Shown here piece by piece: positions 1 to 59,163 of a stretch of 59,163 nucleotides of DNA (position 1 is its first letter; every line of letters begins with the position of its first letter). The DNA lies in assembly GCA_023415375.1 (NCBI GenBank), contig JAEZKW010000104.1, positions 1 through 59,163 on the forward strand, given 5' to 3'. Source of the DNA: Bacillota bacterium (GTDB lineage Bacteria > Bacillota > UBA4882 > UBA8346). Below the pieces are notes generated by a model. The model saw only the letters and a program-made list of their open reading frames with translations, ran no database searches and was not told the DNA's origin. The position numbers and the translations under genes were made by a program.

Positions 1-342
1 GAGCTTAAACAGGAATATAAAAACCGGCCGCGAAATATAGGAATTTTTCAGCTCAAAAATCAAATCAACGGGAAAATTTTTATAGGTTCCAGCCTTAATG
101 TGGATAAGGTTTTCAACCGATTGCAATTTAGCTTAAGTAATGGGGATATTCACATTAATAAGGATTTATTAAAAGATTGGCAGGAATATGGAGAGGAAAA
201 TTTCACTTTTGAAATTTTGGATCAACTTAAACCGGATGAAGATCCGCTATATGATTACAAAGAGGATTTGGAGACGTTGGAAGCATTGTGGCTTGATAAA
301 CTACAGCCCTATGAGGAAAAAGGGTATAACAAAAGGAAATAA
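1..342 (+). CDS. GIY-YIG-type nuclease domain protein, 3' part (start lies upstream of the window)
   Basis: The frame of ORF 100..342 stays open back to base 1 (ELKQEYKNRPRNIGIFQLKNQINGKIFIGSSLNVDKVFNRLQF...). The GIF...GKIFIGSS spacing, a downstream conserved Glu region and the terminal KGYN resemble the GIY-YIG fold. Stop TAA at 340..342. Confidence 0.55.
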   Translation, partial: ELKQEYKNRPRNIGIFQLKNQINGKIFIGSSLNVDKVFNRLQFSLSNGDIHINKDLLKDWQEYGEENFTFEILDQLKPDEDPLYDYKEDLETLEALWLDKLQPYEEKGYNKRK

Positions 343-389
343 TCCAAGTGGATTCAATAATCGCGAGTGCGCGTATATAAATGAAAAGC

Positions 390-1640
390 CTATAGAGGTT
401 TTCCAGGTCTTAAATGTTGGCGATTGGAACGAAGCAAGCATTTACGGTGGAGAAATTGGCGTAAGGATTTGGTTGTCCGCCTTTTAGAATTTTTAGAAAT
501 TAACCACATGGGTTGAGACCAGGCTGTGGCTCCATTTTTGTCACTCACCTCGACCCGAATGAAACCTTCATCACCTGAGCTGGGATAAATCGCCTTATCA
601 GCCCGTACCGCCATAACAACCTGATTTTGGGCGTTAATGAATCGAATCCAAACAGCGCTGGGAGAGTGTACCAATATTTCGGTGCCTTCTACCGTAATTT
701 CCAGATTCGAGGGACCGTTGGTGGCATAAAAAGCACCCTTTTTCAAACGTGTTATGATTGATGACAAATCCAATTGTGGGGCTTTTACCATTACCCAGCC
801 GCTCTTAGAACTGCCAGTATGAGAGTCATCCACTGCTACCCCCCAAATCGGATGTTCCGGTCCATTGCTGATAATCAGTTTATGCCAGATCGTTAAATCT
901 GAAGGGTCTTTGGAGTGGGGATTATCGATTTCGATAAATTGCAGGTTTTTAAGCCGGTATAATTCAAACGGATACCATCTTCCGGTACCGGCGCCTCCTC
1001 GCCATCCGAGGTGGGCAGGCATTGCTATGGTTCCATGTTCGAGAGCTTGATTTAAAAGCTCTTGAACTTTTTTATATTGAGGGCGTTTCTCTTTAGGATT
1101 AATCAATATTAAGTGTTTACCCAAGGGAATGGGCCAGAATAACGCAGGTACAGTCTTTTCGATGCCTGGTAAAACAAGGAAATCATTGGTACTGTATTTT
1201 GAAAAATCTGAAAGGACGTCATGATCGGTAATCGCAAGAATATTGTAACCATCCTTTTTATAGGATTCGATGACTTGAAGCGGCGGGGTATTACTGTCAA
1301 AGGAAAGACTAGAATGAGTGTGCAATTGAGCTTTATAGTACGTACCTTCTTGTTCTAAAGGATTTTGAATTTGGTAATTATTTAATACCAGTAAAGGTTT
1401 AATTTTAAGTTTAGAGGGAATAAAAGATCGTTCGAAACGGAAATTGTGAATGATCTGTAATGCTAAAAAAGTCAGAATCATTGCTAATAAAAATACCCAA
1501 ACCAGAATCAAGATTAAATTAACGATTAAACTCAAAATTGTGTGGGGGAAGAAATGAGCTAAATATTGGAGTAGGATTAAAGTGCCGCAAATTGTCAACA
1601 GTTGCAGTAAAATAATGGGGTTTTTTTTGAATACATTCAT
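390..1640 (-). CDS. membrane-anchored PHP-domain (CehA/McbA-like) metallohydrolase
   Basis: Two N-terminal hydrophobic helices are followed by YYKAQLHTHSSLSFDS and ILAITDHD. These are the His/Asp metal-ligand motifs of the PHP fold. Confidence 0.6.
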   Translation of the reverse strand: MNVFKKNPIILLQLLTICGTLILLQYLAHFFPHTILSLIVNLILILVWVFLLAMILTFLALQIIHNFRFERSFIPSKLKIKPLLVLNNYQIQNPLEQEGTYYKAQLHTHSSLSFDSNTPPLQVIESYKKDGYNILAITDHDVLSDFSKYSTNDFLVLPGIEKTVPALFWPIPLGKHLILINPKEKRPQYKKVQELLNQALEHGTIAMPAHLGWRGGAGTGRWYPFELYRLKNLQFIEIDNPHSKDPSDLTIWHKLIISNGPEHPIWGVAVDDSHTGSSKSGWVMVKAPQLDLSSIITRLKKGAFYATNGPSNLEITVEGTEILVHSPSAVWIRFINAQNQVVMAVRADKAIYPSSGDEGFIRVEVSDKNGATAWSQPMWLISKNSKRRTTKSLRQFLHRKCLLRSNRQHLRPGKPL

Positions 1641-1903
1641 TGAATGCCTCTTTTAAGTTAGTGGCGCATGCGGGCGCAAATCAATGGATGACTAAATTTT
1701 ATAAACAAAATACTAACACTTTATAGTCTTTACATTAAAGGTAAGTAACATTTATTGCTTTTTAGGAAGATAATTCTATTTTACTGTAATTAAATGAAAA
1801 TTACCTGAAATATACCTAAATTATATAGATTTTTCATTAACAAAAGAATAAGGTTATGATAAAATGAGTTGATATTTTAAAGTAGGATATAAGGGGAAAT
1901 AGA

Positions 1904-3979
1904 ATGGTTAAACGGATTATGAAGTATTTTCAACCGCATAAAAAACGGCTGATCGCGGTTTTTTGTATTTCAATTTTTGTATCCATATTTACTTTAATGG
2001 ATGCATGGCTGATGGGACGTTTGTCCGACGCAATTTTCTATCGGACCAAAGGGTTGCCGATCAGTGCCAAAGCATCTCTTAATCAAACCAAAGATTTTAA
2101 TCTAAATCTAGTTAAAAATATTCCATGGTCATCTACTGAACTGCGGACTCTCACGAAGGATATCAGACATTACGGCTTAATCGTTCAGTCTGTCGGTCGG
2201 ACGGAAAGTAATGCAATAATAGTCAGAGTTCGAGCACCTCAAAGTCTTGCCAAAGATCCTTTAAACATACCGCCACTTTTACAGCAGCACCTGCAAAAGA
2301 GTTTTAAGGGAATTCAAGTTTATATTTCAGGCGAAATAAGGACCACTCAGAGCGGATTCCGGCTGTTCCCCCAATTTTATACGATTTTTATTTTACCTTT
2401 TTTGGTGATCATCTTTTGGTTTTTCCGAGGAATTTTTACCTACAGCCAGAATTATTTGATAGGATCCGTAGGTCAAAAGACCATTATGAGGCTTCGTAAC
2501 GAGATTTATGAAAATTTACAGAATCTATCCATCAGCTATTTTGAACGGAATAAAAGCGGACAAACCGGACAGGTAATATCCAGAATTTTATCGGATATTG
2601 ATTCCATTAATTTTCTTTTCACTTCAGGGATTATGAATATGGTACTTAAACCTTTGATATTAATCCTTGGCCTAGTTTGGGGAATCATATTAAATTGGAA
2701 ATTGACGCTGATGTTTTTCTTAGTATTTCCATTACTTACGATTCCAATGAGTAAGTTGTCGCAAAAGCTAAGAAAAGTCAATACCCAGATTATGAACAAA
2801 TCTGCCGATATTACTGATGTTTTGGAAGAGACTCTTACTGGTATTAAAGTTGTAAAAGCTTTTGGTATGGAAAAGTATGAAGTTAAGCGCTTTAAAAGTG
2901 AAACCAGATCGAGCTATGACGCAACCATTAAAGGTTTAAAAGTAGGACAAATGTTCAATCCAATCATCGATCTTACGATTTCGGTCGGTCTGGCCATCTT
3001 TATTGTTTATAGCGGGTATTTAGTTATGCATGAATCGATGAATCCAAGTGATTTTATGACCTTTTCTTTTTTAATGGCCTATATGGCCGAACCTATTCGT
3101 GCTTTGAGCGGAATATATTCCAGCTTTCCGAAAGCCCTGGTTGCGGCGGAACGGGTTTTTGCTCTCATTGATGAAAAATCTGAGGTGGTAGAGGCAGCAA
3201 ACCCGGTTGAGCTCAAAAATGTTGTTGGCAAGGTTGAATTTGAAAACGTCACTTTTGGATATACGCCTGAGAATATTGTTTTACAAGGAATTAATCTAGT
3301 AGTGAATCCTGGTGAAGTGATTGCTTTGGTGGGTCCCAGCGGCGCTGGAAAAACAACGATGATTAATTTAGTGGCCCGTTTCTATGATCCGGTCAATGGA
3401 AATATTAAAATTGACGGATATAATTTACGGGACATTAAAATGAGTTGTTTACGTCAGGCGATGGGGATTGTTCCTCAGGAAACGGTACTTTTTAGAGGGA
3501 CGATTGCCGAAAACATTGCCTATGGGAAAATGGATGCTACGATGGAAGAGATTGTCGTTGCTGCAAAGGCTTCAAATGCTCATGAGTTCATCGAGAAGAT
3601 GCCGGAGGGGTATCAGACAAAAGTCGGCTCACGGGGTACTACTCTTTCAGGTGGCCAAAGACAGCGTATTGCTATTGCCCGGGCATTATTGAGAGATCCC
3701 AGACTTTTGATATTGGACGAAGCAACTTCAGCACTTGACACCCAATCGGAAATCTTGGTTCAAGATGCGCTCCAAAAATTGATGAAGAACCGGACTTGTT
3801 TTGTAATTGCTCACCGGTTGTCAACGATTCGGAGTGCCAATCGGATTGTCGTTATGCAGGGGGGGAAAATCGTTGAAATGGGTACTCATGATGAGCTTTT
3901 AACCCTGGATGGTTTATATGCAATGTTGTATAAAACGCAGTTTCGGAATCAGGAAGGAGATTCCAATACCAATAGCTGA
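1904..3979 (+). CDS. MsbA/type-I ABC exporter (fused permease-ATPase) with a ~110-aa insert between TM1 and TM2
   Basis: Walker A GPSGAGKTT, signature LSGGQRQRIAIARAL and Walker B LLILDEATSALD are present. There is an N-terminal six-helix TMD. RBS AAGGGGA lies before the ATG. Confidence 0.88.
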   Translation: MVKRIMKYFQPHKKRLIAVFCISIFVSIFTLMDAWLMGRLSDAIFYRTKGLPISAKASLNQTKDFNLNLVKNIPWSSTELRTLTKDIRHYGLIVQSVGRTESNAIIVRVRAPQSLAKDPLNIPPLLQQHLQKSFKGIQVYISGEIRTTQSGFRLFPQFYTIFILPFLVIIFWFFRGIFTYSQNYLIGSVGQKTIMRLRNEIYENLQNLSISYFERNKSGQTGQVISRILSDIDSINFLFTSGIMNMVLKPLILILGLVWGIILNWKLTLMFFLVFPLLTIPMSKLSQKLRKVNTQIMNKSADITDVLEETLTGIKVVKAFGMEKYEVKRFKSETRSSYDATIKGLKVGQMFNPIIDLTISVGLAIFIVYSGYLVMHESMNPSDFMTFSFLMAYMAEPIRALSGIYSSFPKALVAAERVFALIDEKSEVVEAANPVELKNVVGKVEFENVTFGYTPENIVLQGINLVVNPGEVIALVGPSGAGKTTMINLVARFYDPVNGNIKIDGYNLRDIKMSCLRQAMGIVPQETVLFRGTIAENIAYGKMDATMEEIVVAAKASNAHEFIEKMPEGYQTKVGSRGTTLSGGQRQRIAIARALLRDPRLLILDEATSALDTQSEILVQDALQKLMKNRTCFVIAHRLSTIRSANRIVVMQGGKIVEMGTHDELLTLDGLYAMLYKTQFRNQEGDSNTNS

Positions 3980-4026
3980 TTTTTTTAAAGGATGAGCTGG
4001 CCTTTTGTAGAAGACTCCCTTAGAAA

Positions 4027-5250
4027 TTGAAGATGCGTGGTAGGTTAGAACCAAAACGCATGTTTAAAGGGGGGTCTTTTTTGCGCTTTTTATCAAGATT
4101 TCAAAGACTTCTAACCTTTATAGTTACTCTTTTATTTTTAGTTACTGCAAGCGCCCATGCGAGTAATGAAAGCCAGGAAAACCTACAGAAACTTATTAAG
4201 CGGACTCGGCAAGAGATCTCCAATCAAAAGGCAAAAGAAAAGTCAGTGCTTACCAACCTAAGTAAGCAGCAAAAGGAACTTGATGTTTTGGAGGATAATC
4301 ATCGGCAGCTACAAGGTAAACTAACAGTAACTCAGAATAAATTTATGGTAACCCAAGCAGAACAGCAAAAACTTCAAAAAAGTTTGGGGACCCTGGAACG
4401 AAATTTGTCAAGGCGTCAGCGCTTATTAAACCAAAGACTCATTGCTTCCTATAAATATGGACCCCTTTCTTATTTGGAAATTCTTTTCCGGGCGCGGGAT
4501 TATGCCGATTTGATTAGCCGTTTTGGGATGATTGCTTATTTCGTCAATGATGATATACATTCTATAGTTACTGTGCAAAAAGTAAAGGTTCAGGTCAAAG
4601 TCCAGCAACAAACCGTCAAATTGAAAAAGCAACAAGTTGAATCGGAATTACAAAAAATATCAGTATTAAAAAATCAAGTTGATGAAAGTCAAAAAAAGGT
4701 TGCCTCTAAAGTTAAACAGACTAAAACCGAACTGACTAGGATTGAGTCAAATCGCCATCAATTAGAAAGAGCACTTGAAGAATATGAGGAAACTTCACGT
4801 GAAATTGGCAATCAAATTAATAAAACTGAGCGGAATAATCCAGGCGAGATATTGGGTAGCGGGAAAATGATTTGGCCGGTTACAGGACCTATCAATATTA
4901 CTTCTCCTTTTGGTTGGCGATATCATCCGGTATTGCGAGTCAAGAAATTTCATAATGGGAAAGATATTGCTGTTCCGAGTGGGACTCCGGTCCGTGCAGC
5001 TGATAGCGGTGTTGTTATAGTGAGTGGATGGAAAGGAGGATATGGCAATTATATCGCTATTGACCATGGAAATGGTATTTCTACAGGATATGGGCACAAT
5101 TCACGATTGCTGGTTCACCAAGGTGAAAGGGTAACCAAGGGACAAATTATTGCTTACTCGGGAAGCACCGGTTTATCCACTGGCCCTCATGTTCATTTTG
5201 AAGTTAGAAAAAATGGAGACCCGATTGACCCATCACCCTTTTTACCCTAA
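4027..5250 (+). CDS. coiled-coil M23 (LytM/EnvC-like) murein endopeptidase
   Basis: A signal/TM segment is followed by a ~230-aa Q/K/E-rich coiled coil. The C-terminal M23 motifs are HNGKDIAVPSGTPV and GSTGLSTGPHVHFEV. The exact start is uncertain (alternatives ATG 4033 or 4060). Confidence 0.85.
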   Translation: MKMRGRLEPKRMFKGGSFLRFLSRFQRLLTFIVTLLFLVTASAHASNESQENLQKLIKRTRQEISNQKAKEKSVLTNLSKQQKELDVLEDNHRQLQGKLTVTQNKFMVTQAEQQKLQKSLGTLERNLSRRQRLLNQRLIASYKYGPLSYLEILFRARDYADLISRFGMIAYFVNDDIHSIVTVQKVKVQVKVQQQTVKLKKQQVESELQKISVLKNQVDESQKKVASKVKQTKTELTRIESNRHQLERALEEYEETSREIGNQINKTERNNPGEILGSGKMIWPVTGPINITSPFGWRYHPVLRVKKFHNGKDIAVPSGTPVRAADSGVVIVSGWKGGYGNYIAIDHGNGISTGYGHNSRLLVHQGERVTKGQIIAYSGSTGLSTGPHVHFEVRKNGDPIDPSPFLP

Positions 5251-5595
5251 TAAATAAACCAAGTTCAGTTACATCAAGGAAATTGAACTTGGCAGAAAGA
5301 AGAGAAACCGGTAAGTTCATCCGAAAAAATCACTTGCTTTTTAAACAAGCAGTCACTAAATTTTACCTGTAACTAAACTGAAGTTTAGTTAATAGCCTCG
5401 ATTTAGCCAATTTTTCTGCGCCTTTAGTAGAAAAATTGAAACTTACTTGCCAAACCGAGCTATAATGAACCTGAGATTCACCGTTTTACCTGATGAACCA
5501 TAATTATCGTCACTTGTATTACCGGTTTCTCATTAAATATTATGTGACCCTCAGAGTATTTTATGCGGGAAATCGGAAAAATCAGTTTTCCAAAA

Positions 5596-6462
5596 TTAAC
5601 CACATATTTGTTTTAAAAAAGCTTTTATCGGCCAAGTAAGATACTTATCATTTCGATAAATCAGATAGGTCTGACGGCACATCGAAGTCCATTCTTTTAC
5701 CTCGACTTTTTGGAGCCGTTTCCCTGCTAATTCCTCACGTACAGCAATTTCTGGTAAAAAAGCCAGCCCGAATCCTGTTTGGACTAACCGGATGATGGCT
5801 TCAATACTTTCCATTTCCATACTAATTTTGGGAGTAAAATTATTGCGGCGAAAATTTTCATCCAGAAAGACCCGAAATCCCGATCCGCTTCGGAAAAGAA
5901 TTAATGATTCTTTACCCAGATCCTGTATGGTAATGGTAGAAGGGTAATGTGGAGGCCCAATCAACCAGATAGGGTCTTTGAAAATGGGTAAAATCCTCAA
6001 TAAATTGTCACTGGAATTGATGGTTGTGACCAGGCCTAGATCGACTGCATTATCATAGACCAACTGGGTTGTCAGTTTCGAATCACCATTTCGAATCTGA
6101 ATTTCAATTTGAGGGTGTTGATTGCGATAATTCTGAAGAATCTGCGGTAAACGAAAAATTGTATTGGTACTACCGGCAGCAATAGTCAGTCTGCCTTTTA
6201 GATTGGAATATTGGCGGACAGTCTCAACTGCTTGTTCAGTAAGGTTTAGGATTTGATGGGTAAACGATAAAAAAACTTCCCCGGCCGGTGTCAAACCAAG
6301 GTTTCGTCCAGAACGGTCCAGCAGTAATTCGCCGATCTCACTTTCCAAGTGTTTTATTTGCTGGGTCACCGCAGGTTGAGTAAGATGGAGCTCCATGGCG
6401 GCTTTTGAAAAACTCCGATAGGCAGCTACTAAACGGAAAGTTTGGAGCTGGCAGAATTCCAT
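5596..6462 (-). CDS. LysR-family transcriptional regulator
   Basis: The N-terminal wHTH is FSKAAMELHLTQPAVTQQIKHLE. The ~290-aa length and substrate-binding-domain layout fit the family. It is divergent from purA. Confidence 0.85.
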   Translation of the reverse strand: MEFCQLQTFRLVAAYRSFSKAAMELHLTQPAVTQQIKHLESEIGELLLDRSGRNLGLTPAGEVFLSFTHQILNLTEQAVETVRQYSNLKGRLTIAAGSTNTIFRLPQILQNYRNQHPQIEIQIRNGDSKLTTQLVYDNAVDLGLVTTINSSDNLLRILPIFKDPIWLIGPPHYPSTITIQDLGKESLILFRSGSGFRVFLDENFRRNNFTPKISMEMESIEAIIRLVQTGFGLAFLPEIAVREELAGKRLQKVEVKEWTSMCRQTYLIYRNDKYLTWPIKAFLKQICG

Positions 6463-6669
6463 ACATATCGAATCCTTTCATAAAAAAAAATTATAGGTTA
6501 TATTAATTCTATTAATTTGAATTATATCATATCCTATGCTATGCTAAAAGGGCACATTAAGGGGAGTTGGAATTTTTGAATTTGGAGAATGCAAGACCGA
6601 TAATGGCGCGTGCGACTTATAATTATCGTCTGGCTTCTTTCTACTGCTTATTCTTAGGATCAAAGTTAA

Positions 6670-7977
<1,308 letters not shown>

Positions 7978-8028
7978 GAAGTTTGAATCATTTGTCATAA
8001 TATGGTTAATGAATAAACAAAAAAAAGG

Positions 8029-8057
8029 TTGACACTTGGTTTAAAATATTGTAAGAT
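8029..8057 (+). promoter_or_regulatory. sigma70-type promoter for the tRNA-Lys/tRNA-Glu pair
   Basis: TTGACA (8029..8034), a 17-nt spacer, then TAAGAT (8052..8057). It sits ~40 nt upstream of tRNA-Lys. Confidence 0.6.
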
Positions 8058-8096
8058 ATAAAAGCTGATTCGCGAAACAATCGTGACAAGCTCAAT

Positions 8097-8172
8097 GGGT
8101 CATTAGCTCAGGCGGTAGAGCACCTGACTTTTAATCAGGGTGTCCGGAGTTCGAGTCTCCGATGACCCACCA
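8097..8172 (+). tRNA. tRNA-Lys (anticodon UUU), CCA encoded
   Basis: Cloverleaf read by hand. Acceptor GGGTCAT/ATGACCC, D arm GCTC/GAGC, anticodon arm CCTGA-CTTTTAA-TCAGG, T arm CGGAG-TTCGAGT-CTCCG, discriminator A, then CCA. Confidence 0.95.
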
Positions 8173-8251
8173 GTTTTTTAAAAGTTAAAAGGGAAAAGAG
8201 AAAAGTTAAAAAGGTTTTACACTTTACCCTTTGCACTTTACAATTTAATAT

Positions 8252-8327
8252 GGTCCCATCGTCTAGAGGCCTAGGACACCGCCCTTTCACGGCGGTGACA
8301 CGAGTTCGAATCTCGTTGGGACTACCA
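8252..8327 (+). tRNA. tRNA-Glu (anticodon UUC), CCA encoded; integration target of the downstream island
   Basis: Acceptor GGTCCCA/TGGGACT (G1-U72 wobble), D arm GTCT/GGAC, anticodon arm CCGCC-CTTTCAC-GGCGG, T arm ACGAG-TTCGAAT-CTCGT. It closely resembles the tRNA-Glu sequences I know. Confidence 0.93.
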
Positions 8328-8341
8328 AAAAGTAATCGAAC

Positions 8342-8394
8342 AGGGTTGAAACTTCTAAGAATTTTTCTAAGAATGGTTTAAACCCTTTATTTAT
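8342..8394 (+). terminator. stem-loop downstream of tRNA-Glu (possible island-supplied terminator or att arm sites)
   Basis: AGGGTTGAAAC (8342..8352) pairs with GTTTAAACCCT (8376..8386) with one mismatch. The arms enclose two direct TTCTAAGAAT repeats (8353..8362, 8365..8374). A T-rich tail follows. Confidence 0.35.
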
Positions 8395-8415
8395 GCGAAT
8401 ATAAAATATAATATT

Positions 8416-8760
8416 TTATTTTTCAACAGCAGTCTTCTTTTGGAGGACTGCTTTTCCATATAGTTCCGATGCATCACGACCGACTGTTGTTTTGCTATGG
8501 CCGTATGTTCTTTTGGTGAAATACATATCCGCATGATTAACCAGATCGGAAACCTTTTCAAGCGGAACACCCAATTCCAACAAGTTTGTCACGAACGAAT
8601 GTCTAAGGGCATGAAATTTACCTCTTTTTTTAGTTTGGGGTACTAAACCATCTTGTTGTAATTTCCGTGGGATTTCATCGGCAACATATTCTAATAGAAT
8701 ATTCATTGTTATTGGTTGAGTATAACCGTCTCTCCCATATGTATCCCCGTTGTTAACCAA
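8416..8760 (-). pseudogene. tyrosine recombinase/integrase, C-terminal catalytic fragment only
   Basis: HALRHSF (H-x-x-R box) and TKRTYGHS (catalytic Tyr region) are present. The N-terminal SAM-like domain and first Arg box are absent. The frame is closed by an in-frame TGA just upstream of 8760. Confidence 0.75.
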
Positions 8761-8988
8761 GCGGTTTTTGATGTATTCTCATCAATTAATTTCCCACTTT
8801 AGACCAAACCGCGTGAGGTGATTAAGATGCCAAGACCAAAAGGTTCTAAAAACAAGCTAATGTACAAGAAACCAAAACCCGGATTTATGAATGCCTGACA
8901 ATGGGATAACAAGAGCCAAATGAAGGGAGACTTTCACGTTTGGTTCCGTGAGAAGCTCGGGGTAAAATTTCTCGGGTTTACTCGACCT

Positions 8989-9120
8989 TTGCTCACTTAC
9001 TTCAAAATCTTTGACGATGCTTGCCACGCTTCGCTTCTCTTGATTGATTAATCTAATGATATCAGCTTTGAATTCTTGATTATAGCGTTTACTGGTGTTT
9101 GTCTTTTCGTTGCCCTCCAC
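8989..9120 (-). pseudogene. IS3-family OrfA (HTH_Tnp_1) N-terminal fragment
   Basis: KRYNQEFKADIIRLINQEKRSVASIVKDFEVSEQ matches the IS3/IS911 OrfA helix-turn-helix pattern. Similarity ends after ~44 aa and no OrfB/DDE part is present. Confidence 0.6.
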
Positions 9121-9304
9121 AGGTTTTATTTTACCCTAACTCGCCTGTGTTCGGCAAACCGGGTATAGGTCATAGAAATCCAACGTTTGTCATGTGGGCG
9201 ATAGCAGATCGACTTAGTGAATGGTTTTTACCGCCTGGATATAATGCTTTTCATTCATTACGTTGACAAGATACCTTTGATACTGTCTAGTAGAATATTT
9301 TAGT

Positions 9305-9350
9305 CAAAAAGAAGAAGAACATCTCTCCGAGGAAAGCCGAAGAGATGTTC
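9305..9350 (-). terminator. rho-independent terminator of the GH16 lipoprotein gene
   Basis: On the minus strand, GAACATCTCT...AGAGATGTTC forms a 10-bp stem. It is followed by TTCTTCTTTTTG, 33 nt after the stop at 9383. Confidence 0.7.
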
Positions 9351-9382
9351 TCGCTGATTCATGATTATTTTATATTAATATA

Positions 9383-10159
9383 TTATTGATAGGCCACCCA
9401 ATCATAATACGCATAAAGCGGCGTTGCCCCGTTATAGGCGCCGAGCCAGGAATCGACGCCGGTCCCGGGCCATAAATTCATATAAATGTGACCCGGGGTC
9501 GTGGGGATGCTGGTGGTCGCCCGGTAAACCTCAACGCCATCAACCAACCAGGCGATATACGTGGATTGCCAGTTAAAGGCATAAGTATGGTAAGCGGAGG
9601 AAGCATCGAAGCCTAAGCTGTAAAGCTTTTCATGACCCCCGACGCCGTTTGTGTAATAATTAAACTGGACTTTGGTAGTATCCTTGCCCAGAAATTCAAT
9701 GTCGATTTCATCCCAAACCGTCCCAAAGGTGGGCCCGGTATACGTAAAGAACGATGAAACAACGCCGGTATTCTTGGCCGGTTTCATCCGGACTTGATAC
9801 AATCCGTAGCTGTAGGTGTTCGTTGTCCGGATCTCTCCCGATGAGTATGGTTTTCCGGATGAAGCGGTGTTATCCAGTTTTATGGTCATCACCGAGTTGG
9901 CGTATGTAATATGATCCGCTTTCCAACCGCAATTAAACATGCCGCCATTGGTCCAACCGTCTGATTTCGTCCATGACGCCGTATTATAAGAATCCATCCC
10001 ATCGCCGAAATGGGTGGTTACCAAGGACTTCGCTGCCATCGTATCGGAAGGACCCGAAGTCGTCATGTTGGTGTCGGTTTCGCTGGTGCCGCATCCTCCC
10101 ATAATGACGGCGCTGATCAGGAACATCGCAGAAGTCAATAATATTGGCGTTTTTTTCAT
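9383..10159 (-). CDS. GH16 licheninase-type beta-1,3-1,4-glucanase, lipoprotein
   Basis: The catalytic motif WDEIDIEFLGKDTTKVQFNYYTNG is present. The lipobox is VIMGGC. ATG 10159 is preceded by AAGGAGG; the track start 10231 is an upstream extension. Confidence 0.9.
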   Translation of the reverse strand: MKKTPILLTSAMFLISAVIMGGCGTSETDTNMTTSGPSDTMAAKSLVTTHFGDGMDSYNTASWTKSDGWTNGGMFNCGWKADHITYANSVMTIKLDNTASSGKPYSSGEIRTTNTYSYGLYQVRMKPAKNTGVVSSFFTYTGPTFGTVWDEIDIEFLGKDTTKVQFNYYTNGVGGHEKLYSLGFDASSAYHTYAFNWQSTYIAWLVDGVEVYRATTSIPTTPGHIYMNLWPGTGVDSWLGAYNGATPLYAYYDWVAYQ

Positions 10160-10241
10160 AACAATCCTCCTTAATATATTACATATTGACCGTTTTCTTT
10201 CAAACAAAGGATGTTTCCCGCCCCGTACCATAAAACTTGCA

Positions 10242-10898
10242 TCAAGGCGTCACTTCAAATAGATCAAAACATAACTCGCCGCTCCCGCTAACCATTGCGA
10301 TCTGCCATTCGGTGGCCGGCCAGTCGAAAATTCGGTTAGCGGTTATTCCTTTGGGTTGCCAGTCGGTCCTGGATTTAAAGGCGGAGAAGGGGATTACCAC
10401 ATGGGTCCATTGGGTCGACTCAATGGTTTGCACCAGGGAGCGGAAACCCTCGGTATCCTTGTCGTCCAACTCCATGATATATGACTGTTTGGTCCCGTTT
10501 CCCTTGACCCAGAACGATAAATTTTTGTACTTGCTCCAGTCCATCATGGCTGATATAACCTTTGGATCGGTCGAAGTCGGAACCCAACCGCCGCCGGCGT
10601 AGCCGCCGCTGACCAATTTATAAGTAACTTTGATGGCTTTTTGGCATTGGGCCGCATCGCCGACCACTTCAAACTTGATTGTGGACTTTTTGCCGCCGTC
10701 TTTGTCGTCCCAGCAAATACTGGTGTATTTGCCGTTATCGGCAGACTTGGCGTCCGTCGAATCCACCGTGGCGGTAAAGTCTTCAAAGTCAGTTAAGAGC
10801 ATACCACCGGGAGTGGGCTGGGCGATATCGGCCGCGAAGACCAAACTGCCCGATAGTCCTAAGATTATTAATAAACCGGTTATCATGAGCTTTTTCAT
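10242..10898 (-). CDS. secreted stand-alone CBM11-like carbohydrate-binding protein
   Basis: There is a signal peptide. LTDFEDF, DWSKYKNLSFWVKG and WTHVVIPFSAFKSRTDWQPKG parallel the C. thermocellum CBM11 sequence as I remember it. No catalytic domain is present. Confidence 0.65.
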   Translation of the reverse strand: MKKLMITGLLIILGLSGSLVFAADIAQPTPGGMLLTDFEDFTATVDSTDAKSADNGKYTSICWDDKDGGKKSTIKFEVVGDAAQCQKAIKVTYKLVSGGYAGGGWVPTSTDPKVISAMMDWSKYKNLSFWVKGNGTKQSYIMELDDKDTEGFRSLVQTIESTQWTHVVIPFSAFKSRTDWQPKGITANRIFDWPATEWQIAMVSGSGELCFDLFEVTP

Positions 10899-11010
10899 TT
10901 TCTTATCTCCCTTAATTCAATTGTACCAAAGTCAATAACTTCTTTATCGAGTTTCTCCTTTTCAAATATGGCTTTTTCCGTATTGCATGAAGCACTAATG
11001 ATCAAAGAAA

Positions 11011-11613
11011 CTATTCTTTTACCAAAGTCACGTCATCAACATGGAAAGTGATACCGTTATTGCCCGAACCGCCCCAGTTGATCATGAAGTTTACCGTAGT
11101 TGGTGAAGATACGGTAAACGAACCGCTGTCAAAAGTTTGTACTGACGTCGTCGTGGAGGCTTTTACACCACCAACATAAACATAGGTAGCCGTTTGTACT
11201 AATGCTTGAATGGAACCGGCAGCGTCTGAAGAAGCTTTTAAGGTAATCCGGTAATTGCCCGGCGCTAAATCGAGTGGTACTACGTATTGAGCTTGAAGAA
11301 ACCAGTTATTGGTGGTGTCTGCAGCAGGTCCGTTTGTGACGGCATGAAGCTCGAGGCAGTTTCCGGTAAATCCGGTTATCCCGGAAACCCGTGTTATCGT
11401 GCCTCCAGAGGTAGAACTATCGGCAAAGAGGTTCCAGGTGCCGGTTAAATCCGCTTCAAAGTCGCCGTTTGTCAGTAAATTAGTGACATTTTGACTCGGG
11501 CTCGGACTGGTGTTCTGACTTGACGACGACGACCCGCATCCCCCAATTGCTAAAACCATTACTACGATAACCAATCCAATCAACCAAGAAATTTGTAATC
11601 TTTTCATTTTCAT
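11011..11613 (-). CDS. lipoprotein consisting of a single CBM4_9-like module
   Basis: Lipobox LAIGGC, a Ser-rich linker, NLLTNGDFEADLTGTW and a terminal HVDDVTLVK fit the CBM_4_9 pattern. ATG 11613 is preceded by AGGAGAGG; the track start 11682 is an extension. Confidence 0.6.
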   Translation of the reverse strand: MKMKRLQISWLIGLVIVVMVLAIGGCGSSSSSQNTSPSPSQNVTNLLTNGDFEADLTGTWNLFADSSTSGGTITRVSGITGFTGNCLELHAVTNGPAADTTNNWFLQAQYVVPLDLAPGNYRITLKASSDAAGSIQALVQTATYVYVGGVKASTTTSVQTFDSGSFTVSSPTTVNFMINWGGSGNNGITFHVDDVTLVKE

Positions 11614-11935
11614 TTCACCTCTCCTTTGTGATGTCATGCGCGAATCTATTAGTTTTTTGAAATACCCTTCCCCGATTCCCACCCCTTTTCATTTGAAGGA
11701 AACTTTTCCGTCGTTAACCTGATAGTAACATTACAACTCGTCTCTAATCCACGGACAACGATATCTAAAATCAGGACAAATCGATCCTTATGTTAAACGG
11801 ATCCCAGTTTTATCCAAATACTTCGCAACACCACAAGATTTTCTGGATTTTAGCACATCTTTACGGTATACCGGAAGACAACCCGTTATTATAATAAAGG
11901 TAGATTGATGTATCGAATACTAAGGAGCATTGCAA

Positions 11936-14923
11936 ATGATAACAGAATTAGTGACACGGGATCTACAAACTTCACCTGACCAGCTTTTGTGGAAAATATT
12001 CTCCTCTGTCCTCCGGGAAGATTGGGTGGTCGACGCAATATTTACCGACAGCAGGATGGATCGGGTGATTGGTATCGCCAATATAAAGCGCAAAATGCCA
12101 ATCGTGCTTGAAATAATCAATAATTACAATGTAAATTCTTACCTTAATTCAATATTGAAAAATGAGGCTTCCGTCCTGATTGTTCCAAACGATTCCAGGA
12201 CCATGATATCTATTTTTACTTTCAAGGACGACGTGAAGGAAATTACAGAAATCCCCACCCCTGTTAAAGCTACAGTGCTGTTGCTTTTATCCAAAGCTGC
12301 TACTTGGTGTGGATATCTCAATGAACGGGGGGAGCATGTAATTGACTTGCGTTCTCCTTTACCCGGACCGCATTTTGGCGTCAACCTGTTGTTGGGGAAC
12401 CGAATTGGTTTTCCCCATGCCTTGCAAACAACGCCCAAGAGTGTCGTCGATAGCTTGGGTAGGGGCAGTTTCCGGTCCCATGCCGCCACACAGGTGTTGG
12501 CGACCCGTTGGGACCTGCGCCAGGAGGAAAACGGGTTTCCGGCCAACCGCCAGTTTTATTTAGTCGAAAAAGGCCGAAAAATCTTTTATTCAGCCGATCC
12601 CGTCCACGAAAACCTGAAATCAGCGGTCTGTACCCATTCCCAAAATAAAACCGTCATCTGCTATCAGACATCTTGCGGGCTGGAGATTGAACGGACGATA
12701 TTCTTACTTCCTCAGGAAGAGGGGTTTCCTATGGCGGTTGAAGCGCAACGCATTATCATCCGCAATTCAGGAAATCAGCCCAGAGAGCTGAAGCTGGTTT
12801 ATACCGGCATGTTCGGACCCGCTTACCCCAATGCCATGCAGGAAGATGTATTATATACCAATATTATTATGCAATCGAAGTTGCTTCGGAATGATGATGG
12901 TTCCATCAAAGCCGCAAGCGTGGCGTATCGCCCAGAGGGGGCCGGATTGGATTTGCGTTTTCACTCCATGTTGGTCCATCATGGGGACTGCGTAACCTTC
13001 CCGCGGGAGTATTGTTTTAACTACAATGAATTTGTCGGGAACGGCACCCTAGAAAACCCCGCCGGACTTTGCCAATTAAGCAACCAACTTTGCCGGAAAG
13101 GGCCCGGCTTTTTTGCCCTGGCCGCTCCGGTATTCCTGCTCCCCGGCAAGGAATGCCAATGCCATAACTTTACCGGGGTGGTTTCCCAAAAAGTCAACCC
13201 GCAATTTAATGACAATACCTTTCAGGAAGAAATCGAAAACCTGATCCGCAAGTATGCCAAGCCGGGGGTAATAGCCGAAACCATCGCTGCAAACGACCGT
13301 TTTTATCAAAAATACCGCGACTTTCTGCAGGTCAAGACATCCGACGAATCTTTCAATCAATATTTCAATATGAACCTGCCGTTTCAGGTGTTATACCAGA
13401 CCTTTGTCTCTCGGTCATTCTGCCAGACCCAAAAAGGTTACCGGGAGATCGGCTTCCGGGAGATTCAAGACATTTATGCCACCATGTATTACTTTGTCGG
13501 TATGGGAAAGCCGGAGTTTGTAAAAGAACTGCTCAAAGAATGGTGTAGCAAAATTTTTGAGTTTGGTTACGCCTATCATAACTTTTTCTGGGCGGGCAAG
13601 GAGGCGGGGAAATGGTCTGATGACGCACTCTGGTTCATTCAGGCCCTTTCCCGTTACATCAATCTCACCGACGATTTAGGGTTTCTTGATGAAGAATGCG
13701 AAATAGCGGGAACCGACCCCGTCGGGACCCGGTCCGTCTATGAAACGGTCAAGGCCGTCCTCAGGTACTCGGGAGAGATTTCCATTGGAAAACACGGGAT
13801 GCCGCTATTGGATTTTGCCGATTGGAACGACTGTTTAAAACTGGATCAAGACTTCATCAACGGGATCGTAAAAGAGAAACGGTATCAGGAACAGATTGCC
13901 CTAGGAGGGACATTTGGCCAGCCGTTCGAGAGCGATTATTCCGAAAGCGTCATGAATGCCTTTCTGCTCAAACTGGCCATTGACGAAACAGTAGTTTTTG
14001 CCGGAAAAAAAGGCGATACCGCGTATGCCGACAAGTTAAAGCGGTTATCCGGGCAATTATATGCCAATCTCCAGACCCACGCCTGGCGGGAAAACTTTTT
14101 TGCCCGGGTTATGTTTAATCGATATAAAAACAATGAATTTAGCTATTTGGGGTCCAAGGGGGATGGGTTGTCGGCCGATCCGGCGATTGACGGCGTGTAT
14201 TTCCTGAACTCATTCAATTGGGCCATTCTCTCGGACTCGGCCGGAGAGGAACAAATAGAGATCATGGTGGATACTATCGAAAAGACGTTAAAAACCCCAT
14301 TCGGACTCAAACTGGTTTCCCCGGCCGCTCTTGGCAAAGTGGCCCAAGGGACGGCAACCGGTGAGTATTTCCCCGGTGACCGTGAAAACGGGGGAGTATT
14401 CAAACATGCTTGCATGATGGCGACCGCGGCGATGTTTAAGGCTGCCAAACAGGTAACAAATCACGCGTTGGCGGAAAAACTAACCCGTCTCGCCTACTGG
14501 ATGATCGATCTGGTTCTGCCGTATAAGACGATGAATGATCCTTTTGTAATCTGCGGTAACCCCCGTTTTTGCACTCAATATAACAACAGTGAGACCGGAG
14601 AGAATACCGGCCCGATGCTTAGCGGCACTTCCACCTGGCTGACTCTCTCCTTACTCGCCGCCTTCGGTATCGAATATACCAGCCGGGGAATTGAAATTAA
14701 CCCCATCCTGAGAGCGGACGCAGAATTGTTGGAATATACCCTGAATACCGGAAAAACTATTTATCAGGTTTCCATTCAAAAACCACTTGGTTTTTACCGG
14801 TTGGCCGATGGTAATGTTTCACTTGAAATCGATGGCCTGAAAGTCCACGGCAAACAAGCGCCCAGCGTCTTGCCGTTATTGGAAGACGGCCAAGTGCATA
14901 AGGTCATACTGGTTTTATCGTGA
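11936..14923 (+). CDS. GH94-clan (GH94/GH149/GH161-like) beta-glucan/oligoglucan phosphorylase with N-terminal extension
   Basis: NRQFYLVEKG, GYREIGFREIQD and the catalytic-Asp motif FADWNDCL are present. There is no signal peptide. ATG 11936 lies 8 nt after AAGGAG. Confidence 0.78.
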   Translation: MITELVTRDLQTSPDQLLWKIFSSVLREDWVVDAIFTDSRMDRVIGIANIKRKMPIVLEIINNYNVNSYLNSILKNEASVLIVPNDSRTMISIFTFKDDVKEITEIPTPVKATVLLLLSKAATWCGYLNERGEHVIDLRSPLPGPHFGVNLLLGNRIGFPHALQTTPKSVVDSLGRGSFRSHAATQVLATRWDLRQEENGFPANRQFYLVEKGRKIFYSADPVHENLKSAVCTHSQNKTVICYQTSCGLEIERTIFLLPQEEGFPMAVEAQRIIIRNSGNQPRELKLVYTGMFGPAYPNAMQEDVLYTNIIMQSKLLRNDDGSIKAASVAYRPEGAGLDLRFHSMLVHHGDCVTFPREYCFNYNEFVGNGTLENPAGLCQLSNQLCRKGPGFFALAAPVFLLPGKECQCHNFTGVVSQKVNPQFNDNTFQEEIENLIRKYAKPGVIAETIAANDRFYQKYRDFLQVKTSDESFNQYFNMNLPFQVLYQTFVSRSFCQTQKGYREIGFREIQDIYATMYYFVGMGKPEFVKELLKEWCSKIFEFGYAYHNFFWAGKEAGKWSDDALWFIQALSRYINLTDDLGFLDEECEIAGTDPVGTRSVYETVKAVLRYSGEISIGKHGMPLLDFADWNDCLKLDQDFINGIVKEKRYQEQIALGGTFGQPFESDYSESVMNAFLLKLAIDETVVFAGKKGDTAYADKLKRLSGQLYANLQTHAWRENFFARVMFNRYKNNEFSYLGSKGDGLSADPAIDGVYFLNSFNWAILSDSAGEEQIEIMVDTIEKTLKTPFGLKLVSPAALGKVAQGTATGEYFPGDRENGGVFKHACMMATAAMFKAAKQVTNHALAEKLTRLAYWMIDLVLPYKTMNDPFVICGNPRFCTQYNNSETGENTGPMLSGTSTWLTLSLLAAFGIEYTSRGIEINPILRADAELLEYTLNTGKTIYQVSIQKPLGFYRLADGNVSLEIDGLKVHGKQAPSVLPLLEDGQVHKVILVLS

Positions 14924-15016
14924 AAATTGAAAGTAAATTCTCCTTATTCCCATTAGATTCGAAATGAATGATAAACCGGATTGAAGTCTATAACTTTTTG
15001 ATAAGGAGTTGTTCCG

Positions 15017-17266
15017 ATGAATCAAAAAAATAACATCCGTTGCCTTCCACTTGTTTTTTTAATTTTAAACCTTTTCATTTTGACATTCGCCTTACCTGCC
15101 CCGAGGGCGTTCGCCGCAATGGACACCAAGGTAGGCTTCGCCATTCCGGCAGTTGCGTGGAAGCGCGATATTGCTGGGTTCGGGTATAAGGATGGGGCTC
15201 CGATTGGCGGATTTGGTTCCGGCAGTTTCACCTGGAGGTACGATGGTAAATTTTATCCCCGGTTATACCCCGGAGTCAACGGAATATTGACTGATGACAA
15301 TTGCGGTTTTTACATGTTTCAAAAACCGGAAAACGGCAAGCCTATTGCCACTCAATTGACTGCCGAAGAACTCGGACCCAACCAGGCGACTTATTTCGCC
15401 CTTTACCCGAAGGCTTGGGTCGACTATTATGGCAAAGCTTTTCTGTGCAAAGCTGCTGTGACCCAGTTTAGTCCGGTTATTGCCAATGAATATCAACGGA
15501 CCAGCTATCCGGTTGGAGTTTATAAATGGGCACTTTCCAACCCCACCTCAAAAACCTGTGAGGTTAGCGTGATGCTCACTTGGCATAATCCGAGCGGCAG
15601 TTTTGCGGAAACCGTGAAGTCGGGCAATAAGACCGGCTTGATTTTACGCCGAGAAGGCTCCGCTCCGGCTACCAAAGAATATGAATTGGAGATGACTTTG
15701 GCAAGCGAAAACAGTGATAATGTACGGGTCTCCTACGCATCTGCTTCCAGTCTGGATGAGCTGAGGGACGATTTTGACAAAGCCGGTGGGTTGAATAACC
15801 GTGTCGGCGCCGATCAAATCGGTGGCCTTGCCGTGGCGGTCAAGCTCGCGCCGGGCCAATCGGTTATCGTCCCGATCGTGATAACCTGGGATATGCCGAT
15901 TTCTTTCGACTCATACGATAACCCTTGTCAATGGTATAAACGGTATACCCGGTTTTTTGGACGAACGGGTTTGAATTCCTGGAAAATCGCGGAAGAAGCC
16001 TTATCCGACTATCCCGAGTGGGAGGAAGCGATTGATCGTTGGCAAACCGGGGTACTCGCCAACCCCCGCTATCCGGATTGGTTGAAACAGTCGTTATTCA
16101 ACGAATTGTATGATCTGGTCGTCGGCGGGACGGTCTGGGAGACTGGAGCGGCTTCGGGCCAGGCTGATAATCCGGATGAAGATATGTTCAGCCACCTGGA
16201 GAGTTTCCAATACCCCTTTTACGGTACTTCCGATGTGCGCTTTTACGGATCTTGGGCTTTAATGCAAAACTGGCCGGATATAGATAAGCAATGTGTCCGC
16301 CAGTTCAGTGACAGTATCACGACCAACCGCAAGGACCGCCCCGCCACCTTGGGAACCTGCGCCCATGATTTCGGCGACCCGAAAAGCGTGTTCACCAAAT
16401 GGAACGCCTACACCTTCCGTGACACCCTCGACTGGAAGGACCTCAACTCTAAGTTTGTCCTCATGGTCTACCGGGATTGGGCCTTAACGGGGGAGAAGGA
16501 CGAGACTTTTCTGAAGTATTGCTGGCCATCGGTAAAAATGGCCATGGCCAAGGTCCATAGCCAGGATACGGACGGGGACGGCTTGCCCAACAGCAACGGT
16601 GCGGATCAAACTTACGATGATATGGACCTGTACGGGAACACCGCCTATTGTGGCGGGTTATTCCTCGCTGCCTGTCAGGCCGCAGCGAAGCTGGCCGGGA
16701 TCATGGGTGACCAAGAGTTGGCCAAAACCTATCAGTCCTGGTTGACCCTAGGCCAACAAAATTACGAAAACAAACTTTGGACAGGCAGTTATTACAAAAT
16801 CGATACCGGCAGCAGCGCGGCCAATAACCTCCGGATTATGGCGGATCAGTTGTGCGGGCAATGGTACGCCAAAGCCTGCGGTTTACCGGGAATCGTCTCC
16901 GATGATCATGCCGTGAAAGCCTACCGGACGATATATGAAAATAACTTTAAGAAATTCAACGCCGGAAAAATGGGTCCGGTAAACGTAATATACCCCAATG
17001 GCAAACTGGATGCTTTGCTCCTCCAAACCCATGAAGTCTGGACCGGGGTGGCCTGGTCGGTTTCGGCTGGAATGCTGCAGCAAGGCATGGAAAAAGAGGC
17101 TGAAGAATTGGGGTATAGTGTCTATAATACGATTTGGAACACCAATGCCCTCTGGTTCCGGACCCCCGAAGCCTGGTGCGCCGATGGAACAATCCGGGCC
17201 CCGTATTATATGCGGGCCACTGCTATTTGGGCTTTGAAACATGCATATGATATCGGGACGAGATAA
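15017..17266 (+). CDS. secreted GH116-like (DUF608/GBA2-type) beta-glucosidase
   Basis: There is a signal peptide (AFA/AM). The N-domain motifs are PIGGFGSGSF..RYDGKF and YPKAW..QFSPVI. The catalytic-region motifs are HLESFQYPFYGTSDVRFYGSWAL and ADQTYDDMDLYGNTAYCGGLFLAA. Confidence 0.72.
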   Translation: MNQKNNIRCLPLVFLILNLFILTFALPAPRAFAAMDTKVGFAIPAVAWKRDIAGFGYKDGAPIGGFGSGSFTWRYDGKFYPRLYPGVNGILTDDNCGFYMFQKPENGKPIATQLTAEELGPNQATYFALYPKAWVDYYGKAFLCKAAVTQFSPVIANEYQRTSYPVGVYKWALSNPTSKTCEVSVMLTWHNPSGSFAETVKSGNKTGLILRREGSAPATKEYELEMTLASENSDNVRVSYASASSLDELRDDFDKAGGLNNRVGADQIGGLAVAVKLAPGQSVIVPIVITWDMPISFDSYDNPCQWYKRYTRFFGRTGLNSWKIAEEALSDYPEWEEAIDRWQTGVLANPRYPDWLKQSLFNELYDLVVGGTVWETGAASGQADNPDEDMFSHLESFQYPFYGTSDVRFYGSWALMQNWPDIDKQCVRQFSDSITTNRKDRPATLGTCAHDFGDPKSVFTKWNAYTFRDTLDWKDLNSKFVLMVYRDWALTGEKDETFLKYCWPSVKMAMAKVHSQDTDGDGLPNSNGADQTYDDMDLYGNTAYCGGLFLAACQAAAKLAGIMGDQELAKTYQSWLTLGQQNYENKLWTGSYYKIDTGSSAANNLRIMADQLCGQWYAKACGLPGIVSDDHAVKAYRTIYENNFKKFNAGKMGPVNVIYPNGKLDALLLQTHEVWTGVAWSVSAGMLQQGMEKEAEELGYSVYNTIWNTNALWFRTPEAWCADGTIRAPYYMRATAIWALKHAYDIGTR

Positions 17267-17303
17267 AACTAATACAATTTTCATAATAAGGAGGCAAATG
17301 TAA

Positions 17304-18140
17304 ATGTTTGCTGCAAATGGACAAATTATTCTGATCATTGCCGCGCTTTGTTTAGTTATCCTGGCTGTCATTCCGTTGCCGATTTATGCCCAGGTGAACG
17401 CGGCGTCCCCGGCCCCGCCCCAATGGAAACTGGTCTGGAGCGACGAGTTTAACGGCCCGAACGGTTCCCCTGTCGACTCCACGAAATGGGAGTATGATCT
17501 CGGCGGTTGGGGTTGGGGCAATGAAGAGGCTGAGTGCTACACCGACCGGACCAAGAACGTCTATCAAGAAAACGGCTTTCTGGTCATTGAAGCCCTCCGG
17601 GAAAATTATGAAGACCGGGAATACACTTCCGGCCGTATTAAAACCAAGGGTAGGTTTGAGCCGCTATATGGCAGAATTGAGGCCCGGATCAAATTGCCTT
17701 CCGGACAAGGAATATGGCCGGCATTCTGGATGTTGGGCAACGACATTGACACCAACAACTGGCCTAACTGCGGCGAGATTGATATCATGGAAAATCTCGG
17801 CCGGGAACCCGAGATCATCCATGGCACAATCCACGGGCCGGGATACTCCGGCGCTGGTGGACCGACCAATTTGCTTCAAACCAAAAATAAGAAAATGTCC
17901 GATGACTTCCATGTTTACGCTATCGAATGGGAGCCTAACCAGATCCGATGGTATTTTGATGACAAGTGTTATTTCACCATGGAACCCGGTGATATTTTGG
18001 ATAAATGGGTCTTTGATCACCCGTTTTTTATCCTGCTGAATGTGGCGGTCGGCGGGACCTGGCCCGGTTACCCTGATGAAAAAACGGTTTTCCCCCAAAA
18101 GATGCTGGTTGACTATGTCCGGGTGTATCAAAAACAGTAA
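17304..18140 (+). CDS. GH16 laminarinase-type endo-beta-1,3-glucanase, secreted
   Basis: There is a signal peptide. WPAFWMLG and GEIDIMENLG are typical of GH16 laminarinases. RBS AAGGAGG. Confidence 0.88.
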   Translation: MFAANGQIILIIAALCLVILAVIPLPIYAQVNAASPAPPQWKLVWSDEFNGPNGSPVDSTKWEYDLGGWGWGNEEAECYTDRTKNVYQENGFLVIEALRENYEDREYTSGRIKTKGRFEPLYGRIEARIKLPSGQGIWPAFWMLGNDIDTNNWPNCGEIDIMENLGREPEIIHGTIHGPGYSGAGGPTNLLQTKNKKMSDDFHVYAIEWEPNQIRWYFDDKCYFTMEPGDILDKWVFDHPFFILLNVAVGGTWPGYPDEKTVFPQKMLVDYVRVYQKQ

Positions 18141-18199
18141 TAATATTCACGGGCTGCTAATTGGAGATTAGTGATAAAAATTGAAGGAGGTTTCGAGAA

Positions 18200-18967
18200 A
18201 TGAACGAACGGATAAAACGGTTAAAAATCGGGTTAGTTGTAATGGCGTTTTTTATGGTGGCTGTACTGCCAGCAGGATTTTGCAGCGATAACGGGCAGGA
18301 AAGTCCGCAACTGACGATTGGAAATTCCTTCTTTTTCGACTTTAAAGAGGAAGGAGACCCCCTGTGGTCTGCTTCGAGCGGATGGAGCAACGGCAATATG
18401 TTCCGGGTCGGTTGGATGGCGGACCATGCCGTGGTGGACAAGGGTTTCTTGACGCTAACCCTTGATAACCAAGCGAGTTGCGATCAACCGTTCACCTCAG
18501 GCGAGTACCGCACCGAACAGTTTTATCATTACGGGACTTTTGAAGTCCGGATGAAAGCCGCGAAACAAAAAGGTATCGTCTCTTCCTTCTTTACCTATAC
18601 CGGGCCTTATGACGGGCAGCCCTGGGATGAGATTGATATCGAGTTTTTAGGCAGGGACACGACCATTGTCCAGTTCAACTATTTCACCAACGGTCATGGT
18701 AATCACGAGTATATTGATGACTTGGGGTTTGACGCTTCGGAAGATTTTCATGACTATAAGATCGTCTGGAGCAAGGAAAAGATCGACTGGTATGTTGACG
18801 GGGTTTTGAAGCATACCGCCACCGAGGATATCCCGACCCATCCGCAAAGGATTATGATGAACCTCTGGGCCGGAACCGGGGTGGACAATTGGCTTGCGCC
18901 TTTCAAATATACCGGTCCGCTTCATGCTATGTATGACTGGATGAGGTATACCAAGGAAAAGAAATGA
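18200..18967 (+). CDS. GH16 licheninase-type beta-1,3-1,4-glucanase (second copy), secreted
   Basis: WDEIDIEFLGRDTTIVQFNYFTNG is present. It is a protein-level paralogue of 9383..10159, but the DNA is clearly diverged. RBS GAAGGAGG. Confidence 0.9.
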   Translation: MNERIKRLKIGLVVMAFFMVAVLPAGFCSDNGQESPQLTIGNSFFFDFKEEGDPLWSASSGWSNGNMFRVGWMADHAVVDKGFLTLTLDNQASCDQPFTSGEYRTEQFYHYGTFEVRMKAAKQKGIVSSFFTYTGPYDGQPWDEIDIEFLGRDTTIVQFNYFTNGHGNHEYIDDLGFDASEDFHDYKIVWSKEKIDWYVDGVLKHTATEDIPTHPQRIMMNLWAGTGVDNWLAPFKYTGPLHAMYDWMRYTKEKK

Positions 18968-18968
18968 A

Positions 18969-18993
18969 CCGGTTAACAACCGGCTTATTTCTT
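18969..18993. terminator. short hairpin between convergent genes
   Basis: CCGGTT-AAC-AACCGG (6-bp stem) is followed by CTTATTTCTT. It lies between the stops at 18967 (+) and 19000 (-). Confidence 0.4.
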
Positions 18994-18999
18994 ACCACA

Positions 19000-20598
19000 T
19001 CACACCTTCTTATAATTCGTCGGAGTGACATTAAAGTATTGGCGGAAGACCCGACCGAAATAGGCGGGGTCGGCATAACCCACGGCGATGGCCACCTCGT
19101 AGATTTTTTTCTCGCCGGATTCCAGCAGGGAACGGGCTACTTCCATCTTGCGCCGGGTCACGTACTCAGAAAAACTTTCGTTGGTCTGCTCCCGGAAAAG
19201 GCGGCTCAGATACGACGGACTCAGAAACACCGAGCGGGCCACCTGGGAGAGGGAGATGGTCTCCGTTAAATGATTATCAATGTATTCCTTCACCTGACGG
19301 ATACAACCCCGCAGCGAAGTGTGTGTCATCTTGCGAATCGTATGGCCTAATTGGCCGAACTGGGTTTCCCACCACTCAATCAGATGTTCGGGTGGTCCCG
19401 TCGGACCGCCCCGCATCAACAAAGCATATTCATCTTCCTCAAGCGCCTCATGGACCGTCAATCCGGCCCGTTGGGCAATTCGGGCCAGCGCGCCCGTCAG
19501 GATCCATCCCGTTTCCCGTTGCCATGGGTTCTGTTCGGACGGTTCTTTGCCCGCGGCAAATAATTGTTGCAATATTAAATGGATAGTTTCCGGCGATTGT
19601 CCGGTCTCCAAGCAAACGCTCAACCGTTCCTCGTCGCTCGGTAAAAGCGTTGGGACTTGCGTCTCCTTAGTGGAATGCGTGGCAATTGCTTCCACGCCCA
19701 AACTGGATTGGAGCCGTAACGCTTGTTTTGCTTGTTCGAACGAACGGGCCGCCTCGATAAGGCTCGGCGCTACCCCGCCGATACCGATCTGAAGAGCGCA
19801 AGGCAACTTCAACCGGGCCTCATCCAGAATATCACGGGCCAGACCATCAGCAATCTGAGACAGGTCCCCTCCTTGCGGATTCCCGAAAATAAGTCCTCCG
19901 ACCAGACCGCGTTCCAACCGGGTCGCTAAACCGGTTTTTGCAAGGGCGGTTGTGACCAGATTATAGATTGACAGCCAAATTAGCTGCCGTTCCTTTTCAT
20001 TATAGTTCAAATATAATCCGGCCTGATCTTCCACTTTACAAACCATTGCAGCGACAGATTGTCCCGGATCCAGCGGCAATTGGAGAAAGCCGAGGCGCTC
20101 TCTCAAGTCATTTTCCTCCAACTCGCCCTGAAACAACTCCCATAAGAACTGTTCCCGTAACAAAGGCTGACTGGCCTCTAACTGAAGCCGCATTTGCGCC
20201 TGGGCTTCGTCGTTGGCCCGTCTTTGGACCAGGATTTGGCATTCCTTAAGGACCGCCGCCAGGATTTCTTCACGGGGGGAGGGTTTCAAAATATACCCGG
20301 AAACGCCGATTTCCAAACAAGACTTGGCATAGGAGAATTCGTCATGGCCACTAATGACCAAAATCCGGGAATGGGGATAATGCGTCATCACCAACTTTGC
20401 CAGGTCAATGCCGTCCATCCCCGGCATTCGGATGTCAGTCAGAATAATTTCCGGCTTTTCTTCCTGAACAAAGCGCCAAGCATCCATCCCGTCCATTGCG
20501 GGGCCGACAATGCATATATCGTGATCTTCCCAGCATATTTCCTGTGCCAGCCACTCCCTTGACCCGGGCTCATCATCGGCTATCAATAACTTAAACAT
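19000..20598 (-). CDS. YesN-type response regulator (receiver + AraC-type HTH)
   Basis: The receiver is LLIADDEP...TDIRMPGMDG. The C-terminal AraC HTH is SLSQVARSVFLSPSYLSRLFRE...GYADPAYFGRVFRQ. Confidence 0.9.
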   Translation of the reverse strand: MFKLLIADDEPGSREWLAQEICWEDHDICIVGPAMDGMDAWRFVQEEKPEIILTDIRMPGMDGIDLAKLVMTHYPHSRILVISGHDEFSYAKSCLEIGVSGYILKPSPREEILAAVLKECQILVQRRANDEAQAQMRLQLEASQPLLREQFLWELFQGELEENDLRERLGFLQLPLDPGQSVAAMVCKVEDQAGLYLNYNEKERQLIWLSIYNLVTTALAKTGLATRLERGLVGGLIFGNPQGGDLSQIADGLARDILDEARLKLPCALQIGIGGVAPSLIEAARSFEQAKQALRLQSSLGVEAIATHSTKETQVPTLLPSDEERLSVCLETGQSPETIHLILQQLFAAGKEPSEQNPWQRETGWILTGALARIAQRAGLTVHEALEEDEYALLMRGGPTGPPEHLIEWWETQFGQLGHTIRKMTHTSLRGCIRQVKEYIDNHLTETISLSQVARSVFLSPSYLSRLFREQTNESFSEYVTRRKMEVARSLLESGEKKIYEVAIAVGYADPAYFGRVFRQYFNVTPTNYKKV

Positions 20599-20638
20599 AG
20601 GGGTGCCTCCTTGAGAAATTCTATTCTATTATTTATCC

Positions 20639-22486
20639 TCAAGCGATGGTCTGTCTTCCGTCAATCTCCAGGGCCGGCCAGTAGAGATCCACGCATAATC
20701 CGCCGTCGGGATTGGCGGATAGTGTAATCCCCCATTGCTCACCGTAAGCCAACATCAGTCTACGGTGAACATTAACCATGCCGTGAGCATTTTTAGTCGC
20801 AGTATCCGCCAAATCGGCCCGTGCTTTCCGTAATTGTTCCTGGTTTAAACCAATACCGTTATCGGAAATGATAAAATGGATCGCATTATTATCGCGTAAC
20901 CCGCTGATGGATAACTGGCCGCTTCCTTGTTTGGGTTCGAGACCATGGGCGAATGCGTTTTCCACAATGGGTTGCAGGAGCAGTTTGGGAATCTGGTATT
21001 TTAATATATCCGGTTCAATCCGGATCGCCACTTGAATCCGGTCACCATGGCGCAGTTGTTGCAATTTGATATAATTGCCCAGTTGTTCTATAGCCGATTC
21101 AATGGTGACGATGGTGGGCCCGCGGCCCAGACTGAGCCGGAACAGCCGGGACAGGTTGATAATCGCTCTGCCGCCTTCCTCATGGTCGCCACCCATGACC
21201 AGACGGTAAATACAATCCAGCGTATTATATAAAAAATGAGGATTAATCTGGGCTTGGAGGAATTCCAACTCTGATTGGCGGCGCGCCAACCGCTGCACAT
21301 AGGCTTCTTGGATTAATAATTCCAATTGTGCCGCGGTGGAGTTGAAGCTTTGGTAAAGTTGTCCAAACTCGTCTTTGCGCTGTTCCGTGATACGGGTGGT
21401 GAATTCCCCCATGCCAAGCTGATTCATTGCCAGGGAAAGCCGATGGACCGGACGGACCACATCCTGGAGGAGAAACCAGGTCAAAATCAAGGCCGCGATG
21501 ACGGCAATCACAACACTAATCCAAATATCAGTGGTTATTTCCCGGGTAATCGGACCATAAACTTCATTCAAAGGAATCGATTGGGTATAAATATAACCCA
21601 TGAAGCCACGCCGATACATTCCCAACTCTTTCTTCTTATTGTCATTTTGATAAATCAGATGACCTTCGGAAACATCGGGGCCGTCCGCCAGCGCTTTGGC
21701 AAGAAGAGGATTATGTCCGGCGTAATTTCTAAAGAGGCGGTATTTTTCATTCACGATGCTTCCCTGGGAAGGAATAGCCAAAAGAATTCCTTTGGCGTCA
21801 AAAAGTTCTCCATAAGGCTCGTTGCTTGGAAATAACGGTCCAATCGGGGTATCCGACAAGTCGGCGTTAAAATCAATCCCGACTACATGTTTTAAACTTC
21901 CGGTATTTTTTGGGGCTACCCAATAAAGCGGCATTATGGCGCCGGGTTGAATGTTGTCGCGAATGTTTCCGATAAAGCTTAACCTAAGATAAAGTTCTGT
22001 GGAATTGGAATTCATTTGAGTACCCAATTCTTCATCCGGCGTCTTTCCATTCAGAATCTGATTCCACCACGGCCGTTTTTTTAGGTCGTTCAAGGCGGAG
22101 TCGAGTCCCGCGTAAATTAGTTTTCCATCCGGATACACGATATAAGCGGCTAACGGATTAGTCGAATTATTGAGAGACACATGGATATCGACTAAATATC
22201 TGTTTAGAAAGCTTTGGATTCTATCCGGGTTTTTTGTTGCCAATAAATCGATTTGATTCGCCAAACTATAAGTCATTTCAGATCGCCGAGTAATTTCGTT
22301 TAAAACCCTGGACTCCGCATGTTGCAGCGATATTTGCAAGCTTTGGTAGGTCGTGGCGGTAATCTGATTTTTGATGCGCGTGGAGAAAAAAAAGGCCGTG
22401 AGCCCCGCATTGAGTAGGGAAACGAATAAAACTACCATGAGGATCTTGATTTGAAGGCTCCCATATTTGATCCGATCAAGGTTCAT
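20639..22486 (-). CDS. YesM-type sensor histidine kinase (extracytoplasmic sensor, HAMP, His_kinase PF06580-type, HATPase)
   Basis: Two TM segments flank a ~290-aa sensor domain. The H-box region is LQAQINPHFLYNTL. The ATPase region includes DNGIGL. Confidence 0.9.
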   Translation of the reverse strand: MNLDRIKYGSLQIKILMVVLFVSLLNAGLTAFFFSTRIKNQITATTYQSLQISLQHAESRVLNEITRRSEMTYSLANQIDLLATKNPDRIQSFLNRYLVDIHVSLNNSTNPLAAYIVYPDGKLIYAGLDSALNDLKKRPWWNQILNGKTPDEELGTQMNSNSTELYLRLSFIGNIRDNIQPGAIMPLYWVAPKNTGSLKHVVGIDFNADLSDTPIGPLFPSNEPYGELFDAKGILLAIPSQGSIVNEKYRLFRNYAGHNPLLAKALADGPDVSEGHLIYQNDNKKKELGMYRRGFMGYIYTQSIPLNEVYGPITREITTDIWISVVIAVIAALILTWFLLQDVVRPVHRLSLAMNQLGMGEFTTRITEQRKDEFGQLYQSFNSTAAQLELLIQEAYVQRLARRQSELEFLQAQINPHFLYNTLDCIYRLVMGGDHEEGGRAIINLSRLFRLSLGRGPTIVTIESAIEQLGNYIKLQQLRHGDRIQVAIRIEPDILKYQIPKLLLQPIVENAFAHGLEPKQGSGQLSISGLRDNNAIHFIISDNGIGLNQEQLRKARADLADTATKNAHGMVNVHRRLMLAYGEQWGITLSANPDGGLCVDLYWPALEIDGRQTIA

Positions 22487-22584
22487 TCCGCATCTTCCTC
22501 GCCAAAAATTTCTTCTTAGGGTTAGACTATATGAAGGTTACCAGAAAACCCAACAATAAGCAATATTATTACTTTAATAATGAA

Positions 22585-22622
22585 TAAGAACCAAGTTGCC
22601 CAAAAAAGCAATTTGGTTCTTA
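22585..22622 (-). terminator. hairpin after the ABC importer operon
   Basis: TAAGAACCAAGTTGC / GCAATTTGGTTCTTA forms a 15-bp stem with one G-U pair. On the minus strand a U-rich stretch (ATTCATTATT) follows. It sits between the permease stop (22646) and the kinase start (22486). Confidence 0.5.
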
Positions 22623-22645
22623 TATCGGCAATTTTGGAAAATTAG

Positions 22646-23509
22646 TTAGCCTTTAACACCGGTAGTGGCGATACCTCTCATAAAATATCGTTGTGCCGCA
22701 AAGAACAATACTATCAACGGCAAGGTGTATAACACTCCTACCGCCATTTGATAGGGGGTGGGAGGCATCGGAAGGGTGTAATTGACATTCGGTATGCGCA
22801 CATTCTGCATTTGAACCGCCAAAGTCTGGTTTTCGGTTGTTAAATATAATAACGGCGTTAGATAATCGGCAAAAGTCCATTGGAAGGTAAAAATACAGGT
22901 CGTAATAATGGCCGGACCTGATAACGGGAAAAAGATGTTCCAAAAGGTTCTGAACCGTCCGCAACCGTCAATTAATGCTGCATCCTCAAGCTCCTTGGGT
23001 AGGCTTGCAAAAAATTGGCGAAAAAAGAAAATAAAGATACCCCATCCGGGGGCGGCATTGATCCAAAACGGCAAATAGCACAAGGGCCAAGGCTTATTTA
23101 AAATGTTTAATTGGGAAAACATAATATATTGAGGAATCAATGTCACTAATTGGGGCAACATCATGGTCGCAAGGACGATTCCAAAGAGGAAATTCCGGCC
23201 GTGCGCCCTGTACCGGGCGAATCCGAAGCCCGCCAATGCGCTGGACATTGTGACCAACACCGTTGTCGTAAGACTGAGCGTTAATGAGTTACGTAACGAA
23301 GTAAAGAAGTCAATCGTCCGTGGGTCGAAAATTACTTCCCAGAAATGTTTCCATTGCATAATCTTGGGGAAGATTGTCACAGGATACTGGGTCAGTTCTT
23401 CCGGAGTTTTTAAGGCCATGATAAACATCCAGAAAAGGGGGAGCAGCGCCAGAAGACTGGTAAACAACATCAATAAGACAATTAAGAAACTGCTTTTTCG
23501 TGATCTCAT
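22646..23509 (-). CDS. CUT1 sugar ABC permease (MalG-like)
   Basis: The EAA loop is LEDAALIDGCGRFRTFW and six TM segments are present. ATG 23509 overlaps the upstream stop (ATGA); the track start 23842 is a spurious extension into the neighbouring gene. Confidence 0.9.
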   Translation of the reverse strand: MRSRKSSFLIVLLMLFTSLLALLPLFWMFIMALKTPEELTQYPVTIFPKIMQWKHFWEVIFDPRTIDFFTSLRNSLTLSLTTTVLVTMSSALAGFGFARYRAHGRNFLFGIVLATMMLPQLVTLIPQYIMFSQLNILNKPWPLCYLPFWINAAPGWGIFIFFFRQFFASLPKELEDAALIDGCGRFRTFWNIFFPLSGPAIITTCIFTFQWTFADYLTPLLYLTTENQTLAVQMQNVRIPNVNYTLPMPPTPYQMAVGVLYTLPLIVLFFAAQRYFMRGIATTGVKG

Positions 23510-24504
23510 CTTTCGTTTCCCCCGTCCTGTTCGACTGAATAATGAACCCAATATTTGCTTGATTTCCAGACGATCAAAGTGATCAACAATGTCAGAATAA
23601 ACATGATCCAAATCAAGGCCACTCCATACCCGGCCCGATTGGCAACCATCATTTGATTCATGGCGTAACCCGGGAACATATACATACTGTGCTGCGGCGT
23701 CCAAAACGTTGTAGCGTCGGTTGATACGCTCATGATGCTCGCCGGAATAAACATTTGCAAGGAGTTGATAATTCCCAACACGATCTGAAAATAGGTAATC
23801 GGACTTAATGTCGGCCATATTACATGGCAGAAAATTTGCCAATTCCCGGCGCCGTCGATTGCGGCGGCTTCCTCAAGCTCATGGGGTATTCCCTGCAGAC
23901 CGGCTAAAAAAACCACCATCGCTGTGCCGCAGCCCCAAACGGACATCGCGACTAGGGTGTACAGACCGTAATCGTTAAGCCAATTAATGGCGGTGCCGGG
24001 CCGGAAGATACTGATGATTAAATTTAAAAAACCCGAATTAGAGTCCAAAATCGATTTAAATACCAAAGCGGCGGCGCCAATCGGGATCATTGTCGGTAGG
24101 TAAAAAGCGGTTCGGTAAAAACCGCGGCCTGGTATTTTTTTGTTCAATACCAAAGCCAGACCTAAAGCGGTAGCCAAAGATAAAGGTATCGACAATAACG
24201 AATAGAATAAAGTTTGACGCATGGTATACCATGTTTCCGGGTTATGAAAAGCCTCGGTATAGTTGGAAAACCCTATGAATACGCTCCCTTTGACATCCAT
24301 GCCGTTAAAATTGGTAAAACTGATCATGACTGCTAAAATCAAGGGAAATACCAACAAAAGAATGATGCCCAACAACCAGACTGAGATAAACCCGTAAAAA
24401 GCCGTCCCTTCACTTTTTAATAAGCGGCTCAGCAAACTCGGCTTATTAATGTTTTGCAGCGACTTTTCAATGGATTCCAATCTTGCAGAATTTTTGTCTT
24501 CCAT
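23506..24504 (-). CDS. CUT1 sugar ABC permease (MalF-like)
   Basis: The EAA loop is LEEAAAIDGAGNWQIF. ATG 24504 is preceded by GAAAGGAG. Confidence 0.9.
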   Translation of the reverse strand: MEDKNSARLESIEKSLQNINKPSLLSRLLKSEGTAFYGFISVWLLGIILLLVFPLILAVMISFTNFNGMDVKGSVFIGFSNYTEAFHNPETWYTMRQTLFYSLLSIPLSLATALGLALVLNKKIPGRGFYRTAFYLPTMIPIGAAALVFKSILDSNSGFLNLIISIFRPGTAINWLNDYGLYTLVAMSVWGCGTAMVVFLAGLQGIPHELEEAAAIDGAGNWQIFCHVIWPTLSPITYFQIVLGIINSLQMFIPASIMSVSTDATTFWTPQHSMYMFPGYAMNQMMVANRAGYGVALIWIMFILTLLITLIVWKSSKYWVHYSVEQDGGNER

Positions 24505-24574
24505 GGGAAAACTCCTTTCGGTATTACAAGAACGGGAAGGGATAGTTCCCGTCCCGTTCAATTGAGGAGGTTGG

Positions 24575-25855
24575 TTATTTGTCCGCCGCCCTGCTGTCCT
24601 CAATGGCTTTATTCACTTCGTTCTCTACATTCGCCAAGAATTGATCCAAGGTAATGTCGCCGCGGAGAGCCAGTTCGAAGTTTTTGCTGACCGAACTGTT
24701 AAACACATCTGGCAGAATATAGGGGGAAGGGGTGTCCACTTTGATATATTTCATTTCATTTTCAAGGTTCAGCTGCCGTTCTTTACCCAGTGCAGTATCG
24801 GTAGCCACCAATCCGAGCAATGATTTCTGAGCGGGAACACCCCAACCGCTGGCGGCGCGGTCTTTGGACGGTTGGCCGCCAAAGAACCAATCGTATACCC
24901 GGAAGGCCGCTTCGGGGTTCTTGGTCTTGCTGGAGATGAAACCGCCGACGATATTGAAGGACGGGCTGTTCTGGGGGCCTTTAGGATCCCAAACTGGTGA
25001 AGCAATTACGCCGACCTTGCCCTTGTTCATATCGCCCTCGCACATCGCACCGTACCAGTAACCGTAGAAAATCATGGCTACCCGTTCGTTTTGAAACATT
25101 TGTCCTTCCCATCCCTCAGAAGGGGAAACCGGGCTGGAAACGATTTTCTCTTTGGCCATATCATAGAAGAATTTCACAATCTCTTTCGCTTTAGGGTTTT
25201 TAGCCAAGATTAATTTCGTGCCGTCTTTGGAATAAAGTTCTTGGCCTGCGCTTAACATTGCGGCAATGATTTGATGGTAAGGTTCACCGGGCCAGAAGGC
25301 CAAACCCCGCCGTACAACCCGGTCACCTTGGACCTTTTGCAATTTTCGAGCGATTTCGGCCATCTGCTTATAGGTCATCGGCTTCGTAGGACTCGGGAAG
25401 GGAATCCCGGCTTCGGTAAAGACATCTTTGTTGCAATAACCGATAGTGGTCGGACTCCAGTCCTTGACAACTCCGTAGAGTTTCCCTTTGTACTTGAATG
25501 AATCATTGATCGGGAGGAGGTCTTGTTTTTTAAGATATTTGGCTTTTTTAAAGAAAGGATCGATATTCAGCGCCATTTTATGCGTTGCCAGATAGGGGAT
25601 CCAAGCGCTGTTACACCGCATGATGTCCGGCGGATTGCCGGCGGCGTTCATGGCCATATAGCGTGCGGTGTCGGTTTCCACCCGGACAATCTTGATATCC
25701 GGATTGGCTGCTTCAAATTCCTTGGCCATTTCGGATGGAAATTCCGTATTGTTGTACATGACAGTGACTGTGATCTGCTTGTCGGCAAAAGTCGTCAGGT
25801 TAAGACCAGCCACGGCAATCAACAATGCTAATGCAAAAATCCAGGTTTTTTTCAA
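24575..25855 (-). CDS. extracellular solute-binding protein (family 1) of the sugar ABC importer
   Basis: The ~425-aa length and composition are typical of this SBP family. The signal peptide has no lipobox Cys. The probable start is TTG 25855, 8 nt after AAGGAG. Confidence 0.8.
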   Translation of the reverse strand: MKKTWIFALALLIAVAGLNLTTFADKQITVTVMYNNTEFPSEMAKEFEAANPDIKIVRVETDTARYMAMNAAGNPPDIMRCNSAWIPYLATHKMALNIDPFFKKAKYLKKQDLLPINDSFKYKGKLYGVVKDWSPTTIGYCNKDVFTEAGIPFPSPTKPMTYKQMAEIARKLQKVQGDRVVRRGLAFWPGEPYHQIIAAMLSAGQELYSKDGTKLILAKNPKAKEIVKFFYDMAKEKIVSSPVSPSEGWEGQMFQNERVAMIFYGYWYGAMCEGDMNKGKVGVIASPVWDPKGPQNSPSFNIVGGFISSKTKNPEAAFRVYDWFFGGQPSKDRAASGWGVPAQKSLLGLVATDTALGKERQLNLENEMKYIKVDTPSPYILPDVFNSSVSKNFELALRGDITLDQFLANVENEVNKAIEDSRAADK

Positions 25856-26173
25856 ATCTCTCAACTCCTTTATGATTTTGTAAAATAGGTGGGAATCAAC
25901 CCTTTCAAGATAGGGCTTATCCCCTGTATTTGATAAAAGTGTAACATGAAACAAGTCATTAACAATATGGAAAATTAATGCTATTTTTAGGATTATTTTA
26001 TCTAATAAATAGTCCTGGGTTGCTTTCTGATGGCGGTTCGGATACCATCAAGACTGAAGCCTACTCCATGCGGCAAATATTGGCGACTGAACGGGGGATT
26101 ACCGTGTGGAGATACATCATCTCTCCAATAGTCATTGAAACATCGAAATAAAAATACTGAAAGGAATGTGTTC

Positions 26174-28918
26174 ATGATGAACCCGAACTTTAAAATTGAT
26201 AGATGCTGTTTTCTATCCGACTCCGGCGAATTCCAGCTGGACAATCCCGATAAAACGGGTTATCTTTACTTCCCATTGGCAAATGAAGCGGGGATGATGT
26301 CGTCGATCACCCCAAGTTTAAATGGAGATGCCAAGACGGGACAAAGTTCATTTTTATTGACCCCGGTTTCAGCCGAGGATTTGCATAACAATCGTTCAGC
26401 CCGGAATTTTTGGCTGTTTGTCGATGGCTACGGCCCCTGGTCCGTTTCCGGAAATTCCGCTTTACAGAAATCCGGGAATTTTTCCGGGACGGGTGACGGG
26501 GATCGTGGTTGGATTGAAGCGGGTTTTCTATGGCACCGGGTAATTCGGGAAAACTTGGGGATGGGCATCCGGACTGAGACAACCGGATTTGTGCCGGTAA
26601 ATAACGATACCGTGGAGCTCATGCGGGTCACGATTACCAATATCGGTCAAAATGCGATCCGAATTTGGCCGACTGCGGCCATCCCTATTTATGGGCGCTC
26701 GGCAGACAATCTGAGGGATCATCGTCATGTGACCGCATTGTTTCACCGGATCGAAACGACATCCTTTGGCGTCGAGGTAAAGCCGACGTTACGGTTCGAT
26801 GAGCGTGGTCATAAAATCAATCAAATATCATACATGGTGTTGGGGGCTGACGAAAACGGTACGGCGCCCGTTGGTTTCTTCCCGGTAGTGGAGGAATTTA
26901 TCGGGGAAGGGGGTTCCCTCGACTGGCCCGAAAAAATCGTGCGGAATTCCGGAGACTTTACGAAAGCCGAAGTTTCCCGCGAGGGATACGAGGCAATTGG
27001 CGCATTACGCTTTCAAGATATTATGTTGGAGCCTAGTCAGTCCAAATCTTATATTTTAGTAATGGCAATCAATCAAGGCCATACCCAAACCGGTGATTTT
27101 GTAAAGGAATATTGCAACGGGAAACAGTTTACGGATCATATGAACCGCAATCGGGAGTTTTGGAACAAAAAGTTATCCCGGTTGACCTTTTATAATGGAG
27201 ATTCCGATTGGGCCGCCTGGATGAGATGGGTTTCATTGCAGCCAATTTTGCGGCGGATTTACGGTTGCTCTTTTCTACCCCATCATGATTACGGCCGCGG
27301 CGGGCGGGGATGGCGCGATTTATGGCAAGATTGTTTGGCGTTGCTGATGTTGGATCCCTCGGAAGTTCGGCAAATTTTATTAAACAATTTTGCCGGGGTG
27401 CGAATTGACGGAAGTAATGCGACTATCATTGGTTCAAACTCCGGTGAATTCATCGCGGATCGGAACAACATCAGCCGGGTTTGGATGGACCACGGAGCCT
27501 GGCCTTTTATAACCACCAGAATTTATCTTGATCAAACCGGAGATTTGGAGTTTCTTTTAGAAAACCAAACCTATTTCAAGGATCGGCAAATCCACCGATC
27601 CAAACAATGGGATTTGGACTGGCGGCCCGAAGACGGGAATCAAGTTATAGCAGTTACCGGCTCCATTTACCAGGGAAGCATTTTGGAACATGTCTTGCTG
27701 CAAAATATTACGCAATTTTTCAATGTAGGCGAACATAATACCATTCGGCTTGAGGGCGCGGATTGGAATGACGCGATGGATATGGCGGCCGAAAAAGGGG
27801 AAAGTGTGGCGTTTACCGCGCTTTATTGCTACAATTTACGTGAAATCAGCCAATTAATCCGGGCCCTTGAAGTAAAAACGGGCCGCGACCGAGTTGAATT
27901 GGCGGAAGAAATCCTTCGTTTGTTCGATACTTTGACTGAAAAGATCGATTATAATTCCGTGACAGAAAAAAGGGCGTTGCTGCAAAGATTTTTCGATTCT
28001 TGTCGCAACCGAGTTTCCGGGCTAAAAATACCGGTCAAACTGAGCCGGTTAGCGGATGATTTGGATGCTAAGGCCGATTGGCTGACGTCCTATATCCGGA
28101 ACCAGGAATGGATTTCAAATGCCGAAGGGTACCGGTGGTTTAACGGTTATTACAATAACGACGGAGTGAGGGTTGAAGGAGATCACCCCGCAGGTGTCCG
28201 GATGACGCTAACCGGCCAGGTTTTTCCCATCATGAGCGGAATCGCGTCTCCGGAGCAAATCCGGGAGACAATTCGGGCAGTGGATCGGTATTTGAAGGAT
28301 CCCCAATTGGGTGGGTACCGCTTGAACACCGATTTCGGAGGAATCCAAACCAATTTGGGGCGGGGTTTCGGTTTCGCGTTCGGTCATAAGGAAAACGGTG
28401 CAGTTTTCAGCCACATGGTAGTAATGTATGCCAATGCCCTTTACCGGAGAGGGTTTATCCGGGAAGGCTATCAGGTGCTTCAGTCGCTTTATACGTTAAG
28501 TTCAGATTTTGGAAAGAGCCGGATTTATCCCGGAATTCCGGAGTATTTCGACGCCAAAGGCCGGGGGATGTATCATTATTTAACCGGTTCTGCCAGTTGG
28601 TATATTTACACCGTATTGCAAGAAGTCTATGGAGTCAAGGGATACTTGGGCGATCTCGCATTGGAGCCCAAGCTTGTTGCAGAACAGTTTGATGGTTCCG
28701 GAATTGCATCCGTGACAACAGTTTTCAACGATCGGAAACTTGACATCCGTTATCATAACCCTGCACATAAAGACTACGGCGAGTATTATATAACCAATGT
28801 TACTTTCAACGGGTTTCCGGTCAATTGTAAACCTCATGGAACCGGCGTTTTAATTACAAGAGATAAAATTACTAAATTGAATTGTTCAATAAATCAAGTT
28901 GAAGTAATGTTTGAGTAA
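26174..28918 (+). CDS. GH94-type disaccharide/oligoglucan phosphorylase (laminaribiose/cellobiose phosphorylase-like)
   Basis: YLYFPLANEAGMMSSITPSLNGDAK, RGWRDLWQD and the catalytic-Asp motif GADWNDAMD are present. There is no signal peptide. The start is uncertain (track 26135; ATG 26174 lies after AAAGGA). Confidence 0.8.
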   Translation: MMNPNFKIDRCCFLSDSGEFQLDNPDKTGYLYFPLANEAGMMSSITPSLNGDAKTGQSSFLLTPVSAEDLHNNRSARNFWLFVDGYGPWSVSGNSALQKSGNFSGTGDGDRGWIEAGFLWHRVIRENLGMGIRTETTGFVPVNNDTVELMRVTITNIGQNAIRIWPTAAIPIYGRSADNLRDHRHVTALFHRIETTSFGVEVKPTLRFDERGHKINQISYMVLGADENGTAPVGFFPVVEEFIGEGGSLDWPEKIVRNSGDFTKAEVSREGYEAIGALRFQDIMLEPSQSKSYILVMAINQGHTQTGDFVKEYCNGKQFTDHMNRNREFWNKKLSRLTFYNGDSDWAAWMRWVSLQPILRRIYGCSFLPHHDYGRGGRGWRDLWQDCLALLMLDPSEVRQILLNNFAGVRIDGSNATIIGSNSGEFIADRNNISRVWMDHGAWPFITTRIYLDQTGDLEFLLENQTYFKDRQIHRSKQWDLDWRPEDGNQVIAVTGSIYQGSILEHVLLQNITQFFNVGEHNTIRLEGADWNDAMDMAAEKGESVAFTALYCYNLREISQLIRALEVKTGRDRVELAEEILRLFDTLTEKIDYNSVTEKRALLQRFFDSCRNRVSGLKIPVKLSRLADDLDAKADWLTSYIRNQEWISNAEGYRWFNGYYNNDGVRVEGDHPAGVRMTLTGQVFPIMSGIASPEQIRETIRAVDRYLKDPQLGGYRLNTDFGGIQTNLGRGFGFAFGHKENGAVFSHMVVMYANALYRRGFIREGYQVLQSLYTLSSDFGKSRIYPGIPEYFDAKGRGMYHYLTGSASWYIYTVLQEVYGVKGYLGDLALEPKLVAEQFDGSGIASVTTVFNDRKLDIRYHNPAHKDYGEYYITNVTFNGFPVNCKPHGTGVLITRDKITKLNCSINQVEVMFE

Positions 28919-29094
28919 GTGTTCCATAAAACTAAACAAGCTATTATTAATTGTGTTCGGGAAAAATTTATTGAGATAGGTGGGGATGAATAATTAATAT
29001 GAAAGTTAATGATATTGGTCTTGTAAAAGTGAAAATATCTTTTACAACCGGAAGTTAGGTCATTATTAGATTTATAGCCTAAAAACCTGCTATA

Positions 29095-29145
29095 CGCCCT
29101 TTCACGGCGGTGACACGAGTTCGAACCTCGTTGGGACTACCAAAA
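29095..29145 (+). repeat. attR: orphan 3' part of tRNA-Glu (anticodon arm to CCA)
   Basis: 50 of 51 nt are identical to 8280..8330. The single difference is C versus T at T-loop position 60 (29126 versus 8311). No 5' half of a tRNA precedes it. Confidence 0.9.
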
Positions 29146-29162
29146 TTTAAAAAGTACAGTTA

Positions 29163-29190
29163 AAAGAGGTTTCTGACGAAACCTCTTTTT
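29163..29190 (+). terminator. rho-independent terminator, probably the original tRNA-Glu terminator displaced by island insertion
   Basis: AAAGAGGTTTC-TGAC-GAAACCTCTTT is followed by TTGT. It lies 18 nt after the tRNA fragment. Confidence 0.75.
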
Positions 29191-29617
29191 GTATTTATGG
29201 GGATAAAATGTATAGTACATGGCCAAAAATCAAATTTTGAAGATTTTACAGCACAGATTAAGGAAGACCTGATATTTGAGTCCGGAAAGTGTAAATTTTA
29301 AAATAGGAATAACAGAACAATAATATAAAACATGAAAGCCGGTTTTGTTGTTGCAGTACCGATATGTTTATTCGTCCTTACTAGAGTTTTGGTTATTTGG
29401 ACAACATTTCCCTAATTTAAATAAGAAGAGCACCCTCAGTTCAATACATCCAAGGTGCTCTTTTTTCATTGTCTACTCCCCTTTGCCGTGATTTTTTTCT
29501 GATCATTTTTCGCGGCAACCTTCCATTCAAATTTCTCCGGAAACTCTCTAATCTCCATAGGAAAAAAGGACCCTAAAAACGAGCACCATTGAAGGCGTTT
29601 TTTATTGAGGGACTCCG

Positions 29618-29652
29618 TTGACAAACAATTGGTATTATAATATAATACCAAT
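29618..29652 (+). promoter_or_regulatory. consensus promoter overlapped by a 23-nt perfect palindrome (candidate GntR/AraR-type operator)
   Basis: TTGACA (29618..29623), a 17-nt spacer, then TATAAT (29641..29646). The palindrome TTGGTATTATA-A-TATAATACCAA spans 29629..29651. ATG 29653 lies exactly 7 nt after the -10 hexamer and has no SD. Confidence 0.65.
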
Positions 29653-30525
29653 ATGAACAACTTAAAAGTATTTCAAAAAGGCTGGAACTATTCACAGGAT
29701 GGACCAGGCAACCGTCTGGTTTATCATTTACAAGGATGTAATATGCGTTGCCCCTGGTGCTCGAATCCTGAAGGTCTATCCATAGACGGTACTTTGATGG
29801 TAGACGAGGGAAAGCTTGTTGATGCCGTATGCCCTAAGGGAGCCATTCAAAACCAAAAGATAGACCGTACCGTATGCCTTTCGTGCCATAGTCGGGATTG
29901 TATCACCAAAAACAAGAATCTGGGAATCTGCTTTCCTTGTCAAGGGTATAGCGTTGAATCCCTTATTGGCGAAGCACAACGGGCAAGGTCGCTTTTTTAC
30001 GATGGGGGAGGGATCACCCTGACGGGCGGCGAGGCAACCCTTCAATTTGAAGCTGTAAAAGAATTATTGATTGCCCTAAAAGCTGTAAATATCAATACCG
30101 CGCTTGAAACGAATGGGACTCACCCCAGGTTGCCTGAGTTGTTCCCGTTAACCGATACCTTGATCATGGATATGAAGCACTATGATTCCAGTATTCATCA
30201 GAAAGTAATAGGAATCGGCAATGGGATGATCATCGGGAATATTCAGAAAGCGGTCCGGGAACATGCCCGAACTTGGCTGAGGATTCCCCTGATTCCCGGT
30301 TTTAATGATGCGGATGAGGATGCGCATCAGTTTGCCAAGTTTTTTAAGCAGCTGTCGGCTGGGGAAATTCTCATTGAAGTTCTTGCTTACCACGAGTTCG
30401 GCAAAGTGAAATGGAGCCAATGCGGAATGGAATATCCCTTTAAAACAGATGGTTTGCCGAAGGGAAGGCTTAAAGAGTTTACGGATATTTTAAAGCAATA
30501 TGATTTGAAGCTGATTCATACATAA
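29653..30525 (+). CDS. glycyl-radical enzyme activating protein (radical SAM)
   Basis: SQDGPGNRLVYHLQGCNMRCPWCSNPE carries the CX3CX2C cluster motif at 29737..29760. There is a Cys-containing insert, and GGEATL is present. It sits directly upstream of a glycyl-radical enzyme. Confidence 0.9.
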   Translation: MNNLKVFQKGWNYSQDGPGNRLVYHLQGCNMRCPWCSNPEGLSIDGTLMVDEGKLVDAVCPKGAIQNQKIDRTVCLSCHSRDCITKNKNLGICFPCQGYSVESLIGEAQRARSLFYDGGGITLTGGEATLQFEAVKELLIALKAVNINTALETNGTHPRLPELFPLTDTLIMDMKHYDSSIHQKVIGIGNGMIIGNIQKAVREHARTWLRIPLIPGFNDADEDAHQFAKFFKQLSAGEILIEVLAYHEFGKVKWSQCGMEYPFKTDGLPKGRLKEFTDILKQYDLKLIHT

Positions 30526-30543
30526 ATTTTAGGGGGTTACGTC

Positions 30544-32940
30544 ATGAAGTGGCAAAATGTATACACCAATGAAAAACTGCAACAGAATGTAGAATTATTG
30601 CTTGAAGAACAAAGAAAACAAAAACGGCTGGACGGTTGGTTTTTGATCAAAGAAATCCAGGCGCGTTATGAAAATCAATTTAAATCTCTAGACCCAGAAT
30701 TAAAAGGGGCCCAGCTGTTAAAGAAAGTAATCAGCGAATTGCCGCTTAGCATAAGCAAGTATGGGGTATTCGCCGGAACCCAAAATGATGCTTTCTCGCC
30801 TTCGTATGCCTTGATAAATCCGGCGTTTAAAGTGGAGTCTTTCGCAGGTTATTGTGACCCGACTGCAATATTTGATGATGTTGCTCCGAATGAAGAATTC
30901 ACCGCTGAGCGGATTAATAAAACCCGCACTTATACCAAAAACACCGACTATGTGCAAGAATTGGGCAAGGTTTACGACAAGTACCGTTTGGAAACTTCGG
31001 AAGCGGCCTTTTTCGTCGAACAAGTCACCGGACACTTAATTCCCGATTTTCGGCCGGCGCTAGCCGAGGGAGTGGAAAGCCTGCTTCATCAGATTCAAAC
31101 GAAGCTCAAAACCGCCAGTAAAGATAAAGCTCCCAAATATGAGGCCTTCGGCATCGCGCTGGAATCGGCGCTGATTTTGGCTGAACGCTATGCGGCCCTC
31201 GCCGCGGAATTGGCGGAAAAAGAGAAAGAACCCAGGAAAACTGAATTACAGCTGATTTCGGAGACTCTCCATAAAGTTCCGCGTTTCGGGGCGACCAACT
31301 TATTTGAAGCCATCCAATCCTTTATGATCTTATGGCAGGTTATGTGTAGTGAACAATCCCCCAATCCCTATGCGTTTTCGGTGGGAAACGCCGACCGGAT
31401 ATTCGAACCGTTCCGGGCCATGGAAAATTGCGAACGTAGCAGGGCGGCTTCTCTTTTTAAACATTTATTAGTGTTTTACAATGTAGGCGAACGGAGCTGG
31501 GCGATATCTCAGGATCTAATTATTGGCGGGCGTTCCATTGACGGTAGAGATCTTACCAATGAGACTTCCTATGCGCTGTTGGACGCTTATTACGAAACCA
31601 ATTTTCCCCAACCGATTTTATCGGTAAGACTTCACCGGAATACACCCGAACGGTTATTTGAAGAATTGGGACGATTTTTCTTTACGCCGGGTTGTCTTAC
31701 CCCTTCCTTTTTTAACGACGATTCCCTGTTTCCGATTTTGAAAAAGAACGGCGTCGCTGAAGCAGATTTGGAAAATTATGCAGTGGCCGGTTGTCAGGAA
31801 CCGTTAATCATGGGCCGGGACAATGGAAATACCACCAACAGCTGGCTTAATCTCGCCAAAATACTGGAGTTGGCTTTAAATAACGGCTGTTCTACTCTGA
31901 CTGGTAAAAAAATCGGCTTATCCTATGCAGAGTTGGGACTGGAGGATGACCCTTTAAGCGTTTTAAAAGGAGTACGGGAGGCTTTTGAAAAACAACTGGC
32001 CTACTTCGTTGATAAGATGGTTGATGCGGCGAATGGGTGTTCCAGGGTGGTCTCGTTGTTGCCGGTGCCGTTTTTGTCGTCGTTTATGGGTGGAATTGAG
32101 ACGGGAGTCGATACACGGGATATTCACAATCAGGGTACGAAGTATAATGGCAGCGGTTGTCTGATTCATGGACTTTCAGTCGTGACGGATTCTTTTATCG
32201 CTATCGATACACTGATTAAAGAACGGCCGGAAGATGCCGGACGTTTGTTAAGTGGCTTATGCAATAATTTTAAAGACGATGAAACCTTGTATCAATATCT
32301 GCGGGCCTGCGACAAATATGGCAATAATATCCCCACGGTAGACGAGGAAGCGGCTCGAGTTGCGGCTCATGTCTCCCGGCTGATAGCCGCAAAGAAAAAT
32401 TACCTGGGTAATCCATTCCGCCCCGATTGGAGCAGTCCTTCGACGCATCTATTATACGGATATTGGGTTGGCGCTACTCCGGACGGAAGAAAAGCAAGAG
32501 AGATGCTTAATTACGGATTGGATCCTTTATATGGAGAAGCAAGCTCCGGCATTGGATTTCGCATCTTGTCCTTGAAAAACTTGCCCTTCGAGTTGATGAA
32601 CGGTGGTTATGCCTCACACTTCGGCATTGATCCGAAGTATTTTCCGGAAGCAACCATGGCCGAAAAAGGAGCAGCTTTTCAAAAGCGAATCATTAATCCG
32701 TTGTTTTTCAGCTCTGAACAGGCTTTGGATCAGGAGCACTCCATCAATCCGTTTTATTTATATGTGAATGTGACCACCCCGGAAATGCTGAGGAAGGTAT
32801 TGGCCAATCCCAAAAAATATGCCCCTAGCGGCATCTATATTGTAAGAATCCATGGCACCTTTGTGAACTTTTTGGACTTGTCACCGGCCATCCAAAATGA
32901 TATTATTTTGCGGTTGGATTTAGAATCAACCAAAATGTGA
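30544..32940 (+). CDS. glycyl-radical enzyme of the PFL2/dehydratase-like class, substrate unknown
   Basis: The Cys loop is AVAGCQEP (Cys417, 31792..31794). GATPDGRKA is present. The C-terminal glycyl loop is VRIHGTF (Gly771, 32854..32856). The 798-aa length is typical. RBS AGGGGG. Confidence 0.85.
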   Translation: MKWQNVYTNEKLQQNVELLLEEQRKQKRLDGWFLIKEIQARYENQFKSLDPELKGAQLLKKVISELPLSISKYGVFAGTQNDAFSPSYALINPAFKVESFAGYCDPTAIFDDVAPNEEFTAERINKTRTYTKNTDYVQELGKVYDKYRLETSEAAFFVEQVTGHLIPDFRPALAEGVESLLHQIQTKLKTASKDKAPKYEAFGIALESALILAERYAALAAELAEKEKEPRKTELQLISETLHKVPRFGATNLFEAIQSFMILWQVMCSEQSPNPYAFSVGNADRIFEPFRAMENCERSRAASLFKHLLVFYNVGERSWAISQDLIIGGRSIDGRDLTNETSYALLDAYYETNFPQPILSVRLHRNTPERLFEELGRFFFTPGCLTPSFFNDDSLFPILKKNGVAEADLENYAVAGCQEPLIMGRDNGNTTNSWLNLAKILELALNNGCSTLTGKKIGLSYAELGLEDDPLSVLKGVREAFEKQLAYFVDKMVDAANGCSRVVSLLPVPFLSSFMGGIETGVDTRDIHNQGTKYNGSGCLIHGLSVVTDSFIAIDTLIKERPEDAGRLLSGLCNNFKDDETLYQYLRACDKYGNNIPTVDEEAARVAAHVSRLIAAKKNYLGNPFRPDWSSPSTHLLYGYWVGATPDGRKAREMLNYGLDPLYGEASSGIGFRILSLKNLPFELMNGGYASHFGIDPKYFPEATMAEKGAAFQKRIINPLFFSSEQALDQEHSINPFYLYVNVTTPEMLRKVLANPKKYAPSGIYIVRIHGTFVNFLDLSPAIQNDIILRLDLESTKM

Positions 32941-32952
32941 GGGTGTTAAAAA

Positions 32953-34005
32953 ATGCCGGAAAAAGAAGCGGCCGATAATCACCTTTATCTGAAGCTCCGG
33001 ATGGATCTGTGCCGGAAAATTTTTGAGGGCACTTATCAAGATGGCGAATTATTCCCCCCCGAGCGGGAAATGGCGTCACAGTTCGGAGTAAGCAGGGTAA
33101 CCATCCGTAAGACTTTGGAACTGTTGGAGAATGAAGCATATATCTCCCGGGTACAGGGAAGCGGTACTCGGGTTACCTTGCGGACCACGGGTTATCCGGG
33201 TACAATGGATATTTTGGCGTTGGTGGCTCCGGCCCAGAATAGTTTCTTTGCTTCATTCATTGACTTCTTCGAGTCGTTTGCCGAAAATAATAATTCGTTG
33301 GTCCTTTTTAAACAGGCCCGCAGTTCCGGGCGGTTCAAAATTGAGGATTACTTGTTCCGGCTGTTTCAAAAGAATATTCGTGACGTTATTCTGTGGTTGC
33401 CGGGTGAGATGATTGAGGCCAAGTATCTTCAACGCCTGCGTGGAATGGGTATGAATATTGTCTTTTTTGATGTGGTAACGGTCACTCCGTTTGCGGATTG
33501 CGTGAGCGTCGATAACTACCATGCCATCCAATCATTATATCGGTTTGTTACTTCCAAGGGGCATCAGGATATGCTTTATTTAGGCTGGGATAATCAGACC
33601 CTCTCGAGCGTCCGGGAACGGGAAAAGGCTTTTCAGGATGTTACTGCCGGAGGTCAACGGATTCACCGGCTGATTTGGGAGCAAAAAGGCAATTTTTTCA
33701 ATAATCTGACCGGGTTGATTCGCGAATTGGAAACCAGACAGGAAATGCCGACCTGTTTTATATGCGGTGACGGAGAAATCGGGATTGGTTTGCAAAAATT
33801 CCTGGCTGAAAGACCCGGTTCGAATCACCTGGCAGTTTGCGTCGATGACTTGCCGGGGGCACGGGAATTGCAACTTACAGTTTACGAGCAGCCACTTCAG
33901 AAACTGGCCCGCCAAGTCTATGAATGCCTATGCGCCCAAAACCGGGAATCCGATAGCTGGCGTGCTTCAAATTATTATGTTAAAGGCGAATTGATTATCC
34001 GGTAA
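32953..34005 (+). CDS. AraR-type regulator (GntR wHTH + LacI/GalR-like sugar-binding domain)
   Basis: The N-terminal part LFPPEREMASQFGVSRVTIRKTLELLENEAYISRVQGSGTRV is a GntR HTH. The ~270-aa C-terminal part has a periplasmic-binding-protein-like alternating pattern. Confidence 0.75.
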   Translation: MPEKEAADNHLYLKLRMDLCRKIFEGTYQDGELFPPEREMASQFGVSRVTIRKTLELLENEAYISRVQGSGTRVTLRTTGYPGTMDILALVAPAQNSFFASFIDFFESFAENNNSLVLFKQARSSGRFKIEDYLFRLFQKNIRDVILWLPGEMIEAKYLQRLRGMGMNIVFFDVVTVTPFADCVSVDNYHAIQSLYRFVTSKGHQDMLYLGWDNQTLSSVREREKAFQDVTAGGQRIHRLIWEQKGNFFNNLTGLIRELETRQEMPTCFICGDGEIGIGLQKFLAERPGSNHLAVCVDDLPGARELQLTVYEQPLQKLARQVYECLCAQNRESDSWRASNYYVKGELIIR

Positions 34006-34143
34006 TACTAAGTTGCATTCACATGGCATCTATGGATGCCGAAGGCATTTATAAATAAAATGAAACTTAGCATAAAAGACAAATCTGCACCAGTTCGTAT
34101 TTTGATTTGAATGCAAATTTATATTAATGTATCGAGGTGTGAT

Positions 34144-35517
34144 ATGAAGTTTGTGGGATTGGATATCGGAACGACTACCATCTGTGGAGTGGTCCTCGAT
34201 CCGGATGAACAGTCAATCGTCTATTCCATCGTTAAAAAAAACAGTGCGGCCATTCATGCTGAAAACAGTTGGGAGCAATTGCAGGACCCTCTGACCATCC
34301 TGGAGATTGCTGGTGAGATTTTGCATAGCCTTTGCACCAAGTATCCGGACATCAAAGGAATCGGTGTGACCGGTCAAATGCACGGTATCTTGTATGTCGA
34401 CAAATCCGGCAATGCCGTAAGCCCTTTGTATACCTGGCAAGATGGCCGGGGTAACCTGCCCTATCAAGACGGGAAAACTTATGCCGAGTATCTGGCCGCT
34501 CAAACAGGCTATTCGCTAGCGACCGGATTTGGACTGGTGACTCATTTTTATCAGTCCGTCCATCGCTTGGTCCCTAAAGAAGCTTGTGCCCTGTGTACTA
34601 TCCATGACTATCTGGTGATGCGGCTCGTTAATCTGGATAGGCCCTGTTGCGATCCTACCAATGCCGCAAGTTTAGGTTTCTTTAACCTGAAGGATCTGGA
34701 CTTCGACAGGAAAGCGCTTGCCGCAGTCGGAATCGACGCAGCCGTTCTCCCTACTGTTACGACTTCTTTGAAGGCGCTCGGAAAAACCAAGGATAATATC
34801 CCGGTATTTCCGGCGCTAGGGGATAATCAAGCCAGCTTTATCGGGGCAGTGCGGGATCCCAATATTTCTTTTTTGGTCAATGTAGGTACCAGTAGCCAGA
34901 TTTCTGCTTATACTCCTGAATTTGCCGTGATTTCCGGTATTGAACTCCGGCCGTTTCCCGGTGGCGGCTATTTGTTGGTCGGTGCTCCCCTGTGCGGCGG
35001 CAAGTCATATGCACTGCTGGAGACTTTTTTTAGAAGCGTATTAAAGCTCTTTACCAAGAAAGATTATGAAAGTCTCTATGAAACAATGAATCAAATTGAT
35101 CTTGAATCGCTGGTAAGCAACGATTTATTGAAGATTTCCACCAAATTTAGCGGTACCCGGAGTGATGCCACAGTCCGCGGTTCAATAGGCAATATCAGTC
35201 TTACCAATTTTAGCCCGGAGTATTTGATTGCGGGGTTCTTGGAAGGGGTTGCCGTTGAATTGCATGAGTTCTACAACGGCCTCCCAGTTTCCGTCCGTAA
35301 TGAATTTCAGCTGATGGCCGGTTCCGGGAACGGGATCCGGAAAAATAAGCTGCTCAGGAAGACGTTCGCCAGGGTATTTCAGATGAAAATGGAAGTCCCT
35401 TTATATGACGAAGAAGCCTCTTTGGGAGCGGCTCTATTGGCTTCCTCAGGCTACGGCCGTTTTCAAACCATCCAGTCCGCCATGAAGATCATTCATTACC
35501 AAAGGCAGGAAATTTAA
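34144..35517 (+). CDS. FGGY-family carbohydrate kinase, sedoheptulokinase-like
   Basis: MKFVGLDIGTTTICGVV is the phosphate-1 motif. GIGVTGQMHGILYVD..SPLYTWQDGRG matches the SHPK-like branch as I recall it. ATG 34144 follows GAGGTG. Confidence 0.75.
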   Translation: MKFVGLDIGTTTICGVVLDPDEQSIVYSIVKKNSAAIHAENSWEQLQDPLTILEIAGEILHSLCTKYPDIKGIGVTGQMHGILYVDKSGNAVSPLYTWQDGRGNLPYQDGKTYAEYLAAQTGYSLATGFGLVTHFYQSVHRLVPKEACALCTIHDYLVMRLVNLDRPCCDPTNAASLGFFNLKDLDFDRKALAAVGIDAAVLPTVTTSLKALGKTKDNIPVFPALGDNQASFIGAVRDPNISFLVNVGTSSQISAYTPEFAVISGIELRPFPGGGYLLVGAPLCGGKSYALLETFFRSVLKLFTKKDYESLYETMNQIDLESLVSNDLLKISTKFSGTRSDATVRGSIGNISLTNFSPEYLIAGFLEGVAVELHEFYNGLPVSVRNEFQLMAGSGNGIRKNKLLRKTFARVFQMKMEVPLYDEEASLGAALLASSGYGRFQTIQSAMKIIHYQRQEI

Positions 35518-35579
35518 CTTAAGAGATGAATAAACAATTAAAGGTGAAAACGATTTCCACGAAATCTTTGGGATGAATA

Positions 35580-35608
35580 TTTACAAATGCATGAATTTGG
35601 ATTATAAT
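35580..35608 (+). promoter_or_regulatory. sigma70-type promoter upstream of the ROK regulator
   Basis: TTTACA (35580..35585), a 17-nt spacer, then TATAAT (35603..35608). Confidence 0.55.
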
Positions 35609-35737
35609 AAACTTAATTAAAGTATATTATAAAGTTGTAAAGAAGGATGCAATATTAATTACACTTCGATTGATATCCGGAAATTTAACATTCAAAATAT
35701 TATCCGCATTACTTTAGAAAATGGACCCATCAGCAAG

Positions 35738-36844
35738 GTGGATATCGCTGAGAAACTGGGATTGACTTTGGTTACAGTTAATCAAATCACCAATAACCTG
35801 ATTAAAAAAGGGATTTTGATACAGGAAGGGGTCGCCGAATCTTCCGGGGGTCGGAGAGCCGGTTTGTATGCGGTAAATGCAGTTGCGTTTTATGTGGTGG
35901 GAATCAATATCGGTATTCGTTATGTTTCGATTGCGGTTGATAATTTGCGGATGGAGACAGTTTATACGGATAGCATCCGGTTGAATACCAAAAGTTCGCC
36001 GCAAGATGTTACCCGGCTGATCTGCGGCAAAATCAATCAGGTGCTGCAAATCCAACCGATAACCAAAACTAAATTGCTGGGCATCGGAGTGACGCTCCCG
36101 GGACTGGTGGATGGGGAAAAAGGTCAGGTTGTGCTGCTCCCGAACATGCCGGGGTGGGAGAATTTCCCTTTGAAAGAGGTTTTACAAAATGAGTTTCAGA
36201 CCTATGTTACCATCGAAAAAGATATTTATGGCAGTTTAATCTATCTGAAAAACCGCAAGATATTAACCGGTTCCAATGCTATGCTGTTTGCCATCAAGGG
36301 AGGTATCGGCGCGGCTGTGCTTTTAAACGGCAAACCGTACCGAGGTGAGAATGGCATAGCCGGTGAAATCGGGCACGCCTTGTTCCGAGTTAGCGGCGAT
36401 GGAAATGATGATAGCGACACCAGTTTTGAATCCTATGCTTCTGATTATGGCATTATTAACAAAGTCAAAGTAAAAAAAAGCGCCCAATTAACCGTTGAAG
36501 AGCTTGATGATCTCGACTTAACTTACATCATCAATTCTTGCCAGACCGGTGATGATACTTGCAAGGAAGTTCTGTTGGAAGCAGCCAAATATGTAGGAAT
36601 TATGCTTAGTAACGCCATCAAATTTTATGACCCCAAATGTATCATCATTTATTGCCGATGGATCAAAGAAGTGCCGGAAACCTTGGCTAAAATCGAAAAC
36701 ATCATCCAAAATAGCAATACCTTGATTAAAATGAACACCGAGATTCAAGTGATGTATCAGAAAGATATTTATCTTGAAGGAGCTGTTACCATCGTTTTTG
36801 AACATATGTTGGAAAGTATCGTTGATAATCCGCTGGTCGAGTAA
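35738..36844 (+). CDS. ROK-family transcriptional regulator (true start probably upstream at a non-canonical codon)
   Basis: The wHTH is ...ENGPISKVDIAEKLGLTLVTVNQITNNLIKKGIL. The ROK sugar-kinase-like body includes GEIGH. The frame is open from 35633, and ROK-like sequence (IRKFNIQNIIRITLENGPIS) precedes the first GTG. Confidence 0.8.
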   Translation: MDIAEKLGLTLVTVNQITNNLIKKGILIQEGVAESSGGRRAGLYAVNAVAFYVVGINIGIRYVSIAVDNLRMETVYTDSIRLNTKSSPQDVTRLICGKINQVLQIQPITKTKLLGIGVTLPGLVDGEKGQVVLLPNMPGWENFPLKEVLQNEFQTYVTIEKDIYGSLIYLKNRKILTGSNAMLFAIKGGIGAAVLLNGKPYRGENGIAGEIGHALFRVSGDGNDDSDTSFESYASDYGIINKVKVKKSAQLTVEELDDLDLTYIINSCQTGDDTCKEVLLEAAKYVGIMLSNAIKFYDPKCIIIYCRWIKEVPETLAKIENIIQNSNTLIKMNTEIQVMYQKDIYLEGAVTIVFEHMLESIVDNPLVE

Positions 36845-36903
36845 ATTTTTTGTCCAGTTAATAAATTACTTTAATAAAGTAACTAATTATAAGGAGATCA
36901 ATC

Positions 36904-38205
36904 ATGGTTGCAACGGAACTTAGGAAAGAAATTGCTTCAGAAGTCGACAAAATAGCGATTGTCGACCCCCATACCCATTTACGCGAGGATGATCTTTCTT
37001 CTCATGTCGTCGACATCTTATCCTACCATTGGATTCTTTCAGAATTGAACAGTGTCGGTATGGATTACGAAAAGACGCTGATGAACAAAGATTTGGACCT
37101 TGATATGAGGCTTAAAAGCGTTATTCCGTATTTCTCCAAGATGAGAAATACGGCGACAGCTCGCTGTGTTTATAACATCTTCAAGGGTTTATACGGTTTT
37201 CATGATCAATTGAATGAGGGAAATTATAAACAACTGCTGGATATATCAATCAAGAACAGTTCCAGGAGCGACTGGCCGGATACGGTGTTTCAAAAGGCAA
37301 ACTTAAACCGTTTTGCAACTTCCGTCGGAAATGCTAGCAAAACAGGGAAGGAAAGAAGCCAGTTCAGCTTAATGGTTGATTTGCATTACCTCTTTTGGCC
37401 AGCCGGTGCCACGGATCTTTTACCATGGTTTGGCGAATTTGCCGGGAATGAGACCGGATATCTGGAAGCACTGGAGAAAGTTGGGAGCTGTTCAATTGCT
37501 TCTATCAAGGATGTAAGGCAAGCGCTCCGAAATTTCATGACCGGTATCAATAAAGGAAGAGTGAAATTTTTCAACACTTTTGTGCCGATTGAATTCAGAT
37601 TTCGCAAAGTGGAGGATTCCACAGCAGAAAGAGCCCTTAAAGCCTTTAGAAAATCAAAAGGCCATTCGAAACAGGATCTTGAGATACTGGTGAGTTTTGT
37701 GACCTGGCAGATACTGGAGCTTTTAAATGAATTCGATACCACATTCCAGATTGCAGTGGGAGCTGAATATTTCATTTGCGGCGGGCGTTCGATCAGTCGG
37801 TTCGAATCTACTTGGGTTTCCGACATGGTGAAGGTTTGTTATGCGTTTCCCAAAATCAAATTTGATTTTATGAATGCTTCCTATGTAATGAATCACGAAA
37901 TGGCAGTCGCCGCCAAGATGATCCGAAATTTCTACATTCAAAACATGTGGTGGCATACTTATGTGCCTTCATGCATTAGTGCGCTCTATGAGCGATTGGA
38001 AATTGTTCCTGCCGTTAAATTGGGCGGGTTTTATTGCGATGCCTACTATTGTGAACTCACCTACGGGAAATTGATGATGGTTAAAGATACAATCATCGAT
38101 GTTTTAACTGCCAAGGTTGAGAATAACGTCTATAGTCTGGATTATGCAATCGAGATTGCTAATATACTTCTCAATAAAAATCCCCAAGAACTCTATCATT
38201 TATAG
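36904..38205 (+). CDS. amidohydrolase-fold protein, uronate-isomerase (UxaC)-like
   Basis: IAIVDPHTHL parallels the DYHCHL metal motif. SYHWILSEL, the MWWHTY stretch and the C-terminal GGFYCDAYY...E..YGK parallel UxaC landmarks from memory. The similarity is distant. Confidence 0.5.
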   Translation: MVATELRKEIASEVDKIAIVDPHTHLREDDLSSHVVDILSYHWILSELNSVGMDYEKTLMNKDLDLDMRLKSVIPYFSKMRNTATARCVYNIFKGLYGFHDQLNEGNYKQLLDISIKNSSRSDWPDTVFQKANLNRFATSVGNASKTGKERSQFSLMVDLHYLFWPAGATDLLPWFGEFAGNETGYLEALEKVGSCSIASIKDVRQALRNFMTGINKGRVKFFNTFVPIEFRFRKVEDSTAERALKAFRKSKGHSKQDLEILVSFVTWQILELLNEFDTTFQIAVGAEYFICGGRSISRFESTWVSDMVKVCYAFPKIKFDFMNASYVMNHEMAVAAKMIRNFYIQNMWWHTYVPSCISALYERLEIVPAVKLGGFYCDAYYCELTYGKLMMVKDTIIDVLTAKVENNVYSLDYAIEIANILLNKNPQELYHL

Positions 38206-38332
38206 GCGGCTCAACCACTACGAATAGGATTGTAAATTTTGGTGTCGCCCGAAAAGGAGGTGTTGCCAATCAATATTAGAATAGGATGTTTTACAGAACA
38301 ATCATTCATCATTATTTGAGGGAGGACTTGCA

Positions 38333-39346
38333 ATGAAGAAGATAGTTTTGGTTTCGAGTTTGGTGGTTTTAGTTGCCCTTTTAGTTGGTTCTTTTGCTTA
38401 TGCTGCTAAAAAATATTATGTTGGTGTTGCAATTTGCAAATTTGATGATACTTTTTTAGCCGGTGTCCGGGATGCCATTAGCACTGCTGCAAAGGGAAAA
38501 GCAGCAAGAGTTGATATTGTTGATTGTCAACTTTCCCAGCCCACTCAGAATGACAAAGTTGACCTTTTCATTACCAAAAAAGCAAATGTTTTAGCGGTAA
38601 ACCCGGTTGACCGAACCGCCGCTGGCGTTATTGTCGATAAAGCAAAAAAAGCCAATATTCCAGTGGTCTTTTTCAATCGTGAACCGTTGCCGGAAGATAT
38701 GCAGAAATGGGATAAAATGTATTATGTAGGTGCCAAAGCTGAACAATCCGGTGCGCTTCAAGGGCAACTTATCGTTGATTACTGGAAGTCCCATCCTGAA
38801 GCGGATAAGAACCATGATGGAGTGCTTCAATATGTTATGATTACCGGAGAACCCGGACACCAGGATGCTGAATTACGGACTAAATATTCAGTTGATACTA
38901 TCCAAAAAGCCGGAATTAAGGTAGAGAAATTGGCTCAGGATACGGCAATGTGGAATCGGGTTCAAGGTCAGGAAAAAATGGCTGCTTTTGTTGCCCAATT
39001 CGGTAATAAGATTGAGGCTGTTCTTGCCAATAACGACGATATGGCTCTCGGAGCGATTGAAGCCTTAAAATCAGCAGGATACTTCAAAGAAGGTAAATAC
39101 GTACCGGTTGTTGGTGTTGATGCCACGGTTCCCGGAGTGAAGGCTATTCAAGATGGCACTATGCTCGGAACCGTTTTAAATGATGCCAAGAATCAAGGAA
39201 AAGCAACATTTGACATTGCTTATTTGCTGGCACAAGGCAAGAAGCCGACCAAAGCCAATACCGGCTATGAATTTACCGATGGTAAATATGTATGGATTCC
39301 TTATAAAAAGGTTACCAAAGATAATTTAAAAGCTCTTTCTTTATGA
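38333..39346 (+). CDS. mglB: galactose/glucose-type periplasmic binding protein
   Basis: Long collinear similarity to E. coli MglB as remembered: YYVG..QSG..QG, GEPGHQDAELRTKY, DTAMWNRVQGQEKM, NKIEAVLANNDDMALGAIEALK, GTVLNDAKNQGKATFD. The signal peptide has no lipobox. Confidence 0.85.
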   Translation: MKKIVLVSSLVVLVALLVGSFAYAAKKYYVGVAICKFDDTFLAGVRDAISTAAKGKAARVDIVDCQLSQPTQNDKVDLFITKKANVLAVNPVDRTAAGVIVDKAKKANIPVVFFNREPLPEDMQKWDKMYYVGAKAEQSGALQGQLIVDYWKSHPEADKNHDGVLQYVMITGEPGHQDAELRTKYSVDTIQKAGIKVEKLAQDTAMWNRVQGQEKMAAFVAQFGNKIEAVLANNDDMALGAIEALKSAGYFKEGKYVPVVGVDATVPGVKAIQDGTMLGTVLNDAKNQGKATFDIAYLLAQGKKPTKANTGYEFTDGKYVWIPYKKVTKDNLKALSL

Positions 39347-39488
39347 GATACTCTTAAAGGCAAACAATATTTAAAATTTTGTCTGTAAGGGAGCAGTTGC
39401 TCGATTGCTCCCTTATTTTTATGATATCGAAAAATGCCAAAGTATATCTTATGGAGTAATGTTAATGCGATTACGGGGGGCATTTGAT

Positions 39489-41003
39489 ATGAGAGAAAAT
39501 GAGTTTTTGCTGGAAATGGATAACATATCGAAAGAATTTCCCGGTGTCAAGGCGCTTGACGATGTAACTTTAAAAGTTCGTCCGGGTACTGTACACGCTT
39601 TGATGGGTGAGAACGGCGCCGGCAAGTCGACGTTGATGAAATGTTTATTTGGGATTTATAAACAAGACGCCGGTGAAATCGTATTGAACGGCCGAAAAAT
39701 TGATATCGACAATTCCAAGATTGCGCTAGATTATGGCATCTCCATGATTCACCAAGAACTTCTTCCGGTACCCTTCCGCAGTGTTATGGAGAATATATGG
39801 TTAGGCAGATTTCCTCTAAAAGGCTTAGGCCCTTTGAATTTCATTGATCATAAAAAAATGTATCATGATACAGCTGAATTGTTTCAAAGACTGGAGATGG
39901 ATATCAATCCGGCAACTATCGTTGGAAGTATGTCAGTGTCAAAAATCCAGTCGATGGAAATTGCCAAAGCCATTTCCTATAATTCTAAGGTAATCATTAT
40001 GGATGAACCTACTTCTTCATTAACTGAAAATGAAGTCGTTCATCTTTTCAAAATCATTCGGGATCTTCGGGCCAGCGGTGCAGCAATTATTTACATTTCC
40101 CATAAAATCGAGGAGATTTTGCAAATTTCCGATGAAGTGACGATCATGCGGGATGGTCAGCGGGTAGGGACTTGGCCGGCATCAGAATTGACTGACGATT
40201 TAATTATTTCCAAGATGGTAGGCAGGGATTTGACCCATCGTTTCCCCGTACGCAGCAATGTACCTGGGAAAGTGCTTCTCAGAGTCGAAGGGCTTACTTC
40301 ACCTTCCGCTAAATCTTTTAGGGATATTTCATTTGAATTGCGCAGAGGTGAGATTTTAGGCATCGGTGGACTGGTCGGGGCACAACGCACCGAACTGATT
40401 GAAGCTTTATTCGGACTACGGATGATTGTATCGGGCAAAATTTATCTGAATGATAAAGAAGTCACAATTAAGACGCCAGAAGAAGCCAAAAAATACAAAC
40501 TGGCTTTACTCACCGAGGATCGGCGTGTATCGGGTATTTTTGGAGCGCTATCGGTGTTGGAAAATTCGCTAATTGCCAATTTGAGCCGTTATATCAAGTT
40601 CGGTTTACTAAACGAGAAGAAGCGAAAAGAAGATGGAGAAAATATTATTACTCAACTGAAGGTTAAAACTCCGTCTAGCAAAACCCTGATTAAGGATTTA
40701 TCAGGCGGTAACCAACAAAAAGTGTTAATTGGCAGATGGTTGCTTACAGAACCCGATATTTTGCTACTTGACGAACCGACCCGCGGGATCGATGTTGGGG
40801 CAAAATTTGAAATATATACGATCATTGCTGAACTAGCCAAACAGGGGAAAAGCATTATTATGATTTCTTCCGAAATGCCGGAGCTGATCGGAATGTCCGA
40901 CCGGATTATGGTCATGTGCGAAGGGCGCCTCTCCGGTTTTGTAGACGGCAAAAAAGCGACTCAAGAAGAGATTATGCGTCTGGCAGCCAAGTTTATAGCA
41001 TAA
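39489..41003 (+). CDS. mglA: CUT2 sugar ABC transporter ATPase (duplicated NBD)
   Basis: GENGAGKST, MDEPTSSL, the second signature LSGGNQQKVLIGRWL and LLLDEPTRGID are present. ATG 39489 follows GGGGGG; the track start 39405 is an extension. Confidence 0.9.
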   Translation: MRENEFLLEMDNISKEFPGVKALDDVTLKVRPGTVHALMGENGAGKSTLMKCLFGIYKQDAGEIVLNGRKIDIDNSKIALDYGISMIHQELLPVPFRSVMENIWLGRFPLKGLGPLNFIDHKKMYHDTAELFQRLEMDINPATIVGSMSVSKIQSMEIAKAISYNSKVIIMDEPTSSLTENEVVHLFKIIRDLRASGAAIIYISHKIEEILQISDEVTIMRDGQRVGTWPASELTDDLIISKMVGRDLTHRFPVRSNVPGKVLLRVEGLTSPSAKSFRDISFELRRGEILGIGGLVGAQRTELIEALFGLRMIVSGKIYLNDKEVTIKTPEEAKKYKLALLTEDRRVSGIFGALSVLENSLIANLSRYIKFGLLNEKKRKEDGENIITQLKVKTPSSKTLIKDLSGGNQQKVLIGRWLLTEPDILLLDEPTRGIDVGAKFEIYTIIAELAKQGKSIIMISSEMPELIGMSDRIMVMCEGRLSGFVDGKKATQEEIMRLAAKFIA

Positions 41004-41037
41004 TTCTTATGGCTTAATTGAAGGAGGGTTTCAATCG

Positions 41038-42045
41038 ATGGATTTTAGAAAAGTATTAAAGTATTTAAGTGATCATGCTATTTACTTTGTATTAGCATTA
41101 TTAGTCATTGTCATTGCTTTCATTGATCCGACTTTTTTATCATTGACTTGTTTGCGTGATATTTTGTTGCAGTCTTCAACCCGTATTATTATTGCAATGG
41201 GCGCCTTTTTTGCCATATTGATTGCAGGCTGTGATCTTTCGGCTGGACGTATGGTGGGTTTTGGAGCTGTTCTTGCGGCTTCAATGTTGCAGGCTCCCGA
41301 TTATCTGCGATTGTTTTATCCGAACATGCCGCAACTCCCGTTATGGTTACCGATTTTGATTGCGATCGTAGTTGGCTTATTCTTCGGTTTATTTAACGGA
41401 TTTACAGTTGCTAGGTTAGGCTTGCCTCCATTTATCGCTACTTTAGGTTCGATGGTTATTATTTATGGCATTAACTCCATTTATTTCGACATGCCGCCCA
41501 ATAATTCACAACCGATTGGCGGTTTACGGGCTGATTTTACTGAATTAGGCACCGGATCTTTCGGTCCTCAGGCGTTTTCGATTCCCTATATTTTGGTCAT
41601 TGCAGTTATAATAGCATTTTTGATGTGGGTATTAATGAATAAAACCCGGTTTGGTAAGAACTGCTATGCAATGGGCGGAAATATAAACGCTGCGAAGGTT
41701 TCCGGAATCAATGTCGCCAAGACAACGATGGTTATGTTTACCATAGCCGGAGGATTATTTGCCCTTGGTGGTGTGTTGGAAGCAGCCAGGACAGGCGGCG
41801 CTACCAATAACTATGGAAACGGTTACGAATTTGACGCTATCACAGCCTGTGTCGTCGGTGGTGTTTCCACAACCGGCGGTATCGGAACCATTCAGGGAAT
41901 TTTAGCCGGTGTATTTATTTTAACCATTATTAACTATGGTCTTACATTTATTGGGCTTAATCCCTATTGGCAGCAAATTATCAAAGGTTTAATCATCGTA
42001 TTTGCTGTTGCTGTCGATATCCGGAAATATCTAGCAAAGAAATAA
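41038..42045 (+). CDS. mglC: CUT2 sugar ABC transporter permease
   Basis: The protein is polytopic with a BPD_transp_2-like pattern (GGVSTTGGIGTIQG). RBS GAAGGAGGG. Confidence 0.88.
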   Translation: MDFRKVLKYLSDHAIYFVLALLVIVIAFIDPTFLSLTCLRDILLQSSTRIIIAMGAFFAILIAGCDLSAGRMVGFGAVLAASMLQAPDYLRLFYPNMPQLPLWLPILIAIVVGLFFGLFNGFTVARLGLPPFIATLGSMVIIYGINSIYFDMPPNNSQPIGGLRADFTELGTGSFGPQAFSIPYILVIAVIIAFLMWVLMNKTRFGKNCYAMGGNINAAKVSGINVAKTTMVMFTIAGGLFALGGVLEAARTGGATNNYGNGYEFDAITACVVGGVSTTGGIGTIQGILAGVFILTIINYGLTFIGLNPYWQQIIKGLIIVFAVAVDIRKYLAKK

Positions 42046-42119
42046 GTCGAATCTGCATGAAAACGGGAATCAATTTGGGGGAACCAAGGTACTGTTGTAG
42101 TTTGGTTCCCTTTTATTGA

Positions 42120-44288
42120 ATGAAGAGGTGTTCGAAAGTGTTGGGTAAAAATAAAAATCATCCAGCTCAAATCATAGCTACGGAAAAGATAAATCTGACA
42201 AAACATATCGAAAGAACGCCTGGATTTTTAAAAATAACGAAGGTAATCAGCAATATATCGATTCGGCGAAGGCTCATCATCTTCTTTTTGATACTATCAA
42301 TTATCCCGATTGCTTTTATCGGCTATTTGTCGTATTCTTCTTCGAAAAATGCCATTATCAGCAAGATTGCCACTTATTCGCAAGAAAGTCTCAGCCAAGC
42401 ATCCATGAATCTCCAATTGGAACTCAATAAATATCAAAGTTTATCATTACAATTAGCGATTGATAATAAAAAAAATAACGAGATTGTCTCTTTTATTAAT
42501 AACGGCTCAGAAGCGGAACAACTAAAAGAATCATTACAATCAACAGTCGCTACAGATGAAATTGTCCGTTCAGTTTTTATCGGTTCTTTGAAAGATGATT
42601 CATGCGTCGGAGCAGGCTTTGAAGATCCCAATACGAATAAACTGTATTCCAAGCTTAAGAAAACAGCTGCTTTCAAAGAGGCCCTTCATTCAAAAACGCA
42701 AATATATTGGGGCATTTATGAAAAAGATGTTATCATGATCAGATTGATTCATAATGTTAACACGGGTGAATCCATCGGAGTCTATGGCGTAGTTTTCTTC
42801 GGTTATAAATTGACTAAAAAGATGAGCCCAGGCCGTTACGAAAATGCAAATATCTCTTCCGTAAAAGATCTTCCATATACGGTTATTGTAAATGCAAAAG
42901 GGGAGATATTGACTTCACCCCATGTTGACGATGTGGGAGTAAAAATCCCGGACCTATTACACAACCGGAATGGGATAGGAATCTTACAGCAAAATGAGAA
43001 TTTGAAAGGTTTCTTTTATGATAAAATTCATGGTGAAAATGTTTTAATTACATATAACCGGATTAAGGATATGAGTTGGTATTTGATGGGTGTTTCTTTA
43101 AACTCATATTTATATAAAGAAACAGATGAAGTAGGTTGGTTCACATTTATACTGGCAGTTATCATTAGTATCTTTGCGATAATTGTTTCATTACTGGTTT
43201 CTTTAAGTATTTCAGTCCCTTTAGATAGGATGAAGGATGTTATGAAAACCGCTGAGGACGGTAATTTGTCCATCAGGGTCATTGTAAATACACAGGATGA
43301 ATTGGCTGAAGTAGGAAACAGTTTTAATAGCATGCTTGAAAAAATAGCCCAATTCATTATTGAAACAAAAGATACCATTCATAAAGTTTTGGACCAGAGC
43401 ACAGTCTTGGAAGAAAGTTCAAATCAGTCGGCTCAAGCGGCTGAAAGTATAGCTCAGGCGATGGATCAAATAACGAAAGGAACCTTGGAACAAACTCAAG
43501 AAACGGAGATGTCTTCCAGACAAATGATTGATCTGGCGAGGCAGATCGAAAATGCCGTGTCTGAAGCGGCTGCGGTTGAAAAAATCACTGGAAATGCGAA
43601 GGATTTAAGTTCGGATTCAAAGGGAGTCGTAGAACAGTTGATTCAAAAAACCAATGACACCGATAAGATTACCAGCGATATTCTGAAAGATATCAATGAT
43701 TTGCGTTGCAGCGCCGAAACAATTGGAAACATTACCGAAGTTATTTCAAACATAGCGGAACAAACCAATCTGTTGGCTTTAAATGCCAGTATTGAGGCTG
43801 CCAGGGCCGGAGAAATGGGACGGGGCTTCGCAGTAGTGGCTGATGAAATTAATGTATTAGCGGCTCAGTCACGGAAAGCGGTTAAGACGATTGATGATAT
43901 TTTAAAAACGATAGAAGAAAAAACCGCGGCTTCGGCTCAGACTGCCGGAAACGCTTATTCGATATTGGTGGAGCAAAGAGCAGCGGTTCATCACACCCGG
44001 GAGGCCTTTGATCATATCATTGTTTCAATGGATGAGGTTGTAAAACGAATCGGTACAGTAAACGGAATGATTCATCAGATTAATGATTTTAAGAATGTTA
44101 TGGGCCAGGTTATTGCCAACATTAGTTCCGTTTCAGAAGAGACTGCCGCTTCAGCCGAAGAGGTATCGGCTGCCTCTGAGGAACAAACAGCATCTTCAGA
44201 CCAATTAAAATTTTTGGCCATGGATTTACGCCGTATGGCTGAACATCTGGTTTCCGATATGGCCAAATTTCAAATTGAAGAAGAATAA
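42120..44288 (+). CDS. methyl-accepting chemotaxis protein with Cache-like periplasmic sensor
   Basis: The order is TM, a ~270-aa sensor, TM, HAMP, then the signalling hairpin [31 protein letters not shown]. The start is uncertain (ATG 42120 or GTG 42138). Confidence 0.9.
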
Positions 44289-44475
44289 TCTTCCTTTGAA
44301 CTTGTAGATTTTGTTGTACTGAATACTTGATCTTATTCTTAATGATAATGACACGCCTCTCCGATTTTTGATTTAAGGAGAGTTGAAATTATTTACCTGA
44401 ATTATGTCAATTTTCATTTCAAGTAGAATGATAAGTACAAATTGAAATAATGGCCTGTTGTATGAAAGGAAATGA

Positions 44476-45315
44476 TTATTTACCCTTTGTGACCGTCAGT
44501 AACCCTAAAATATCAGGTCCGGTATGTACGGCGAGTACCGGGGATATCGGTGCCATGTAGGGTTTCATACCGATTGCAGCTTCAACTTCTTTTGCATATT
44601 CTTGGGCTTCTTCGATATTATCGCCATAGTGTAAGATAAGGGCTTCCAGGCCAAGCTCAGCCCTTTCCCTTGCTAATTCAATCAATCGGTTCTTTCCTGC
44701 TTTCGTGGTTCTTACTTTCTCGAAGGCTGTCATTTTACCGTCCGGCTCAAACCAAATAATTGGTTTAATTTGAATAATAGAACCAATTAAAGCTTCAGCG
44801 CCGGTGAGACGGCCACCTGCGTGAAGATATCGCAAGGATTCGACCAGAAAAAAGACACGGCAGCGAGAATGCAGGTCTTCCAAATATTTGATAATTTCGG
44901 CTCTGGAAGCGCCCCCTCCTGCCATTTCCCGGGCTTTGATTGCCATATAGGCCAAGCAGAAGCCACTCAGTCTAGAATCAAATACTGATATTTTATCGGT
45001 TTCCAACATTTGCGACGTTGTACAGACCGTATTAAAGGTACCGGAAATCCCGCTGGAAAATATCAAACATATAATCTCATCGCCAGCTTCGATAATGGGT
45101 TTAAATGCCTCAAGGTAAGTTAAAGGAGAGGGTTGTGAAGTAGTGAAGCGGATTCCGGCCCGTTGGTTTTTGAAAAACTCTTCGTATTTCAGATCAAAAA
45201 GCTCCCGCTTGGAGATTTCACCTTGGTTGATAATGATTGGAATTGGATGAATATTGTATTTCTGGTAATCTTCAAGCGTCATGGATGAAGTGGTATCAGT
45301 AAAGATCTGAATCAT
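44476..45315 (-). CDS. DegV-family fatty-acid-binding protein
   Basis: IQIFTDTTSSMT, SQPSP and GPDILGL fit the DegV pattern. The protein is 279 aa. RBS AGGAGG. Confidence 0.85.
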   Translation of the reverse strand: MIQIFTDTTSSMTLEDYQKYNIHPIPIIINQGEISKRELFDLKYEEFFKNQRAGIRFTTSQPSPLTYLEAFKPIIEAGDEIICLIFSSGISGTFNTVCTTSQMLETDKISVFDSRLSGFCLAYMAIKAREMAGGGASRAEIIKYLEDLHSRCRVFFLVESLRYLHAGGRLTGAEALIGSIIQIKPIIWFEPDGKMTAFEKVRTTKAGKNRLIELARERAELGLEALILHYGDNIEEAQEYAKEVEAAIGMKPYMAPISPVLAVHTGPDILGLLTVTKGK

Positions 45316-45496
45316 TGGAGACCTCCTAAAAATCTACAATTCGACATAATTTTCTCGTTCAATTATAAACAGAATAGCCAGTCCCTTACTCTGTCCTGAG
45401 TAGACTTGCTGGGATGACCATAAAAGAATTATTCGAGGTTTCCAAAATAAATCCTTTTCGACATGTTTTTAGTTATTTGATTATTATTGCGTTATA

Positions 45497-46321
45497 TTAA
45501 ATCTTCGCTACAAATTTGTCTTTAATCCATCCCATTTTACCGTCTTTTCTTTGAATTAGCAGCCAACCCCGTTTTTCTTCCAAAATCTGTACTCTTGACC
45601 CTTCGGCAAGGTGATAGTAGGTAGTTGATTGAGGATTGGGTTCAAATCTCACTTCGCCCCCCGATTGAATGGCCACTGCATTCAGATTCCTATGCCCCAA
45701 GCCTACGATTACAGTAAGTGATAGTGAAAATACTAAAATTATCGTAATTCCAATGAATGTTCCCTGAAACCATGATTTAAATTTGCCGCTATTTTGTTCT
45801 CGAAAGCTCATTGGGAAGGTAATGGCTAGGATCAAAAAAATTACAAAAGTAAAAAATAGGAGTGAAGTAAGAATCATCAGATTTTCCAAAGAATCTATGG
45901 AAACAATCCATTGATAAAAATCAGTTTGCCAATTGGGGTGACCTTCATCAACACCGCGGAGAGCGAATTTAAGATTAGATTTGAGGTCGGCATCGTTAGG
46001 CATCAATTGTTTGGCTTTTTCATAAAAAAGAATAGCCTCACCTTTTCGACCCAATTTAAAGTAAGTGTTCGCCAGGTTAAAATAAAGATTTCCGCTCTCA
46101 TAGCCTTTCTGAATAAGTGCATTATAAAGCTTAGCCGCTTTTTGGTAATCTCCCTTTTCATAACTGTTTCCTGCCTGATAAAAAAGAGCGGAAGGATTTG
46201 ATGAAAAAGAATTGTTTCGGGCGTTTGTCCAGGTCCCACCCAAAAGTAGGAGCGGTAGTGCAATTAGCAATAAAATAATATAAATACGGCGTCCAGCAAC
46301 TTTCTTTTTATCAATATTCAT
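45497..46321 (-). CDS. batE: BatE-like TPR + SH3b protein
   Basis: TPR repeats (GDYQKAAKLYNALI, GNLYFNLANTYFKLG) are followed by TM segments. The C-terminal SH3b-like part is GSRVQILEEKRGWLLIQRKDGKMGWI. ATG 46321 overlaps the batD stop (ATGA). Confidence 0.7.
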   Translation of the reverse strand: MNIDKKKVAGRRIYIILLLIALPLLLLGGTWTNARNNSFSSNPSALFYQAGNSYEKGDYQKAAKLYNALIQKGYESGNLYFNLANTYFKLGRKGEAILFYEKAKQLMPNDADLKSNLKFALRGVDEGHPNWQTDFYQWIVSIDSLENLMILTSLLFFTFVIFLILAITFPMSFREQNSGKFKSWFQGTFIGITIILVFSLSLTVIVGLGHRNLNAVAIQSGGEVRFEPNPQSTTYYHLAEGSRVQILEEKRGWLLIQRKDGKMGWIKDKFVAKI

Positions 46322-48174
46322 CGATTCCGAGCTCCTTTCCAATCCAAAGCGGGTGTAGCATATCCATTTAAATTAGCTTTACCAGAGGAATGGTTCAAAT
46401 CCTCAATAATCTGATTGATATTTTCCCACATTTGGTGAGCATCATCTTTGGTAATCGTGGCTCCGGTAAAACGATAAAAATCATATTTCACGAAGAAGTC
46501 TTTGATTTTTTGAAGGGTACTCTCTGCAACTTCTTGCTCCTTAAGAGTATCGGTTACATCCCCGGTCATACCAGCCGCATTCAGATTATATTTTTGGGCA
46601 AGGTAATTGCGAATAATCAGATGCAACTCATCTAACAACTGATCGAGAGTCCCTGCGGATAAAGTCCGGCTGGCATTTTCCAGTTGCTTTTTGGCGAAAT
46701 TAGCGGCACGGATCGAGCGGGCCGCCGGGGTATCAGACTCAAGCAATTTCCGGTGCCTGCTGTAAAGATAAGCAGCAAACAATCCTATCAGAGGAATTAG
46801 CTGCAAAATCCAAAACCAAGGATGATAATAAAAGCGTTCTTTGACAAGCCTCAGTTTGCCCGGTGAGTCTTTGATAAACACTAAATCCCGTCCAAAATGT
46901 TGGTCTTGGCCGGAAATTTCCATTCCCGCTGAACTTTTATTAAACTCCGGATTCGCTTTTACGGATAGAGGAATCGCGGAGGTGACAATTTGTTGATATT
47001 TCCCTGCCGCCGGGTTGAAATAAGAAAATACATAAGGACCAATTTGTTTGATTTTGGCGTCAACCGGAATTAAAACTTGTTCAAAAATAACGCCTCCGTT
47101 TTGGTCTGTACTATTTTTTCTTTGGGGGTCATAGACTTTAAACCCACTAGAATTTTGCAGGGCTGGTGCATTTACAGCTTGAAAATTTCCCTTCCCTGAG
47201 AGGGCCAATTTAGCGGTGAGGGGATCTCCCTGGTTTACTGTTGCAGGAGTTGCTGTCACGTTTAACTGAAATTGGCCAATTCCCCCGGAGAAGTTGGCAG
47301 GTTTGCCGGCTGCCGGTAGTGGCAAAATACTAAGTGAAACTTTCTTACTCTTTACCTGAACCGACTGTTTTTCGTAGTTCGGGAAAAAATCGTCGAAAAA
47401 GCTGTCACTGTCCCGGCTTTTAACGATAATATTGCAATTTAAAGTAACGGGTCCCAAAGATAGGGCCCCCGTTTTTACAGGAGTCAAAGTTGTGTGGAAC
47501 TCAACAACTTTATAGGGTTCTCCATTAATTGTCTCCTCTGTTTGCAGCGGTTTGTCCATTTTACCAAAAACAAAATCACTTTGGCTGAGGTTCGGATAAG
47601 TGACTTCATTGAGAGAAACTCCTCGGGCCAATAATTTGATGGTCACCGGAACAACTTCGCCTTGGTAAATAGTAGTTTTGGGCAGACTTAGAGATAGTGT
47701 TAGCGGGTTACTGCCAGCCAGTCCCTGCACTGTGTCTATGCGATCTTGTCCGATGGCGGGAGCAGAGTTTCCCCGGGTTGATGCTGAACCTGTAACTGTA
47801 AGAACTACCGAATTAGTGCGGAGCTTTTTATTACCAGCCGCAATTTCAATAGGTCCAAGAGTATAACGGCCCGGCTTAAGGCCTGCCACTGAGAAGTTGT
47901 AAGAAAGTTGGGATGAAAAGGCCCCGTTAATGATTTGAAATTGGTTCGATGCTCCTGCGTATTGGATACTGATGCCATCGGGTGCATTTATTTTTGGGCG
48001 TCCGGCGGAGGCGGCGCCATTGATAGCCACAGTTAATTGAACAGCCTCACCGACGCCGATTTGATCGGAATCCAAAGTGAGTTCCGCTGACGCAGCCATT
48101 GCTGATGTACTCATTAAGAATACCAGCCCAGATAATATGGCAAGTACGGAAATTATTTTCAGATAATGTTTCAT
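46318..48174 (-). CDS. batD: BatD-like oxygen-tolerance protein
   Basis: There is a signal peptide. Repeated Ig-like modules are followed by a TM segment and a helical tail. The position in a bat operon fits. Confidence 0.7.
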   Translation of the reverse strand: MKHYLKIISVLAILSGLVFLMSTSAMAASAELTLDSDQIGVGEAVQLTVAINGAASAGRPKINAPDGISIQYAGASNQFQIINGAFSSQLSYNFSVAGLKPGRYTLGPIEIAAGNKKLRTNSVVLTVTGSASTRGNSAPAIGQDRIDTVQGLAGSNPLTLSLSLPKTTIYQGEVVPVTIKLLARGVSLNEVTYPNLSQSDFVFGKMDKPLQTEETINGEPYKVVEFHTTLTPVKTGALSLGPVTLNCNIIVKSRDSDSFFDDFFPNYEKQSVQVKSKKVSLSILPLPAAGKPANFSGGIGQFQLNVTATPATVNQGDPLTAKLALSGKGNFQAVNAPALQNSSGFKVYDPQRKNSTDQNGGVIFEQVLIPVDAKIKQIGPYVFSYFNPAAGKYQQIVTSAIPLSVKANPEFNKSSAGMEISGQDQHFGRDLVFIKDSPGKLRLVKERFYYHPWFWILQLIPLIGLFAAYLYSRHRKLLESDTPAARSIRAANFAKKQLENASRTLSAGTLDQLLDELHLIIRNYLAQKYNLNAAGMTGDVTDTLKEQEVAESTLQKIKDFFVKYDFYRFTGATITKDDAHQMWENINQIIEDLNHSSGKANLNGYATPALDWKGARNR

Positions 48175-48252
48175 TCATCTCTCCTGCCTTATCCTTCAAT
48201 TAGCCAAAGCTATTTAACGTGTGCACGCGGGGCTCTTAAAAATACCTATCTC

Positions 48253-49023
48253 TTACCAATCCTGTTTAGGTTCTGAATCATAGACGCCTATTACCGGAGC
48301 TTTACCTTGGTCTTGACTTTTCATCATTTTCAGCAGCTCTTCGGCTTGATCTTTGGTCATTTGCCCCTTCCCGGGCTGCGAAGAAGAATTTTGGTCCTTG
48401 GATTGGGTATTATTCTTATCCTGCCTTCCGGATCCGTTTTTTAACGAATTCGATTTATCTTGTTGCTGCTCCTTTTGATTCTTATTTTGACCTTTTTGGG
48501 ATGATTGCTCCTTTTGCATTTGTTTGAGACGTATTTTAGTCAATTCATAATTGTATTTTGCATCTAAATCGCTGTGTTCGGCAACGATTGCTTTTTTGTA
48601 ATTATCGAGCGCGTTTTGATACGCCGTGGTGCTTTGTGCACTAGGTAACTTCTCGGCTTGTTTAAATAAAGCATTACCTAAATTATAACCAACTCGATTG
48701 GATAAATCATGTTGAAGACTTTTATTTAAACGAAATTCCGGGGCTTCAATCTTTTTCTGGGCATTGCCAAAATTGGCAACAGCCTTATCATACTGAGCTT
48801 TTTTATAAAATGTCAATCCCAGATTATGAAGGATATAAGGAGATTCCGGGGAACTCGCCGCCATTTGCTCGTAAATCGCTTGAGCCTGGTTAGGTTTGGA
48901 GGCCATTAACAAGCGGTTGGCTTTGGCCATTTTGAGGGTTTTTCCCCAAACCAAAACGCTGATTATCAATAATGATATCAAAGCAATGATGATACAGATA
49001 AACATTTTAAGCGGCCTTTTCAT
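48253..49023 (-). CDS. batC: BatC-like TPR membrane protein with Q/K/N-rich tail
   Basis: An N-terminal TM segment is followed by TPR motifs (YILHNLGLTFYKKAQYDKAV). It shares a 4-nt overlap with batB. Confidence 0.65.
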   Translation of the reverse strand: MKRPLKMFICIIIALISLLIISVLVWGKTLKMAKANRLLMASKPNQAQAIYEQMAASSPESPYILHNLGLTFYKKAQYDKAVANFGNAQKKIEAPEFRLNKSLQHDLSNRVGYNLGNALFKQAEKLPSAQSTTAYQNALDNYKKAIVAEHSDLDAKYNYELTKIRLKQMQKEQSSQKGQNKNQKEQQQDKSNSLKNGSGRQDKNNTQSKDQNSSSQPGKGQMTKDQAEELLKMMKSQDQGKAPVIGVYDSEPKQDW

Positions 49024-50072
49024 TTCAATGCCTCCCGTTCATCGCTTTTGAAAACCTTTAAACTATCCAGGCTCAGCGGCCCAATCCCCAGGACAATTTC
49101 TAATGTTATAAACAATATTCCAAGAAACAATGGGACTTGATAACGATCGATATAGTGTTTCTGTAGTTTGCTATTGAACTCTGCCTTATTTAATTTGGCT
49201 ACTTTTTGGCGATAAAGTTCATCAAGCCCCATTGAGATATCGGTAGCATGATAATAGGATCCGCCGCCCGCTTTGGCGATTTCTTGTAAAATTTCTTCAT
49301 TCAGTTTGGATTTAACCACATTGCCTTGATCATCTTTTAAATAAGAACTATTACCTTTATCATCCGGGACAACGATTAATTCACCTTCAGGTCTGCCAAT
49401 CCCTATTGTATAGACTTGGATCCCTTTTTTAGCCGCTTCGGCAGCCAAAGGGACGGGATCCCCTTCATGATTTTCACCGTCCGTAATGAGGATCAAACTT
49501 TTGGTTGTGCCCCCGCCACCTGACTCGAATGCTTTAATGGCTGTTTGAATCGCTTCGCCGATAGCCGTGCCGCCTCTAGGAATCGTTTTAAAACTCAAAG
49601 AGTTTAAAGTGAGTGAAAAGGCGTTATAATCTAAGGTTAATGGGCATTGTAGAAAACTAGTGCCTGAAAAGGCAATTAAACCTACTTTATCACCGTTGAG
49701 GTTACCCAAAAAGTCATTTACAGCTAATTTGACCCGTTCCAAACGATTGGGTTTAATATCTGTGGCCAGCATGCTTTTGGAAGTATCGACCGCTAGCATA
49801 ATTTCAGTGCCTTCTTGCCGGACTTCATGCCACTCATAGCCCCATTGAGGTCCGATTAAAGAGACCAGGATAAATAGAATACCAACCATTCGGATCATTC
49901 TTAGCCGGGACCGTAATTTTTGTCCGGAAAGGTCAGAGATTTTACTGATCAAACTTTTCTCGGCAAAACGTTCGAGATCCTGAGTCGCTCGGCGTTGCAC
50001 CCGGATATAGAAGAGAATGAGAATGATCGGTATAATAAATAACCAACTATAAATTGGATTTGCCATACTCAT
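49020..50072 (-). CDS. batB: BatB-like von Willebrand factor A domain membrane protein
   Basis: The MIDAS motif is AVDTSKSM and LILITDGEN is present. TM segments flank the domain. Confidence 0.8.
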   Translation of the reverse strand: MSMANPIYSWLFIIPIILILFYIRVQRRATQDLERFAEKSLISKISDLSGQKLRSRLRMIRMVGILFILVSLIGPQWGYEWHEVRQEGTEIMLAVDTSKSMLATDIKPNRLERVKLAVNDFLGNLNGDKVGLIAFSGTSFLQCPLTLDYNAFSLTLNSLSFKTIPRGGTAIGEAIQTAIKAFESGGGGTTKSLILITDGENHEGDPVPLAAEAAKKGIQVYTIGIGRPEGELIVVPDDKGNSSYLKDDQGNVVKSKLNEEILQEIAKAGGGSYYHATDISMGLDELYRQKVAKLNKAEFNSKLQKHYIDRYQVPLFLGILFITLEIVLGIGPLSLDSLKVFKSDEREALK

Positions 50073-51076
50073 GGTAATCTCCTGAATATTGTATTGGAAA
50101 GAACGGTTTCTCCGAGTAACAAAATTAACGATAAAATTAAAAGGGGCGGATATAAGTCAAGATACTCCTGATAATGCGGCATTTCAATTTTGGTTTTCTC
50201 CATTTTATTGATTCGATTAAAAATCTCTTTTAACGTGTTGGTATTGGTGGCCCTAAAATAATATCCGCCTGTTTTTTGGGCAATCTTAGTTAACAATGCA
50301 TCATCAATATCTATTTTAACGTTCTGATAGACTTTATGGCCCCACGGGTCTTGAAAAGGATAGGGGACCATACCTTTAGAACCGGCTCCAATTGTATATA
50401 TGGTTATGCCCAGAGCCTTGGCGGCATCTGCTGCAGTTTCCGGGGCCACTTCGCCCGCATTATTAACCCCGTCAGTCAATAAAATAATCACTTTACTCTT
50501 GGCTTTTGACTCTTGAAGCCGGTTCATGGCTGTCACCAAGGCATTACCAATTGCGGTACTGTTCTCAATCATCCCTGCTTTAACTTCTTTAAGGCGTTCA
50601 ATACTCCAATCATGGTCCCAGGTCAAAGGGGAGAGAATATAGGGCCTTCCGGCGAAGATCACCATCCCGATCCGATCATAGGGACGCTTGGCAATAAAGT
50701 CGCTGGCGACTTCTTTCACTATATCAATCCGGCTCGTTCTCCTTCCGGCCGTTTGAAAGTCTTCCCCCAACATACTGGTGGAAACATCTAAAGCCAACAC
50801 AATATCAACGCCTTCATGCCTGACGATGGCATTTTTTAAACCAATTTCCGGGCGGGCCAGAGCGATAATCATAAAAGCCAATCCAGTTAACGTTATCCAA
50901 GGAAGGATTGACAACCCTTTAACTTTCCAAGTCGCCCGGATATTTTGGCCTATTGCCGTGCTAGAATAATAAAATGCGCCCCTTGGTTTTCCAAACTTTC
51001 GTTTGCAAACCATTCCATAACCCATTATGGGTACCAATATCAGCAGTATCAACAAAAGAGAGTTTTGAAAAGTCAT
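50069..51076 (-). CDS. batA: BatA-like von Willebrand factor A domain membrane protein
   Basis: The MIDAS motif is ALDVSTSM and IILLTDGVNN is present. It shares a 4-nt overlap with batB. Confidence 0.8.
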   Translation of the reverse strand: MTFQNSLLLILLILVPIMGYGMVCKRKFGKPRGAFYYSSTAIGQNIRATWKVKGLSILPWITLTGLAFMIIALARPEIGLKNAIVRHEGVDIVLALDVSTSMLGEDFQTAGRRTSRIDIVKEVASDFIAKRPYDRIGMVIFAGRPYILSPLTWDHDWSIERLKEVKAGMIENSTAIGNALVTAMNRLQESKAKSKVIILLTDGVNNAGEVAPETAADAAKALGITIYTIGAGSKGMVPYPFQDPWGHKVYQNVKIDIDDALLTKIAQKTGGYYFRATNTNTLKEIFNRINKMEKTKIEMPHYQEYLDLYPPLLILSLILLLGETVLSNTIFRRLP

Positions 51077-51078
51077 TT

Positions 51079-52170
51079 TTAATTCTCCTGACTGGCTAAA
51101 TTGACACTCTCTATGGAAAATTCATTTTCGATGGGTATTTCTTTGGTTTCTTCAATCAGTTGTTTCGTGAGTGTCAAAGATTTTTCGGCCTCAGCGGGTA
51201 AAGGTAAACATTTTGCAAATTTGACCAGATCGGCTGATTGTAAAAAATCAGTGAGAATCTGTTGATGAACCTTGCCGAGTGTCTGGTCCATCGTTAAACT
51301 TTCTAAGAATTCCTCTGTCGTCATCTCCAAAGCCTTTATTTGAAAACGGTTTTCCAAGTATTCACGGATACATTCGGCCAGTTCGGTATAATAAGGTTTG
51401 AATGCCTGCTCACTGAGATAATCTTTTTTCTGGAGGGCCGCTAACCTCCGTAAGGCAATCACATGAGCCGCTTCCTTTGGAGGGATGTTTTGGACTTCTG
51501 ACTCTGACAACGCTTTCTTTTGACTCCGAAAGCGTTGTAGGTACTTCACGACCATAAATACTAAACCACATCCGGCAATGATCCCTAAAATCCACCATAA
51601 AATAAAATACTGGGGTGGCATTCCGACTGGCTTTTTAGCTTCCTTAATTTGCAAGGCGGCTAATTCTTGTTCCGATTTACTGGCTGGTAGTAGCGATTTT
51701 ATATTGATGAAACAGGTGCGGACTGGATAAATCTTTTGGATACCTGTCTTGCTTCGATAGAGTATATTAAATCCGTGGAGTTGGTGTTTTCCAACATCCC
51801 ATGCGGCCAATTGATATTTGATTTTTTGGCGGATACCTCCAAAGGGCTTTTCAGTAATCAGGTTGCTTTTGGATAAGATTTCTAATGGGCCTAATCTTAT
51901 ATTGGATAAATCCGGCATGTCAAAGCTGATTCCGTTCCGGGCTTCTACTTCTAGAGTAATAGGAATGTTATCCCCGACATGATAAACTCCGGGTGCCACA
52001 ATGATTCGCCCCTGAATCTCGCTCCCCTTTGGCAAAGCCATAGGCTTGAAGGAGAAAAACAAACGATAGACCAAGGCCGCCGATAATAATACAACAAGGA
52101 TCGTCAGGCCATAACCTAAAAGCTTCGGTATTCGGTGATTTAATATTTTTTTGTTACTTAGCGCTTTCAT
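51079..52170 (-). CDS. membrane protein, DUF4381-like C-terminal half fused to an extra N-terminal extracytoplasmic domain
   Basis: The central TM segment is YFILWWILGIIAGCGLVFMVV. It is followed by ...ECIREYLENRFQIKALEMTTEEFL...SADLVKFAK, typical of the small protein found between DUF58 and batA. Confidence 0.55.
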   Translation of the reverse strand: MKALSNKKILNHRIPKLLGYGLTILVVLLSAALVYRLFFSFKPMALPKGSEIQGRIIVAPGVYHVGDNIPITLEVEARNGISFDMPDLSNIRLGPLEILSKSNLITEKPFGGIRQKIKYQLAAWDVGKHQLHGFNILYRSKTGIQKIYPVRTCFINIKSLLPASKSEQELAALQIKEAKKPVGMPPQYFILWWILGIIAGCGLVFMVVKYLQRFRSQKKALSESEVQNIPPKEAAHVIALRRLAALQKKDYLSEQAFKPYYTELAECIREYLENRFQIKALEMTTEEFLESLTMDQTLGKVHQQILTDFLQSADLVKFAKCLPLPAEAEKSLTLTKQLIEETKEIPIENEFSIESVNLASQEN

Positions 52171-52193
52171 CAGTTTACCTCGCTAGGCATACT

Positions 52194-53072
52194 TTAACGG
52201 ATTCTGCGTTCCCGTTTACGGAAAAACTTTTGCAAAGGTTCGACGTAGGAGCGGTCCGTAGAAATTTCGATCCGGTCGATTCTATTATGCTTAAAGAGTT
52301 TATTCGTTGCATTTTTCCTTTTGATAGCCTCATTTTTGATGATATCCCGGACGCTTGATTCGGATGTATCGAGGGTGATACGGGCCCCGGTTTCCCGATC
52401 TTCAAGTTCGACCAGTCCTACAGAGGGCATTTCAAATTCTCGTGGATCATTAATATCAATAGCTATCAAATCATGATGCCTGGAAAGATGTTGTAGCGGT
52501 CTTTCAAATTCTGTGTCTAAAAAATCAGATAGCAAAAAAATAATACTGCGGTGTTTTAGGATCCGGTTCACAAATTCCAAAGCCGCCGAAATATTTGTTC
52601 TTGTTCCAGTGGGCCGATAGCTTAAAATTTCCCGAACGACCCGTAAAACATGGTGACGCCCTTTTTGCGGAGGAATAAACGTTTCGGCATGATCGCTAAA
52701 AATGAGTAAACCCACTTTATCATTGTTTTGAATTGCCAAAAAAGCCAGCAGCGCTGAAATTTCAGCAGCCAAGTCCGACTTTAATGAATTGATGGTCCCG
52801 AAACGCTGTGAAGCGCTCAAATCGACCAATAGCATAATTGTCAGTTCCCGTTCCTCGATATAGCGCTTGATGTAAGGAATTCCGGTGCGCGCCGTGACAT
52901 TCCAGTCGATTGCCCGCACATCGTCTCCGGGAATATAAGCCCTGACTTCGTCAAATTCAATACCCATTCCTTTGAAAACACTGGTATAATGACCCGACAT
53001 TGCGTCATTACTTAAACGTGATATTTTTAATTGGATTTTCTTGACTTTCTTAAGTGTTTCCTTGGCAAGCAT
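52194..53072 (-). CDS. DUF58 (MoxR-associated VWA-like) protein
   Basis: GDDVRAIDWNVTARTG...LLVDLSASQRFG is present. ATG 53072 lies 6 nt after AAAGGA. The track start 53189 reads through the intergenic repeat and is rejected. Confidence 0.85.
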   Translation of the reverse strand: MLAKETLKKVKKIQLKISRLSNDAMSGHYTSVFKGMGIEFDEVRAYIPGDDVRAIDWNVTARTGIPYIKRYIEERELTIMLLVDLSASQRFGTINSLKSDLAAEISALLAFLAIQNNDKVGLLIFSDHAETFIPPQKGRHHVLRVVREILSYRPTGTRTNISAALEFVNRILKHRSIIFLLSDFLDTEFERPLQHLSRHHDLIAIDINDPREFEMPSVGLVELEDRETGARITLDTSESSVRDIIKNEAIKRKNATNKLFKHNRIDRIEISTDRSYVEPLQKFFRKRERRIR

Positions 53073-53097
53073 TTTAGTTCCTTTCATACTAGAAGCC

Positions 53098-53218
53098 AGG
53101 AGCCAGAATCCAGAAGTCAGAATGAGGGCTGAGGGATCTCTAAATTCCAAGTAAAAATTAAATCTTGGAAAGAATATTGAAGCCTTCAATTCATTCTGGC
53201 TCCTGACTCTTGAATTCT
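53098..53218. repeat. palindromic intergenic element, copy A
   Basis: AGGAGCCAGAATCCAGAAGTCAGAATGAG...TTCATTCTGGCTCCTGACTCTTGAATTCT. The ends are imperfect inverted repeats able to form a ~25-bp stem, with an inner hairpin CCAAG-N12-CTTGG. Confidence 0.85.
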
Positions 53219-53261
53219 AAATTCTTTGTCACTTATATATTCAAGGGAGGAAACTTGTTTT

Positions 53262-53383
53262 AGGAGCCAGAATCCAGAAGTCAGAATGAGGACTAAAGTA
53301 TCTCTGAAATCCCAAGTAAAAATTAAATCTTGGAAAAGATATTGAAGCTTTCAATTCATTCTGGCTCCTGACTCCTGAATTCT
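53262..53383. repeat. palindromic intergenic element, copy B (tandem, 164-nt period)
   Basis: It is near-identical to copy A over ~121 nt with a handful of substitutions. The following ~30 nt also resemble the tail after copy A. Confidence 0.85.
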
Positions 53384-53404
53384 TAATCCTTTATCCATAT
53401 ATAA

Positions 53405-54394
53405 TTAAGGAACATCTACCCCTTGGAAAATAGTTTTGATGACCTCATCCACCTTGATTTCTTCCGCTTCCGCCTCATAGGTGAGAATGATCCGGTGTCT
53501 TAAAATATCGGGGCCTATAACTTTGATGTCATTGGGCACCACGTAACCACGGCCTTGGATAAAAGCCCAAGCTTTGGCGGCGATGGTTAGGTTAATGGTA
53601 GCCCTTGGCGATGCGCCATATTCAATATAATCAGCAATGTCGAGTTTATATTGAGCCGGCTTACGGGTCGCAGTCACAATTTTGACAATATAATCCCGAA
53701 TCTTCGAATCCAGATAAACTTGATCAACGACTTTTCGGACTTCCATAATGTCCTGAGGGGAAATCACCGGTTGAATATCCATAACCTTTGATGTTTGTCC
53801 CATCCGTTCGGCGATCAATGTTTCTTCCTCAATTGTTGGGTAGGATATTTGCAATTTAAGCATGAAACGGTCCAGTTGTGCCTCAGGCAGCGGATAAGTA
53901 CCTTGCTGTTCAACGGGGTTTTGTGTTGCCAGCACCATAAAGGGCTCAGGCAGTTTAAAAGTATTTTCACCGATTGTTACTTGTCTTTCTTCCATCGCTT
54001 CCAGTAAGGCACTTTGGACTTTTGCCGGGGCGCGGTTTATTTCATCGGCTAAAACGATTTGCGCAAATAACGGACCTTTTTTGGTCGAGAACTGGCCGCT
54101 TTGTGGGTTATAAATCAAAGTCCCAATCAAATCAGCAGGCAATAAATCCGGTGTAAATTGAATTCTTTGAAAATCAGCTTGAATCGAGGCTGCCAGGCTC
54201 TTTACAGATAACGTTTTTGCGAGGCCTGGTACTCCTTCGAGAAGCACATGGCCGCCGGATAATAAGCCCAACAGCAGGCCATCAATCAGTTTTCCTTGGC
54301 CAATAATAACTTTGGAGATCTGGTCCTTTAACTGGGTAATAAACATACTTTTTTCTTTGATTGCTTCATTAACAGCAGTTAGGCCTTCAAACAT
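53405..54394 (-). CDS. MoxR-family AAA+ ATPase
   Basis: Walker A is GVPGLAKT and Walker B is VLADEINRA. TQNPVEQQGTYPLPEAQLDRF is typical of AAA_3/MoxR. Confidence 0.93.
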   Translation of the reverse strand: MFEGLTAVNEAIKEKSMFITQLKDQISKVIIGQGKLIDGLLLGLLSGGHVLLEGVPGLAKTLSVKSLAASIQADFQRIQFTPDLLPADLIGTLIYNPQSGQFSTKKGPLFAQIVLADEINRAPAKVQSALLEAMEERQVTIGENTFKLPEPFMVLATQNPVEQQGTYPLPEAQLDRFMLKLQISYPTIEEETLIAERMGQTSKVMDIQPVISPQDIMEVRKVVDQVYLDSKIRDYIVKIVTATRKPAQYKLDIADYIEYGASPRATINLTIAAKAWAFIQGRGYVVPNDIKVIGPDILRHRIILTYEAEAEEIKVDEVIKTIFQGVDVP

Positions 54395-54692
54395 GACGTT
54401 CCCTCCTAAAGGATGAATTATAATTTAGAGTTACTTCATTCCGAACTTAACCTGCCTTGTAACCCTAATTAGACATGCCTTGCTAATGAACTTTAATGGC
54501 GAAAAACGCTGTTGGATAAATTCTTTGAATTTTCTCTTCCAGACGTTAAACGGATAATTATTCATTTAGGTTTCCACTTTTAAGAAATTGATGATCTATC
54601 TACTGGTTTGAGACTTTTCAAATTGATAGTATTTTCAAGTATGATTTTCCGATAACGGGTTATGATTAACTTCAGCCCAAAAATATAAAAGG

Positions 54693-54905
54693 ATGATGAA
54701 ATTGGAACAAATATTGGAAATGAATGAGGCTAATCAGCTAACGATTCCAAGCTCAATCACTGAATCAATGAATTTAAAACCGGGGGCTCATTTTACAGCC
54801 CGGGAAGAAGCAGGAAGGTTAATTATTGAATACCTACCCTTTTCTAGGTTAAAACAAGCGGAATCTTTGGATAAAACCATTCAATCGTTGCAAAAAGAGA
54901 AATGA
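54693..54905 (+). CDS. small AbrB/MazE/SpoVT-fold DNA-binding protein (orphan antitoxin-like)
   Basis: QLTIPSSITESMNLKPGAHFTAREEAGRLIIEYLP fits the swapped-hairpin beta-barrel pattern. No partner toxin ORF is adjacent. Confidence 0.45.
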   Translation: MMKLEQILEMNEANQLTIPSSITESMNLKPGAHFTAREEAGRLIIEYLPFSRLKQAESLDKTIQSLQKEK

Positions 54906-54964
54906 AACCTTTCCGCGGTAAATTAATAAAGGCAAAAACCTTTTTAATAATTTCCGTTGGCCTT

Positions 54965-55891
54965 TTAAATAAAAAGCCTATCAAGCCAGGCAAACAAATC
55001 ACGGATAACCTCATCCCGATTGATTTCGTTCGGCATTTCATGCCTTCCGCCCGGATAAAACTTATAGGTTAAATCGTTTAGGCCAGCTTGCTGGTAAACG
55101 AAAATCAGTCTTTGTACGCCTTTGCCATATTCACCGACAGGATCGTCAGTGCCTGCAATAATATAGATGGGAAGATTGTTTGGTATTTTTCGTTGATTTT
55201 TGGAACAATGGATCCGTTTTAAAGCCCGGGCCAGATCATAATAAAAGCCCCCGGATAAAACCGCTCCGCAAAATGGGTCGTTAATATACCGATCAACTTC
55301 GGCGTTATCCCGCGACAGCCAATCAAAGTCGGTCCGTTGCGGCTGAAATTTACTATTGTACCCGGATAGCGCCATATTATGAAGAAAAGGGCTTTGCTTT
55401 TCGGGTGCATTACCATGAACGATTAGCCAAGCCAGCAGAAGTCCAATATTGGTTATTCCTCCTTTTTTACCGCAAGTTCCGCTCAAGACTGCGCCTCGTA
55501 GTTCATGTCCGTATTCTTCGATATATTGCTGGGTCAAAAATGAGCCGAAGCTATGCCCGAAAAGGACAAGCGGCAAACCGGGGTTTTCGTTTTGAATAAG
55601 CTGCGACAACTGATGAAGGTTGGTAACAACATTATTGAAGCCATCCTCCCCCATATAGCCTACTTTTTCCGGATTTCCGGCAGTGAGGCCATGGCCGCGA
55701 TGATCCGGAGCAAATACTAAATATCCTGCACTGGTCAGAGATTCTGCAAATCTTTGGTACCGGCCGGCATGTTCGGCCATGCCGTGGACCAAAATAATAA
55801 TCGCTTTAGGCTCAGTTTCTTCTGGCCGCCATTGATACGTAAAAATTTTATATCCTTGCTGATCAGTAAAAGAAAAAGTATTCTGTTTCAT
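54965..55891 (-). CDS. alpha/beta hydrolase (lysophospholipase/monoacylglycerol-lipase-like)
   Basis: HGMAEH is present, the nucleophile elbow is GHSFGS, and there is a late GGRHE. ATG 55891 follows GGAGGG. Confidence 0.8.
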   Translation of the reverse strand: MKQNTFSFTDQQGYKIFTYQWRPEETEPKAIIILVHGMAEHAGRYQRFAESLTSAGYLVFAPDHRGHGLTAGNPEKVGYMGEDGFNNVVTNLHQLSQLIQNENPGLPLVLFGHSFGSFLTQQYIEEYGHELRGAVLSGTCGKKGGITNIGLLLAWLIVHGNAPEKQSPFLHNMALSGYNSKFQPQRTDFDWLSRDNAEVDRYINDPFCGAVLSGGFYYDLARALKRIHCSKNQRKIPNNLPIYIIAGTDDPVGEYGKGVQRLIFVYQQAGLNDLTYKFYPGGRHEMPNEINRDEVIRDLFAWLDRLFI

Positions 55892-56431
55892 CTTTATCCC
55901 TCCAACAATCAAAGTGATGCTATAGAATGGTTTTGTTCGCCACCAGCGCTACTTTTGTACCCATGAGATCATTAATTAAATTTGGCGGGATTGATCGGCC
56001 GATCGCTTCAGTATGCCGGATTTAATCCATGACTTTAAAGATAAGGTTTTGCGGAATAGGGCCGACGGTTTTTACTGAAAGTGATTTATTCTGGCTAGCG
56101 AGTTTAAACACACCAGTCAATGTAGGTGAGGATTGATTCCTGGCGAGCGTAAACTTAGTTGAATGGTTAAAAGCCCGATTGTCTTGACATGGGGGACGAG
56201 GTTTAATTTGGAAGTAACCACCTTAATTATTTTGTTACAAATTAATGTAACAAACTTAACATATAAACTTAAATTCGGCAAGTAACTTTAGAATCAAATA
56301 AAAAATTTAATGTACTGCTTTCAATGGATTGATAATAAATACTGTTGGTGTTCGGCGTAATGAATATGAATTTGAATTCAAAATTTTTTTGCAGTATAAT
56401 ATAGGTTATCAATAAATGAAAATGAAAAGGA

Positions 56432-56647
56432 ATGATGGATAGAATGAATTTCTTAGTAAAGGCGGTTGATTTTAAAAATAACGTATTTTACGCAACACCG
56501 CCCGATCCGCAAGGGTTAAGAATTTTGAGCTCTAAAGATAAAGCGGAGGTATTTAAATTAAAAAAGAATGCTCTGGATACAATTGTAAAAATGAAACAGG
56601 TTCAAGACATGAGAAACTACGTTTATCATATCGAACAAATTGAATAA
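56432..56647 (+). CDS. hypothetical small protein
   Basis: This 71-aa ORF sits in an AT-rich region. I recognise no motif. Confidence 0.3.
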   Translation: MMDRMNFLVKAVDFKNNVFYATPPDPQGLRILSSKDKAEVFKLKKNALDTIVKMKQVQDMRNYVYHIEQIE

Positions 56648-56774
56648 TGTTATTATGGTCTTCCACGGCAGTTGCGTTTTTTGATAAAGAAATCTACAAG
56701 AAAGTTTTGGATGATTTGTTGACAAGCAATTTAAGAAAGTGGTTTAATTAAATGGTATACACAAGGAGGTTACC

Positions 56775-56993
56775 ATGGGACTTATAGAGGAATCAAAGGT
56801 AGCACAGGTCATTAATAGGTTTGAGGATGCTTGTTCTTTGTTAAATGAGATCACTGCCGAAGACAATCGTTTTAATGAAAAAATTACCAAAATAATTCAA
56901 ACTCTTACAGAATATGAAAAAGAACTAGGAAAAATCAAAGAGCAATTAAATGTCGAAAATTTGGGTGTCAAAGCTAAAACATCATCACTCTAG
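56775..56993 (+). CDS. hypothetical small helical/coiled-coil protein
   Basis: This is a 72-aa ORF with RBS AAGGAGG 5 nt upstream. A possible promoter is TTGACA-N18-TTTAAT, ~40 nt upstream. Confidence 0.45.
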   Translation: MGLIEESKVAQVINRFEDACSLLNEITAEDNRFNEKITKIIQTLTEYEKELGKIKEQLNVENLGVKAKTSSL

Positions 56994-57001
56994 TTTTTTT
57001 A

Positions 57002-57811
57002 TTAAGATTGATTTTCCGCCGCTGGATTTGTAAGGATTTTTACAGAAGCGGAAGAATTGTTTATAAGAGTTAAAACTGTTTTGCGAATAACCTCGCAGAG
57101 CAGTTTTTTTTCTTCACCCGTTAAATCTTGAAAAGTTTTGCTCAGCTCAACAATCCATTGATGTTTTTGGTTTTCAAAAAATACTTTTTCCGGTGTGATC
57201 CCGTTATTTATAAAATCACGCATTTCCTGCTGGTTAAAGAGCGATTCTAAAGCAATGAATAGGGTGGATTTCCCCTTTTTCTGACATGAAACATCTCTTA
57301 AAATCTCCCGCTGGGCGATTTGACCATTTGCTTTTGGGACAAATATAATCATTTTGAGCGGCTTACTTTTGGGGGAAAAGATGTCTTGAATCCGGCAGCC
57401 TTTTTCATTGACGACTTCATAGGCATAATCACCTTGAGGTAATGATATCAGCAAAGCGGGAAAAGTAAGGGCTTCAATCAGCATCTGATCTTTACGGGGA
57501 CTTTGGGCTTTTATCTTTATTAAATGATTCTTGACACTCAATATTTCTAAACTATATCCACCGGTTTTTTTCAAGCCCCAGTTAAAATAGTAATAAGTTC
57601 TCTTATTAAAATTCCAATGTTTTACTTCAGGCACTGGATTATTTCTTTCAATCCCAAAAGGCAAATCTTCTTCTACTAAATAAGGAGTATTCTTTATTTC
57701 GGGTCGTTCAAAAGAATGCGGCTGATTCAAAATATATAATCCCCCCCCCGTACCGCTAATGATCCCAGCTGCTATCGCTAAAAAAACGGAGATTTTTTTC
57801 AATAAAAGCAT
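57002..57811 (-). CDS. secreted protein with PrcB_C-like domain
   Basis: There is an N-terminal signal/anchor. KKTGGYSLEILSVKNHLIKIKAQSP resembles the PrcB C-terminal domain signature (TGGYS.EI). The C-terminal half is unassigned. Confidence 0.4.
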   Translation of the reverse strand: MLLLKKISVFLAIAAGIISGTGGGLYILNQPHSFERPEIKNTPYLVEEDLPFGIERNNPVPEVKHWNFNKRTYYYFNWGLKKTGGYSLEILSVKNHLIKIKAQSPRKDQMLIEALTFPALLISLPQGDYAYEVVNEKGCRIQDIFSPKSKPLKMIIFVPKANGQIAQREILRDVSCQKKGKSTLFIALESLFNQQEMRDFINNGITPEKVFFENQKHQWIVELSKTFQDLTGEEKKLLCEVIRKTVLTLINNSSASVKILTNPAAENQS

Positions 57812-57958
57812 CTTGCTTTAAAACACCTCGCTTTATTCTATGCTTATAAACGAAGGTGCTCCCAGAAGGTTTCCTGGGGGATTATGGGAATCATTTATTA
57901 ACCTATAGCATTGAGGAATATTTTGTATCATTAACTGTTTGAAGGTAGGCTGATTCTG

Positions 57959-58004
57959 TCCGCCGCGGGTTAAAACCGGTTTTAACCCGCGGCGGAGATT
58001 TTTT
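57959..58004. terminator. 38-nt perfect GC-rich palindrome with one-sided T tract
   Basis: TCCGCCGCGGGTTAAAACCGGTTTTAACCCGCGGCGGA (57959..57996) is followed by GATTTTTT on the plus strand. It lies between two minus-strand genes. Confidence 0.4.
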
Positions 58005-58100
58005 CAGTGGATGCTCCTATTTTAGTCATAAAAAATCCATAGGTACTGTTTTGCAATACCTATGGAAGCAAGTAGAATTTAGCCTCGATGCCTATGTAAA

Positions 58101-58793
58101 TTAGAAGCTCAGCCTGACTCCGAAGTTATAACCATCAGAAGAGAGTTTCATAACTTTGGATTCGGCTTCCATTTTGCGGTAGTCCACAAAAAGGTCTACA
58201 AAAGGAATCGGAGCGTAAGAAATACCTGCCTTGAGATAACTCATGGAAGGGCTGCTGTCATCATCAATGCCATTACTGAATTTGGCGTATATTGGAATGT
58301 TCGCATTGGCATAAACACTAATATCAGCGAGGCTTACTTTGGCACCTACACTAGCGAATAAATCCCAGTAAGCGCTGTCGCCAAGACTCGGATTGCTAAT
58401 TGAATCGCCCTTGGTCAGAGTGTATGCCTGATAGCCGCCATAAAGCTGAAGGCTAACGATTGGCAGTCCTAGTTCCCATCCAGCTTTTATAGTCGCTGTG
58501 GAGAAGGTGCCATCTTTACCCATATCAGCAGTGCTATATTCCCCGCCGATGTGGATAAGAAGTAAATTAAGATCGCCAGTCAATGTAACTTGAGTAGGTG
58601 ATTTGGAAATGTTATCTACTGTATAACCAGGAGTTGAGTTATAATTTGTTTTAAAAGGTTCTTTATAGTTTACCGAAAAATCACTAGGACCGGCTTCCGC
58701 ACTCACTCCAAACAAAAGCTCAGCTGAGGCAAGAGTTGCAAATGATAAAAGAAGCGAGAAAGTTAAAATAAGTATACTTGCCAACTTTTTCAC
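58101..58793 (-). CDS. outer-membrane beta-barrel protein (OMP_b-brl-like)
   Basis: The signal peptide ends ASA/E. The sequence shows an alternating hydrophobic beta-strand pattern. The C-terminus NFGVRLSF ends in Phe, the classic OMP sorting signature. GTG start follows GGAGGT. Confidence 0.65.
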   Translation of the reverse strand: MKKLASILILTFSLLLSFATLASAELLFGVSAEAGPSDFSVNYKEPFKTNYNSTPGYTVDNISKSPTQVTLTGDLNLLLIHIGGEYSTADMGKDGTFSTATIKAGWELGLPIVSLQLYGGYQAYTLTKGDSISNPSLGDSAYWDLFASVGAKVSLADISVYANANIPIYAKFSNGIDDDSSPSMSYLKAGISYAPIPFVDLFVDYRKMEAESKVMKLSSDGYNFGVRLSF

Positions 58794-58912
58794 GAGAATA
58801 CCTCCAATTTTTTAAAATTTGTATAATAGATGGTTTTTCCCCACCTAAATACTAATTCAAGATAATAATACCAATTCCTGCTGATTATATTCGGGGGAAG
58901 TTGGATAGCACC

Positions 58913-59163
58913 TCAAAGTTCAAATAGATCTTTAATATCCTCCCAGGTCAGGGAGTTTATAGGACTTTGGTTATGTTCAATGATTGCATCAAATACAGAT
59001 TTTTTTCGTTGCTGTAATTGTAAAATCTTTTCTTCTACGGTTCCCATGGTGATCAATTTATAAACCATCACTTGATTTCGTTGGCCCATACGATGTACTC
59101 TATCCGTAGCTTGATTTTCCGCCATCGGGTTCCACCAGGGATCAACGTGAATTACGATATCGG
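58913..59163 (-). CDS. SNF2/RapA-family helicase, C-terminal end (rest lies beyond the window)
   Basis: DIVIHVDPWWNPMAENQATDRVHRMGQ..V.VYKLI..GTVEEKI is helicase motif VI of SNF2 ATPases. The frame is open to the window edge. Confidence 0.8.
   Translation of the reverse strand, partial: DIVIHVDPWWNPMAENQATDRVHRMGQRNQVMVYKLITMGTVEEKILQLQQRKKSVFDAIIEHNQSPINSLTWEDIKDLFEL

Follow-up and report, generated by a model that had tools for sequence, protein, structure and literature searches.

A distinct glycyl radical enzyme family with a conserved FGGY-family kinase neighbor in sugar-related loci of Bacillota and Bacteroidota

The only characterized glycyl radical enzymes (GREs) that use sugars are YbiW and PflD, which open 1,5-anhydroglucitol-6-phosphate and 1,5-anhydromannitol-6-phosphate (review PMC13450708); through them, sugar phosphates have been known GRE substrates since 2024. 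These 'GRE isomerases' (PDB 8id7, 8id0, 8yjo) are 1,5-anhydrohexitol-6-phosphate C-O lyases that reside in carbohydrate uptake loci and act on substrates phosphorylated by the PTS; in E. coli, both genes adjoin fsaA or fsaB. The roles of the Cys, Glu and His residues in the CxE-type GRE eliminases and isomerases are described in the same review. The glycerol dehydratase GDH (Clostridium butyricum DhaB1, 1r8w) and propanediol dehydratase (5i2g, 9rco) are encoded alongside a radical SAM activase and are accompanied by alcohol or aldehyde dehydrogenases or by microcompartment genes.

The window analyzed here, a 59,163-nucleotide stretch of contig JAEZKW010000104.1 from a Bacillota bacterium, encodes a GRE that likewise lies next to its activase and shares with GDH and propanediol dehydratase the ten-stranded barrel (TM ~0.8), a single Cys-x-Glu, His164 and the C-terminal radical Gly, but only 22-27% sequence identity. 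The AF2 model of this protein (pLDDT 84, pTM 0.90) aligns structurally with every GRE eliminase and isomerase, at TM of 0.73-0.80. The Cys loop AVAGCQEP (residues 413-420, positions 31780-31803) harbors the catalytic C417 and E419, and the Gly loop R768-I-H-G771-T-F the radical Gly771 (32854-32856); His164 aligns with the general acid His164 of GDH, which is retained in HypD, YbiW and PflD. Both loops differ from those of GDH and propanediol dehydratase, with CQE as opposed to CVE and RIHGTF as opposed to RVAGYS, and the Gly loop is unusual in departing from RV[A/S]G[Y/F]; in the Pfam search, the GRE showed no match to PF01228. In MAFFT alignments, it is 23-28% identical to GDH, HypD, YbiW and PflD (23% to YbiW and 26% to PflD, although YbiW, PflD and GDH are mutually 38-43% identical), and in Foldseek comparisons, 19-24% identical to every solved GRE. 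It scores under every NCBIfam equivalog cut-off and reaches 255 bits against the TIGR01774 subfamily, with a cut-off of 678. These comparisons support the placement of the GRE outside all characterized isofunctional groups, as the initial annotation had anticipated; its further claim of a GRE chemistry not yet characterized holds for this family but not for sugar chemistry as such, given YbiW and PflD.

The family is tight, with 58-65% identity across Bacillota and Bacteroidota, and includes over 555 metagenome matches. Among 118 members, C417, E419, G771 and H164 are invariant, as are, family-wide, the AGCQEP and RIHGTF loops. A sister clade of ~750-aa proteins (P0136, P0138, P0140, P0165), with CQE and RVHG[Y/M/F]S, shares with the family the otherwise unique Cys-Gln-Glu and the His preceding the radical Gly, and is 33-37% identical over the full length. 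Its members, also uncharacterized, are shorter and do match PF01228. The single neighborhood viewed for this clade contains an AraC regulator and a nucleoside hydrolase, lacks an activase or FGGY kinase next to the GRE gene, and is unrelated.

Sequence alignment at ~25% identity, rather than coordinates, was used to compare the pockets, with GDH residues numbered as in the GDH structure literature. From GDH to the GRE, the replacements are Y339 to S322, Y640 to S630, W445 to N429, D447 to T431 and S282 to A277; S282, Y339, D447 and Y640 are glycerol-binding residues of GDH, and family members show little or no variation at the substituted positions. The pocket also differs from those of YbiW and PflD: Y276, A277, S322, T430, T431 and S630 of the GRE match neither H282, S283, Y344 and R453 of YbiW nor S265, S266, G325, H432, D433 and Y617 of PflD. 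The smaller, more polar side chains would fit a larger polyhydroxylated ligand, and the basic residues R317, H542 and H692, which are invariant specifically in this family, may hint at an anionic group, should they lie in the pocket.

The gene neighborhood (Table 1) consists of ten genes, not eleven as initially annotated, at the positions and on the strand originally given. The loop coordinates proved exact, the activase motif CNMRCPWC was confirmed (residues 29-36; CX3CX2C), and the family assignments of the activase, GRE, both regulators, kinase, Mgl proteins and chemotaxis protein hold in the Pfam and NCBIfam profiles. In the alignment, the activase carries one conserved auxiliary four-Cys motif, C60-X14-C75-X2-C78-X4-C83. 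Alternative starts are possible for the kinase at 34144 and for MglA at 39465. The left edge of the locus is a terminator-like hairpin and the right edge a convergent DegV gene beyond the chemotaxis protein gene; directly upstream in the window lies a beta-glucan locus of the laminarin type (three GH16, two GH94-like and one GH116).

Table 1. Features of the GRE locus; promoters, operators and terminators were called by pattern matching only
Feature	Position	Strand	Evidence
Terminator-like hairpin ending upstream GH94-like gene	29162..29189	+	12-bp perfect stem, then T-run
Promoter P1, TTGACA-17-TATAAT	29618..29646	+	12/12 consensus matches
Perfect 25-bp palindrome ATTGGTATTATA-A-TATAATACCAAT	29628..29652	.	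unique in window
Radical SAM GRE activase	29653..30525	+	TIGR02494 188.6 bits, cut-off 174
798-aa GRE, distinct clade	30544..32940	+	PF02901 5e-109
AraR-type regulator, GntR HTH + LacI-type sugar-binding domain	32953..34005	+	Pfam GntR + Peripla_BP
FGGY-family carbohydrate kinase, subfamily unassigned	34111..35517	+	FGGY_N/C domains
Promoter-like site P2	35580-35608	+	11/12 consensus matches
13-bp imperfect palindrome overlapping P2	35602-35632	+	pattern evidence only
ROK-family (NagC-like) transcriptional regulator	35738..36844	+	PF00480, NagC-like full-length match
433-aa divergent UxaC-like amidohydrolase-superfamily protein	36904..38205	+	PDB 4i6v 4e-27
MglB-type glucose/galactose-binding protein	38333..39346	+	45% identity to E. 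coli MglB
Attenuator-like element past mglB	39385..39416	+	14-pair hairpin, then T-run
MglA ATPase	39405..41003	+	NF008215 740 bits, just under cut-off
MglC permease	41038..42045	+	NF007014 438 bits, over equivalog cut-off
Methyl-accepting chemotaxis protein (MCP), sensor domain unassigned	42120..44288	+	HAMP + MCPsignal domains

Which of these genes belong with the GRE was assessed by ORF clustering of 95 homologous loci from Bacillota and Bacteroidota, of which 43 were fully flanked, that is, extended at least 4 kb on both sides of the GRE. The activase was detected in 85 of the 95 loci and the FGGY kinase in 69; the activase, GRE and kinase occurred together in 40 of the 43 fully flanked loci. 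Because the kinase is retained this consistently across two phyla, a conserved rather than accidental link of the GRE to sugar metabolism is supported. The kinase orthologs beside the GRE in these 40 loci are 39-51% identical, and the best NCBIfam match of the window kinase is XylB (121 bits, cut-off 380). Recurrent accessories include a galactitol-1-phosphate-5-dehydrogenase-like Zn-ADH (21 loci), CUT2 sugar ABC transporters (~19) and an MPI-like cupin (17), along with GmhA-like SIS proteins, DUF4432 and D-lyxose isomerase; in Bacteroidota, an MFS sugar transporter and three GH32 genes are found within SusC/SusD loci. This set differs from locus to locus, so it may stem from several feeder routes or just from sugar genes clustering together. 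As first noted, genes for aldehyde dehydrogenase, microcompartment shells, or sulfite or amine handling do not accompany the GRE; the microcompartment genes ~8 kb upstream in locus L014 form a separate cluster.

The UxaC-like protein has no Pfam or NCBIfam match. The amidohydrolase fold assigned to it initially stands, with the PDB match 4i6v ('Amidohydrolase 2'), whereas the uronate isomerase resemblance is faint, the match to BH0493 reaching only E 0.12. It shares with UxaC and BH0493 the superfamily, the length and an N-terminal HxH motif (VDPHTHL), and its relatives are labeled 'glucuronate isomerase' by JGI, one of them matching PF02614. However, its homologs (64-75% identity) are found not in hexuronate operons but adjoining the activase and GRE (L016, L027, L105, L106), such that the protein adjoins the GRE in all five loci inspected. 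It is a lineage-restricted accessory of the GRE module and, judging from these similarities, a probable aldose-ketose isomerase.

By contrast with the kinase and the UxaC-like protein, mglBAC and the MCP do not belong to the conserved neighborhood of the GRE in the homologous loci, contrary to the original proposal that they are wired to it. MglB, which scores just under the equivalog cut-off, retains all 10 sugar-contact residues of the E. coli glucose/galactose-binding protein, so MglBAC resembles a standard hexose importer. These residues are not all retained in the binding proteins of other GRE loci. These genes thus make up a neighboring glucose/galactose uptake and chemotaxis module outside the conserved pathway, and the locus is better read as a core module (activase, GRE, regulator and kinase) with an accessory isomerase and this neighboring module. 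Nor does the locus appear to be a single unit: the promoter-like site P2 precedes the ROK gene, and the consensus scans point to two or more transcription units. The P2 region is probably the start of the second of these and the ROK operator; ROK regulators recur in 26 of the 95 loci.

The P1 transcript looks leaderless, the promoter ending 7 nt ahead of the activase ATG. No 25-bp perfect palindrome is expected in shuffled sequence, and the window has one. The pattern TGGTA-N11-TACCA, mostly TGGTAT-N9-ATACCA, precedes the activase in 10 other loci whose regulator gene immediately follows the GRE, and in one locus truncated ahead of the regulator position; it was found neither in two other loci with the regulator so placed nor in the Dorea-type loci, where the regulator is only 34-38% identical. 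The palindrome is the probable operator of the AraR-like regulator; the Pfam domains of this protein, and its co-occurrence with the recurring palindrome, make it the probable P1 repressor.

Taken together, we lean, with modest confidence, to the view that the GRE is a new CxE-type radical enzyme, either a C-O lyase or a dehydratase, whose substrate is a C4-C6 polyol or anhydro-polyol. The consensus promoter would drive the four-gene core operon of activase, GRE, AraR-like repressor and FGGY kinase, with the palindromic operator covering the -10 box, and an imported sugar-like inducer would probably release the repressor. The activase would install the radical on Gly771, from where it would move to Cys417, which would take a hydrogen off a substrate carbinol carbon while Glu419 deprotonates the hydroxyl of that carbon and His164 protonates the leaving oxygen on the neighboring carbon; the C-O bond would break, with loss of water or opening of a cyclic ether ring, and return of the hydrogen would yield a deoxy-keto sugar. 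The invariant residues match those of the CxE eliminases and isomerases, and the fold, the pocket, the synteny with its recurrent accessories, the adjoining UxaC-like protein, the operator conservation and the beta-glucan locus upstream also favor this reading. A mannose- and fructose-related sugar alcohol or anhydro-alditol of four to six carbons would be the most likely substrate, used as such or after the kinase has phosphorylated it. The kinase, the lineage-specific isomerases (UxaC-like in the window; MPI-like, GmhA-like SIS or lyxose isomerase elsewhere) and, in Dorea, fructose-6-phosphate aldolase would channel the product into glycolysis.

A more specific, but to us unlikely, scenario is a kinase-dependent, non-PTS 'anhydroglycolysis', in which ABC or MFS transporters import 1,5-anhydroglucitol or 1,5-anhydromannitol for conversion to the 6-phosphate by the FGGY kinase, the GRE, as a functional analog of YbiW and PflD, opens the ring, and the resulting 1-deoxyfructose-6-phosphate is split by fructose-6-phosphate aldolase. 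YbiW and PflD carry out exactly such chemistry and retain CxE and His164, as does the GRE; an aldolase over the equivalog cut-off is encoded in seven loci, on the opposite strand, ~1-4 kb downstream of the GRE in the Dorea-type loci, mirroring the E. coli arrangement, and the accessory isomerases have a mannose/fructose flavor. However, most loci lack the aldolase, the GRE is remote from both enzymes in overall identity and pocket residues, import and phosphorylation differ in type, and the isomerases, which have no role on a 1-deoxy ketose, and the polyol-dehydrogenase-like enzyme are without counterpart in the YbiW/PflD pathway. Glycerol dismutation by a divergent B12-independent glycerol/1,2-propanediol dehydratase and a divergent glycerol kinase appears very unlikely, even though GDH is the top sequence match (1r8w, 1.8e-86 with the family profile) and heads the Foldseek list, and the best PDB matches of the kinase are glycerol kinases: the GRE is only ~27% identical to GDH and has lost the four glycerol-binding side chains, the kinase reaches 63 bits with glycerol kinase structures and 88 bits with the GlpK model, whose cut-off is 590, and the context is one of sugar transporters, sugar isomerases and glycoside hydrolases, with neither 1,3-propanediol dehydrogenase nor aldehyde dehydrogenase nor microcompartment genes beside the GRE in the window or among the recurrent neighbors.

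The CxE motif does not prove C-O cleavage, being present in GRE decarboxylases too. A carbohydrate-derived acid or ether could instead undergo a different radical reaction, for example decarboxylation, or methanol elimination from an O-methyl sugar, the kinase and isomerases then working up the product. UxaC relatives normally use uronic acids, the basic residues R317, H542 and H692 are invariant in this family specifically, and URO-D-family proteins, a family that includes corrinoid methyltransferases, recur near family members (L013, L060 type, L104). Yet the URO-D genes occur in a minority of loci, the transporters are of the neutral-sugar type (CUT2 ABC and MFS Sugar_tr), and uronate-pathway genes and glucuronidases are absent nearby, so we regard such a reaction as improbable. 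Finally, the window is densely packed with sugar-utilization genes, among which an independent activase-GRE pair could have landed, leaving its neighbors uninformative; mglBAC and the MCP do in fact lack such conservation. This is hardly credible and is already contradicted by the synteny: the kinase persists amid otherwise variable neighbors, the regulator and operator are conserved, and searches seeded with the UxaC-like protein arrive beside the GRE.

This family of oxygen-sensitive radical enzymes is biochemically uncharacterized and widely conserved; it occurs next to a sugar kinase in bacteria as different as those of sediments and Dorea, a commensal of the human gut, one member cluster bearing the name Dorea longicatena. 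With a C-O lyase or dehydratase as the preferred reading, the GRE-kinase module is probably the sign of an undescribed anaerobic pathway that handles a compound resembling a sugar alcohol.

At the core of the locus, genes for a radical SAM activase and, 18 bp downstream, a glycyl radical enzyme (GRE) with the complete invariant catalytic set, namely, Gly771, Cys417, Glu419 and His164, are co-located with genes for a probable sugar-sensing repressor and an FGGY kinase, and the four genes are probably co-transcribed. The motifs reported in the initial annotation were exact, that is, the Cys loop AVAGCQEP (residues 413-420 of the GRE, 31780-31803), the predicted C-terminal radical glycine (Gly771, 32854-32856) and CNMRCPWC of the activase, but we count ten ORFs on the + strand between 29653 and 44288 where it had eleven genes. 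For two of these, the longest ORF starts upstream of the start in the public assembly (the kinase at 34111 versus 34144; mglA at a TTG at 39405, within the mglB hairpin, versus 39465), and the shorter versions look more plausible.

Genes and predicted transcription signals of the GRE locus, in window coordinates
Feature	Position	Strand	Remarks
Strong hairpin with T-run	29162-29189		Ends the upstream GH94-like gene
Promoter-like site	29618-29646		Perfect TTGACA-17-TATAAT, 12/12 sigma-70 consensus; 7 nt 5' of activase ATG
Perfect 25-bp palindrome	29628-29652		ATTGGTATTATA-A-TATAATACCAAT; overlaps -10 box
GRE activase	29653-30525	+	TIGR02494, 188.6 bits, exceeds cut-off
PFL-like protein (GRE), 798 aa	30544-32940	+	PF02901, 5e-109
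AraR-type regulator	32953-34005	+	GntR HTH and periplasmic-binding-protein domain
FGGY kinase	34111-35517	+	Top match XylB, 121 bits vs cut-off 380
Second promoter-like site	35580-35608		11/12 matches; own palindrome; upstream of ROK gene
ROK regulator	35738-36844	+	NagC-like
433-aa (UxaC-like) protein	36904-38205	+	Without family match (Pfam, NCBIfam)
MglB, MglA, MglC	38333-42045	+	MglC exceeds equivalog cut-off
14-pair hairpin			3' of mglB
MCP	42120-44288	+	HAMP and MCPsignal

Membership of the protein in the GRE superfamily is apparent from the PF02901 match and from the AF2 model (pLDDT 84, pTM 0.90), which matched more than 40 GRE structures, with TM scores of 0.73-0.80 to solved relatives at only 19-24% identity; the top ones were the B12-independent glycerol dehydratase (GDH, 1r8w), propanediol dehydratases, HypD, PflD and YbiW. 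The nearest relatives, at 58-65% identity, come from Bacillota (Christensenella, Cellulosilyticum, Hydrogenoanaerobacterium, Oscillospiraceae) and Bacteroidota (Mangrovibacterium, Sunxiuqinia, Tannerellaceae), all matching PF02901 only. Among 118 full-length members, 253 of the 798 positions are nearly invariant, among them the blocks A-G-C417-Q-E419-P-L-I-M-G, where the C-x-E motif and its flanking residues A-G-C417-Q-E419-P are invariant, and Y-I-[MV]-R768-I-H770-G771-T-F-V-N-F-L-D-L-S. The Gly loop of the window protein, RIHGTF, departs at two positions from the usual R-V-[A/S/C]-G-[Y/F/W], which accounts for the lack of a match to the Gly_radical domain PF01228 at E<=0.001. The activases of the family harbor a single conserved auxiliary four-Cys motif, C-X14-C-X2-C-X4-C, whereas eliminase activases usually carry two ferredoxin-like motifs.

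The family is distinct from the characterised GREs. The window protein scored 255.4 bits against TIGR01774 (PFL2/glycerol dehydratase subfamily; curated cut-off 678) and 45-195 bits against the NCBIfam equivalogs for HypD, CutC, HpsG, HpfG, PFL, IAD and HPAD (cut-offs of about 1000-1150), so that it lies outside the known isofunctional groups, as originally proposed. In a single MAFFT alignment, its sequence identities were 26.7% (GDH), 27.6% (HypD), 26.0% (PflD) and 23.1% (E. coli YbiW), compared with 38-43% identity among GDH, YbiW and PflD; by sequence, the family is an outgroup to all of them. A search of 1.84 billion 50%-identity representatives yielded three full-length family representatives (61, 57 and 46% identical) and a sister clade of proteins of about 750 amino acids with 33-37% identity; the neighborhoods of this RVHG clade and of the 46% identical relative gave no functional clue. 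Among the full-length GRE representatives checked (P0121-P0165), the CQE Cys loop occurs in combination with R[I/V]HG Gly loops alone; one CQE sequence lacked a detectable Gly loop, and the search pattern mis-scored two R[I/V]HG sequences. The combination suggests that these two loops, which meet in the active site, changed in a coupled manner, and the co-varying Gln418 and His770, which flank the radical Cys and Gly, may modify how the radical is stored or transferred.

For the comparison of the substrate pockets, positions were mapped by sequence alignment, with GDH residue numbers of the structure literature, with which the reconstructed GDH sequence agreed. Of the glycerol-binding set (H164, S282, Y339, D447, Y640), the window GRE retains H164 alone; this residue, the general acid, is also kept in HypD, YbiW and PflD. 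The other replacements, all invariant or near-invariant across the family, are H281 to Y or F276, S282 to A277, Y339 to S322, V434 to Q418, W445 to N429, H446 to T430, D447 to T431 and Y640 to S630. The replacing side chains are both smaller and of higher polarity, so that the predicted pocket fits a larger polyhydroxylated substrate. Three family-specific invariant residues, R317, H542 and H692, stand where other enzymes have G, V and N, respectively, and might bind an anion; when the basic residues specific to YbiW and PflD were sought as a sign of a phosphorylated substrate, only peripheral positions were found to be kept in the family.

Several alternative identities of the enzyme have to be considered. 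An aminoacyl radical enzyme, in which the radical-site glycine is replaced by Ala, Ser or Thr (PMC13450708), is rejected, as Gly771, which aligns with the radical glycine of GDH, HypD, YbiW and PflD, is invariant in the 118 members. A non-catalytic paralogue of this lineage is probably represented by P0128, a 746-aa relative (38% identical) that has Asp in place of the catalytic Cys (VVGDELP) together with an RVPG loop; in the family itself every catalytic residue is invariant, and we reject inactivity. A glycerol or propanediol dehydratase, although these are among the top structural matches, is rejected on the basis of the pocket, the side chains of which argue against such small substrates, and of the mismatched genomic context.

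A further alternative is one of the other known enzymes. A June 2026 review from the Drennan laboratory lists, among the CxE enzymes, GD, PD, HpfG, HypD, HpyG and HpzG as the six C-O eliminases and HplG, YbiW and PflD as the three isomerases, and notes that many GRE clades are still unassigned (PMC13450708). YbiW and PflD convert 1,5-anhydroglucitol-6-phosphate and 1,5-anhydromannitol-6-phosphate to 1-deoxyfructose-6-phosphate, which is then cleaved by an aldolase (PMC13450708); with this precedent, the suggestion that a hexose-like GRE substrate would represent uncharacterised chemistry is outdated. However, these two enzymes group with GDH (about 40% identity) and, in E. coli, each adjoins fsaA or fsaB together with PTS genes, whereas the present GRE shares far less identity with them, and no PTS genes are present in the window locus or in the homologous loci with listed genes. 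By sequence, pocket and context, the family is none of the reviewed enzymes. The contention that it is biochemically uncharacterised stands: it is absent from this inventory (PMC13450708), and our literature search found no paper on it.

The architecture of the locus differs from that originally envisaged, a single run of genes wired together. The boundary and promoter signals, all of which are calls from sequence patterns only, split the stretch, so that it reads as two putative units, activase-GRE-regulator-kinase and ROK-UxaC-like-mglBAC-MCP. Given the proximity of the first promoter to the activase ATG and the lack of a visible Shine-Dalgarno sequence before it, the transcript looks leaderless, and the GRE operon may be expressed from leaderless mRNA. 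The palindrome that overlaps this promoter occurs once in the window; a corresponding motif, TGGTA-N11-TACCA (mostly TGGTAT-N9-ATACCA), is found upstream of the activase in ten further loci with an AraR-like regulator just downstream of the GRE (homologous loci L001, L014, L017, L019, L020, L025, L026, L030, L058 and L061) and in L024, which ends before the regulator position, while in L021 and L022 the motif takes related forms that differ in the spacer. The motif was not found in L066, L070 or the Dorea-type loci, the regulator of which is only 34-38% identical. This phylogenetic footprint supports autoregulation of the GRE operon, with the palindrome as the candidate operator.

Both flanks contain other features. 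In the 730-bp spacer 5' of the GRE promoter, there is a second terminator-like hairpin (GAGCACC...GGTGCTC with a T-run, 29423-29470), and the interval 29200-29470 may contain a small transcript or ORF. Just 5' of the first terminator, between the GH94-like gene and the GRE operon, a degenerate tRNA-like sequence (29068-29139; 25.3 bits against the Rfam tRNA model, whose gathering score is 29; no ARAGORN call) may be an integration-site remnant. Further upstream, 8097-8986 contains tRNA-Lys(TTT) and tRNA-Glu(TTC) and, 3' of them, a match to the group II intron catalytic domain (RF00029, 55.9 bits, 8911-8986), with no long ORF beside it on the + strand. On the other side, 3' of the MCP, a convergent DegV/FakB-like gene is followed by a BatA/BatB/BatD-type VWA operon that includes a MoxR-like ATPase (44476-55912, - strand), which are unrelated to the GRE locus.

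Which of the neighbors belong with the GRE was examined by tblastn with the window proteins across 8 genome loci (from a single-sequence scan), 10 loci retrieved through protein look-ups and 80 from metagenomes (found in a scan with the family alignment). The activase-GRE-FGGY trio is present nearly everywhere. De novo ORF clustering of 95 non-redundant loci detected the activase in 85 (in still more by tblastn) and the FGGY kinase in 69, and in 40 of the 43 loci that have at least 4 kb on each side, so the proposed link of the GRE with sugar genes holds elsewhere. Other recurrent neighbors in the 95 clustered loci are ROK regulators (26 loci), the AraR-like regulator (22), a galactitol-1-P-5-dehydrogenase-like Zn-ADH (21), CUT2 sugar ABC transporters (about 19), a class-I-MPI-like cupin immediately 3' of the kinase (17), DeoR regulators (14), a rhamnulokinase-like kinase (10) and fructose-6-phosphate aldolase (7; 309 bits against a cut-off of 214), along with GmhA-like SIS proteins, DUF4432 and a D-lyxose isomerase. 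Gut loci contain psicose-epimerase-, GatY- and LacC-like genes; in Bacteroidota, the GRE module resides within SusC/SusD loci that also contain three GH32 genes and an MFS sugar transporter, and elsewhere it adjoins GH3, GH51 and GH94-like genes. Family members come from sediments, digesters, rumen and the human gut, and one cluster from Dorea longicatena comprises 2086 sequences seen on at least 1000 contigs.

In the Dorea-type loci L092, L076 and L067, the GRE is embedded in a large island with a second FGGY kinase, a D-psicose-3-epimerase equivalog, a rhamnulokinase-like kinase, a FucA-like aldolase, fructose-6-phosphate aldolase and a DUF4867/ureidoglycolate-lyase-like cupin, suggestive of a locus that handles several rare-sugar or polyol substrates. 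URO-D-family proteins are encoded beside family members in three lineages (L013, L060 (c72) and L104), with three copies in Christensenella tenuis.

The UxaC-like protein is rarer but specific, with homologues of 64-75% identity adjoining the activase and GRE in L016, L027, L105 and L106, the latter two of which were found by searches starting from this protein itself. Its description as uronate-isomerase-like is fair in terms of distant resemblance, that is, a match to PDB 4i6v ('Amidohydrolase 2'; 4e-27), a faint one to uronate isomerase BH0493 and distant relatives named glucuronate isomerase by JGI, one of which matches PF02614, but the protein itself did not match PF02614, the UxaC family model, or any other Pfam or NCBIfam model, and so is not a family member by model score.

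The proposed partnership with mglBAC and the MCP does not hold, as tblastn found no conserved counterparts at other GRE loci, where the transporters are different CUT2 systems. The window MglB is 45% identical to that of E. coli and keeps ten out of ten sugar contacts of the glucose/galactose-binding protein (D14, F16, N91, H152, D154, R158, W183, N211, D236, N256), which, with the MglC score, identifies a galactose/glucose importer; this set of contacts is not retained in the binding proteins of other GRE loci. On account of its glucose/galactose-type contacts and lack of conservation, mglBAC is rejected as the pathway importer. Upstream of the GRE locus (9383-28918) is a laminarin-type beta-glucan utilisation region, in which three GH16 genes, a pair of GH94-like genes and a single GH116 gene are accompanied by an AraC-type two-component system and an SBP_bac_1 ABC importer; a glucose importer and chemoreceptor make sense there by themselves. 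Both GH94-like proteins have weak Pfam matches and could instead represent related families of phosphorylases.

By analogy with GD, YbiW and PflD, the thiyl radical would abstract hydrogen from a carbinol carbon of the substrate, Glu419 would remove the proton of its hydroxyl, and His164 would donate a proton to the leaving oxygen on the adjacent carbon, so that, upon cleavage of the C-O bond and return of the hydrogen, a deoxy-keto sugar would be formed. The polyol-dehydrogenase-like enzymes, manno/fructo-type isomerases, GH32 loci and the laminarin-type locus of the window suggest that the substrate is a C4-C6 polyol or anhydro-polyol from the mannose/fructose series, and the occasional fructose-6-phosphate aldolase adds to this picture. 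The M-chains of laminarin end in mannitol. It is possible, if rather doubtful, that this is the first GRE that dehydrates a sugar alcohol larger than glycerol (such as mannitol, sorbitol, erythritol or their phosphates) or opens a non-phosphorylated anhydro-sugar, with the FGGY kinase, an isomerase or an aldolase then handling the deoxy-ketose. Speculatively, a route from mannitol(-phosphate) to 1-deoxyfructose(-6-phosphate) would render mannitol fermentation redox-neutral, with the balance mannitol -> pyruvate + 1,2-propanediol + water.

The observations of the initial annotation are largely confirmed and its interpretation receives partial support. The locus offers a genuine lead towards a new GRE function, strengthened by cross-phylum synteny, the conserved operator and the presence in D. 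longicatena, and weakened by the existing precedent for sugar-directed GRE chemistry. GREs are the main means by which strict anaerobes perform hard C-O, C-N, C-S and C-C steps, and the assignment of each further GRE clade has so far brought a new metabolic route to light. The conserved operator and AraR-like sensor provide a direct handle for inducer screening, and characterization of the enzyme would test a His beside the radical glycine against normal glycyl-radical chemistry. Once identified, the substrate would extend anaerobic metabolism by a carbohydrate or polyol pathway, and its identity could account for what happens to a sugar alcohol of dietary or algal origin; if the sugar-alcohol reading is true, it would mean redox-neutral fermentation of over-reduced polyols in anaerobes, including the gut bacterium D. 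longicatena.
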